Below are positions 1-64,000 of a DNA stretch of 64,000 nt, piece by piece. The stretch lies in contig NC_087245.1 of assembly GCF_037042905.1 (NCBI RefSeq), positions 9,116,001 through 9,180,000 on the forward strand. Reading direction: 5' to 3'. The notes under the pieces were generated by a model. It searched no databases, was not told where the DNA came from, and was given only the letters and a program-made list of their open reading frames with translations. Source of the DNA: Lytechinus pictus. Lineage: Eukaryota. Every line of letters begins with the position of its first letter. The first letter of the stretch is position 1. The position numbers and the translations under genes were made by a program.

Positions 1-691
1 AACTTGTTTCCTTGCTCAAAACATTTTGAAGTGTGCATTGTGCCCCATCCCACTCTCCCACACATCGAGGCCATCAAGACGATATTTGCTTTACACTGAG
101 CTGTAATTTACATGAAATGGCTAAGGCTTGATTTTCATTTGTTAATCATTGTCAAGCTTTGGGAAAGTGTGGAGAAACAAGTATTAAATGAAAAATGAAA
201 CGTAAACCCATTTGAAATGATAAAAACTTAGTGAAAAAATACTGGAGATGTCTGATATAAACTTTTGTTCAGATTCAGTTATGTCCTCAGATCCAGCTGG
301 CACAAAAAGGGTAAAGGTTGTGCTTACTAAGTGTTTGAATTTCAATTTGGGTGGCAAAATTGTTGCAAAATGCTTGAATATATCCGTTTTTATTTCAATC
401 GACTAAACGTGCAAGGGAAATGTATGAGAAATGTTTCGCAAGGTAAGTTTGATTTCGCCCTTTTCCCTTGACACAGCGTGAAAACGAGTATTTCTGCGCA
501 AACAGATTTATGTGAGCTTTACAAAAATGGACAGTGCTCACTCAAGTGTAACATTCTGTCAAAACTTTTACTTTCATTGGATAGATGAGACCCAAACCCA
601 ACATTTATATGTGAAAAAATTACCCACATGTTGTATATTTTTTAATTCCCAGGTCTTTTTCAAAGTGTAAACTTTTTTTTGATACGCACTG
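1..691. mobile_element. Right end of a non-autonomous Tc1/mariner-type TIR element in an SLCO intron (left end outside window)
   Basis: Ends ...AAAGTGTAAACTTTTTTTTGATACGCACTG, whose reverse complement (CAGTGCGTATCAAAAAAAAGTTTACACTTTG) is the same style of terminus as the complete element at 55484-57276. Confidence 0.55.
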
Positions 692-827
692 CATTATTAT
701 TGTGTACGGTTTATTATTTCTTAATGTGACTTTGTAAACAAATATGCCCGATCTTAGCTTTATATACCATAACATTCCCATTCTCCTTGACTTTCATCTT
801 CAATGACTTCATTTGTTTGTTTCTTAG

Positions 828-3800
828 ACTCACAATAGATAAGACAAACCCTCTATGGGTAGGTGCTTGGTGGATTGGCTTCATAATGAATGGAGTTCTT
901 CTCTTCATCTTCTCGATTATCTACATGGGATTCCCAAAATCTCTTCCAGGTAACCGTTAGAGTATCCACAGTGACGTAACCAATTTAACATATCCCCAAA
1001 ATGATTATAACAATATTATTTCAAATAACTTGAGCCATACCCCCATAAAAGTCGTATAGAATCCTTAATAACACCTTCCCGGAATTGTACATGTACATTG
1101 ATTTTATATTATGTTCAAAATAGCCAACACTGTAATTGGTTTTTAGGAGGAAGTGTGATCATGAGAGATCGTCAGTTCGAGACCCAAAAGGATTGTGAAT
1201 TCACAGGGAAAGATGGCGCAGTTAACCAAACCAAGGATTTACCACGAGCTGTGTGGAATCTTGTCACCAATCTTCCCTTTATGTTCATGAGTATGACCGT
1301 TGTCTTCCAGTTCTTCCTCTTGGCTACTCTTGCTGTCTTTGGACCGAAGTATATTGAGTCACAACTTAGCATGAGTCCAAATGAGGCTGCGTATTCTATG
1401 GGTAAGAAGCAACTTTGTTGTTGTTCTTCGAAGGGTTAAATTAGGATTAATAAAACACGATTTTTTTCAGATCATCGTTTATAATAATCTTTATTTGATA
1501 ATAAAATAGAGAAGGTACAATTTACCCGGGTCCTTTACCAGTGATAATGGGACAAACTCCCCTTTACTTGCAATAGGCAGGGTTTTGTTCTTCAATATGT
1601 TCAATGCAGTACCTACTATACGAATAGCATCGGATGTCGAAAGCTTGGTTTTGAGGGTTTAGCAATCGCCTTTGCAAGAATTCTATTAAATGTCATTTTA
1701 GTGTTATGCTAAAAGAAATTCCAGCGTCACGACATTACATTCATATTTGTTTTTGGCATCTTTGGGGGTTTATATTTAGAAATCATAACTTATTCTCTAG
1801 AAATTTGTATTAATTCCGAAAACTTGCAAACATGTGTTAACAATTTGAATTCAAATAAGATTCCATTGCTCATTGGTCTACATGCACGAAGTTCGCCATT
1901 TCTGGCATTTCCTTTTTTGGGGGATTGGTCAATTCTTTAAAGCTTTATTATGAAATGAAGCAAATCTCCCTAAATCAGTGCGTAGCCAGCGTAGGTCCTA
2001 TACTTTGGTCACATGATAACTCTACACCAGATTTAGCAAAAACCAAATGTGACCACGAATGTTGCGTCATGGACATTACCACTTATGGTTTCCGGTGTAT
2101 ATACAAAAGCTTTTATATTATGACATTCTAATCCAAGTTTCGTTCCTTTTTACATGTCTACTTCTATGAATTTAAATATTTTAAAGAAGAAAATGTTACT
2201 GCGTTTATTACAAAAGAAACTTAAGCACGTATACGTACTTCAAATGCATATAAGAAAATAAACACTTACAGTTAAGAGCTTTTGTGATACTAAATTTGTG
2301 ACCTTAGCATATATTTTCTGAGCTATCAAGATTTTGCGATTTTGAGCGAAGGCGTATTTTTGTAAAGGATTAAGTAGACTCAAAACGTAGAAGCGATATA
2401 GGCCTATACCCCAAACACGAGCATAACTGTGATTCGATCTCTCTATCTCTCACTCAAAATGTTTGTTTTATCCAGGTATATTGTCTGTGTCAGGTGGTCT
2501 CAGTGGTGCTCTCATTGGTGGATTACTTGTTAATCGCCTTGACCTAAAGTTTTCTGGTCTAATGAAACTATGTGCCGTATGTGCATTTCTGTCGATGTCG
2601 ACATGTTGCGTGTTTACCGCTGTTTGTCCGACAATCGATTTTGCAGGAGTAACAGTCTCATATGAAAATAAGTAAGTACATTGATGTTAATAGGTGTATC
2701 CAACGGTTTATTTCCAATTCGTATAATGCTAATCCGTCCAATTGCCAACTCGTCTACTACCATTTGGTCTATCATCAGTTCGTCTACTCACCACATGGTC
2801 TACTTTCATTTAGTCTAATGCCATTCCGTCTAATAACCAGTTGGTCCAATAGCCATTTAGTCCAATACCATTTGGTCTAATTAAACTAAAGTATTAATTG
2901 TGGAAAATGAATGAAAAGAAAATGGATATTAGACCAACTGGTTATTGAACGAAATGGTGATTAGACAAAGTGATGATTGGACAAAATGGTTATTGGACCA
3001 AATGGTTGTTAGATGAAATGTTGATGGACGGAACGGAATTAGACTAAATGAAGGTAGACCATGAGGCGAGTGGACGTGTTGGCAGTGGACGAATTGGCAA
3101 TTTACCTATCCAACATGCGGATATGTTGATCTATCGCAAAAGAATATAATGTCTGGTCTTTTCTCTTCTTTTGCATCGGCAAGATCATTTACGGCATTAC
3201 AAACAATAAATTCGGTGAACCAGTTTTATTATTTTCAGCAGTTATTTGTTAAGATCAATTTAACAAAGAGGAGTAGTCTAGAATAGTCTACCCATCAATG
3301 GCGTACAGCAGGGGGGTTTTGGGGCGACTACCCCCCCCCCAAAAAAAAAAAAAAAAAAATCACGACCAAGAAAAAAAAAAGAGAAAAGGAGAGAGAAGGA
3401 TGAAAAAAGGATATTTTTTTAAACATTGTCAAAATTTATCGCAAAAATTTAAATTTGTAATAAAAATGATGAAATTTGTGCTCGCTCGCATCTTTTTATC
3501 AATTTTTGCCCGATCCGCCATATCCAACCCCCTCAAATTTTGGGCGCATTACGCCAATGTAACGACCGGTAGGCCTAGATAAACAACTGAGAAGAATCTC
3601 TAGTAGACCTATCTTGCACCATCGTAATCTATATTTTTTCATCCGTGTTCAGATATGATAAGAGCAATCATTGATCCTGCTATGACGTGATGTTTTTAAA
3701 TTTGTTTGTTCGGTTTTTTTTTCTTCTTTTTTTAAGAATATGAACAAGTTCCAATGTTCATGTATCTTGTCTTTATTGTTTTTAGGAGTTTATCTTACGA

Positions 3801-5796
3801 GGGCACTCCGATCTTAAGTGCACCATGCAATTCTCACTGCGTCTGTTCGAACAGCTATGATCCTGTATGTGGGAGCGATGGAATTATGTATTTCTCTGCT
3901 TGCCATGCTGGTTGTGAAGTCGATACTCAAATGAACTCTGATTGGGTATGAAAAATATTAATAGTATTAATGCCTCAGTCACATTAGCAAACACGACTTC
4001 AAAACCGACCGATGGTCTTGTCTTTTTTTTCTCTAGTCATCATGAATCATTAAAAAAAATATGCATTTTGTCGTGGCTCTGGGAAGCAGGGGTGCTGCGT
4101 ATGTTAGATGCCATATGCAGTATCCTCCTGGAAATCAGGTTGTATGCTAAAATATAGACATTTTACCAAAATCATCCTCATTTTGTAAGGTAAACCTTTT
4201 GAAAAGAAAACCTTTATTTTCTTGTTTTTTATTTTTTGTTGCTCATTTTTTTCTTTACCAGCACCCCCTCTTCAGAAATCGTTCCCAGGCCCCTGCATAA
4301 CACAAAAGGGCAGCTGCTCTTATATGACGTCAAACATGAAAAAAAGAAACTTGAAATTCTAATAACTTTTTAAATATGGTGGATTTTCCTCAATCTTTCA
4401 CCAATATTTTAAGTTATATTTTTTGGTATTTTTACAACAAACCTTTCTTCCGGGTGAACTTTCTCTTTAACAATCGATATTTATTGCGACAAGTATGATA
4501 GTTCTTCATCTAGTTAACATTATCATCTGTCCATAATCATGAAAAAACGTATTTTGCTTTGAAAGAGTTTCATAGATTGCCGCTGTATAGAGGACACAAG
4601 TACTTCGTCTGGACGGGGAACTGCCACCCCAGGGGTTTGTGACACATCGTGTCCTTACACTGAACTCTACTATGCCGCGATCTTTTTCATTCTACTCTTC
4701 GGTGCCGTGACAGCTGTATCGACCTGGACTGCTAGCATAAGGTAGGTATAACGGGAGGGGGCAAAATTGTTAACTGACGTACATACATGCTGAAACTGTT
4801 AAGTCAGTTGGATCATGTAGGTTTACAGCCTCACCGTTAAACCTCTGTCACTTTTCTAGCTCTCTCTATGATATCTAATGAAGATATGAGGTTACTTGGT
4901 AAGTCTTTGTTAACTACCCGCTAGGAAACCACGATAAAAAGATGTATGACCTTTGGCATGTGGTGTAAAGCGTTGAGAAGTACCCACACCCCCCCCCCCC
5001 CACAGATTCACATTTTAACGATGTTGGTAATTGTCTGTAATGTTATTACTTTTTTCTAGAATCGTTTCACACAATCAAAGAGCCTTTGCACTGGGAATCC
5101 AAACTCTGATGTACGGATTATTAGGTAGGTATTCACGCAATGTCAATCAAATGTCATGTTTCGTAACATTTGTGGGCATATAGCAGAGAATTCGAATTAA
5201 TATTGAAATTAAAGAGTAAAAAGTTTGGGATGAAATGCAATTAAAATTACCACTAATTGTATCTGCTGAATTCATTATATAAATAAAAAAATTGGGTGTG
5301 ATGTACCCTCACCGTTCCGGGACTTGATTTTGTTTTCCTTGACAAATTACATAGACGCACAAAAATGAGTATAGTAGCTTCTATTTTTAGATAGATGAGA
5401 ACAAGTCTCTTACTATAGGCCTATACTTGATAATTGGACGAACAAAATTTCGTTTTCTTTATTTTTTGAAAATGGAAGTAAAGTTACTAACCCCCACCCT
5501 TGTTCATTATCTGTTAAGGTTGTGTACCTGGCCCTATCGTCTTTGGTGCTTTGTTGGATGAGTCGTGTCTCCTTTGGGAAACCAGCTGCGAAGGTACGGG
5601 GAATTGCTGGCTGTATGAGAATCGAGACTCTGCTCTTTGGTTTCTTGTTCTCAGTGTGAGCTGTCAGTTTTTAGCCCTGGTATTCTTTCTCCTTGCTCTG
5701 ATTTCATACCGCCCACCTGACAAACAAGATCCTAACGAACATAAGGATTTCAGTAGTGATGCAACTAAAGTAGATTTGTTAATTGGCCAACTCTAA
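828..5796 (+). CDS. SLCO: Solute carrier organic anion transporter (OATP/SLCO family), 3' part. Exons 828-949, 1147-1401, 2476-2671, 3786-3945, 4566-4741, 5060-5124, 5519-5796(stop); 5' exons lie outside the window
   Basis: All introns are GT..AG and phase-compatible. The first exon in the window encodes the OATP signature region (NPLWVGAWWIGF). A Kazal-like loop (CNSHCVCSNSYDPVCGSDGIMYFSACHAGC) is followed by RAFALGIQ and the C-terminal PGPIVFGALLDESCLLWETSCEGTGNCWLY motif. Subfamily not assignable by eye. Confidence 0.95.
2705..3106. mobile_element. Non-autonomous DNA transposon with 8-bp TSD and GG termini (Merlin-like), with internal short tandem subrepeats
   Basis: TATCCAAC is duplicated at 2697-2704 and 3107-3114. 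Imperfect TIR GGTTTATTTCCAATTCGT / ACGAATTGGCAATTTACC. GTCTA repeats in the left half are mirrored by TAGAC repeats in the right half. Confidence 0.75.
3296..3559. mobile_element. MITE with CA(A/G)TGGCGTA...TACGCCA(A/C)TG termini (hAT-like); related copy at ~10608-10902
   Basis: Inverted termini are visible. Internal sequence (CGACCAAGAAAAA, CCCCTC(T)AAATTTT.GGC.CATTACGCCA) is shared with the copy at 10608-10902. Confidence 0.6.
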
Positions 5797-6003
5797 TGCC
5801 AACGCTTGATCTCCTTTTGGAGAACTATATTCTTTGGATTCGATTTTGTGATGCCAATATTCTACAAAAAGACTGGAACGGTACTAATTTTTTTATGACA
5901 ACAAACTGCTAGTGAATGGGGGAAGGGCAAGCGCTCTAGTCGCACCTTTTCAAAGTTTTGACACCGGGGGTTTATGTTGTTGTTCATCGAGATATATGTC
6001 TTA

Positions 6004-6828
6004 GGCTGCGTTTATGCGACCTCAAGCCAGAATCATGATTTGAATCATGATTTGAATCATGATTCAAAACACAAACATGAATCACAGTATCACAGAATCA
6101 GCGTTTAGATGACCTTCATTCCAATGCTGTTTCTCCTCAGATTCGGGCCAATCCAGTGCGCATCACTAGTGCGCAGTTTGACAGAGGAAGTTTTTCGCAC
6201 GTGTTTCGGCTCTCGAAAAATCTTTTGCTTCCAAAATTCAGTCTATACATCATTTTGTTTACTTCTATCATATAGGGTCCATATGCTTCTATTAATCTTG
6301 TTAGTTTATCCAAAATGGTGTTCGGAAGTGAATTTCAGCGTAGATCCAATTTAATATTGATAATGTATACTCAACAACAACTGAGATCATTGTCTGTCCA
6401 GTTAATTCATTTACTAGAACTTGAAGTTGAAGACATGACCAAAAAATAAACAGTAGTGGACGATGCGATGACCAACACAGAACTTGAACATGACAAGAAA
6501 TGCATGCATAGTACATAATCATCTACATACAATGAGCATATATAGAGCGCATTGAGCTTGGCATTATAGTCAAACCGAAAGTAGCCCGACACAGTGAGGT
6601 CATATAGAATCATGATTCAAATCACGATATCGTTTATTCGAACATTTTCGTACGTGATTCTGCAGAAACGTCTTTCCAAACGCCCCTTTTTTCGTGTTTC
6701 ATGTTTGTGATTCTAATCATGATTATATTCAATTTCGACTAAACGCAATCGTGATTCTGCAGAATCATGATTTGAATCATGATTCAGATCATGATTCTAG
6801 GGTAAAAAAGTGGCGGATAAACGCACCC
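6004..6828. mobile_element. PIF/Harbinger-like MITE downstream of the SLCO stop
   Basis: TTA TSD at 6001-6003 and 6829-6831. TIR GGCTGCGTTTATGCG / CGGATAAACGCACCC. Subterminal arrays of GAATCATGATTT at both ends. Confidence 0.75.
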
Positions 6829-7037
6829 TTAAAGCCACACCGCCTTTCTCCCCTTTTATCTATTTCCTAAGTTTGTTCTCCACTGTCTTACATTGCACCA
6901 CATTGGATTTAGGGCATTTGCCTCATTGGCCCCTTACTACTCTACTACTACCTTTAAGTTGACAATTAGATTGTAATTGCATCCACACTAAAACAAGATT
7001 TTTCTTTCAACAATTAGTTTATATCAAATTAGGATAT

Positions 7038-7253
7038 ACCCACATCTCAGATGGTAAATTACAGTTCCAAATGCGAGTGCCCACCTCCCGGCTTACTTCT
7101 AAGAACTGTCGTTCAATGATGAGGTAACGGCAATAAAGTTAGCTATAGCTAACTTTATTGCCGTTACCTCATCATTGAACGACAGTTCTTAGAAGTAAGC
7201 CGGGAGGTGGGCACTCGCATTTGGAACTGTAATTTACCATCTGAGATGTGGGT
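7038..7253. repeat. Perfect 216-bp palindrome (108-bp arms, no spacer)
   Basis: Checked block by block with no mismatches; centre AGCTA|TAGCT at 7145/7146. Confidence 0.97.
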
Positions 7254-8594
7254 CTTCGAGAACTTACGCCTGACTATGGGGCTTAGGAACGGGAGAGAAC
7301 AGGTTGATCAATGGACAAATAGGTGAAAGTTATATTTGTTTTAAACTGCTGGCTAGGCGTGATAATGAGACCTTTAGGGTCGCATATACCCTTACCGCTA
7401 CCATACATGAGTGCCCCCGCCCCCCCCCCCCCTAGGGTAGTAAATGAATAAGGACTTTTCGATGTACGTACGGATGATTAAGAACAGAGTCAGTGCATTG
7501 TCAAATGTCAGTTTACGGGCATTTGAAAATACGGTGACATGAAATTTGTTCCTACGACAATTGATCCTGGCTTAATTTCGTCTAAGATGAAGGGTTAGGG
7601 TTGGGATTGCAACAGGGTTTTAGGTTAGGTTTAGGGAAGGGTATAGTGTTAAACTCAGGGTTGAAGTTGGTCATTATTTTGATTAGTGTGTGGAATTTAG
7701 AGCGCAGCAATTGTCGCCAGAGCAAATGGAAACAAATTTGGAAACAAAAATTATCTACAAGTGTTCATAGAATAAAATAGAAATCAAAGATACTACACTA
7801 AGGTGATTAAATTAAGCGTATGTAAATAATATAAAAAATAATAAAAAGAATGCTATAAACATTTCTACTTGCTAAAGAAAGGTAATGACTGCTAATATAT
7901 TTTAATAGGAATATAATGCCCATTATTTCGTGGTAATGGAAAAGTAATATATATGATATAAAAGTAATGCCCATTAAATCCTTAGAATAAACATTTACAA
8001 TATAAAAGTAATTCCCACTAATAAGCTAATATCTATGAGGCAGAGTCTATTGAAAAGTATATTCTTGATGATCGAGTAAAAGGTAAAGGTAAGATAAAAC
8101 ACAACAATGCCAATAAAGTTTATTATATTTTAGATGATTTTTTTCTATGGGAAATTTGAAAGAAAAGCGGACTAAAATTGATATCATAATCATTTTGTCA
8201 TATCATTTACATACACTTTGAACAGTGTCTCATTTTAAAAAGATCGTAATAGTAAAATGGTAGGGATTATTAAATTGTATTCTGATAAATCATTTGAATA
8301 ACGCCAATTATTATGCTAAAAATGGTAAACATTGAAATGAGGTATCAACGTAGACTTCTATAATTTTGAATTTTATCCTTTTACCAATGTATAACGCAAT
8401 AAATGCAAAACCTGAAATGACACAAATGACACCACAAAAGATAATATCGTATCATATCCATCGTATTCTACACCAATGACAACCAGTTATGGCTTCGAAA
8501 GTCCGGACTGTTCTTATCCTTCTTTATGCCTATGAAATTTCTTCTTCAGTCGCAGTATCATCTGTCGTACTGTTGGTATGGTTAGAATGATTTC

Positions 8595-8780
8595 TTACTC
8601 TTCTTCAGGAGATATGACAATTGAGGTAGGTCGGAGTTTCCTGCAAAATAAATACTATTTTTAAGTAAACGCTGAGGTAATAAATGAATTAAATTTTAGT
8701 TGATACTACTACTATTACCTCTGCTGGTGGTAGTGGTGCTGCTGCTGCTGCTGCTGCTAAAGCCGCTACTACTTCTACTT

Positions 8781-8819
<39 letters not shown>

Positions 8820-8826
8820 GTAGTAG

Positions 8827-8867
<41 letters not shown>

Positions 8868-11800
8868 TTACTACTACTACTTCTAGTATCTCTACTACTT
8901 ATACTATACTTAATTGCGATAATAATGATAATCATGAATATATTAATAACAATGACAACAATAATGATAATATAGCAATGATAATAATCAATAATAATAA
9001 TAATGCAAAAAAATATGTATTACTACGGGAATTGTAAAAAGATGAAGAAAAGGGAAGACGATTAGGAAAGAAGAATATTAAAATGATAGAATTGTCGTAT
9101 ATCAACTCTTCTATTGCAATGAGGGAATAAACTCGAGAATAAAGATATCACGTTTAGCAAGATCACCCCCCCCCCCCTCCTTCTCTCACACTCCTAAGAT
9201 CATTCCTCATTTACTCACGTATATGTAACTCCAGCAGAGTCCATCATCATTTCAGATGCTTTCATGAGGTAGATGTTACTATCCCTGTACTTATCAGAGG
9301 CGTAGAAGACGTGTTTAATGCCTGCTTGTATAATCATCTTGGCACAGTCGTTGCAGGGAAACAGCGTGATGTAAATCTTACCCCCTCTGACGTCACATCC
9401 CTGCTTCTCCATCAATGCGTTAAGCTCTGCGTGAGTCACTGCATGAACATTCATGACAGTAGATGTTCAATGGCGACAGTAGGACATTTTAGATTAGGTG
9501 GCAAAGATTTAAGCTTAATTTCTGTTTATTTTATTCAAGAGCTCTTTGTTACCGATCATGAAATTCTTTTTTTAAGTGGGCATTCTAAACGGTATGAATT
9601 GGTTTTGTAGTTGCTCATCTGCATGGAAGGGAGCTAGGCGAACGATTGCTCAGAATAAGTTTTTTTTTTCATAAGGGAAAATAAGCACATTTAACGGTAT
9701 GACACAGTATGCAATTTAAGATTGCGGCGGAGGTTTACACAGCTAGGCCTTGGAATGCTTGTCATCAACAGAGTGGACTTCCAAGGGAAACAAAAATCAT
9801 AATTTTGATAGTAAAATTAGGCATGGAGTAATTCTTTAATTTCAAATTGCTAAAGAATTGCCTCTTTTATTTATCATTTTTTATGGGTAAAGGGGGAGAA
9901 TTTAAGAAAGTTTTCCTCACGATTCATTCAAAATAAATTTTATCTGCTTACATTACAGACTATATAATTAAACGCTTAGGGGCATTTTCACGGTAACTGA
10001 CGTTACACGGCACAATTTTACACACTTTTCATTGTGTGTATGATTATCTCTAAAACAACAAATGATGGGAGTTTGCTTTTGAAAATGCCCTAAGAGCTCT
10101 CTCTAGTCATGCTAGTGGAAATTATTATTTTACAGCTTGAAAAATTATCTGACATCACTTTGTTACTTCCTACTGTATATTGAAGATATTTATAAATAGG
10201 TCAGTAAGTAGCTTATATTCAGGGGCCTGGTTTGAAAAAAATATACAAGCCCCCCCCCCAAAAAAAAAAAAGTGTTTTATACTCCAAAATAAAAATTATT
10301 TTGGTCAGAATAAAATAACAAGGAAAAAAGGTTTTTCTCTCAAAAACCTCATTTCCTGGTGGTGCTGCCTCTGGTGTATAACATACGCACCACCCCTCCC
10401 CCTCATACATCTATTCAGCAGCCCCGCTTCCCAGGGCTATGCCCATATTCCATTAACAGGGCTATTTTAAAAAGTTAGGCATGACTTTTTGAACTGCGGA
10501 AACATATATTCAAGTAGTAAATCGATCCCGACAGGTTTAATTCCGAGCTAAAATTGAAAATGATGATATACATTCCATTTTTTCGAAACATATTTTAATG
10601 TATAATTTAGTGACGTACAGATGGGCGGGAGATTTGGGCGCTTGCCCCCTCCAAAAAAAATACGACCAAGAAAAAGGAAAGAGAAGGGTGAAATGTGATA
10701 TCATTTTCTGAATGCATGGTCGTCAGAATAGAGGATTATCTTTTTGTGTTTGGGGGACTGATCAATAGATGTCCCCCCCCCCCCATGAACAATGAACAAT
10801 TGATAATCCTCTGTGGCTCTGCTGAAGCCCATGAAAAAATATTTAAATTTTGCGCGATACGCCATATCTGGCCCCTCTAAATTTTTGGCTCATTACGCCA
10901 CTAGAATAATTTGTCAAAGTTTGGTAGGGTTATTCGGTCCTAATTTTTTAAAGCATTTGGGAAGTTTGGGGGTATCTATTTCAGCATCGGAACATGTTCC
11001 GGTTGTTCAGAAAAGCATGAGTATAAAGTACACAGTGTGGTCACAAAGTGTACCGTGTGAAGATTGCAATTCACAACATTGGACTACTCAAATTCAACAG
11101 TTTGAAGATGATTTAAGATCATTTCACATTGTGTTTTACATCGTATTCCAATATGTGAACGCACTTTGGGAAACAATTAATGTTGGACAACAGAGTCTTT
11201 TCAGCAGAGCATGATTCGGGCGACTGTACATGTAAATATGAATTAAGAAGACTTGGGTAATAATTACGAATGATACTTACCATAGGGAAACTTTGTATCA
11301 TATTTATTTTTGAGATCACGTTCGTCCCATGGGAACTCATCATCTAAACACCCGTCTGGCATTTTGTTAAAACCAGTACCGGCCAGCTTGCCATCCGAGG
11401 TTACTATGCATGCTCCCACCTTGTAACAATGAAAAACATTCACCAGCATTATTAGAATTGATGGTTCCGTATTAATTTACGAGGAAGGGAGGGGAGGGAG
11501 GGGTAGACATGAATCGTTATCGTTGTCATCTTTCTTTTCTTTCTTGAATGGACTGGCTTTATAAACCGTATACTGATCCTCGACCATGTCTATTTTGCCG
11601 AGATGTGTCGGGTTGGAGCATTGCAATAATTTCTGTCAGTTCTGTAAATGGATTGGGCGGCAGCGTCTGAAGCTTTAAATCAGCTTTTTTATATTTCAAA
11701 ATTAATATAGAGATACTCTACACGTTGTACAGATTCTTGAAAATAGGTTGCTTGATTTATTGTGTTATGCAAGGGCATAAACGTAGTCATTGCAATAATC

Positions 11801-12595
11801 TTCAATATAAAACATAATTCTACTAACATCTACCTTTTTTTAACTGGGTCATTCAAAGATATTCATTTCATTCAAAATATTCCCATGTAGATTTGGACCT
11901 ACCTTTACTCAAGTAATGTAAATATTAAGATAATAAGCAGGAAGAAAAGTCATGTTTGATTATAAATTAAGATTTTAAACTCAATTTTGGCTCTCTCGAA
12001 AACCGGCTTCCTATTAATGATAGACCGGCGAAATGTATCACCCACAAAGAACAACAACAATGACGATCAAGCTGATGATGATGATGATGATTATGATAAT
12101 GATATTAATAATAATAATGATAATGATAATTATAATGATATCAATAATGATTATTATAAAAATAATAACAATAATTAAAATAACAGTAATATTAATAAAA
12201 ACAATAACAGTAATAATAGTAATTAATAACGAAATATGCATTGATCAATTAGACTGCCAGTCAATCTTTTATTGTGCTGATACTTCTTCATTTGTTTACT
12301 TTGAAGGATTTGCAAAAATTATCAAATTTTATACTGTATATACCATACGTACGTAATAATTTTGTTTATTTACGCAATTACTTTTCTCGCTCGCTCGTAG
12401 ATTTTCAGAAATAGTGCACTGTATTACAACCGTCATCCCACTAAGGATTTTATTGTACAACTAGATGTAATGGTTACTAAAGGAATAATACATACCGGTG
12501 TAACTGGATCCTTGCTCCTTTGAGCAGTTAAATGAGCTGCAATCATGAAGTACTCGTCATCGCTCAAGAATTGCTTCCTGGGACCTATATGGAAC
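8595..12595 (-). CDS. DCTD: dCMP deaminase-like protein. Exons 12584(or 12595)-12496, 11419-11281, 9438-9219, 8640-8595(stop); start-codon exon uncertain (candidates near 13949-13974 or ~13572-13600)
   Basis: Spliced translation: ..EYFMIAAHLTAQRSKDP..VGACIV..GFNKMPDGC..FPW..TKFPYVTHAELNAL..ITLFPCNDCAKMIIQAGIKHVFY.SDKY..AGVTYTKLRPTSIVISPEEE*. Zn-binding/catalytic HAE and PCxxC motifs are intact, and GT-AG introns are in compatible phases. Orthology versus paralogy to DCTD is not established. Confidence 0.9.
8700..9003. repeat. (CTA)n/(CTG)n then (ATA)n microsatellite in the last DCTD-like intron
   Basis: Direct observation. Confidence 0.95.
12050..12230. repeat. (ATG)n/(ATA)n degenerate trinucleotide microsatellite
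   Basis: Direct observation. Confidence 0.9.
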
Positions 12596-12638
12596 CTTAA
12601 TTTTTTATACAAAAGTTTATTTCTTTGTTTGTCTTTAA

Positions 12639-13414
12639 AGGACAAGTCCACCCCAACAAAAAGTTGATTTGAATAAAAAGAGAAAAATCCAATAAGCATA
12701 ATGCTGAAAATGTCATCAAAATCGGATGTAAAATAAGAAAGTTATGATATTTTTAGGTTTCGCTTAATTTCACAAAACAGTTCTATGCACATCCTGGGGC
12801 CCGTTTCATAAAGCTGTTCGTAAGTTACGAATGACTTTACGCACGACTGGTGACCATTTCTTGTTCTAAATGATATCCCTATGTAACTGATTGAGCGCCT
12901 TAGAACAGGTTCCAGTCGTGCGTAAAGTCATTCGTAACTTTACGAACAGCTTTATGAAACACCACCCCGGTCGGTATGCAAATGAGGGAACTGATGACAT
13001 CACTCACTCACTATTTCTTTTGTTTTTTATTATAGGAAATATGAAATCTTCTAATCTTCTCCCCATTGTCCTGTGAAACAAAGTTTTATTTCTCCCTGAA
13101 CATGTGGAATTACCATTGTTTAGCAATTTATGGGTCTATCAAGTTTGTCCTTATGGTCAAATCTGTAAAAAATTAAACAATGTTTAATTCAAACAATAAA
13201 AAACAAAATAAATTGTGAGTGAGGGACATCATCGATTCTCTCATTTCCATATGACTAAATTGTGCACATAACTATTTTGTGAAAAATAAGCGAAACTTTA
13301 AAATGTCATAACTTTTTTATTTCAAATCCGATTTTGATAAAATTTTCAGCCTATTGCTTGTCTGATTTTGCTCTATTGATTAAAATCAACATTTTTCTGA
13401 GGTGGACTTGACCT
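12639..13414. mobile_element. Kolobok-like non-autonomous TIR element (TTAA TSD) with a nested Harbinger-like MITE at ~12797-12967
   Basis: TTAA|AGGACAAGTCCACC ... GGTGGACTTGACCT|TTAA. The nested element is GGGCCCGTTTCATAAAGCTGTTCG ... CGAACAGCTTTATGAAACACCACCC. Family members recur at ~60866-61457 and ~63268-63690, and partially at ~4320-4470 and ~21390-22370. Confidence 0.75.
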
Positions 13415-13724
13415 TTAAAACAAATTTAGATAAAATGAAATTTAGAAATAATTATCTGCATGTGATCACGGTGCTGACATCAGAAAATAAGAATACAAAA
13501 TGGAATATATATAAATCTTTCCTAAAACAGTACTAACATATTGTTTGTGGGGGGGGGGTGTTAGTAATGACCTTCCTTTAGAGACATTTTCTTGCATTTT
13601 TACTGGAGACGTATTACAACCATTTCACAATTCATGCCAATCAATCCCTCATCTTATTACTAACCATTTCATATAGTAAACTCATCATTTGTAACAAGTT
13701 CCGGTCGGCCAAATAAAATGAATC

Positions 13725-13726
13725 TG

Positions 13727-13766
<40 letters not shown>

Positions 13767-13777
13767 TGGGTGTGTGT
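13725..13777. repeat. (TG)n microsatellite
   Basis: Direct observation. Confidence 0.95.
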
Positions 13778-14295
13778 ACACTATGTAGGCCAGCAGGAAG
13801 CGTCCTCGGTTGGCGTACCTTGCTCGCGTATGTATTGAAATGAGCTTGGCTAGTGAATTAAATTCAATTTTAGAGTACATAAAACCTCAAACACACGTCC
13901 CAACTTTGGCAATTAGACCAAACAAAACAGTATGCACATGTTATGTACCTTTCTAGTAACTTCAGAAAATGCATACAATCATGATGGAGTATTCGATGTT
14001 ATACTCTTTTTATTTTCTCTCCTCTATTCTATCTGTTGAAATCAACTTAATGTTCGGATGATGTGGAAGTTCTTACTCTCGTGACACAAAATTTAGTGAT
14101 TATTCAAACCATTTATTTTTTTACGATTGATATTCTGGTTAAAATGCAATGATTCTTTTTGTGATCAAATGTCTTGTATTACCGTGTCCTGGTTATGGGA
14201 TGGAAGGGTGGAAGAAAATATATTTGTAAATGTTGGTTATGATAATCAACTCAAAATTTTAATTACCAAAATTGTCAAAATACTAACCTTATTTT

Positions 14296-15603
14296 CAGTG
14301 GCGTAGCGTGGGTCATGGCATGGGGGCGGCACCAGCAAAAATTTTGAGTCGCGCAAAGCGCGCTCAATAGCCGGGTAAACTGACATAATAGAGACATTTT
14401 AAGGACTGTGCCATTATAATGATATGTATCTCACTGACCAAATAACGCGAGCGCGAGCTGACATTTTTTTTATATTCAGACTAAAAAAGGGACACTATAA
14501 GCAAATTATTGAATCATGATACGTGTGCGTACCTGTCTTACTAAACAAACAATGCAAGCTCGAACCACGAGCTGAATATTGACCGCAAACAGGGACATTT
14601 TAAGGACTATTATTTAGGAATTCATGAAGAGCATACAATCTCACCATAAACGTCTAATTCGAGCGCCAAGCGCGTGATGATCTTTTTTAGAATTACACCT
14701 AAACACATGAAGCACTTTTAGTAGTCATTGTTATCATGAACATGATACATATCTCACAAATCAAATATTGTGAGCGCGGAGCGCGAGCTGCAGAATTTTT
14801 GATATTCAGACCTGAAGAACAACATTCTATGGCTTGCAGTACTTCATTAAGACCATACGCATTTCCCTAACCAAATGATGAGCTCGAGCTGAAACATTTT
14901 TTATATTCAGACCAGAAAAAGGGATATTTTAAGGAGTGTTTTTAGGAATTCAAGAAGAGCAGACAAATCTCACCAGTCTATGCGAACGTAAGCATGGACT
15001 GAAATTTTTTTATATTCATACTTTAAAAGGGTGCAGTCACTCTAAGTAGTCATAAAAAAGAATCATAATATGTGTCACCACATGAAATAATAACAGCTTG
15101 AAGTGCGAGGATATATATTTGGTGTATATCGACTTGAAAACAAAATGTTTTAGTACCATTTAATCTCCTTGAACAGGTGTACCATTTATCTCATTAAACA
15201 GACAGTGCGGACACGTGTTTCTTGACGTTAAAACAAATCTTATTATAATAAAATATCATATAAGATGGGTTGTATGAGAGAAGGCTTCTGATTGGTCAAT
15301 TGCCCTCTTCTTGAAAATTACGTAATCCGGTAAATGGCCACGATATATTTCAACTCGGCCTGCGACCTCGTTAAAATATAAACGCACGCGAGAAAAATGA
15401 AATCTATGAACACTCATATTATGGCATATGAAACTCCTCAGCATGCACTAAATGTATAATATGACATAATATAATATGATACAATAATCCCTTCTTCCTT
15501 CCCCACTACGTTTCTCTTTCTTGTCCCTTTTTTTCTCCTTCCCCCGGGTTTTTTTTGCCAGCCGATGGGAAGGGGGGGACGTGCCCCCATAGTCACACTA
15601 CTG
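14296..15603. mobile_element. ~1.3-kb hAT-like non-autonomous element (inverted copy of the family at 19101-20261)
   Basis: Starts CAGTGGCGTAGCGTGGGTC, ends ..CACTACTG. Flanks are CTTATTTT (14288-14295) and CTTATTTC (15604-15611), a 7/8 match to an 8-bp TSD. Internal GCGAGCGC..GCGCGAGCTG subrepeats. Confidence 0.75.
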
Positions 15604-18600
15604 CTTATTTCGCTAATACTAGCCACGTGCCTACATTCATGACATTAGATGGTAATTCGTTTCTTCATTATGGATCATGAGATTTGTGTAGATCAGAATC
15701 CAATCCCATCAAACTAATATTGATTGGACAGCGTAATATCATATTCCCTTTCTACAAAATTAATATTTACAAAAATTTAAGGGCAATTATTCTAGTAACA
15801 GTAGAAAAGGGCAAAAAAAATTATAAACAATTGTGAGACAGGTAGCCCCTCGCTCGTAACAAATAAAGATCATAAGTATAGATAATTGAATTGAATTACT
15901 TATGTTAGACACTTTCTTATAAATGGGTTTAATCAAATATTACAGATATGTTGATTATAGCATAAAGGCCGGATTGCAGCCCTGCCTATCTGATCGCGGA
16001 ATGGTCTGATGAAAGAAGAGAAGGGCGTGGTCATCAAATATCATTTTTATTCCCGTCACTAATATTGTCATTACATAGGGAGATGGCATGCCGGGGAGTT
16101 CTCATTTTCTTTTTATGGTTTATTTATTTCAAGTAAATCAATCGTACACATACTGCAGCTAAAAAGTTGAAATGTATGCATTTACAGAGGTATAGCAATT
16201 TCACAATACATGTAGAATAAGACAATGATATAATAATGATAAAACTAATGGCACATTAAGGAAAATCCAGTGTACATTATGAAACTATGGTGGAAATATT
16301 GACAAAAAGGTATTGCACTATGTTTAAAACGGGAGGTCCTGCATCTGTATCGCATATACATGTACTTTTGCGTAAAGTCATGCTATCAACGTTCCTTTCC
16401 GGTAACCAGATTTTACAAGGCGGGTTTTGCTAACAGATTTGCTAACAATGCAAAATCATGATATAATTGTTTGCGTCTATCTGTTAATGTATTCAGTTTA
16501 CATCGTTTTAAACATCTTCATAATTCAAATGATTTTTTTTTTGCCTAGTATAATCTTACAAACTTTTTTTCTGGATTCTTTCTAATTTCTGTCATGATCA
16601 ATATTCAATAAATCAATGCATGTCTTTCCTGGAGCATGTTCTGTCCATCACCGTTGCTGATTATATCCTGGTACAGGAAGCCAGACATGATAGAATATAA
16701 CAAAACAATCAACACGAAATAAGATTATACCAAGGGCATGCAAAAGATTTGTATTATAAACTTGGCATCTTTAGTCTCTTCCAACTTGTCTCTGTCCACC
16801 TCATTTAATTCTGTGAACACTATAATGGGAAAATAGGTGTGCAAAAGATATCGCAACGTAATCTTTTTCCACACTTCCTCAGAAGCCCAGAAAACCTTGC
16901 ATGAAGATATATTTTAATCTTCCTCGAGTATTACCTATCTCCGGCTAACCAATTTCCAGGTCACCCAGGTGTCACCCTTTCGTGAACTCTCTAAATTACA
17001 TCACTTTCGTAATAATATTTGCACAGAATTAGGACTACGAAACTTATGACAAATAAATATTTGATCACAAAGGAAGAAAAATCGCCGCTGAAGTGGACGC
17101 AGTGCTGCCCCCATGAACTCATTTGGTTTTTGTCGGCAAATACACCAAAGGAGATGAAACAATAGGTGGATGGTGGAAAAGGGAAATTAAAGAAAATGAC
17201 AAGATAAAATGAAACGACTTTAGAGGAAAGGGAAGAATGATTTCTAATTTTTTTTCTTCATTTCTTGTTTTTATTTTTGTTCTTAATATCATTTGATTCC
17301 TCTTCTTTCTCCTACCTCTCTCTGTACCACATCATATCCCATTTCACAAACACCAGTGGCAAATGAACTCAGATTGAAGGAAATGCCTTTTAAAACCGCT
17401 TGCTTGCTTTTGCATTGTGTTACGATACTGCAACAAATAACAATGAAAAAAAATTAAAATTTAAACTTGATTTCCCTTTTTTTTTATTACAGGAAATATA
17501 ACAATCATAACAAAACACAAATAAATATATATTGGTATATATATATCAATCTCTTGAAGTGCTAGAGGTAAAATTCCGAAGTGATGATACTATATCCAAG
17601 TAATAATCCAAGTAGGTTGGCGATCGAAGATTCCGTATAAAATGAAAGTTCACAATGATGGCGATGATGAAACTGATGTTGAAGCACGATGACGATGAAA
17701 GATAAGTCACTGTAACGAGTTGAAATGTCCGTGAAGACGATGTTGATGATGATTAACAGTCAATTTCAGCAATCCATGGGTTGAAGAGTGTTCATTAAAA
17801 CAGGTTGATGATCTCGATGAGAACTGAGAATTCCTGTCGCAAAATAACTGCAAACAGTTCATTGATGGTGGTGTGCAAGTAATTCCACAGAAGATAAATA
17901 TTCCAGGTGGAAATAAAGTCTGCTCTGGCATAAGTCTGGCGTGAAACTCTTAGCTCTGATCTGATATGATTTATCCTTGAAGAAGCTTATATACAAATTA
18001 TTCACTATTCTAGAGGCTTGTCTAGTATTGTCTACAAAAAGAACATTCTCCTTCTTTCTGGAGCAATCAAATTCTAAAACCTTCTTGAATGACCTCACTG
18101 CCCGAGGAAGCTCTATTGTCCGCCTTAAATAACAAAATTCCTCAGCCTATTGTGTAGCCTTCTCCATCATGTATCTTTGCAAATTGCAGAAATAACAGAA
18201 ATTACTTTATCTCATTAAATATAGTGCCTAATAAAACTTTACTGCCAGGACATTCTGGAATATTCTTAAAGAGAAAATAACTAAATAAATGAATGTAATT
18301 ACTCTTACAATTCTTCTTATATATAACAATCTGAAAGTATATTGATAATAGATATCGTATTACAAAACTGAGTATGCATTATGTTTTTATATAATAGTTT
18401 TGGTAAACAAAGTCATTCGGGTAAGATGATCTAATCTACAGAAAATTCAAATAATCGTGGTCTTTACCCTATGTATATTGCAAAATATGAGGTCTTCTGT
18501 ATTTAGATAATGTTTTTTTTTTCTTTCTCGATTCGCTCGCTATAAAAATTTAAGACCGGGCATTTCCTGACATTAAACGTGGTGATAGGGTCCATGCCGT

Positions 18601-19100
18601 TCTTACAGTACAAGGGTGCGGAAGAAATTTGAAAGGGATGGGGCTGAACTGGAATTTGGGAATGAACATGTCTTATTATGATGGTAATTTTTACGCCTGT
18701 CTACATAATTACAGAAAAAAGGTGATGTAGTCCCCAGCCCCCTCCCTTTGTTCCGCAATATAACTATCCTTTAGATCTATATTTATTTTGTCCCTCATTT
18801 TGATATATTCGAACTTATAAGTTGTCCTATTTTTCTCACTCTTTTATCATGTGTATTTTTCCTTCTGATTTGAAGAGCCATTCATTACCATCCCCTTATT
18901 CGACCTTTACCTTTCAAAATGTGTTTCCATCGTTTTTATAGTATAGGTCACGTTCTTATTGTTTCAACTGATATTTATTATGTCATAATCACGATAAAGT
19001 ACATGTTTGTTCTCCAACTTTTGACAAGATAAAATATTAGATTGCAAATCAGAACAATGTGTAAATATCAATTTCCTTATGATTAGTGTTATATTGTAAA

Positions 19101-20261
19101 CAGTGGCGTAACTACGGGGGGGGGGGCATGGGGCACGTGCCCCCCCCCCCCCCCATCGGCTGGCAAAAAAAAAACGGGGGAAAAGGAGAAAAAGAGGGAG
19201 AAAGGAAGAGAAACGTAGTGGGAAAGAAGAAATTATTGTTCATTAAAATGTTATATTATAATTATGCTATGTTATATTACATAAGAAACATTTTTTTTTC
19301 ATTACTTTATATGAAACATAATTTGCTCAGGGCCTGTCTTCATTGTTCCTAGTGCTCGCATTGTCTGTTTAACGAGATATATAATCCTGTTGTACTCAAA
19401 CCTCCCGTTTTCAAGTCAATATAAGCCAAATATATTTCTCGCACTTCGAGTTATTATTGTTTTATATAGTGACATAATTATGCTTCTTTTTCATGAATAC
19501 TTAAAGTGATCGCCCCATTATAATGTCTTAATATTAAACATTTCCTGTCCGTGCTTACGTTTGCATCAGTGGATTGGTGAGATGTGTCTGCTCTTCATGA
19601 ATTCCTAAAATCAGTCCTTAAAATGTCCCTTTTTCTAATCTGAATACCAAAAATTTTCAGCTCATGCTTCGCGCTCGCATAATTTGGTTAATAAAATACG
19701 TATTGTCTTAGTGCATTCCTACAAACCAGCCTTAAAATGCCCCTCTTCAGGTCTGAATTTCTTTAATTTTCCCTTCTAAAGTCCTTGCAATACTCGATTA
19801 GAGAGATGCGGATGATAATTACAATGAGTGCAATTGCTTCATGTGTTTAGATGTACAAAATCGGCAAGCGCTTGGTACTCGAATAAGATGACTATGGTGA
19901 TTGGTGAGATATGTATACTCCTAATGGATTCCTAAAATATAGTCCTTAAAATGTCCCTGTTTGGGGTCAATATATAAAAAAAATTCAGCTCGCGCTTCGC
20001 GCTCGCATTGTTTGTTTAGCGAGACAGGTACGTATCATCATAACAAAAAATTGCTTAAAATGTCCCTTTTTAGGTCTGAATATCAAAAATGTATATACTC
20101 GCATTATTTGATCAGTGGGATACATATTTGTTTTATGGCACTATCCTTAAAATGTCTCTATTAGGTCAGTAAACCTGGCAACTGAGCGCGCTCACTAAGT
20201 GACTCAAAATTGTTCTGGTGCCCCCCCCCCCCCCCATGCCGTGACCCACGGTACGCCACTG
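19101..20261. mobile_element. ~1.16-kb hAT-like non-autonomous element
   Basis: TIR CAGTGGCGTA ... TACGCCACTG. The body is the reverse complement of 14296-15603. Confidence 0.8.
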
Positions 20262-20939
20262 ATTTGTAAAGTTGTATTCTCCCCCCTTTCTAAATTTTCG
20301 AAGCTCATTTTGATCTATTTTGGTCTTTTTCATACTATGAATATGGCATTCACTGTTCACGTGCCATTCGTCGACCGGACAAAAAAAACGAATGTATCTA
20401 ACTCTCTAATGAAATTTTATGTGGTACTAGGGAATACCAGATTGGCAATAAAATCATTTGTATGAAAGAACCCCCCACGTAAAAGAAAAGACTGAAGCAA
20501 ATGGATAGGAAAAGGATAATTATTGTTGAAAAAAATAGATAACAAAATACTAGGCCTTCGTATACACGAAGTAAGCAAACACAAGCAATCATATTTATCC
20601 TCTTGTAATAATCACAATAAAAATACTTACATTGTATTATCATTATTATTTGATTCCTCGGTTGTTTTCTTCTCAGTGCTTCTGTTCATAATTTTTATTA
20701 GTCTCCTGTAAATTATTCAGACAGTTATATGTCTCAGGCATTCCATACGCACGATCGATCTCAGAAAAGGACACGATTCAGAATGGAGATCAAAGTTTCG
20801 AGATCGTTTTAGAGATCGGTTGAAGTGACGTGTTTGCCAACAAAGTTTGACCTGAACGACTTCATTTATTTAAACGAAGTGCAATTGTATCTGGATTAGG
20901 ACGAATTTTATTTTTTTTATGTGTGACTGTTTGAACGCC

Positions 20940-21069
20940 CTCAGGGACAACGGTAGACCAGCAGCACCATGATTGATGCTGCTGAGTAGGGGCATCCTCC
21001 CGTTTTCATTTGTCAATATCATTTTATATGTATTGTTATCATTTTTAACGGAAATAAATTCAATTCAAT
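20940..21069 (+). mobile_element. 5'-truncated 3' end of the same LINE family as 47300-51869
   Basis: Shares CCAGCAGCACC.TGATTGATGCTGCTGAGTAGGG.CATCCTCCCGTTTT and the CGGAAATAAATTCAATTCAA tail with 51730-51869. Confidence 0.85.
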
Positions 21070-21651
21070 ATATCGACGGAACCGACTCAAGATTGACCTT
21101 CGGATTTGTCGGTATGACTATATAGCATAAATCAGTGGGCTGCAGTTGACTTGTCCTACTTCATGTATTCGATGGAATCTCACCTGGATGTGAATTAGTT
21201 TTCCAAATCAACAAACATCAGCTACAACATGTATTTAACAAAACGATGCGCCCGAATTTATTACCCGGTCATACCCGTGATCGATTCATTACTACAAACT
21301 CATGGGGTAGCCTATGATGCTAAAAATTCTAAGAGATGGAGGCTTTCTTTTTCAAGGTTTGTAAATGTCTTGAAATCAGTGTAGTTTAAAGGGATGTGCG
21401 GGCTGAAAATGTTTATATCTGAATAAAAAGGGTAGAATTTACAAAGCAAAATGTTGAAAATTTCATCAGAATCGAACAATAAATAACGAAGTTATTGAAT
21501 TTTAAAGTTTAGCAATATTTTGTGAAAAGGCACGTCATCATGAATATTGATTAGGTGGGTTCATGACGTCACGTCACCACTTTCCTTTTTCTTATGTTAT
21601 GACATGAAATCAAAATTCAGATGATCTTTGTAGGTTTGCATGGTGGAGTTT

Positions 21652-22142
21652 ATAACGTGGAGAAGGTTTACGGTTCACCATGTGTAATATGAAGAAGGGA
21701 AGGAAATACAGGCAGGAAAATTGAAATAGAAAGACGAGAAAGGATGAAAAGAGGAAATTAGAAGGATTCTTTTCTTGAAAGTGAGTGAAGTCCTGAAAAG
21801 GACTGTAAACCAGATGAGATGAGCTGAATATGGCTTGAGCTAGTAGCGATGGTTTGACTAGTAGCAGGATGACAGTCAACCTGCCCGAAATGTCGAGTAA
21901 CCTTCATCCTGCTACTACTAAACCTACTACTAAACAATCGCTATACTCAAGCCATATTCAGCTCATCCATGTCATCTCATCTGGTTTACAGTCCTTTTCA
22001 GGACTTCACTCACTTTCAAGAAAAGAATACTTCTAATTTCCTCTTTTCATCTTTTCTCGTCTTTCCATTAAAAATTTTCTGGCTGTATTTCCTTCCCTTC
22101 TTCATTTTACACATGGTGAACCGTAAACCTTCTCCACGTTAT
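21652..22142. mobile_element. ~490-bp near-palindromic element, probably an inverted Penelope-like terminal repeat; left-truncated copies start units 2 and 3 of the triplication
   Basis: ATAACGTGGAGAAGGTTTACGGTTCACCATGTG ... CACATGGTGAACCGTAAACCTTCTCCACGTTAT. The apex has a hammerhead-like stem plus GAAA (G(A/G)CAG-TCAAC-CTGCC-CGAAATGTCGAG). The palindrome is seen directly; the class is inferred. Confidence 0.6.
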
Positions 22143-22706
22143 GAAATCATAATTGTTTCATTTATTGTGTGTAAATTATATGTCTTCATTATAATGAAAC
22201 AAGCTGCAGCAAGGAGTATCTAATGCACTAAATGAGTTGTCATTCTTATTTGTTAAGTTCATGTTAGAAAAAAATTGAATATAAACCTAATTTCATATAA
22301 TAAAATACAAAAGAACAAGTAGGGATATGAAATGATCGGTTTGCTCATAGAATATTCGTGAAGACATGCCTAGAACTTTTTAGAACTAAAGAGAACTAAC
22401 TCTGTGCTACAACTAGCTGCATGTCCTTACAATGCATTGCCCCAATCGTCTTTGCCATGTAAGGTGCCTAATGATCTCGAAAAAAGCACAATATGGATGG
22501 ATGGCCGTTGCACTTTGTGTGTGTTTGTTTGTCAGCAGCGCATAATTTGCAATTAAAGGAGAATGAAACCCTTGAAACCAGCTGAATCCATATCAAAGAG
22601 AAAAATCAAAGAACCATGGTAACAAAATCGTTATTTGGGCCGCAATTTTTGCTAGCCTCTGATAGCGGATGAAGTGGGTAGGGGTGTGTAGCTTGTATTT
22701 TGTATG

Positions 22707-22926
22707 CACTCTAAAAATATTCGTTAAAAGTGCTCCATGAGGGTAATCATGTGTCCAACCAACATTGGGCATTTCTTTTATTTATCCAGTGTGATGAAAA
22801 TTTTGCCATTCTAAAGTAATTGGTGCTTATTTTTTAACCTTACTGGACAATATGCTTCCCCAAATTGGTTGGAGACATAATCGTGTCGTGGTGGTAAAAA
22901 TTTTACCCAATATTTTTTTTACAGTG
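22707..22926. mobile_element. CACTA/CMC-like MITE (also present in units 2 and 3)
   Basis: TG|CACTCTAAAAA ... TTTTTACAGTG|TG: CACT/AGTG termini with a 2-bp TSD. Confidence 0.6.
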
Positions 22927-24615
22927 TGGGTGTCAGCCTGTGCGCCCAAATGTAATAGAATGAATGTAAAGGCGGTCTTCCTCTATTATATTATTTGAAC
23001 TATAAGGATATTTCAATTCAATTTAAATAAACATTCAATTTCTTCAAATTTCACCAATTATCATTTTTCAATATGAATTATACAAAATTATTTGTCATAA
23101 AAAATAGATATATAACATTTTTTCACAAACATCTGTTAACAAACATTTTTGTTACCCACTATATACATGAATTTAGATGTTTTTAATCTACCTGATTATC
23201 TGTTTATTTTTTTCCTTTAATTCTTCCTAAATTGATCCAGGAAGGGTCGCGCTACACGATCACAAACTGAAAATAGTGACAATGGAAAAAGTGATCTATA
23301 TGATTTGATTTGTTTTTATTACTTTAGCCAAGGGGAAAATACCTCATTAATAATTGACTAAATGAAGGACAAGATTTGTTATTTTCATTACATACTAAGA
23401 TGAGTTACAAAAGACTTAGTCGAGAGGATTGTCTTTCAGAACAAAAATCTGTCTGTTTTATAATAGCCAAAGGGCACATAGATAATGAAGAGCGTGTCGA
23501 AGTTGTGATATCATTATGAAACATATATTTTAGCCGTTGGTCACAAATCGTAAGATTTTACGGGGGAGTGACAACTTATAAGGCTTTAATTTACTTTCTG
23601 TCAATAGCCAAGACACTTTACTGCGTACATGTTACCGGGATAGCAGTACGTTCTATCAAGGGTCGACAGAATGTTCAATCTCATGTAACAATACAAGCAA
23701 CCGTTAATATTCGAAGGAACCTATTTCAAGACAAGTGTTACTTCAGTTTATAAGGTAAGGGTAAAATAAGAATAGGGGTAATTTCGATAGATCTATTGAC
23801 CCCCCCCCCCCTTTATTTTTTAGTGAGTCTGATAGTTTTCGAATCATTAGCATACCATCCGGGCATATGAGTCAACGTATAGATGTAGTGCTTATGCTAT
23901 ATTATAGGGTAATCGTGTAACTCGATCATTCGAAAAAGGGCCCCTAATTTCCAAAAGGTGAGGTTAATGGATACTAAAAAATTAGCTTTTTGAATAGGTG
24001 CGCCTCGTCACAAGACTGGTGATATTTGTGAACGTTTGTGAAAGTTTCCTTTAAATGGCATGCGATTCTGAAACCTTTAATAACCCCATTTCAAGTCCTC
24101 AACTACTTTTATCTTGGCAAGATAATTCTAAACATTCTAAACAGTATAGTCTTGTGATATTTGCCCACTTGAATGGTAACACACTATTTCACTATACTCA
24201 GTACTTTCATACAGCAAAAACTATGTACCCAGTAGCAGTGGCGTACCTAGGATTTTCCACAGGGGGGGGGCAAAACCGTCCGCCCAAAAATTTGACAAGA
24301 AAAAAAAAAAAAAAAAAAAAAAGGTCTTCGAACACAAATAAAGGATTTCGTACCAGAAAAAAATTGACAAGCAAAAAAAAAATAATAAATAAATTTTGTT
24401 GGATTAAAGCATGAAAATTTCAACCTTGTTTCTCTTTTATATATATATATACATATATATAAATGTGTGAAGTTATACATGTACAACAGCTTTGGCAACT
24501 CTTTTAATCGTAAATATTGTAAAGAAATGAATTAAGAGAACAATGGTAGGCGTAGCTTAAATCAAGGTTCCCCAGAGCTTTCTACCCTTTGGAAAAATTG
24601 GTGATGCCGAAAAAA

Positions 24616-24682
24616 TGTATCTGCCGGGAATCGAACCCGGGCCCCCAGCTTTGAACGCCGGTGCCTTAACCACTAGACCACA
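24616..24682 (-). pseudogene. 5'-truncated inverted copy of the TCA-anticodon tRNA-like gene
   Basis: Reverse complement reads TGTGGTCTAGTGGTTAAGGCACCGGCGTTCAAAGCTGGGGGCCCGGGTTCGATTCCCGGCAGATACA; the 5' acceptor strand is lost at the inversion junction. Confidence 0.7.
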
Positions 24683-24831
24683 AAGCAATGGCTTTGATCC
24701 AGCTGAGGCATGGCGGCTTGTCATTGTTCAAAACCCACCTTCACCCGACAAAGGAAATTATAATTGGTATAATGTCAAAAATCTGTCTATCTGACGGTCA
24801 ATCGGATCGGGGTCGCCCTAGCCAATAACCC

Positions 24832-24902
24832 GTCTCTGTGGTCTAGTGGTTAAGGCACCGGCGTTCAAAGCTGGGGGCCCGGGTTCCATTCCGGCAGAGA
24901 CA
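24832..24902 (+). pseudogene. TCA-anticodon tRNA-like copy with damaged T-arm
   Basis: Perfect acceptor stem GTCTCTG/CAGAGAC, but the B box reads GGTTCCATTCC with a 1-nt loss in the T-stem. Confidence 0.7.
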
Positions 24903-25237
24903 TTTTTTCGGCATCACCAATTTTTCCAAAGGGTAGAAAGCTCTGGGGAACCTTGATTTAAGCTACGCCTACCATTGTTCTCTTCATTCATTTCTTTACA
25001 ATATTTAAAATTAAAAGAGTTGCCAAAGCTGTTGTACATGTATAACTTCACACATTTGTATACTTTCTCCCATACGTGTACTGTATCAAAGCAATGGCTT
25101 TGATCCAGCTGAGGCATGGCGGCTTGTCATTGTTCAAAACCCACCTTCACCCGACAAAGGAAATTATATTTGGTATAGTGTTGAAAATCTGTCTATCTGA
25201 CGGTCAATCGGATCGGGGTCGCCCTAGCCACTAACCC

Positions 25238-25309
25238 GTCACTGTGGTCTAGTGGTTAAGGCACCGGCGTTCAAAGCTGGGGGCCCGGGTTCGATTCCCG
25301 GCAGAGACA
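25238..25309 (+). tRNA. Repeat-borne tRNA-like gene, anticodon TCA (25271-25273), followed directly by TTTTTT
   Basis: 72-nt cloverleaf: acceptor GTCACTG/CAGAGAC (1 mismatch), D-stem GTCT/AGGC, anticodon stem CCGGC/GCTGG with loop GTTCAAA, 4-nt variable loop, T-stem CCGGG/CCCGG with loop TTCGATT. A box TGGTCTAGTGG, B box GGTTCGATTCC. Function unproven. Confidence 0.6.
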
Positions 25310-28300
25310 TTTTTTCGGCATCACCAATTTTTCCAAAGGGTAGAAAGCTCTGGGGAACCTTGATTTAAGCTACGCCTACCATTGTTCTCGTCATTCATTT
25401 CTTTACAATATATATATATATATATATATATAGTCATATCGTTATATATTTATTTATTCATACATTCATTTATTTACAGCTTGCGATTCCCTTACGACAC
25501 TGCTATAAAAAGAACACGGTGTCACACAGTGTGATCACAGTCTGTTCACATAGTGGACTATGTGATAATTTCATTCACCCTCAGGTGAAATGCTCAAATT
25601 TATATAAAAAAGTGTAAATATTTTCACACTGGACACCTCGACAGTGTGACTGTTTACAGCATGTTCACATGGTCGAATATGTGATATTATGTGTTTCACA
25701 CTATTAAAATGCTCATATTAAACAGCGTGAAGATCATTTCACATTGTGTTCGAGAGGCGTCGATCCTTGGGGGCAGGAGGGGACAATCGCCCCATCAACG
25801 AAAATATGGGGGGCAACATAGCGTTTTGCCCCTCCCCCTAATAATCCGTACAAGTGCAAAAAGAAAATAAAACTATAAAGTTACACAAAAATAGGCAAGT
25901 CAATCAAATCCATTATAAAATTAGGTTTTTACATCTATAGTACAAAACAAAATTATGATTTTCCGCGCGCTCCGCGCGGGAAATGATTCCATCTTTTATT
26001 GGAACTTTTGTTAAGGTACATTCACGCAGGAATTTCAATATATAGGCATTCTTTTTTGCCAATGAATAAACTAGAAAGTGGCAAACGCTTTTTTTATAGG
26101 CGGATCCAGGTGAGTTAGGTATACCTGGAAGTTGATTTTGAAAAACGACTTAAAATTCCCCTTTTCATGACTGCTTTATCATTAATTTCGGCTCGCGATT
26201 TGCGCTCGCATTATTAAAAAATATATCTATGTACCCATGCACCCTATTCATAATTAAAAAAGTGCTTAAAGTGTCCAGTTTTTAGGTCTTAATATCAAAA
26301 GATTTATGAGGCTTGATAGATATATAAATAAGATAATAACATATCCATGAATTCCTAATGATTACATTGTCCCTATTTTCAGAATGGGACATCAACGAAT
26401 TAATCTCGAGTTTAGGAAGAGGAATAGGAAGGTAATCATTATTTTTTTTATTATGACAAAATGTCCTTAAAATGTCCAGATCCAAGATCAAAAATGATAA
26501 TTAAAAATAATCAGAATATGAAGAAGGGAAGGAAATACAGGCAGGAAAAATTGAAATAGAAAGACGAGAAAGGATGAAATGATTAAATTAGAAGGATTCT
26601 TTTCTTGAAAGTGAGTGAAGTCCTGAAAAGGACTGTAAACCAGATGAGATGAGCTGAATATGGCTTGAGCTAGTAGCGATGGTTTGACTAGTAGCAGGAT
26701 GACAGTCAACCTGCCCGAAATGTCGAGTTACCTTTATCCTGCTACTACTAAACCTACTACTAAACAATCGCTATACTCAAGCCATATTCAGCTCATCCAT
26801 GTCATCTCATCTGATTTACAGTCCTTTTCAGGACTTCACTCACTTTCAAGAAAAGAATACTTCTAATTTCCTCTTTTCATCTTTTCTCATCTTTCCATTT
26901 AAAATTTTCTGGCTGTATTTCCTTCCCTTCTTCATTTTACACATGGTGAACCGTAAACCTTCTCCACGTTATGAAATCATAATTGTTTCATTTATTGTGT
27001 GTAAATTATATGTCTTCATTATAATGAAACAAGCTGCAGCAAGGAGTATCTAATGCACTAAATGAGTTGTCATTCTTATTTGTTAAGTTCGTGTTAGAAA
27101 AAAATTTAATATAAACCTAATTTCATATAATAAAATACAAAAGAACAAGTGGGGATATGAAATGATCGGTTTTCTCATAGAATATTCGTGAAGACATGCC
27201 TAGAACTTTTTAGAACTAAAGAGCACTAATTCTGTGCTACCACTAGCTGTATGCCCTTGCAATGCATTGCCCCAATCGTCTTTGCCATGTAAGGTGCCTA
27301 ATGATCTCGAAAAAAACACAATATGGATGGATGGCCGTTGCACTTTGTGTGTGTTTGTTTGTCAGCAGCGCATAATTTGCAATTAAAGGAGAATGAAACC
27401 CTTGAAACCAGCTGAATCCATATCAAAGAGAAAAATCAAAGAACCATGGTAACAAAATCGTTATTTGGGCCGCAATTTTTGCTAGCCTCTGATAGCGGAT
27501 GAAGTGGGTAGGGGTGTGTAGCTTGTATTTTGTATGCACTCTAAAAATATTCGTTAAAAGTGCTCCATGAGGGTAATCATGTGTCCAACCAACATTGGGC
27601 ATTTCTTTTATTTATCCAGTGTGATGAAAATTTTGCCATTCTAAAGTAATTGGTGCTTATTTTTTAACCTTACTGGACAATATGCTTCCCCAAATTGGTT
27701 GGAGACATAATCGTGTCGTGGTGGTAAAAATTTTACCCAATATTTTTTTACAGTGTGGGTGTCAGCCTGTGCGCCCAAATGTAATAGAATGAATGTAAAG
27801 GCGGTCTTCCTCTATTATATTATTTGAACTATAAGGATATTTCAATTCAATTTAAATAAACATTCAATTTCTTCAAATTTCACCAATTATCATTTTTCAA
27901 TATGAATTATACAAAATTATTTGTCATAAAAAATAGATATATAACATTTTTTTCACAAACATCTGTTAACAAACATTTTTGTTACCCACTATATACATGA
28001 ATTTAGATGTTTTTAATCTACCTGATTATCTGTTTATTTTTTTCCTTTAATTCTTCCTAAATTGATCCAGGAAGGGTCGCGCTACACGATCACAAACTGA
28101 AAATAGTGACAATGGAAAAAGTGATCTATATGATTTGATTTGTTTTTATTACTTTAGCCAAGGGGAAAATACCTCATTAATAATTGACTAAATGAAGGAC
28201 AAGATTTGTTATTTTCATTACATACTAAGATGAGTTACAAAAGACTTAGTCGAGAGGATTGTCTTTCAGAACAAAAATCTGTCTGTTTTATAATAGCCAA

Positions 28301-29546
28301 AGGGCACATAGATAATGAAGAGCGTGTCGAAGTTGTGATATCATTATGAAACATATATTTTAGCCGTTGGTCACAAATCGTAAGATTTTACGGGGGAGTG
28401 ACAACTTATAAGGCTTTAATTTACTTTCTGTCAATAGCCAAGACACTTTACTGCGTACATGTTACCGGGATAGCAGTACGTTCTATCAAGGGTCGACAGA
28501 ATGTTCAATCTCATGTAACAATACAAGCAACCGTTAATATTCGAAGGAACCTATTTCAAGACAAGTGTTACTTCAGTTTATAAGGTAAGGGTAAAATAAG
28601 AATAGGGGTCATTTCGATAGATCTATTGACCCCCCCCCCTTTATTTTTTAGTGAGTCTGATAGTTTTCGAATCATAAGCATACCATCCGGGCATATGAGT
28701 CAACGTATAGATGTAGTGCTTATGCTATATTATAGGGTAATCGTGTAACTCGACCATTCGAAAAAGGGCCCCTAATTTCCAAAAGGTGAGGTTAATGGAT
28801 ACTAAAAAAATAGCTTTTTGAATAGGTGCGCCTCGTCACAAGACTGGTGATATTTGTGAACGTTTGTGAAAGTTTCCTTTAAATGGCATGCGAATCTGAA
28901 ACCTTTAATAACCCCATTTCAAGTCCTCAACTACTTTTATCTTGGCAAGATAATTCTAAACATTCTAAACAGTATAGTCTTGTGATATTTGCCCACTTGA
29001 ATGGTAACACACTATTTTACTATACTCAGTACTTTCATACAGCAAAAACTATGTACCCAGTAGCAAAATGGGTTCATTCTTCAGGCCAGAATATACGTGT
29101 CGAGTTCAAATCACTTTTATGTCTTTTCCTAATTTCATATAAACAGCGTTTCAAAACGCCGATCGTAAACAGACAAAAAATGTGCGTTTACGATCGTTGT
29201 TTCTCCAGAATCACGGTTTCTGGGGAAATTATAATTCACTGAAAGGTAGTATTGATGATAATTTGTTTTAGTGTAATCACGTAAATTATTACGTTGAAAA
29301 GTATTTGCAGGCCGGACTTGCCATGCTCAGAAGAGGCAAACATTATGTTGATGAAGCATCAATGAAATTAGTGTAGTCGACAGGAAAAGAGGACAGCAAT
29401 ACTTATTTGAATATTATATATAATATAATATGATATATATAATGTGATGACAAGTTTACTTGTACCAAACGCTCTTGAGGTGTGAGTATGAAACATATTG
29501 TAATGAGGCCAACTCCTGCGTCATCTTTTGAGTTGGCCTCATCACA

Positions 29547-29552
<6 letters not shown>

Positions 29553-29634
<82 letters not shown>
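29553..29634. repeat. (TA)n microsatellite
   Basis: Direct observation. Confidence 0.97.
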
Positions 29635-29637
<3 letters not shown>

Positions 29638-30027
29638 GGTAGATACTCCACGTGTTTGAGTAATATTTAGAGAAACAAATTTGAAACTTTCATGCTTTAA
29701 TCCAACAAAATTTATTAAAGTCCACAAATTTTCGACGAGTACATACCGTCGATCGCCCCATCAAAGACGGTATGTACTCGTCGGAAATTTGTGGACTTCA
29801 ATAAATTTGGTTGGATTAAAGCATGAAAGTTTCAACCTTGTTTCTCTTTTATATATATATATACATATATATAAATGTGTGAAGTTATACATGTACAACA
29901 GCTTTGGCAACTCTTTTAATCTTAAATATTGTAAAGAAATGAATGAAGAGAACAATGGTAGGCGTAGCTTAAATCAAGGTTCCCCAGAGCTTTCTACCCT
30001 TTGGAAAAATTGGTGATGCCGAAAAAA

Positions 30028-30094
30028 TGTATCTGCCGGGAATCGAACCCGGGCCCCCAGCTTTGAACGCCGGTGCCTTAACCACTAGACCACA
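30028..30094 (-). pseudogene. 5'-truncated inverted TCA tRNA-like copy (unit 2)
   Basis: Same sequence as 24616-24682. Confidence 0.7.
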
Positions 30095-30243
30095 AAGCAA
30101 TGGCTTTGATCCAGCTGAGGCATGGCGGCTTGTCATTGTTCAAAACCCATCTTCACCCGACAAAGGAAATTATAATTGGTATAGTGTCAAAAATCTGTCT
30201 ATCTGACGGTCAATCGGATCGGGGTCGCCCTAGCCAATAACCC

Positions 30244-30314
30244 GTCTCTGTGGTCTAGTGGTTAAGGCACCGGCGTTCAAAGCTGGGGGCCCGGGTTCCA
30301 TTCCGGCAGAGACA
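30244..30314 (+). pseudogene. TCA tRNA-like copy with damaged T-arm (unit 2)
   Basis: Same sequence as 24832-24902. Confidence 0.7.
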
Positions 30315-31956
30315 TTTTTTCGGCATCACCAATTTTTCCAAAGGGTAGAAAGCTCTGGGGAACCTTGATTTAAGCTACGCCTACCATTGTTCTCGTCATT
30401 CATTTCTTTACAATATATATATATATATATATATAGTCATATCGTTATATATTTATTTATTCATACATTTATTTATTTACAGCTGGCGATTCCCTTACGA
30501 CCCTGCTATAAAAAGAACACGGTGTCACACAGTGTGATCACAGTCTGTTCACATAGTGGACTATGTGATAATTTCATTCACCCTCAGGTGAAATGCTCAA
30601 ATTTATATAAAAAAAGTGTCAATATTTTCACACTGGACACCTCGACAGTGTGACTGTTTACAGCATGTTCACATGGTCGAATATGTGATATTATGTGTTT
30701 CACACTATTAAAATGCTCATATTAAACAGCGTGAAGATCATTTCACATTGTGTTCGAGAGGCGTCGATCCTTGGGGGCAGGAGGGGACAATCGCCCCATC
30801 AACGAAAATATGGGGGGCAACATAGCGTTTTGCCCCTCCCCCTAATAATCCGTACAAGTGCAAAAAGAAAATAAAACTATAAAGTTACACAAAAATTGGC
30901 AAGTCAATCAAATACATTATAAAATTAGGTTTTTACATCTATATTACAAAACAAAATTATGATTTTCCGCGCGCTCCGCGCGGGAAATGATTCCATCTTT
31001 TATTGGAACTTTTGTTAAGGTACATTCACGCAGGAATTTCAATATATAGGCATTCTTTTTTGCCAATGAATAAACTAGAAAGTGGCAAACGCTTTTTTTA
31101 TAGGCGGATCCAGGTGAGTTAGGTATACCTGGAAGTTGATTTTGAAAAACGACTTAAAATTCCCCTTTTCATGACTGCTTTATCATTAATTTCGGCTCGC
31201 GATTTGCGCTCGCATTATTAAAAAATATATCTATGTACCCATGCACCCTATTCATAATTAAAAAAGTGCTTAAAGTGTCCAGTTTTTAGGTCTTAATATC
31301 AAAAGATTTATGAGGCTTGATAGATATATAAATAAGATAATAACATATCCATGAATTCCTAATGATTACATTGTCCCTATTTTCAGAATGGGACATCAAC
31401 GAATTAATCTCGAGTTTAGGAAGAGGAATAGGAAGGTAATCATTATTTTTTTTATTATGACAAAATGTCCTTAAAATGTCCAGATCCAAGATCAAAAATG
31501 ATAATTAAAAATAATCAGAATATGAAGAAGGGAAGGAAATACAGGCAGGAAAAATTGAAATAGAAAGACGAGAAAGGATGAAATGATTAAATTAGAAGGA
31601 TTCTTTTCTTGAAAGTGAGTGAAGTCCTGAAAAGGACTGTAAACCAGATGAGATGAGCTGAATATGGCTTGAGCTAGTAGCGATGGCTTGACTAGTATCA
31701 GGATGGCAGTCAACCTGCCCGAAATGTCGAGTTACCTTTATCCTGCTACTACTAAACCTACTACTAAACAATCGCTATACTCAAGCCATATTCAGCTCAT
31801 CCATGTCATCTCATCTGGTTTACAGTCCTTTTCAGGACTTCACTCACTTTCAAGAAAAGAATACTTCTAATTTCCTCTTTTCATCTTTTCTCATCTTTCC
31901 ATTTAAAATTTTCTGGCTGTATTTCCTTCCCTTCTTCATTTTACACATGGTGAACC

Positions 31957-32671
31957 CCCGGGGGGGGGGGGGGCACTCAGTATAAATGCATAGTGGGTAT
32001 GTGCCGCGGAGGGGATCCCCATTTTTACACTCAAATTTCCGTTCCAAGGCATAGCATTTTTGTCTTATTGAGAAAAAGAACAAAGAAAGCCGCTCCAAGG
32101 CATAGCATTTTCTTCTTATCGAGAAAAAAGAAGAAAGATACCCGCTCCAAAGCTTCGCATATTTTCCGCTACGCCGTTCCGGTCGCATTGATCTGCTACG
32201 ATGAGCCGTAATTTTGGTGAAAAGCGGCCGGAGAGTAGTCTGCTGGGCAAACCCTTCGCTCGAGTTAAGGGTCTGAATGTGCAGCCTACTCATGCCTTGT
32301 GTACTGAAGGCTCGGAACAGCAAGTTTTGTATGTGCTAGTCTTTGCGTGGAGGCACACTTGTTGATCAAAGTTCCAATGAGGGTCTGTGCCTGCAGACTA
32401 GCCGGAGAGCGCTGTCCGACCATCGTCTCTGCGCTGGCGCAGCCGTCGCCTGTGCGCCGTGCTAGCTGCATGCACGTATGCTCGTTCCATTGGGATGCAC
32501 ACGCAGGCGACCCGTTCCAAGGACCCCCGTTTTCACAAACATTTGTAGTTCCGAAGCCCGTTCCGAGGACCCTCCTTTTTACAATAAGCCCGCTCCAAGG
32601 CCCCCGTTTTTTGTCTCGCCCGCGGCACACCCCTACCACTTTTTTTGGTCGAGTGCCCCCCCCCCCCCGGG
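31957..32671. mobile_element. 715-bp GC-rich non-autonomous DNA transposon with 8-bp TSD, present only in unit 3
   Basis: TIR CCCG(G)nCACTC ... GAGTG(C)nGGG. GGTGAACC is duplicated at 31949-31956 and 32672-32679. The empty site CATGGTGAACCGTAAA is present in units 1 and 2. Confidence 0.9.
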
Positions 32672-35600
32672 GGTGAACCGTAAACCTTTTCCACGTTATG
32701 AAATCATAATTGTTTCATTTATTGTGTGTAAATTATATGTCTTCATTATAATGAAAAAAGCTGCAGCAAGGAATATATAATGCACTAAATCAGTTGTCAA
32801 TCTAATTTGTTAAGTTCGTGTTAGAAAAAAATTGAATATTAACCTAATTTCATATAATAAAATACAAAAGAACAAGTAGGGATATGAAATGATCGGTTTG
32901 CTCATAGAATATTCGTGAAGACATGCCTAGAACTTTTTAGAACTAAAGAGAACTAACTCTGTGCTACAACTAGCTGCATGTCCTTACAATGCATTGCCCC
33001 AATCGTCTTTGCCATGTAAGGTGCCTAATGATCTCGAAAAAAGCACAATATGGATGGATGGCCGTTGCACTTTGTGTGTGTTTGTTTGTCAGCAGCGCAT
33101 AATTTGCAATTAAAGGAGAATGAAACCCTTGAAACCAGCTGAATCCATATCAAAGAGAAAAATCAAAGAACCATGGTAACAAAATCGTTATTTGGGCCGC
33201 AATTTTTGCTAGCCTCTGATAGCGGATGAAGTGGGTAGGGGTGTGTAGCTTGTATTTTGTATGCACTCTAAAAATATTCGTTAAAAGTGCTCCATGAGGG
33301 TAATCATGTGTCCAACCAACATTGGGCATTTCTTTTATTTATCCAGTGTGATGAAAATTTTGCCATTCTAAAGTAATTGGTGCTTATTTTTTAACCTTAC
33401 TGGACAATATGCTTCCCCAAATTGGTTGGAGACATAATCGTGTCGTGGTGGTAAAAATTTTACCCAATATTTTTTTACAGTGTGGCTGTCAGCCTGTGCG
33501 CCCAAATGTAATAGAATGAATGTAAAGGCGGTCTTCCTCTATTATATTATTTGAACTATAAGGATATTTCAATTCAATTTAAATAAACATTCAATTTCTT
33601 CAAATTTCACCAATTATCATTTTTCAATATGAATTATACAAAATTATTTGTCATAAAAAATAGATATATAACATTTTTTTCACAAACATCTGTTAACAAA
33701 CATTTTTGTTACCCACTATATACATGAATTTAGATGTTTTTAATCTACCTGATTATCTGTTTATTTTTTTCCTTTAATTCTTCCTAAATTGATCCAGGAA
33801 GGGTCGCGCTACACGATCACAAACTGAAAATAGTGACAATGGAAAAAGTGATCTATATGATTTGATTTGTTTTTATTACTTTAGCCAAGGGGAAAATACC
33901 TCATTAATAATTGACTAAATGAAGGACAAGATTTGTTATTTTTCATTACATACTGAGATGAGTTACAAAAGACTTAGTCGAGAGGATTGTCTTTCAGAAC
34001 AAAAATCTGTCTGTTTTATAATAGCCAAAGGGCACATAGATAATAAAGAGCGTGTCGAAGTTGTGATATCATTATGAAACATATATTTTAGCCGTTGGTC
34101 ACAAATCGTAAGATTTTACGGGGGAGTGACAACTTATAAGGCTTTAATTTACTTTCTGTCAATAGCCAAGACACTTTACTGCGTACATGTTACCGGGATA
34201 GCAGTACGTTCTATCAAGGGTCGACAGAATGTTCAATCTCATGTAACAATACAAGCAACCGTTAATATTCGAAGGAACCTATTTCAAGACAAGTGTTACT
34301 TCAGTTTATAAGGTAAGGGTAAAATAAGAATAGGGGTCATTTCGATAGTTCTATTGACCCCCTCCCCCTTTTATTTTTTTAGTGAGTCTGATAGTTTTCG
34401 AATCATTAGCATACCATCCGGGCATATGAGTCAACGTATAGATGTAGGGCTTATGCTATATTATAGGGTAATCGCTTAACTCGACCATTCGAAAAAGGGC
34501 CCCGAATTTCCAAAAGGTGAGGTTAATGGATACTAAAAAATTAGCTTTTTGAATCAATGCGCCTCGTCACAAGACTAGTGATATTGTAAACGTTTGTGAA
34601 AGTTTTCTTTAAAATTGCATGCGAATCTGAAACCTTTAATAATCCCACTTCAAGTCCTCAACTACTTTTATGCTGGCAAGATAATTCAACATTCTAAACA
34701 GTATAGTCTTGTGATATTTACACACTATTTCACTATACTCAGTACTTTCATACAGCAAAAACTATGTACCCTGTAGCAAAATGGGTTCATTCTTCAGGCC
34801 AGAATATACGTGTCGAGTTCGAATCACTTTTATGTCTTTTCCTAATTTCATATAAACAGCGTTTGAAAACGCCGATCGTAGGCTGACAAAAAATGTGCGT
34901 ATATGATCGTTGTTTCTCCAGAATCACGGTTTCTGGGGAGATTATAATTCACTGAAAGGTTGTATTGGTGATAAATTGTTATAGTGCAATCACGTAAATT
35001 ATTATGTAGAAAAGTATTTGCAGGCCGGACTTGCCATGCTCAGAAGAGTCAAACATTATGTTGATGAAGCATCAATGAAATAAGTGTAGTTGACTTGATA
35101 GGAAAAGAGGACAGCAATACTTATTTTGAATATATATATATATATATATATACATATAGTTATATATATATGTTTTTTTTCTCCAAAACCGTGTACAAAA
35201 ACTTAAAAATGACCATATGATTGTGATTTTTAGCATGGTCAGCCCCCCCCCCCCCCACTTTTGGCTCAGCCCCACCACTTTGAAAACCGTTCCGCGGCCC
35301 CTGCTTACGACCCTGCTGGAAAGATCACAGTGTCACACACTGTGATCACAGTCTGTTCACATAGTGGACTATGTGGAAATTTCATACACACTGGTGAAAT
35401 GCTCAAATTGAAAAATGCGTAGATATTTTCACACTGGACACCTCGACAGTGTGACTTTTCACAGCATCTTCACATGGTCGAATATGTGATATTATGTGAT
35501 TCACACTATAAAAATGCTCATAATTATTACACAGCATGAAGATCATTTCACATTGTGTTCGAGAGGCGTCGATCCTGGGGGGCAGGGGGCGATCGCCCCA

Positions 35601-36437
35601 CCAACGAAAATATGGGGGGCAACATAGCGTTTTGCCCCTCCCCCTAATAATTCCGTATAAGTGCAAAAAGAAAATAAAACTATAAAGTTACACAAAAATG
35701 GACAAGTCAATCAAATACATTATAACATTTGTTTTTTACATTTATAGTACAAAACAAAATTGTGATTTTCCGCGCGCTCCGCGCGCTCCGCGCGGGAAAT
35801 GATTCCATCTATCATTGGAACATTTGTTAAGGTACATTCACGCAGGAATTTCAATATATAGGTATTCTTTTTTTCCAATGAACAAACTAGAAAGTGGCAA
35901 ACGCTTTTTTATAGGCGGATCCAGGTGAGTTATGTATACCTCGAAGTTGATTTTGAAAAACGACTTAAAATTCCCCTTTTCATGACAGCTTTATCATTAA
36001 TTTCGGCTCGCGATTTGCGCTCGCATTATTAAAAAAATACATCTACCCATGCACCCTATTCATAATTGAAAAAGTGCTTAAAGTGTCCAGTTTTTAGGTC
36101 TTAATATCAAAAGATTTCGCGCTCTCATGAGGTTTGTTAGATATATAAATAAGATAATAACATATCCATGAATTCCTAATAATTACATTTGGGACCGAGC
36201 CATTGATTAATTCATAACATTACATAACAAATATATTCATACTGATACCAATAAAAAAAATATCACAGCCACCTCAATTATTCAAATGCTATAGCTCAAT
36301 TTGGATCATGGATTACTCATGTAGAGTATTTTGAATTTGTCACGTATTCTCCTTTTAAAGATCCTTTTTACATTAATGTTAAATATTTTGAGACCAGTAT
36401 TCCGAACACTTGTTTCCTTTTGTTTTCATTTATAGAA

Positions 36438-39400
36438 ATGGCAAAGATGATGAGAGGTAAAACCGAGCGTTTGGCACCTTCGGCTGTACTACCATCGATG
36501 AGATCCACACAAGACATTGACAGTAACTTCCATATCATTAGTAGTGGAAGGAGTCAGATACTAAAAAGCATTCTGCTGTTAATACTGGTTATTCTCCAGA
36601 TAGATTACGTCAGCATGTGCCCAGCTGGATGCGTATGTACGACATTTTCCCTAAATGGCTTAAGAGTTGATTGTTCTAACGCTGAGCATACTTTAATTCC
36701 AGAGGATATCCCTTGTTCGACTATATTGTTCATTCTTAATGATAACCTTCTGCAGAGGGTTCACCAAAGGGCATTCCCATGTCAAGTCGATATGCTCTCC
36801 TTGATGCTTCGGAACAATGTCATAAAAATTGTGGAAGAAGGTTCCTTCGAAAACTTAAGGTCACTGATGGAGCTTTCTTTCACAGGAAACAGACTGATAC
36901 GCCTCCCTTCATTTAGACATTGTAAAGACCTCATAAATGTAAATCTGTCGTTCAACTTTTTAAGTGGTTGGCCCTCACACTTTTCCAATGAATCAATATA
37001 TTCTCTATTTTTAATTCGTTCCAATCCATTCGATCATAGTTACAAGAAAAATCATGTAGTACCATATGCAGTACAATTCCTTGACATGTCTGGTGTTGTT
37101 ACCCCTGTGATTTCGTCAAATTCCTTTTCACACCCTGCTCACACTCTGAGACTAGGAATGTCGTCTTGTGGCATTTACCGTGTAAACCCCCTCTCAGAAC
37201 TATCTGCCATAAGATTTATAATATTATCTTACAATCGCATAAGATTCATTGATCTACATGCATTCAGAAATCTCCGGGATTTGATTAAATTAGATCTTAG
37301 ACATAACAACATTCGCACGATTCCGGTTCTTTCTGATTTGCCCTCTCTACAAACGATCAATTTGAATTACAACTCTATATCTGGAGCAATTGAGGGTGCT
37401 CTTATAAACGTACCTAGCCTGGAATCTTTACTTCTTCTTGGAAATTCCATTGTTAACTTATTATTTATTCCTCCGATACCATCTCTTAGGGGGCATATTT
37501 TGAATGAAAATTATTTAGTAGGTTGTCTTAATCTGACACAAGAGGTATCATACTGGCCCTCTATCGAAATCATAAATGTCGCAGATAACGGTCTAACCGG
37601 ACTCAATATCGGGGAATGTTCCAAGGTAGAAATGCTACGTGCTGAAAATAATTTCTTGCGATCCGTCTTCTTTCAGCATCCCATGTCATGTACACACATG
37701 ACCGATATCATTTTGGATTACAATAGAATCCCAAACTTGTTAATTCTCAATGGTTTGGTAAACCCGGAGTTCATTTCCTTCCGTTCTAATCTTGTAGATG
37801 TGTTAGATGAAAATATGTTGATGAATATGAGCAACTTACAGTATTTAGATCTACAGAAAAATATGATAAGAGAATTAATCCGCTTACCCGTCTTACCAGC
37901 ACTTCAGATCCTTGATTTATCTTATAACAAGATACTGTGCATTGATGAAACTGCTTTTGAATTTATCAGTTTGTACCATATCGATCTGAGCGGTAATCAA
38001 CTTTACAGATTAACATCATTTACTGGGGTTCCTTCACTAAAATCGCTATACCTCGACAAGAACCAATTAGTCAATATATTTGCCGCAGATGTAGGGGAAA
38101 TTCCCTCGTTGGAGACTTTGTCTATTGCCGGAAATGGTTTAGCAACCTTCCCTCTGCTGCCACGTAATCGAATCAGACTACTCAACTTAGCTGACAACAA
38201 CATATCGGCATGTGAACTGCCTGTAATTCAGCAATACATTGCTTTGGATATTCTCATCATCAGCGACAATTGGGTCCATTGCAACATCCGTTTTCCCTCG
38301 GCGCTGAGGAGGCTCACAATCGACAACAACAAAATCGAAAGAACGAACGAAACTTTGAAATACTTGCTCTCCGATGTCGAACTTTTGTCCATGAGAAAGA
38401 ACAGAATATCCTCACTTGGTCAAGAAATAAATCCAGGCCCCTCCTTATTATATCTGGATTTATCTCGTAACCATCTGACGTACATTCCACCCTTCAAATT
38501 TTATCTCGCAAGTTCACTGACAACGCTTAAGCTAGAAGGCAATTCTATATCAACCATTAATGAACACTCTTTCTTTGGTCTCGCAAGACTTCACCATCTT
38601 GACCTACAGTGGAATCAAATAACGTCTTTACCTGCTGAGTGTTTCTCACCAATACGTCGCCTAAGTCATTTATATCTTACAGGTAATCCAATCCATACGG
38701 TGCCAGGTTACGTTTTTTCATCATTCGGGCAAATATTGCCAATTAAATATTTGTTCTTTTCTCACTCTAATAGCTTTGGAATATTCCCACCTTCGCTCCT
38801 AAATAGATCTCTGTCTTATATCATCATGAGGAACAACTCAGTGGTAAGAGCCTTATATCAGAACACGTCTTTTCTTTTTAAGCTAGATAATACTGTAGCT
38901 ATCGACTTTAGCCAGAATGTCTTAACAAAAAATATTCCCCGAATAGATTCAAGGAAACTCCGATTATTGAATATATCACACAATTCTTTCAAAATGATAC
39001 CAGAACAGCTTGTGAAAGAATCACACTTCCCTTTTCTCCAAACTATAGATTTATCTTGGAACCAAATCGCAGTTGTTAAGAAGAAAACCTTTTCGTACCT
39101 GACAAAACTAGCCAATGTTTTCCTCAATCACAACGAAATTGTGCTTATACAAAATGGGGCTTTTCCACCATCCTATTCGATAGATTTCTTAGACTTAAGT
39201 GAAAACAACCTAAGTCTCATCAAGATGGAAGAACTGCCTCCTATACACCCTCATCTACATGTTGATACCTCTGGAAACCCGTTGAAATGCGATTGTGATC
39301 TGCAGTTTTTCCAGAATATGTTTCCTGTTTTTACTTCGGCAGTCAATTGTGTTTCTCCATTTGAATCCGGGTTTGAATCCAACAACCTGAGTCTAGCTGA

Positions 39401-40001
39401 TGCTGTACTGAACGGAGAAGAGTGTGAGAGTCTCATGTGTTCGCCTCCCAATCCATTCTTAATCGCCTATGAAGATGATGTCAATTTGATTCTGCCTTGT
39501 CCTTTGAATGTGACAAGATTTGACGAAATCGTTTGGACCCTACCCAGCGGCATGACTCTAAGTATAGCTACAAGCACATGGTCAGAACACCGCGTATTCG
39601 TCACTGCTGAAGGGTCTCTTAATTTCAGTGCCGTAGCAGGGGAAATGTCGGGCAAGTACTTGTGTTCTGCCCCACATTTAGGAGCATACTTAGATTATCC
39701 CCTACACCTCGCTGTGGCTAAACGTGGACGTTCTGTGACACAAAACATATCTATCGCCGCCTCTCTGTGGAAGGGACGAGCCCATTGCGGAAGACATTCA
39801 CCTATCGATAATCAACAGGATCAAGAAAGCATCTTTTTCCCAACGTTTGCAATTATCTTGTTATCAATTCTGTGTGTCATTGTTAGTAGCACACTGGCCA
39901 TCGTTATATGTTGTAGAATGAAGCAGACTTCATCAATGGAAAATGAGTCTGATGGAAATAGATGTCAGATCATGCCGACAGTCAGAACAGAGATAAGATA
40001 A
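36438..40001 (+). CDS. LRR-Ig-transmembrane (LIG-type) cell-surface protein, 1187 aa, single coding exon
   Basis: Acceptor TTTCATTTATAG ends at 36435, ATG at 36438. Domain order: hydrophobic signal-like segment (ILLLILVILQI), LRRNT (CPAGCVC..VDCS), roughly 25-30 LxxLxLxxN repeats, LRRCT (GNPLKCDCDL), Ig domain (LILPCP..IVWTLPSG..SGKYLCSA), TM helix (FAIILLSILCVIVSSTLAIVICC), ~28-aa tail. Confidence 0.93.
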   Translation: MAKMMRGKTERLAPSAVLPSMRSTQDIDSNFHIISSGRSQILKSILLLILVILQIDYVSMCPAGCVCTTFSLNGLRVDCSNAEHTLIPEDIPCSTILFILNDNLLQRVHQRAFPCQVDMLSLMLRNNVIKIVEEGSFENLRSLMELSFTGNRLIRLPSFRHCKDLINVNLSFNFLSGWPSHFSNESIYSLFLIRSNPFDHSYKKNHVVPYAVQFLDMSGVVTPVISSNSFSHPAHTLRLGMSSCGIYRVNPLSELSAIRFIILSYNRIRFIDLHAFRNLRDLIKLDLRHNNIRTIPVLSDLPSLQTINLNYNSISGAIEGALINVPSLESLLLLGNSIVNLLFIPPIPSLRGHILNENYLVGCLNLTQEVSYWPSIEIINVADNGLTGLNIGECSKVEMLRAENNFLRSVFFQHPMSCTHMTDIILDYNRIPNLLILNGLVNPEFISFRSNLVDVLDENMLMNMSNLQYLDLQKNMIRELIRLPVLPALQILDLSYNKILCIDETAFEFISLYHIDLSGNQLYRLTSFTGVPSLKSLYLDKNQLVNIFAADVGEIPSLETLSIAGNGLATFPLLPRNRIRLLNLADNNISACELPVIQQYIALDILIISDNWVHCNIRFPSALRRLTIDNNKIERTNETLKYLLSDVELLSMRKNRISSLGQEINPGPSLLYLDLSRNHLTYIPPFKFYLASSLTTLKLEGNSISTINEHSFFGLARLHHLDLQWNQITSLPAECFSPIRRLSHLYLTGNPIHTVPGYVFSSFGQILPIKYLFFSHSNSFGIFPPSLLNRSLSYIIMRNNSVVRALYQNTSFLFKLDNTVAIDFSQNVLTKNIPRIDSRKLRLLNISHNSFKMIPEQLVKESHFPFLQTIDLSWNQIAVVKKKTFSYLTKLANVFLNHNEIVLIQNGAFPPSYSIDFLDLSENNLSLIKMEELPPIHPHLHVDTSGNPLKCDCDLQFFQNMFPVFTSAVNCVSPFESGFESNNLSLADAVLNGEECESLMCSPPNPFLIAYEDDVNLILPCPLNVTRFDEIVWTLPSGMTLSIATSTWSEHRVFVTAEGSLNFSAVAGEMSGKYLCSAPHLGAYLDYPLHLAVAKRGRSVTQNISIAASLWKGRAHCGRHSPIDNQQDQESIFFPTFAIILLSILCVIVSSTLAIVICCRMKQTSSMENESDGNRCQIMPTVRTEIR

Positions 40002-40234
40002 GTAAAATTAATTTTAAAGAGATATGATAACTTTACATAAATATGGGATGCATGACCCGATCGGCTATAGGCAAACCGTGAAAGTAGGGATCTAAATATC
40101 CCTTATTTAAATAATATAAAATATATAGCAAATCCTTTCACAAGGCTTCATTGTGTTATCCAAGTTAGAATATTCAACCCACGTAAATATCATAGAATCA
40201 AGACTAATACAAAAATTTACTAACTATCTGATTA

Positions 40235-40765
40235 TTCAAATTCATTTATTTCACATCTCTTAAAGAAGAGGGTACAATACATAGTGAGTTAATGCAATAG
40301 AGTAAAAAAAAAATTACAGTTGTACAATTTACATAAAAAATAACAAGAAAAAAACATAGAACAATGAATGCATGAGGGAGTAACAAAAAGCCATTGGCCT
40401 ATCTAGGATACTTCCTTTTTACATTCATTATTGATAATAAAACAAAACAATATCTTCCAATCAACTTTTGAGATTGAAAAACAAAGATCTAAAAATTAAA
40501 CCAAATCAGTAGTCTGGTAGAACAAAACAACAGCAATTAAAAGCTAAAACAAAACGTAAAAACAAAAACATTGTTCATAACAGACAAGCTTATTCATTGA
40601 GTAGTACAATTATTTAACAGGTAAGATTGACATTTTTAACGAGTTTAAAAAAGGCCATTGTTTAATTTCAGTGGGCAAATTGTTCCATACGAGTGGTCCA
40701 TTATGACTTACGACTGTTCTCGAGAAATTATGACGGTAAAAAGGAATACATAGTCTATCAGATAT
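40235..40765 (-). mobile_element. LINE (CR1/L2-group) 3' fragment
   Basis: Minus strand encodes DRLCIPFYRHNFSRTVVSHNGPLVWNNLPTEIK, typical of an ORF2 C-terminus, followed by a T-rich 3' UTR and a GAAATAAATGAATTTGAAT-type tail. Confidence 0.65.
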
Positions 40766-42135
40766 CAATATGATAATCATATTCTACATTTTTATCAATG
40801 TTTTTACTTTTCTGGAGGGAAATAAACTATTGCCATGGCAACGGGCCCTTCGCAACATTGATATTTCTTTTTATTTTATTCAAGCAATACCAAGGCAACA
40901 TGAATTTTTATATTTTTAAACAACCCATGCAGAACATGCTTTAGTCCAAATTTGAACAATTGCTTATCCGCTTTACTATTAACATAAATGATTATTCTAA
41001 TTTATTTTTTAATTCACTGATTCGTTTATTTATTTTATATCATAGGATGGATAGCCCTTTCAGCTGAGCTGATATTTAAAAATAATTATGAATATATTTC
41101 AATAAAAGGGGAACATAAGATGCAGCAAAATTCAAACAAAGCTAAATAACAAAGTAAATGGTATAAACACAACACAGCACAACAATTTAACTACAATTTG
41201 GAAAAAAAAACATTAAAGAGGCAAACGTTTGATAGTATACAAATAAATCATAGTAAACACAATCAAAATGATCAAAATACAATGAAGAGTGACAGCAATA
41301 TATACAATAGTTCAGCACAATACATGCATAGTTATGTTAAAAAGTAAATAAAAAAAGGGGGGTCAAATTTAAAAAAAATTAAATAACATTGACGAAAATG
41401 ATAGAATATTAAAAATGAATATAATACATTAAATATTGAAATGAATAAAAACACAAAGGTTGGCAACAAATTTTATTAAGTTATAAAAATCAATTTTTTA
41501 TCTTAAGACGAAAACAAATACAATACAACATCCAAAAGGAAAACAATAAGAGGAGAGAAATAAGGATTCAAAACAAAAGCACGCATTGATTTTGAGAATT
41601 AGTTACATGTTCAAATTCTTTGTCTGATACAGTGGAATGTCTTTGTACAAGAACTTATGTTATGTAAGGAATTTAATCTAGAATATAGTATTAATGGTAA
41701 GATGTACGATTAAGTTGTCGTTGTTTTCTAAATGAAAAGTCTAAATGTTGGTTCTAGTCACTTTGATCTTTTTTTTTTTTTTTTTTTTTTTTTTTGGGGG
41801 GGGGTTAGTGTGTGTGAAATCACTTTTCAAGTATTAAATTAGGCAAGATTTTAATGAACCTATGGTGTTAAAATGGCCTTCACTGAAGAAAATAAAATCC
41901 TTACCGAGGGAGGACGCTCAATTTGATCAATTGAAAATCACGGTAGGCTTCGAATAACCAAATTATATTTTTTTAATATAACAAGGAAGATGAAAACAGC
42001 CTGAATAAAGTGCAAAGGAGAATGATAGTGCAACTGTACAATTGCATCAGGTCATACTTTAACAAAATATTTCCTATTTTTTAAAATAATTTACACAATT
42101 TAGATGGTATTTCTAAAATTAAACTTATATATCTA

Positions 42136-43276
42136 AACCCCTCAAAAAAAGTTTGGAAATCTGAGTTTGGCCATTGATTTCTCCCGACTCCCAATTATAC
42201 ATAATGCATATTTGATATCATTCAAAAGATCATTTAATTTTCTTTAAAATGATACCATACTTGTTATGATCATGCCATCACAAAAAGAGTAGGATTCAAA
42301 AGTGTTGGATGAGGTCTGAATTGAAAAGCTTCAACGAGCAAAAAAAGTTTGAAAATCTCACTTTGGCCATTAATTTCTCCCAACTCCCAATTTTACACAA
42401 TGCATATTTTATATCATTCAAAAGATCATTTAATTCTCTTTAAAATGATACCATGCTTGTTAAGATCATGCCATCACGTAAAGAGCAGGATTCGAAAGTG
42501 TTGGATGAGGTCTGAACTGAAAAGCTGCAAAACGAGCAGAAATAGTCATGAAGGGTCATGATTCTTTTGTCTGTGTCAATACAGATGAAAATCCATTCAA
42601 ATCAAGCCCCTGCTTTTGTAGTGATGGTTCCGTGAGTCGTGAGATAACATGGTTATGAGTCGTGGTTTGAAATACACATACATGTTTGTTTGTTATGTGT
42701 TTGCTTGTGCAGAGGTGTGTTTGATTCCATGTTAATGTTGATGTTAAGGTGCATGAGAATAATTAAAAGAAAACCGCTGAGAAACTCACTCATCACCACT
42801 GAAAAAAGAACAGTGACATTCAATATTGTGTAATTTTGCAACTTTTGAATTTTGACCTTGCCCCACATTTCAAGGCACTGCACCTCCATTTGAACCATAA
42901 TCATATAATGTAGGGTATCATTTTAAAGAAAATCAAATGATCTGTTCATTGATATCAATTACACATTGATTTTCACTAAAACCGATGTGAAATTATCGAT
43001 CAAAGTCAAAAGAAATCGCTGAGAAACTCACTCATCACCACTGAAAAAAGAACAGTGACATTCAATATTGTGTAATTTTGCAACTTTTGAATTTTGACCT
43101 TGCCCCACATTTCAAGGCACTGCACCTCCATGTGAACCATAATCATATCATGTAGGGTGTCATTTTAAAGAAAATTAAATACTCTATTCATTGATATTAA
43201 TTACACATTGAAATTTACTAAAATCGCGGAGGGATTATCGATCAAAGTTAGATTTCCAAACTTTTTTTGAGGAGTT
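42136..43276. mobile_element. TA-flanked TIR element with two internal tandem duplications (~200 bp x2 and ~242 bp x2)
   Basis: TA|AACCCCTCAAAAAAAGTTTGGAAATCT ... AGATTTCCAAACTTTTTTTGAGGAGTT|TA. Duplicated blocks at ~42143/42341 and ~42775/43017. Confidence 0.75.
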
Positions 43277-43334
43277 TATAAACATTTAAGGTATAAAATG
43301 TTGATTAATATTTTTTTTTAAATAATTAAAAAAT

Positions 43335-43586
43335 CCATATTTTATTGTTCGAAATAGACATGAAATGAAATACTCCGAAAATTTGCTTTGCCCAATTAAT
43401 CGTGGGCCCGGCAGCCGCTGTGCAGCGCCAGATCGACGAGGCTCTATCCCTTTAATCGTTGAACGCCAAACAGGGTAGCAGCAACTCCCATCTTTTAACG
43501 TCTTTTGGTCTGACGCGGCCGGGATTTGAACCCCCGACCTCCCGGTTGTGAGACGGACGCTCTACCAACTGAGCCAACACACCGGT
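43335..43586 (-). mobile_element. tRNA-derived SINE
   Basis: Minus strand head has A box TGGCTCAGTTGG and B box GGTTCAAATCC, no complete acceptor stem, and runs into a ~180-nt body ending in an AATAAAA/AT-rich tail. Confidence 0.8.
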
Positions 43587-43885
43587 ACATAAGAATGCCT
43601 CTAATCGGTAATATTGGGTATGGTCAATGATTATATACGCCCCAAGCTTACAGAAAGCGTCATGGAAGGCCTAAAATAATTAGCATTGTTATTGGTATGT
43701 TATGATCTTTACAATCATTATTGTGGTTATTGTTAGTATAAGCTTGCACGAGTCTATTTGTGTCATCCTATACATTATATTACTATTGTATAAGGATAGA
43801 GAATCCTCAAATATTGATCAATGAAAGTGACAAACAATCAAATTTACACTAAGATTGACGTATATTATTATTACTATTATTTATC

Positions 43886-43886
<1 letters not shown>

Positions 43887-43959
<73 letters not shown>

Positions 43960-43985
43960 TGGTGGTGGTGGTGGTGGTGGTGGTG
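43887..43985. repeat. (TAG)n grading into (TGG)n microsatellite
   Basis: Direct observation. Confidence 0.95.
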
Positions 43986-44320
43986 TTAGAAGTATGCTTG
44001 TCAGCATTTGTCTATCATTATTCTTTTAAAATTAATTCGCTTTTATCAACTGATATGTATGATATTCTTTTGCTTCATTGAAGCTATAATTCATCATTAT
44101 TATATTATCATCATTATTATCATTATAAGAAGCAGCTGGTGCATTCACGTGTTCAGCTCTGGAATGATGATAATAATTATAATATAAACAAATAAATGTA
44201 ATTTCTATTAAATTTCTACTTTTTTTGTACATGAGTGTTATACGTCGGTGTCCGCCAAAATAGGAACTTCAAAATATATAGACAATGTATAACCATGATA
44301 ACTATACGTAGACCAATTCT

Positions 44321-44478
44321 GGGGGCGTTTCATGAAAGGACTTGTCGGACGTTTTATCCGACAAGTCCCATTTTATCTGACAGTTACCATAGTAACAGTA
44401 CCTCTCAGCCAATCAACATCAGAGAAAGATGTCAGATCTGACAACTTGTCGGATGAAAATGTTGATGAAACACTCCCC
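44321..44478. mobile_element. Harbinger-like MITE
   Basis: GGGGGCGTTTCATGAA ... TTGATGAAACACTCCC flanked by CTG; internal inverted CTTGTCGGA/TCCGACAAG motifs. Confidence 0.55.
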
Positions 44479-44865
44479 TGGTCTCATAACATACAGCTTA
44501 GCGATTGGTGCTCGGGATGATTGAGAATCGAGTGCATCGGTTATTATGTATATCTATGTTTGTTAATACCGATGTCACTCATTTTTTTTTTACTATTTAC
44601 TATGTCTGAATTTAAATTGTTTAATGCATTTTTTCCTGTACATTGTTAGATGTTCACTATGTCAACAGGACCATGTTGAAAAACAGTGTATATATTATCT
44701 GAACATGCTTATCCTGTATAAAGATTTTTAAATAAATAAATAAATAAAATAAATAAATGTGTGATCAATCACAAAAACGTAACAATAATTAGCGCCATGA
44801 TCAATCTCTAGGTTCTATGCTACAGGGCTCTCGTGTACAATGAGAAGCAAATTTGAATTCAACTT

Positions 44866-45136
44866 GGCCCCGTCTTACAAAGAGTTGCGATTAATCTGAT
44901 CAATCGCAACTATGGAAAGCCAGCAAGGTCAACATATAAAATGCATGTTTGTTTAAAAATTGTTCTAGATATGAATGTATATCAATAAATTCATTGACTT
45001 CTTGACAATTTGATGTGTTCTCCTTTGTTTACAAAGGACATTTTGCTAATTTCCTGTAGACAAAATTATAACACTGATGGATTTCCAAAGAGTTACGATT
45101 GATTGGATCAATCGTAACTCTTCGTAAGACGGGGCC
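44866..45136. mobile_element. Harbinger-like MITE
   Basis: GGCCCCGTCTTACAAAGAGTTGCGATT ... AATCGTAACTCTTCGTAAGACGGGGCC. Confidence 0.7.
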
Positions 45137-46329
45137 CTGGTGTACCAATCGTGCTATTTACAGGTGTGTATCTTAGGTGTTGTATTTTAAATGTTGAAAA
45201 TAAATATCCACAACCTCAAATCTCTATTATTTGTTTATGTCTAATTGAAGAGATGCATGTACGTAAGGATACTGAACTAATCATTACAACGATGTCTCGT
45301 TTTATGCAGAGAGTGAAGACAATCAATCTGCTGTAGTAAAATTTTATTCACAAGATTCTGTCTGACAAAGCTGAGCTTACCTTGGCATTCGATTAAAAAT
45401 TACTATGGAATATGAAGAATGAAGAAAACTTGTAAAAAAAACTGTCCATCAATCCGATTGTCGCCAGTAGCAATTGCAATGGTCTAAATAAATAAAGCGT
45501 AATGATTATTATTACATATAACCACTGGTATGTAGTGGCGGCACCATGATTTTTAAACAAGGGGGAATAGGGGCAAACGCGGGTTGGGCAAAGGCGGACA
45601 CGATTTTTTCCCCGTTTCATAAAATCAAGCGTGAAGGGCGAACTAATTATATATATATGTATATATATAATATGCCCTACTGACTTAAAAGGGGACTTGT
45701 TAAGAACTGTTGGTGTCAACACCAGCCACAACACTGTACTTGAAATAATGCTGATGTTGGGATTGACCACGGGAAATATGACGTATTTCCGGCAGTTCGT
45801 GTTGAGCGCTGGTGTTGAATGTCTACGTGTAATTTCCAGCCCCCAGGGATCGGGAAAATTGTGATTTCTTCAAGTTCGGTATTGGTGTTGGACTGGTGGT
45901 GTTGGTGATTTGAAGCCCACGAACAGCACGAAACATCGATTTTACAGTTAAGATGAATGCAAATCATTAAATCCTTAAACAATTTAATGGACAATAATGT
46001 TTACTCTTTCCGATTGTTGAAGTTATTTTACTTTAGCCTTCGTATCCTGTACGATGATATTTTACTGTAATTTCTCCCCGCTTTCACTTTCGTCCTCGAG
46101 AAATTCTCACGTAAATTTGAAATGATCAGCAGCCATAGTTTATCTCTGTCAGCAGCGAAGCGCAGAGGCGTGACTTCATAGGCTATCGATAGCGCGATTG
46201 GTATCGTTCCTCTGAGCCCAGCTCGGTGTTATTTTAATTTGAACCTCATATAACATGTATAATAATTATAGAACAGTTTTTGTATGGCGCATTGAACCTT
46301 ACATATGTCTCAATGTGTGATAAGAAAAA

Positions 46330-46660
46330 GAAGCTGATGGTAATGCTATGAAGATATTACCAGTTAAATTAATATGTTTTCAATGCCCAATTGTATCAAC
46401 TTGCTTTAAGTTGTGTTGGATACTATTCCAGAGTTCCGGCGCTGCGTGCGCAAACCCCCGTTTACCATAAAATGCTGTCTTAACAACAGGTACATTATAT
46501 ATATCCTTATGAAGTGATCTAAGATTCCGAACAGGTTCATATTTTACAAGTAACTCACACATATAAGATGGAGCCATCTGTCGAAAACACTGAAATGAGA
46601 GTAGCAAGATCTTGAACTTAATACTTGACCCGACCGATAACCAATATAAATTAAAAAATA
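46330..46660 (-). mobile_element. L2-type LINE ORF2 C-terminal fragment
   Basis: Translation KFKILLLSFQCFRQMAPSYMCELLVKYEPVRNLRS..YGKRGFAHAAPELWNSI matches the characteristic L2/CR1-group ORF2 end. Confidence 0.8.
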
Positions 46661-47299
46661 CTTTTCATTCACATTTTCATAAAATGAGCAGAGTACGATT
46701 TGTTCTAAAATCGGATCATGGACCAGTCGTAAGCCTTAATTATACGCTGGGTCTGCGATATTAATGATACTAGTTTAAATGTAAGAGAATAATTAAAATA
46801 AGGTCGGTGACATTGCGTTATTTAAAAAATCAACGAAGACTGAATATCCATGAACTACTGGAATGTACTAGAAGTGTAATATTGTTGATGCAATGTACTC
46901 TGAAGTTCACACATTTTGTTCATCTGATTTAACTTTGCTTGATTTTAGCCGTATTTTGAAGATCGAGAGCTGTTTGACATACTATGATCGTGATGTACCA
47001 ATACCGTACAATATGTACTACATCGTCTTGTAGCGCAACACACGTAACATACGAAGAAGCCAATTTGAATAATGACTTGCGCCGAGTTCAAGTTTTTTAA
47101 GTATGTTTTGAAGTTTTTGGTATAATTGGATGCACCATACATTTTTGGTCTACAGCTGACTTTCCTTCAAATTATGTATATGCAAGCCCTGAGGCCCCAA
47201 AGATTGTTCATATCCATATATTATAAATTGACTTTGACAACTTGTTCAGATTACTCGTTACCTCCGATGAACTCTACATTCTGATACTGATGCATTTTA

Positions 47300-50200
47300 C
47301 ATCCGCCGCACATAGCTGCGATTAGGCAGTATCTCTCATTTTACCATCTCTTAACTGGAAAAAGCTCGTATTTTCACGTTTTCTGATTCTGTACTTGGCC
47401 CTTCTTCTTCACATACATTATTTTGAGTCTGCATATTGTTCAACATGGCGCCATCTGTTACCCGGAATACCGTGGAGCAAATATCTGATGAGGCAATTAA
47501 GCGCTTCATAAAGGGAGAGCAATTTCTTGAAACCGTTCGCCAAGCGGTACGAGATGTGGTTCAGGATGAGCTGAATAAGATCTTAAGTCGGATCGAAGTG
47601 AATGAAGGAAAAATCTTCGAATTGGAGCGTCGACTTTGTAATCAGGATAAAGAGATCGAAGGATTAAAAACAACCATCAAGAAACAACAATCGGCGATGG
47701 ATAAAGTTGAGCGAGCTGCAAACGGTCAGGAACAATACTCGCGCCGAAACTGTTTGCGATTTTACGGAATTGGCGAGTCTGATCTGCCGTTTAGCAAATG
47801 AAATGCTTAAAGTTGCTTTGTCAAAAGAAGGTCTCATCGTCTTTCATCAAAGAAACAAGAGAGCAATTCAACTGCTGGTGGAAAAGCGGCGCGAAACAGC
47901 AAGCAATCGGAAAGACCGCGAACTATAATAGTCAAGTTCCTCTCTTACCGCATGCGCAGTCTGATCCTTTCGAAGAGGCGTGTCCTCAAGGGGTCAAAGT
48001 CGGGCATTGAGGAGGATCTAACCATGGACCTTCGTAATAGGTCCATGATCTAACCAGGCCCAACGCACAGCTTCTACACAAAGTGAAAAACTGTCAAAAG
48101 GTTCTTGCTTCGTTGTCCGCTGACGGAAGGATTTTCGCGTCGCTCCCAGCCAGTGGCGGAAAAACAATAAAACGTCTCATCACGCATGAAGGAGACTTGG
48201 ACAATATTTGATCAGTTTGAAAATAAACTCAGTTGTAATTTGCTATGTCTGCAACATTGTACTCTTTGAACTTTGGTGCATCCTGTTATTTTAGCTCTTG
48301 TCTGTTTGAACTTTGATTTAAACATCGTTCAGTAATTTATTTATTTAATTGTTTATCTTTTTTTTTTTTCGTTTCAATGGTCAGGGTTTTTTCTTGTGTT
48401 AGTTATTCTAAACCTGTAAAACACCACCAGAAGGGAATACGCTGTACAATATGTCATAAATGGGTTCACATCGCATGTGTTGGAATTAGTATTGTTGATT
48501 ATGATGATCCATTATGTGAATTTTTAGACTGGAAATGTCCCAAATGTTTGTTTCAATATTTGCCTAACTACATATCTGATGAAGATAATGACAAGACTTG
48601 CTCATTCGTAGCAACCACACAATCTTCGTTAATTCAGTCTCATCATGATAAACAGGAAGATAAAAATCTGAAAATTAAAGAACTAAATCACCAAAAAGGT
48701 CTCATAGTGCTACATTTGAATGTACGCAGTTTACTCCGCAATTTCTCAGAAATCAAGACTCTATTGATAAAAAATAATGTGCATATTCTATCGTTAAATG
48801 AAAGTTGGCTTGATGGCTCTGTTTTAGATAATGAAGTCCATGTAGATGGCTAGCAATTAATACGGAAAGATAGAAATAGAAATGGTGGAGGTGTAGCAAT
48901 TTTTGTAAAAAAACAACCTGCAATTTCAGCTGTTAAATCACAGTAGCTTAGAACATATCGAAGCCATTCCATTGTTGGTGGGTACCAAACACTCGAGATC
49001 TTTTATTCTTACAACATGGTACCGTCCTCCAAATACTTCCATCGGAATTTTTAATTATTATGAAGAATTACTTTCTTTCCTTGATTCATTTGGTAAAAAC
49101 ATTGTTATTGTTGGTGATTTAAATTGTGACATTAAGAAACAGAATTTAAGTAATGAGACTAAACACTTAAACCAAATTTATAATATTTATTCTTTATCCC
49201 AGATTAACACCGAAGAATATACAAGGATATCAAAAGACTCGTGCAGTCTTATTGATCATATGTTGACTAATTGTTTTGATATGGTTGCATCTCATGGTAT
49301 TTTACACTCTGGTATTTCTGACCATTCTATTTGTTTTCTGGTTTGGAAGCACCATATTACTACTTATGCACCTCTCACCATAACGTATAGAAAAATGTTA
49401 AACTTTTATCCTAACGCATATATTGAGGAATTAAAATTACAACCCTGGCAACTTGTCTCTGATAAAGATGATATTGACGAAGCTGTGGAGGTATAGGAGA
49501 ATCTCTTTTTTGAAGTTATTAACAAACATATGCCAATCCGTAAAAGACGTGTTAAAAACAATTCCTCTCCCTGGATGTGTCCTGATATTGTAAAGTTGAT
49601 AAATGAGAGAGACAGATGTAAAGCAAAAGCTATGAAACTTAAATATAATTTGTTAAACGAAACAATGGAATCTCAAAGAAAACTTTTGGAGAGGAAGTAC
49701 AGTGAACTGTGGACCCGAGATAAGAAATCGCGGAACTTGGTCACAAGTAAGATTAGGAAACGTAAACGATCCTTCTTTTTGAATAAAATATCGTCGACAA
49801 ATACACAAAATGATGTGTGGACTATTCTTAAATCAGTGATGCCTATAAAGACGTATCGAAATCCACTGATACAACCAGAAAAGATAAATCCAGAGTTAAT
49901 ATATTCAATAGCTATTTTGCAAACATTGGTGCTGACCTAGCTGCTAATATACCTCCAACAGTTTCCCATAATTCATCCCATTGTGATTCTACCGATTCTT
50001 TTTTTTTCTCTTCATACTGTAACTGAAGTCGAGGTATTTAATATTATATGTGGCTTGAAAAACAAGAAATCTGTTGGAATCAATGGTATCTCAGGTATCT
50101 CAATGGATATGCTCAAATTGTCTGCCCCCATCACTGTCCGTTCTCTTACTTACCTTATAAACAAATCATTGTCAGATGGTGTCGTACCAATAAGATGGAA

Positions 50201-51869
50201 ACAGGCTAAATTAATTCCCTTACATAAATCGGGTGACAAATCATCCCCTTTAACTTATCGTCCAATCGCTATACTCTCTCCTGTTACCAAAATTATGGAG
50301 AAAGTAGTTCAAAAGCAGTTAACCAAGTATCTAAGAAATAATAATATACTTTCAATGGAACAGTCTAGTTTTAGGAAAAAACATTCGACCATAACGTCTC
50401 TTATTCGAGTTACGGATGATAAGCTACGCGCCACTGACTCTGGTTTATATACTGGAGCCGTTTTTATCGATATGAAAAAGGCGTTCGATACGGTCGAACA
50501 TCATACTTTGTTAAGGAAACTTAAATCAATTGGAATATCTAAGTCTCATATGGTTCGAAAGTTATCTGAGAAATCGTCAAATCAGTACATTTATTAGCTC
50601 TACGTTATCTGATAGTTTGCTTGTGAGTACCACAAGGCTCAATATTGGGCCCTATTTTATTTACTATATATATATATATAAAGATGACATAGTTAAACAA
50701 GTTAAGCACTGTCAAATCCATCTATACGCTGATGATTCTGTTTTGTATTTTTCTGATAATGACGTAAATCTCATTGAAAGCAATTTAAATGCTGACCTAA
50801 AACGTATATACGAATGGATGTGTTTAAGTTAATTAAGTCTTAATATCGACAAAACTGAAAGTATGTTATTTGGGTCACGTCATATGTTGTCTGTGCACAA
50901 GTCTCTTAATGTCAGAATTTCAGGAAAATATATTCAGTCTAAAGAATTTGTGAAATATTTGGGGGTCTTTATTGATCCAGAGTTAAAATGGAATTGCCAA
51001 ATTGATAAACTTTGTGCTAAAACCAGTAAATTAGTAAATTTCCTTGGTCGGCTTCGTTCATTTTTAAATGAGGATAGTCTGAAATTAATTTACCGTTCAG
51101 TAATTTTGACATTGTTTGATTATGCTGATGTAGTCTTTGATTCATCAACTTTGAAATGTACCCAACAATTGCATAAAATACAAAATAGAGCTTGCAAAAT
51201 AATACTCAAAATTAATCCGTATAAATATATATCTAACCATACTGTTCATCAACTCTTAAACTGGGAGTCATTAAAATCAATGCGTATAAAGCATACTCTT
51301 TCAATGGTTTATAAGAGTCTGAATGGTCTTAGTGCGCCTTACTTGAATAATATATTTTAGTTTTTAACTCATAAATATTCTCTCCGTTCTGATAAAAATC
51401 TTTCTCTCCCTAAACCACGGACTGAATACTGTAGAAGAATGTTTTCATACAGGGGTATGACATATTTTAATGAATTGCCACGTGATGCTAAATGTTCTGT
51501 ATCTTATAGTTCATTTAATAACGTAGTTAATAACCACATCTTGAATTGGGTCTGACTGTACATTATTCTTTGTTGCTCAATTCCTATGCATTGAAATGTA
51601 GGGTGTGTTAACGTAGGGGGTGGGGGCTAGATGTTATGACCTATTAGTTTTATTCTTATTGTTTTGGTATGTTATTTTTATATTGTGTATAAATTTTTTT
51701 TGTGTAATTTTCTTTTATGCTATATGAGGACCCCTCGGTAGGCCAGCAGCACCTTGATTGATGCTGCTGAGTAGGGCCATCCTCCCGTTTTCTATTTATC
51801 AATTCACATGTATCATTTTATATGTATTGTTATCTTTTTTTTTACGGAAATAAATTCAATTCAATTCAA
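47300..51869 (+). mobile_element. Near-full-length decayed CR1/L2-group LINE: ORF1 ~47445-48211, ORF2 ~48377-51550 (PHD finger, APE endonuclease, reverse transcriptase), 3' UTR with (AATTC)n tail
   Basis: ORF1: coiled coil plus EQYSRRNCLRFYGI and EDLT motifs. PHD: CTICHKWVHIAC..WKCPKC. APE: HLNVRSL, LNESWL, WYRPP, VGDLN, LIDH, ISDH. RT: YRPIAILS, FIDMKKAFDTV, LYADD. Multiple stops and frameshifts. 5' boundary approximate. Confidence 0.93.
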
Positions 51870-51958
51870 CATATTGCAAATATGCCTAGTTGCTATATGA
51901 AAGGATCAAGACACTGTCTATATGTCTTGACAATAAAGCAATCCTAAAAAATGAAGGT

Positions 51959-54900
51959 CTAATTAGATTCAGCATTCTCTTCTTCAGCGTTCTCTTCTCC
52001 AGCATTTACCTCTTCATTACTTGGCAATGGTGCAACTTTCTTCTTACTCCATTTCAGCTCCATCTTTGCCCATTTCTTTTCCCTCTTTTCCTTGTCTGCG
52101 AGACCAATCTTCATGCCCAATGCACCAAGCGCAATCCCTTCCGAGGTGTCCAAGCCGATACTGAACACCTCTGCTTGTACACCCGCAGTGGTCCAGATCA
52201 GCTTTGTATCGAAAGCGAGACCAACTTTGCAAAGAATCTTCCCGAGCAAGTAGTTGGCACTGCATATCTCGAACGTGCAGTCGGTGATGATAGTCGGGAA
52301 TTCAGAGCAATTCGAGACGCAGCTGACGTTAGGACCCACGTATTTGGCGTTGATGGCTCCATCCCTATAATCCTTGGATATGAAGCCGACCCCTGCCGAT
52401 GCCGACACGCAACTCTCCATATTTGTAGGATCAATTTCGATCCCAACACTTGGGCCCTCCTTTTTGACACCTTCCTTGTCGCCTTTATCGTCGCTGGGAC
52501 CAACATCGCTCCTCGGTTGTTGCGTCACGACACCCTTATCGTCCTGTAAAAGGTGGTACAGTTAGAACGAGAAGTATAAGTAGATTGAATGTAACATGCA
52601 GAGAGAGGGGGATAGAAGAAGGAAGTAGGAAAAAAAAAAACAGCAAGAGGAAAAACAAGATGAAGAAGGAGGAAGAGAAAAATAAAAAGAAATGGGGAAG
52701 TGAAAATAACGAAGAAGAAGAGGGGAAAATACAAAAAGCAAGACAGTGAGAAGAAGGGAAAAGGGGATAATATATTCAAATAAGGAGGAATGGTAAGACA
52801 GCGAGGGGATGTGAGTGAGGGTGCATGTGTGTGTGTGTGTGTGTGTAAGAAATGGTGAGAGGGTGCACGTGAGCGTGTGTATTTCATAAAAAGAAATAAA
52901 GCATTTAAATTTAAGTGTTTTTTAAGGTAATTTATTAAGTTTGTAATGATATTCATTGTTCTAAGTATTTGAATACCCTCCTTTTATATCGATTTTCTAT
53001 ATGTTTGGGCAAATTTGAGATACCATAATTTTTTAAAAATAACTGATATTCCAAAAGAAGTTATGAAATAACAGTAATATAAAAATACAAAATGAAACAC
53101 TAAATTTTAATAAATGGAGGAAATCTGGTGTATTGATGGTAAATCATGTTATAAAAGAAGGGAAATGGAAAAACCTCAATACGATATTTGATGATTTTGA
53201 AAACAGAAAACTATTATACAATTTTGAACTACAAAAGTTGAAGAAAGCATTTCCCAACACCTGGCTGGAAAATAGATCAAATGCACAACAAAAGGAAATA
53301 ACGATTATACCTAATCTTATTGAAATATCAAATGGTGATTTAATTGATGTAAATATTTTGAAAGCTAGACATTATTATCATTATTATTTAGAACATAACA
53401 AAACAGAAGCATCTTTCTTTATGTTTTGGCAAAATTATTTGGGACTTCAGATAGAAATTAATTGGGACAAAGTCCTGTATTTTAAACTTAGACAAATAAA
53501 AGATAACAAGGTTAAAAAAATTAATTTTAAGCTTCTGCATAAAATACTTCCGTCCCAATCAAATTTATTTAAATGGAGTTAAAAAATTATGATAAATGTA
53601 ATCTTTGTTTACTTAAGGGAACAATAATGCATATGTTGATAAAATGTGAGAATATAAAACCTCTATGGAAAATGGTAAAATATACAATTCATTTTGTTTC
53701 TAAAGTACAGGTCTGTGTTAATGAAAATATAGTAATTTTAGGTTGGAATATACAGGAACCGAAATACTGGTTAATTAATATCATTTTGAATTTTACTCAA
53801 TACACCATTTACAGAAATTATATTGAAACGAGTATGAAAAAAGGTTATTACTTTGTTAATGTAAATAGATTATGGATGAATTTGAAAATGAAACTAAGAT
53901 GGTATTTAAGTTCAAAATATGTTACCAAAAATAAGGATACAAAAGAAATTGACAATTTGCTGGAACTCATTTATTGCCTAATTTGATTACTGTATATACT
54001 TTGTGATTTGTAAATTGTATTATAGAGATGTAAATAATGTCCCTCGAAAGAGGTTTAAAGAAAAAAAAAAGTATTTGAATTGGAAAAGTACATTTATAAT
54101 TTGACATCATTATGTTAATTGATTATGTATGATTTATTGTAGTATTTGTTTATGTTTGTAAAGGAGGTAATAAAATATTAAACAATTTAAAACGAAAATG
54201 TGTTTTCGTGTGAGAGTACATAATTGTGTGCGTGTGTGTGTGTGTGTATGGTGGGTGTGTGTGAGGGTGAATGTGTGGTAGGTTGCGTGAGCCAGAGAGA
54301 TAGAGAACCCATTCAGATGTGTTATTACTTGTTTTTATACTTTGGGGGAATTTCGCTTGGACTTCAGGGGAGTGAATGTTGAACTAAACTCGTATTACAT
54401 TATGCACATGTCCACAATAGAATTTCGTTTTCGCCGCGAAATTAGCTTTTCCATGCATCGAGAGTCTATTCTTGACCCCTTCCCTTCTCTTTCTTTTCTT
54501 TGCCCTTCTTCATTTATTGGTTTGTGTATTTGTGTCACAGGCGTATCCCGTCACAAGCTTTTGCTCTCAGGGAACTACGCCTTCTTCTGATAACAAATAT
54601 GAATGTACATTTATTTCATGACAAATGATTATGTATAATTAATATTGAAAAAATTATATTTTGTGAAAATGGAAGAAAATTAAAAAAAAATTGAATTGAA
54701 TTGAATTGAATTGAATTGAATTACCGCAAGGCGTAAACCCGATGTAAGGGTGATATCGCTTCTAGTTTATAATGATTTCGATTTAGGCCTATCTCTGGGT
54801 TAAGCAAAAGCTATAGGAATTACGGAGTAAATAATGATGAGAAGATGGTTGAAATATTTCGGACATGGTTGGAAAATTGGGGAAAATAATGGCTTTGTAA

Positions 54901-56401
54901 ATCAAATTTTTTTTTCGTCTCATTAATGAAACAGCAGAGTCTTCCCAATTATTTGACTAACTTACCAACCTTTCTACATAAGTATTCAATATGGACATCC
55001 CATTTCAGTTTATTATCAGTTATAAGCCCGAGATATTTAACATTATTAGACTGTTGCAGTCACTGTTGTACTACAATATTATAGATATTTACATTAATTG
55101 CATTTGCTTAACATAAGTATGTATTTAAGCCTATTAGTAAAGATTCGGTCTTATCAAAATTTAATATCAACTCATCGCACATCCATTTATAAATAAACAA
55201 CAAATCATAATTTAGCTTATTTTCAACACTTTCAACATTTAAATCAGTAAAAATAACTGCTGTATATCAATGGAGTAATGATTTACCCTTCTGCGTTCAT
55301 TCCCTTCTTAAGATATACTTCAGTTAGAAAAATCATATCACGTATATGGTCAATGGTTTTTATTTTCAAAATAAAAATATCGGGGAGGGCTCAGAGATCT
55401 AGAACGAGGTTTAACTGGTACACCATTTATAACTACATCACAAATGCGTCTTTTCTAGAAATGTTAAGTCGACCGCCGATATACAGTGCGTCCCAAAAAA
55501 ACTATACACTTTTGAAATGGCTGCCAAATAAAAAAAATTTGCACTTTGGGAGAAAAGACTGATAGATATGGAAAGCCAATAAAGTCAACTTTCAAATGAC
55601 ACCAAAAAGTTGGAAAACTATTCATGTTTGAGCGAGCACTGCCCACTGAAACAAAGGGTATAAAAATTAGGGTGGGCCAGAATTAGCCTTCCAATTCCTT
55701 TCAGGTTTTTTTGTTTGGTACTTGCAAAGTTGAGGGTTATTTGGTGAATTAAAGATCAGATGTGATCAGTTTGTTGTTTGTGAAAATTTAATGCGTTATT
55801 AAATTGAAATTTAATAAATGAGTGATCATGATTTGCAAATTTTAGTGCAGCATTTTGTCTTTATCATGTGGATCTCAACAATGTGTTCATGAGAGTCAGG
55901 AGAAGAGGAGGGTAATATGACTTAGATAGGTGAAGTACGTTGATGGAATAAAGATCAACAGAACATTTAGCAACCCCTCCCTCCATCTCTACCCCCTCCC
56001 CCCCCCCCCCCCCACTTCTCTCCTCCTGAGAGACTAAGCTTGGCTAGGCTGTGCAGGAATTAGCCTTACAGTTTTTTGAGAGGTTAGTCCTTTGGAACTT
56101 ACAAAGCTAAGGGTGTTATGCTATTTATGAGTGAGATAAGTAATGGTTTCTTAGGCAAATTTCATGAGTTACTAAATTGAAATGTAATGAATGAGTGAAC
56201 AGGAATTGTAAGTTTAGTGTAGCATATTCATCTTGTGGACCTCAGAAGTGTGTTCGTGAGAGTCAGAGTAATGTGATGGTACCTGTTACAAGCAAGAGGG
56301 CGAGATATGCTAAGACTTGGTTAAAAGGGCATTCCTCTTCTTTTTGTCCTTTTACAAATTTAAAGTCATATGTACCCTCCCCTCTCTACCTCCATTTCCC
56401 A

Positions 56402-56442
<41 letters not shown>

Positions 56443-58452
56443 TCCTGGATTGTAGCCTATTCAGAACTTAGCTGCCAAGTGACCGGTGGCTGATAGTCAG
56501 TTTTTTTTATTGAATGATTACCAAGAAATTTAATGATTATGATGATTAATGAAGTAATTTATTGAAATAAACTTGAATGTTTGATTGATCACATTGCACA
56601 TTGAATGAGTTGATTTACTGATAAATTGTTGATTAAATGATTGATAGGAAAAAGTTGATGCCCCAATTCAGAATTAATCATTAAATCAACATTCTGCTCT
56701 GGACTTCACGCGTACATGACAATAGCCATCAGTCTCTCAACAGGAGGGGAGGGCGGGAAAGAGGGAGGGGGCGGGGGCTGAATGTTCTGTTGACCCTTAT
56801 TCCATCAACCTACTTCTCCCACTTAAGTCCTATTTTATCCCCTATTCTCCCGACTCCCATGAACACTTTGCTGAGATCCACATGATAAAGTTGAAATGCT
56901 GCCCAAAAAGAGACCCAAATGATAAAGTTGAAATGCTGTCCAAAAAGTGCAATTTATGTTCACTCATGCATTAAAGTTCAATTTAATAATTTAAAAAAAT
57001 TGCTTAAGCAATCAAAACTGGTCACGGTTGATCATTAATTTATCACTTCTCAAAAACTGACATAAATTGGAAGGCTAATTCCAGCCCACCCTAATTTTCA
57101 TACCCTTTTTTCAGTGGGCAGTACTCGCTCAAGCATGAACAGTTTTCCAACTTTTTGGTGTCATTTGAAGGCTGACTTTATTGGCTTTCCATATATGTAA
57201 GTCTTTTTCCCCAAAGTGCTACCTTTTTTTATTTGGCAGCCATTTCAAAAGTGTATAGTTTTTTTGGGACGCACTGTATACAGTTTAAAAGGCTTATTAG
57301 CATGCATGATGAGGCCTGAAGAAGAAAAAAAACAAGTCCCATATTTCGTGATTTCATAATTCTCCTTAAACAATATAACAGTTTAATGTCATAGTAAAAA
57401 TTTATGATTTTTCACAAAGAAATTATATTCTATGTATGGGTTATCATGGTTATAGAACTTAGAAATCCTCCTCTTTCTCTATCAATAATGTTTTCAATAC
57501 TTGTCATTTTGTCCTAAAATGTCAATGGTTCTATTTTGATACAGGATTTACAATTGAATTATAATATAAGTGGACATATTATCGAAGGAATATGAAACAA
57601 TGATGATGAATGACTCATGAACAACCTCATCAGAGACAGTGAACAATGAGAGTGAAGGAAAACAGAAAAGAATGAATTATATTCTTCGACAAAAATAGTT
57701 AGCTACCGCAATTAAGGTGAGACATTTATACACACGCTCACAATCAGACCGCACACCGTCGCATCCCATATTCCCTTATAAATAAACACAGCTATAATTT
57801 TGTGATTTGTTTGTAATAACCTAAATGACACTGCCCTGGAAAGCGAATTATTCGACAAACCTTTATTAAACAGCTCAAATACAGAATCATGTCATTTACA
57901 TTGATAAATATTAATTGAATTGATAGTTTTGCTGATGATGGATGCCATGGGAACGTAAACCTTAAGCAGTGTGCAGATCGAGTGCCAGTTATTATTTATG
58001 TATTTAGAGGCACATGAAACACTTATCATTTGTCGGACCTCCGATCGAAATAAATTTTGAAATATAATTTGAAACTTTAAAAATTTTGATACATTTTGAT
58101 TTTACATCCCTTGCATCATATAACATCACTCGGAATAGTAACAGACTCAAGAGGGATTTACCTGAACTGAAGATTGGCTATTAAAAGTACACTTATTTTC
58201 TCTTAAAAGATTACATCGACTCCGCCAGTGGGACATTTTTCCCTCTCCCATCCCCCCCCCCCCAAAAAAAAAAAAAAAAAAAACCCACCCTCGCTGGTAT
58301 TTCCGGTGCTGCTTCTATGAAAATAATCAAAGTGAACATAATTATACATAACATACCTGTACATCTTCAGAAGTATCCTGATTTTCTTTGATTTGTGGTT
58401 CTCGGCCTTTTGCATTATCATCCATGGCGTTGATTTCCTTCTTGTCTGCCAT
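51959..58452 (-). CDS. Uncharacterised ~226-aa protein. Coding exons 58452-58357 and 52543-51959; probable non-coding first exon ending at 59378
   Basis: ATG in GAAAATGG context. A 32-codon exon (MADKKEINAM..SEDVQ) ends CAG|GTATGT in phase 0 and joins TTTTACAG|GAC in phase 0, followed by 194 open codons. Upstream acceptor TATTTCAG at 58476 and donor CAA|GTGAGT at 59377. Confidence 0.8.
52975..54068 (+). mobile_element. 5'-truncated L1/Tx1-type LINE with poly(A) tail and 12-bp TSD, intronic and antisense to the host gene
   Basis: ORF2 C-terminus FKLLHKILPS..LFKW / KCNLC..TIMHMLIKCENIKPLW (zinc knuckle). A-tail at 54061. AAGTATTTGAAT occurs at 52963-52974 and 54069-54080. Confidence 0.9.
54480..54722 (+). 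mobile_element. Probable LINE 3' end with (AATTG)n tail
   Basis: A T-rich UTR-like segment and a short structured motif precede the pentamer tail at 54689-54722. Confidence 0.5.
55484..57276. mobile_element. 1.8-kb non-autonomous Tc1/mariner-type foldback element
   Basis: TA|CAGTGCGTCCCAAAAAAACTATACACTTTTGAAATGGCTGCC ... GGCAGCCATTTCAAAAGTGTATAGTTTTTTTGGGACGCACTG|TA. Inverted similarity extends ~500 bp; no transposase ORF. Confidence 0.9.
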
Positions 58453-60109
58453 TTTCAAAGGCTGTGTTGATCTTTCTGAAATACTAAAGATAATTATATT
58501 TCATAATCAATTATTATAGCTTGAACCATTCAAAAATATAATTCTCTAATCAATGAATTCATAGATATTTATTTGATCGGTTGCTCTTATGAATGTGTTC
58601 CCATGACCATGGTAACCGATAGAATAGGCCATGAAAATGTAATTGAATGATGTAATATCCAACTAACGAGTAACAATAAAGCGGGAATATGTTTTTATAT
58701 CGAGTGAAAATAAAGACTAAAATTAAATCGTTATTGTAAGAATCTTTTTACAGTTACTAGTATATATGCACAATGGCTGAGAGTGGAGAGCACAAAATAA
58801 TATGTCTTATGGGGTTCGCTCGAACAGCAAAGATCAGTTCTTGAGGAAATCAAGGTCAATTTTTGAGATGTAATTGGTCCTCATCTGATTCTTAAAAAGT
58901 ATAAATTTAACTGTTAGTGAATCAACCAGATGGTATTATACATCAATGGATTTCCACTATTCCCACTAAAGTGATATATTTTCGACTTTGAAACATTATA
59001 CATGCATGGTATAGAATCCAAACAGCCAAAATATAAAAAGGGTTCGGCTATCGATCCCTTATTTACTATGGTCAAATTTGTTTGATGAGAGAAGAGAATA
59101 AAATATTATTTTTTTAAAAGAAGAAATAAATCAAATGGACATTATTTTTTTAATGATGCGGCTTATTTCTAGTAAAGTGCATCATTTTTGGATGGTATAT
59201 ATTGATCAGTTTATCCTTATCTTGATCGAGTTCAAAAGCATTAATAAAATATGTACGGAAATTCTCTAGAATCAATCAATGAAAATGAAATTTAGTTGCG
59301 GAAAATACAGAAACAGTAGAGAATAATCACTTACATAATTGAAAACAATCATAGTAATAAAAAAAGCAATTACTCACTTGGATGAGGTGGAATTTGATGT
59401 TGTTCAAGAGTTCACGATTTGTCTTCCTTCTCTAAGGTCGTCCAATAAGAGAAGGAAATTCAGTTTCAAATGAACCCATCCATATCATTCAATCAATAAT
59501 AATCGAATATATGACAATCATTTGGTCGCGGTTGACTAGACATCATTTGGCGAGAGCTCGGAATTTACCTTTTTTATTTGATCCTCAATACTACTACATC
59601 TCACTTCGGATTTATCTCATTATTCAAATTTATCCAAATTTACAGTCACATGAAGTTAAATCATTAAAAAATCAGAACATTTTTGCATGATAATAACATA
59701 ACTCATTATATTTTCCCAATTTTTTTTATAGATAACCTCGCTTGCACCTTCCAGATGCATTTTTAAGAAAATTAAGTGTAAAAACAGTACCTCAGTTCTC
59801 AGTGAATTGTGATTACTTTATTAGACTGATTTGTGCCACTTGATATTATGGAAAAAAGGTGATATTTTCTGTTTGTGAACGAGAAAAACTCAGCGAGCGA
59901 AAAATATCCACCTATTATTACATATAGTATATCATCATTGCGTATCCAGCGGCTTTGAATTTTTCCTCTGTATTATTTTTCTTAATATGCATCGATGCCC
60001 TTCTAAAAGTTATATTAAGAATTTAATATCTTTGTTGTTATAATATAAAGGAAGAATTATTCTGTCTCCTAACTATTATATGCCTCTTGGTTTTTGCATG
60101 TTTTCTGTA

Positions 60110-60610
60110 TACGGAACTTAATTGGAATGTTCATTTTGATCAAATGAGTTCAAAAATTGGTAAAATGGTTGGTTTCATTGGCAGACTTAGACGATTGGTT
60201 AATGAATTCTTCGGTTATTATGCTGATATTGTTTGACAATTTGCATCTAAAAAAATATTTGACTTTATTGCAAAAGCTAAAAAATCGAGCAGGAAGAATT
60301 ATTCTAAAAATTGATCCATATTTGCATACTTCATCCTCATACATCCATGACATACTGAAATGGAAGACTTTAAAGGGAACATATGTACGTAATGGTGTTT
60401 AAAGTTTTGAATAATTTTGCACCTGAATATATGAAAATGCAATTTTTCTCGTAAATTATACCCATATTCTCTGCGTACAGAAAATCACCTTAGTCTCCTA
60501 AAACCAAAGTCAAATAGCTGTAAACGAGCATTTTTGTATGGGGGGCTACACTTTATAACAAATTATCAATTCATTTGTCGTCTAGTTCAACGATTCAGTC
60601 CTTTAAATAT
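60110..60610 (+). mobile_element. Decayed LINE ORF2 C-terminal fragment related to the element at 47300-51869
   Basis: LQKLKNRAGRIILKIDPY..IHDILKWKTL parallels LHKIQNRACKIILKINPY..VHQLLNWESL at ~51170. Confidence 0.8.
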
Positions 60611-60668
60611 AATATTCTTGTATCTCGGTTTTCCATAATTGTTTTTGCCTATTGCTGCATTTTTTAGT

Positions 60669-60858
60669 CACGAAGCATCCGTGATATCAGCCCCATACAA
60701 TTCCTCCTGAGATCGGCATAATGCCTTTGGATCGTTGTTTGCTTTTTTTTTTGGTTCCCCCACGGTGAAATGGGGGAAACTCCCTTACAATCCCAATAAT
60801 TTTGGCAAGGGAAATGGGGGAAGCAAACAGATAAGAGATCATAATTAATGTTAATTCA
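60669..60858 (+). repeat. ~190-bp dispersed direct repeat, second copy at ~62960-63154
   Basis: GAAGCATCCGTGATATCAGCCCCA.ACAATTCCTCCTGAGATCGGCATAATGCCTTTGGATCGTT... is shared between the two copies. Confidence 0.85.
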
Positions 60859-60865
60859 TCTGTTA

Positions 60866-61457
60866 AAGGTCAAGTTCACCCCAGAAGAATGTTGATTTGA
60901 ATTTTTTAAAAGAAGAAAAATCAGAATATTGCTAAAAATTTCTTCAAAAAGTTAATCATGACATTTTAAAGTTTCGTTTATTTTTCACAAAACAGTGATA
61001 TGCACAACTCAGTGACATGTTAATGAGACAGTCGATGATGTCCCTCACTCACTATTTCTTTTGTTTTTTCTTGTTTGAATTATAGAATATTTCACTTTTT
61101 ACAGATTTGAAAATAAGGACAAACTTGACTGAACTGGCTGAACCATATAGTCTTAAACATTATAATTCCACATGTTCATGGAGGAATAAATTGTTGCTTC
61201 ACTTGACAGTGAGGAGAAAATTTGAATATATCATATAATGAAATACAAAAGAAATAGTGAGTGGATGACGTCATCAGTCTCCTCATTTGCATACCGGGTG
61301 TGCATATAACTGTTTTCTGAAATTATGCGAAACTTTAAAATGTCATAACTATCTTATTTTACATCCGATTTAGATGAAACTTTCAGTTTTATGATTGTTG
61401 GATTTTTTTCCTTTTATTCAAATAATATTTTTGTTTCGGTGGACAAGCTTGTCCTTT
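60866..61457. mobile_element. Kolobok-like element, same family as 12639-13414
   Basis: TTAA|AGGTCAAGTTCACCCC ... GTGGAC..TTGTCCT|TTA; shared internal motifs such as CTCACTCACTATTTCTTTT. Confidence 0.7.
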
Positions 61458-64000
61458 ATATTTGGATTAACCCATTAATCTATGACCCTTTATTTTAAAT
61501 TCTTGAAACGCCCCCCCCCCCAAAAAAAAAAAAGACGTTATATGTTAAAACTGTTCAGTAGCATAGCCCTGACAAGCAGGGGTATATGGGGAAGCTAAAG
61601 CACCCAAAGATTTTGTCTGCTGATGCTGGTTATACACCATCAACATCCCGTTGAAATCAGGTTGGTATGCTTAAGATGTTGACTATATCATGATAAGATT
61701 CACCCTAACTTCGAAGCGAAAACACTTTTTTACCTGTCAATTTGTTTTTAAACCAACAACACCTCTTCAAAATCTTTCCCAGGTCCCTGCTCAATAATAC
61801 AACGTTTAACAAACAATGATACTCTCTTGCCCGGGAGCCGCTCCCTCGCAGAAAAAAACAACCTGTTTTGTTTTGTTGTAGGCATTGATGCTAGGGGAAT
61901 CACAAACCTCCAATCGGATATATCATGTACAAAATGCTAATCCATTCACTTGAAAATATCTAAGTTCTCTCACAGCCAAGCAACTGAAAATAATTTTCAG
62001 GATGCGGTAATGCAGCCAAAAAAATCCGTAATTTACTGCTTATCTTTTTACCCGATTTTATACGGTATTATAATTATACTGAGAATGCCAAGTTTCTCTC
62101 AGTCTTGAAGATGATATCTTTTGCTTACAAAGTTCGATCCATGAATGGTTGAAACATATATTCAGACGTGGGACGTACCAGGCCCCAATCCAGGTTGAAT
62201 CTCGTCCTTCCGGTCATGATGAGATATTTCCTAGGAAATTCTGATTCTCGCGAGCATCCCTTGATCCAGATATCATGGATGGTTTGGGGGCCACTTGCCG
62301 ACAAAACAAAGTTTCACGACCGAGTACCCGCCCCCCTCCGCTAGAACCTTTGTCCTTCATTCACGGTGCCGCCACTAGATATTATGATTTCTATTTGTGC
62401 TCTGATTTTCTGCCTTTGTTTTATTTACTGTAGGATATGTTAGGGGGTTACTGATAAGGAATAGTTGTATCATTACTCTTATCAATTATTGTCAGTAGCA
62501 TTAGGAGTAGGCCTATTTTATAATTATTGATATTATCATAATAATTATGATTATCTTCATTAGGATAATTACCATTATTATTATTTTCATCATCATCATC
62601 TTCATCATTATCATCATCATCATCATCACTATCATCCACCATCAGCATAACCATTAGGCCCATATATAAAGTGGAGCAAGAAAATAAAATCTGAGTTGAG
62701 TTTGATTTGTTTCAAGCAATCAAAATGACTGCAAATGTATCAAACATTACAGAACAGTAATGAATGTACAGTAGTTTAATTCAATGAAAAATTAACATTA
62801 ATCATAGGCTACACACCAAAAACATTGTTTGTAGCAACGACAAATTCGAAGCCAGGGGGTCTTCAATCATGAACTGCCTTATAACGTGTTAAAAAATGAT
62901 ATCTTAGTTTTCATTCAATGGATACAAACTAAGATATCATTTTTAACACGTGACATGTTCACGGAAGCATCCGTGATATCAGCCCCACACAATTCCTCCT
63001 GAGATCGGCATAATGCCTTTGGATCGTTAATTGTTTGCTTTTTTTATTGGTTCCCCACGGTGAAATGGGGGAAACCCCCTCACAATCCCAATAATCTTGG
63101 CAAGGGAAATTGGGGAAACAAAAAGGATAAGATATCATAATTCATGTTAATTCAACTCGGAAAATAATAATAAAAGATTGAAGAAAAAACATCGTTCATT
63201 CGGGGCGGGACGCTTCCTTCTGAATAGTTTGTTTAATTTTGTCATAGTCATTATTATTCAGTTCTTAAAGGGCAAGTCCACCCCATCAAAAAGTTTATTT
63301 GAATTAAAGAGAAAACAATCTAAGAACACTGGAAATTCATCAAAATCTGATGTAGAATAAGAAAGTTGTGTTACTTCAAAGATTCGCTTAATTTCTCAAA
63401 ACGGTATAAGGCCTTAATGCAAATCTTGGTGATTATGCAAATGGAGGGACTGATGACATCACCCACTCACTATTTCTTTTATATACCGTATATATGAAAT
63501 ATGACATTCAATTATCTCCCCATGGTCATGTCAATCAAAGTTTTATTCCTCCCTGAACATGTGCAGTTAACCATTGTTTTGAGCTCCAACCAAGAGGGTC
63601 CTTATTGTCAAATATGTAAATATTGGAATATTGTGTAATTCGAACAATAAAAAAAAAAGAAATAGTGAGTGAGGGGCGTCATCGACTTCATCTTCTTCTC
63701 CTTCTCCTTACATGTATGTTGGTTTGAGTGGCGATTAGTCATATTTGACTGTGGTCGCCATTGACTTTATCTAAAAAAATCTCACTTCTCACATAACAAT
63801 ATTCTCACGTTTGCATCACTGATGATGTGAAAAGTTAGTGTTTATCAATGGAGGCTGTCAGATAATATCAAATAATCAATATTGAAATGTGGACACTGAG
63901 GGGATAGTGAAATGATAGTTTTGCAGAAATGTCAATTGAAAATAGTAGGAAAAGGCAATGATAATGATGTTTTAAGGTGAATATTAATGAATGAAGGAGT

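What the first reader, a model, noticed from the sequence alone, without database searches (positions are those of the whole stretch)
24458..25410. Mobile 406-bp repeat carrying a tRNA-like Pol III gene with a UGA-reading (TCA) anticodon
Seen: a 406-bp monomer in head-to-tail tandem (24683 to 25089; tRNA starts 24832 and 25238), preceded by an inverted partial copy and bounded by (TA)n, repeated in unit 2 at ~29870-30412. The consensus of five copies folds into a fully paired 72-nt cloverleaf with canonical A/B boxes and anticodon loop G-T-[TCA]-A-A. A T6 run follows the discriminator immediately, so it looks like a self-contained tRNA-sized transcript rather than a read-through SINE head. Known: true tRNA-Sec has a long variable arm and extended stems, which this lacks. 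Tandem plus inverted ends in microsatellites are typical of Penelope-like elements, and Naiad-clade Penelope-like elements are reported to use in-frame UGA (selenocysteine). Inference: a transposon-borne opal-suppressor-like tRNA, or a tRNA mimic used as an internal promoter or RNase P/Z processing signal that releases monomer RNA. Caveats: G32 is non-canonical, no single copy here is flawless, and the D-arm resembles tRNA-Glu, so TCA could be a shifted TTC relic.
Basis: partly seen in the sequence, partly recalled or inferred. Interest (0 to 1): 0.85.

Follow-up and report, generated by a model that had tools for sequence, protein, structure and literature searches.

The report
tRNA-carrying Penelope-type selfish repeat
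The stop-codon-reading "tRNA gene" is real as a sequence, but it is a module of a 406-base jumping repeat that inserts the way Penelope-like retroelements do, and older branches of the same repeat carry other anticodons, so it is very unlikely to be a working stop-codon suppressor.

Summary
Observation confirmed; UGA-suppressor/selenocysteine reading not supported. The 406-bp unit is a young genome-wide family: 1,945 TCA-anticodon arm matches, 1,165 flawless 72-nt cloverleaves. It inserts in (TA)n with 5' truncation, head-to-head inversion and two fixed 3' ends about 57 nt apart, the Penelope-like 'tail' signature. Older subfamilies carry TCT (9% diverged) or TCC (7%) at the same site. Four subfamily consensuses differ inside the tRNA only at position 36; all keep 21/21 pairs and the non-canonical G32. 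So TCA is a late single-base change, not a Sec link and probably not a shifted Glu relic. The cloverleaf is about 70% like host tRNA-Arg, -Gly and -Glu alike; its parent is unresolved. A decayed minimal-hammerhead-like motif lies 87-47 nt upstream (profile 5/3000 shuffles; covariance model negative). Best reading: a non-autonomous Penelope-mobilised, retrozyme-like repeat that captured a tRNA gene; partner not identified. Open: whether the fold is under selection.

The parts
24458..24685 (-). Inverted, 5'-truncated copy (tRNA nt 6 to the distal 3' end, including the tail)
   Evidence: self-BLAST 24456-24685 vs 25062-24834, 96.5%
24616..24682 (-). tRNA nt 6-72 in the inverted copy (G69T)
24683..25088 (+). 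First direct 406-bp unit
24705..24709 (+). Position (-127..-123 from tRNA nt 1) where 5' truncation points of other family members cluster; possible RNA 5' end (same place in unit 2: 25111-25115)
   Evidence: 6 of 37 breakpoints, P 0.002 uniform / 0.012 triangular null; TA-junction counts only 14 vs 8 vs 6 loci
24745..24784 (+). Decayed minimal-hammerhead-like motif, copy 1 (family has C3-A8 mismatch; G12 also mutated in this copy)
   Evidence: not found by covariance model or Rfam
24832..24902 (+). tRNA-like cloverleaf 1, anticodon TCA at 24865-24867, damaged T arm
24903..24908 (+). T6 run (Pol III terminator-like)
25001..25057 (+). About 57-nt 'tail' between the two fixed 3' ends of the family
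   Evidence: 3' ends at unit positions ~320-325 and ~372-382 across loci L001-L030
25089..25407 (+). Second direct unit, ending at the proximal 3' end
25151..25190 (+). Decayed minimal-hammerhead-like motif, copy 2
25238..25309 (+). tRNA-like cloverleaf 2, anticodon TCA at 25271-25273, one acceptor mismatch (T4A)
25310..25315 (+). T6 run
25408..25432 (.). (TA)n target microsatellite, right side (left side about 24440-24460)
29868..30419 (+). Duplicate of the same insertion (inverted part plus one direct unit) made by a local segmental tandem duplication

Best explanation
A non-autonomous retroelement mobilised by Penelope-like (PLE) enzymes, built like a non-LTR retrozyme: probably a PLE pseudo-LTR with a dead minimal hammerhead that captured a complete tRNA gene and its terminator. 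Shown: family size, (TA)n targeting, 5' truncation, head-to-head inversion, two fixed 3' ends, long tandem arrays, and anticodon turnover TCT / TCC / TCA under an unchanged fold. Inferred: a long multimeric RNA (read-through or started upstream of the tRNA, perhaps near -127) is primed by a PLE RT-endonuclease on both target strands at two internal sites about 57 nt apart, which gives the inverted-plus-direct insertions. The tRNA module most likely serves as an A/B-box (Pol III) cassette or passenger and does not decode. TCA is a single T36A or C36A change that rode the latest burst.
For: Copy number: 1,720 exact arm matches, 99 of 100 listed TCA; 1,945 TCA vs 33 TC[CGT] with one loose pattern. 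Ends: 3' ends of dispersed loci among L001-L030 sit at one of two positions next to (TA)n; in 6 of 6 independent inverted-plus-direct insertions (L001, L002/3/4/16, L005, L008, L013, L018) one end has the tail and the other lacks it. This matches the PLE tail between two RT start sites (PMC11167929 passages; PMC8557442 section 6). Host Neptune-type PLEs with minimal hammerheads also end at (TA)n. In L027 a PLE 3' end (97% to L106) joins the element head-to-head with no TA spacer. Subfamilies: T36 group 9.4% from its consensus, linked to +83C (8 of 9 vs 0 of 47) and +92G (6 of 9 vs 0 of 47); TCC group 6.8%, linked to -12T (9 of 18 vs 0 of 38); TCA groups 3.1% and 1.0%. Inserted copies decay without regard to pairing (32 of 44 changed pairs broken in the T36 group). 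Hammerhead-like motif: 18.6 bits with a profile learnt only from 10 host PLE hammerheads, 5 of 3000 shuffles as high, sense strand only. RNA-seq reads lie on both strands, run into unique flanks and show no start or end at tRNA boundaries.
Against: No autonomous partner sharing the 3' end was found among 25 PLE loci compared; only 131 of 767 RT candidates were scored and Naiads were not reached. L027 is one case; the three other nearby PLE hammerheads found in 122 loci were separated by TA tracts. The hammerhead relic was missed by Rfam and by my covariance model, scores below the training set (26-35 bits), and G8 is already A in 55 of 58 older-type copies, so an intact ancestor is not shown. 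Six of 7 further TCT copies lack the old diagnostics, so some TCT is recurrent or intermediate and the order TCT before TCA rests mainly on divergence. Standard RNA-seq cannot see a 75-nt tRNA. A fully paired fold about 30% away from every host tRNA compared is not explained by a pure passenger.
Confidence: 0.75

Rival explanations
1. Same element, but the cloverleaf fold itself is selected: it is recognised by RNase P/Z, tRNA-handling proteins or the PLE protein and has taken over the processing or stabilising role of the dead hammerhead.
For: 21/21 pairs in all four subfamily consensuses while position 36 changed twice and 6 of 120 flank columns changed. Against seven host tRNA types, 8-13 of 21 pairs differ and none is broken. 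G32 and a free anticodon fit a non-decoding mimic. The hammerhead core is mismatched.
Against: 0 of 42 stem columns vs 6 of 120 flank columns is not significant (about 2 expected). Rare substitutions are as frequent in the tRNA as outside (1.6 vs 1.4 per 100). 32 of 37 insertions start well upstream of nt 1 and only 5 lie at -4..+12. An unsampled or foreign real tRNA as parent would explain the pairing without later selection. This rival overlaps the best explanation on what the element is.
Confidence: 0.25
2. A transposon-borne opal suppressor or Sec-like helper that lets an autonomous partner read in-frame UGA.
For: 1,165 flawless genes with canonical A/B boxes, U33, A37 and T5 or more; selenoprotein-coding Naiads exist in spiders and clams (PMC8557442 passages); the TCA lineage is the one that expanded most.
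Against: TCT and TCC subfamilies also spread. G32 in all. 7/5 fold, 4-nt variable loop and A73 against 9/4, long variable arm and G73 in tRNA-Sec (PMC5330540 passages); the host has its own tRNA-Sec. 104 of 131 PLE RT matches have no stop, 8 have TGA only and 19 have TAG or TAA, with no sign of a family-wide TGA (RT region only, Neptune-biased). More than a thousand active suppressor genes should harm the host (inference).
Confidence: 0.05
3. An ordinary tRNA-derived SINE or satellite DNA spread by a LINE or by DNA-level recombination, or a foldback DNA transposon.
For: tRNA-like module with A/B boxes; long homogeneous arrays (more than 40 units on C2; arrays on C28); inverted arms in many copies.
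Against: The tRNA is internal and followed by T6; most insertions carry sequence upstream of it; no poly(A) or simple-repeat tail of its own; the inverted arms have variable inner junctions and two alternative outer ends, unlike terminal inverted repeats.
Confidence: 0.12

Closest known systems
Non-LTR retrozymes of animals (PMC7229834, passages; preprint 10.64898/2026.07.22.740005, part 1 of 5 and passages)
   Same: Non-coding tandem units of about 170-400 nt, dispersed and in arrays, proposed non-autonomous derivatives of PLE pseudo-LTRs.
   Different: Defined by a complete type I hammerhead in the units; here only a mismatched relic. 'tRNA' has 0 hits in the preprint and, in the passages shown, refers only to tRNA ligase or processing in the 2020 paper. 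Circular RNA not tested here.
Schistosoma Sm-alpha / Sj-alpha SINE-like repeats (as reviewed in PMC6765202, passages; the primary paper PMC108972 was not held)
   Same: Tandem units combining a Pol III promoter with a hammerhead; the closest functional layout. That the promoter is tRNA-derived is recalled, not from a call.
   Different: Their hammerhead cleaves; here it looks dead, the tRNA is a complete cloverleaf with a terminator straight after it, and insertions show PLE tails and inversions.
Non-autonomous PLEs such as Chlamydomonas MRC1, and Naiad/Neptune insertion anatomy (PMC8557442, section 6 and passages)
   Same: 5' truncation, partial tandems, inverted upstream copy, tail at one end, (TA)n preference.
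   Different: No tRNA module described in the passages seen (one 'tRNA' hit, on Sec decoding); tail here about 57 nt vs 30-40; partner not found.
Helenus / TRIMp3 (PMC10886601, abstract and Results part 1)
   Same: Non-autonomous retroelements with tRNA-like sequence that inflate tRNA predictions, including false suppressor (CTA) calls in rust fungi.
   Different: Helenus has two LTRs, PBS, PPT and 4-5 bp target duplications; none of that layout is seen here.
Eukaryotic tRNA-Sec (PMC5330540, passages)
   Same: UCA anticodon only.
   Different: 9/4 fold, 6-bp D stem, long variable arm and G73 are all absent; the host's real gene lies elsewhere.

Membership tests
tRNA-Sec | 9/4 acceptor/T fold, 6-bp D stem, long variable arm, G73 | tested here: not met
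   7/5 fold, 4-bp D stem, 4-nt variable loop, A73; family copies not among the two RF01852 matches over cut-off
Functional opal suppressor tRNA | UCA anticodon conserved across propagating lineages | tested here: not met
   TCT and TCC subfamilies with linked diagnostic sites
Functional opal suppressor tRNA | Canonical anticodon loop (pyrimidine 32, U33, purine 37) | tested here: not met
   G32 in all four consensuses; U33 and A37 present; all seven host tRNA types compared have a pyrimidine at 32
Functional opal suppressor tRNA | Mature, CCA-added, charged RNA and UGA read-through | not testable with these tools
   only standard RNA-seq could be laid
Non-autonomous Penelope-like element | 5' truncation, partial tandems, inverted upstream copy | tested here: met
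Non-autonomous Penelope-like element | Two alternative 3' ends (tail) and microsatellite targets | tested here: met
   ends at unit ~320-325 and ~372-382 next to (TA)n; 6 of 6 independent two-armed insertions have one of each
Non-autonomous Penelope-like element | 3' end shared with an autonomous PLE of the genome | tested here: inconclusive
   none among 25 PLE loci; most candidates unscored; one head-to-head chimera, L027
Naiad-associated element | Autonomous partner with N-terminal GIY-YIG, in-frame UGA at Cys sites and SECIS | not tested
   no Naiad query was available among stored sequences; PF01541 search gave 16 matches, those readable being C-terminal-endonuclease type
Non-LTR retrozyme | Non-coding tandem units of about 170-400 nt | tested here: met
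   404-412 bp units, arrays of 2 to more than 40
Non-LTR retrozyme | Complete type I hammerhead in the units | tested here: not met
   C3-A8 mismatch, weak stems; profile hit only; covariance model and Rfam negative
Non-LTR retrozyme | Monomeric circular RNA | not testable with these tools
   tandem DNA copies make junction reads uninformative
tRNA-derived SINE (SINE2) | tRNA head at the 5' end read through into a body and A-rich or simple-repeat tail | tested here: not met
   tRNA internal, T6 directly after it; 32 of 37 insertions extend upstream
Helenus (TRIMp3) | Two LTRs with internal PBS/PPT and 4-5 bp target duplications | tested here: not met
   head-to-tail units with no internal segment, variable 5' ends, inversions; PBS/PPT not searched for separately

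The most novel reading that the evidence does not exclude
A 'tRNA-retrozyme': a Penelope-mobilised parasite in which a perfectly kept tRNA cloverleaf has replaced a dead hammerhead as the RNA processing or recognition signal, with the anticodon free to drift. Its latest burst has left over a thousand intact Pol III genes for a UCA tRNA mimic that the host must silence or that G32 renders harmless.
Probability: 0.2. Interest if true: 0.72.

Novelty: new variant of a known kind. Interest (0 to 1): 0.4.

Why it matters
Practical: it explains more than a thousand false 'tRNA-Sec/suppressor' calls in this genome and shows how to spot them (subfamily anticodon turnover). For transposon biology: a tRNA gene carried by Penelope-like machinery was not found in my literature searches, and a young, abundant non-autonomous family with exact ends is a convenient substrate for studying PLE priming. 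If the fold proves selected, it would be a new way for a retro-parasite to use host tRNA machinery. As a recoding system it is very unlikely.

Tried and rejected
Glu TTC frameshift origin of TCA: plausible on alignment but disfavoured once the oldest copies read TCT. Single parent tRNA: Glu 52-53 of 72, Arg-TCT 52 of 72; Arg-CCT best for the D and anticodon arms; Gly-TCC has the same loop lengths and 32 of 46 identity over the printed stretch (by eye, acceptor stem not seen); none stands out. A pattern for a near-identical parent with pyrimidine 32 found nothing. Known ribozymes or other Rfam families in the unit: none at E up to 10 beyond tRNA and weak chance hits. Strong structure outside the tRNA: none, z between -0.7 and +1.5 in 90-nt windows without tRNA sequence. 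Intact hammerhead as ancestral state: 16 family-like copies have G8 (of 21 matches) but 55 of 58 older-type copies have A8; not shown. Hotspot of 5' ends at tRNA nt 1 (RNase P or Pol III start): 5 of 37 at -4..+12, not clearly above a short-truncation bias. The -125 hotspot genome-wide: 14 vs 8 vs 6 loci, partly explained by AT microhomology. Partner search by PF01541 and a Neptune RT query: no shared 3' end. Relatives outside the host: none in JGI metagenome contigs; runs labelled organisms B, C, D hold near-identical words and contigs of B and D keep TCA, but labels are coded and may be the same or a sister species, so this gives no covariation.
Full report
Observation. ARAGORN and Rfam call the tRNAs at 24832, 25238 and 30244 with anticodon TCA. 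The second block at 29868-30419 is not a second insertion: its flanks are duplicated over kilobases and it shares the private defects of the first (8 differences in 620 bp). The host is an 812-Mb animal genome; 'sea urchin, Lytechinus' comes from earlier notes of the scan and was not tested by me.

Family size and anatomy. An exact anticodon-arm pattern with the anticodon left open matches 1,720 places, 99 of the 100 listed being TCA. A looser pattern gives 1,945 TCA against 33 others: 19 TCC, 10 TCT, 4 TCG. The complete consensus cloverleaf plus five T occurs 1,165 times, reversed control 0. These counts include long arrays (more than 40 units on C2; C28). In the 30 best-matching loci, dispersed copies end at one of two positions about 57 nt apart, next to (TA)n, while 5' ends vary. 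In 6 of 6 independent insertions with an inverted arm, the inverted arm ends at the distal site and the direct arm at the proximal site (related loci counted once). This is the Penelope-like pattern: partial tandems, inverted upstream copy, a tail at one end and (TA)n targets (PMC8557442, section 6), explained in vitro by priming on both target strands at two adjacent internal RNA sites (PMC11167929, passages). The genome has many intact Neptune-type PLEs whose ends also abut (TA)n and carry minimal hammerheads.

The anticodon is not under UGA selection. I fetched 20 of 58 older-type copies found by a motif upstream of the tRNA, chosen by hand for divergent looks, plus L148 and L149. Six had lost the tRNA; of the 16 readable, 8 have A36 and 8 have T36 (7 TCT, 1 TTT). 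All 19 TCC copies were fetched; L198, 98% identical to the young type, was left out of the TCC group as a likely private change. Of 7 further TCT copies fetched, only L182 had the old diagnostics and was added to the old group; the other six did not, which shows that some TCT copies are intermediate or recurrent. With these groups, median divergence from own consensus is 9.4% (T36, n=9), 6.8% (TCC, n=18), 3.1% (older TCA, n=9) and 1.0% (young TCA, n=20, biased low by best-hit selection). T36 goes with +83C in 8 of 9 (0 of 47 others) and +92G in 6 of 9 (0 of 47); TCC goes with -12T in 9 of 18 (0 of 38 others). The four consensuses differ inside the tRNA only at position 36; all have 21 of 21 pairs and G32. 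So lineages with Arg-like, Gly-like and stop-reading anticodons all spread, and the non-canonical G32 predates TCA. Inserted copies decay without sparing the stems (32 of 44 changed pairs broken in the oldest group; rare substitutions 1.6 vs 1.4 per 100 inside and outside).

Not tRNA-Sec, parent unresolved. The fold is 7/5 with a 4-nt variable loop and A73, against 9/4, a long variable arm and G73 for eukaryotic tRNA-Sec (PMC5330540, passages). The host's own tRNA-Sec scores 76.9 bits at two places. Against host tRNAs the element is 52-53 of 72 identical to Glu and 52 of 72 to an Arg-TCT gene. Arg-TCT shares the T stem fully and 11 of 14 acceptor bases; Arg-CCT shares 7 of 8 D-stem bases; Gly-TCC has the same loop lengths and 32 of 46 identity over the part printed (by eye). 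Against each of seven host types 8-13 of 21 pairs differ, yet none is broken. Either the parent is a real tRNA I did not sample (possibly foreign or extinct), or the fold was kept by selection. Within the family the data cannot decide: 0 of 42 stem columns against 6 of 120 flank columns.

A probable hammerhead relic. At -87 to -47 from tRNA nt 1 lies a two-block motif like the host PLE hammerhead cores. A profile learnt only from 10 host PLE hammerheads scores it 18.6 bits, reached by 5 of 3000 shuffles, with no antisense hit; the training set scores 26-35. A regular expression set after seeing the motif hit 6 of 20,000 shuffles. Against this, Rfam and my covariance model do not find it, stem II is weak, and the base at G8 is A in 55 of 58 older-type copies. 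C3-G8 pairing belongs to the core (PMC4209133 and PMC11167929, passages), so the motif is probably dead; I put about 0.6 on it being a true relic. Hammerhead cleavage was not needed for insertion in vitro in the one PLE tested.

Template RNA. In 38 loci taken in order from the list, 37 had a 5' breakpoint in reach; 32 lie more than 12 nt upstream of tRNA nt 1. So the copied RNA is mostly neither a Pol III transcript begun at the tRNA and ended at T6 nor an RNase P product. Six of 37 breakpoints fall at -127..-123 (P 0.002 uniform, 0.012 with a short-truncation bias), a possible RNA 5' end; a genome-wide count of TA junctions gave only 14 loci there against 8 and 6 at two control places. Two RNA-seq runs give 1,898 and 1,334 reads of 12.9 million each, on both strands, 37-60% of the laid share running into unlike flanks, with no start or end at the tRNA borders: passenger transcription in host RNAs. 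These libraries cannot show a 75-nt tRNA.

Partner. No autonomous PLE sharing the 3' end was found among 25 loci. Only 131 of 767 RT candidates were scored, all Neptune-like, so Naiads were not reached. Of the 131, 104 have no stop, 8 have TGA only and 19 have TAG or TAA: no sign of recoding in that set, RT region only. L027 joins a PLE 3' end (97% to L106) head-to-head with the element without a TA spacer, a single hint; the three other nearby hammerheads in 122 loci were separated by TA tracts.

Comparison with known systems. It works like non-LTR retrozymes and non-autonomous PLEs and resembles the promoter-plus-hammerhead repeats of schistosomes, but fails strict retrozyme membership because the hammerhead is incomplete. 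Helenus is the precedent for transposon-made false suppressor tRNAs but has LTR anatomy. Nine full-text searches showed no description of this family or of a PLE-mobilised element with a whole tRNA gene, judged from listings and the passages named. Repbase, Dfam, most subscription journals and all supplements were unseen and could hold a named entry.

Verdict. A real, abundant, probably undescribed variant of non-autonomous Penelope-mobilised repeats; the opal anticodon is a late accident. The part still worth work is whether the tRNA fold is selected. Earlier notes of this scan reached a similar 'not a suppressor' verdict on other copies; they are leads, not independent support.

Noticed in passing
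window 29636-29850 (remnant at 24388-24440): Head-to-head pair of truncated ends of another Penelope-like family in the same TA tract, each keeping the 3' half of a minimal hammerhead; one arm has an extra tail of about 36 nt. Same anatomy as the finding.
   Followed up: partly
window about 21686-35158: Segmental tandem duplication of roughly 5 kb units (96-99% identical blocks at 21686-24237, 26515-29065, 32115-34778 and others), which copied the element.
   Followed up: partly
window 24236-24390; also flank of L149: Short insertion present in unit 1 only, beginning with a GC-rich terminal motif also seen interrupting an old family copy; looks like a DNA-transposon end.
   Followed up: no
window 36255-40001 +: 1,248-aa stop-free frame of leucine-rich repeats with a likely Ig-like and transmembrane end; probable single-exon LRR receptor.
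   Followed up: partly
window 47427-51360 +: Broken APE-type LINE (endonuclease and RT pieces).
   Followed up: partly
window 1029-1439 +: Exon of an OATP-family transporter.
   Followed up: partly
window 43511-43583 -: tRNA-Val(CAC)-like sequence, 38.6 bits, weak acceptor stem and no T run after it; probably a SINE head.
   Followed up: partly
L007:2697-3118: About 420-bp insertion with terminal inverted repeats inside one unit of a tandem array, then flanked by further units.
   Followed up: no
L162 and L171: Two old TCT copies carry an insertion or duplication inside the anticodon stem with shared sequence.
   Followed up: no
tRNA position 69 in L001, L011, L015, L028, L147, L158, L195: The same G69T change, which breaks an acceptor pair, recurs across subfamilies and in single units of arrays; possible mutation or RT-error hotspot.
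   Followed up: no
G000:C10:18627009-18627054: A family copy with pyrimidine 32 and anticodon TCC, i.e. a canonical-looking loop; flanks not seen.
   Followed up: no
G000:C21 locus L096: tRNA-Arg(TCT) isodecoder differing from the C12 cluster type; two matches on C21.
   Followed up: partly
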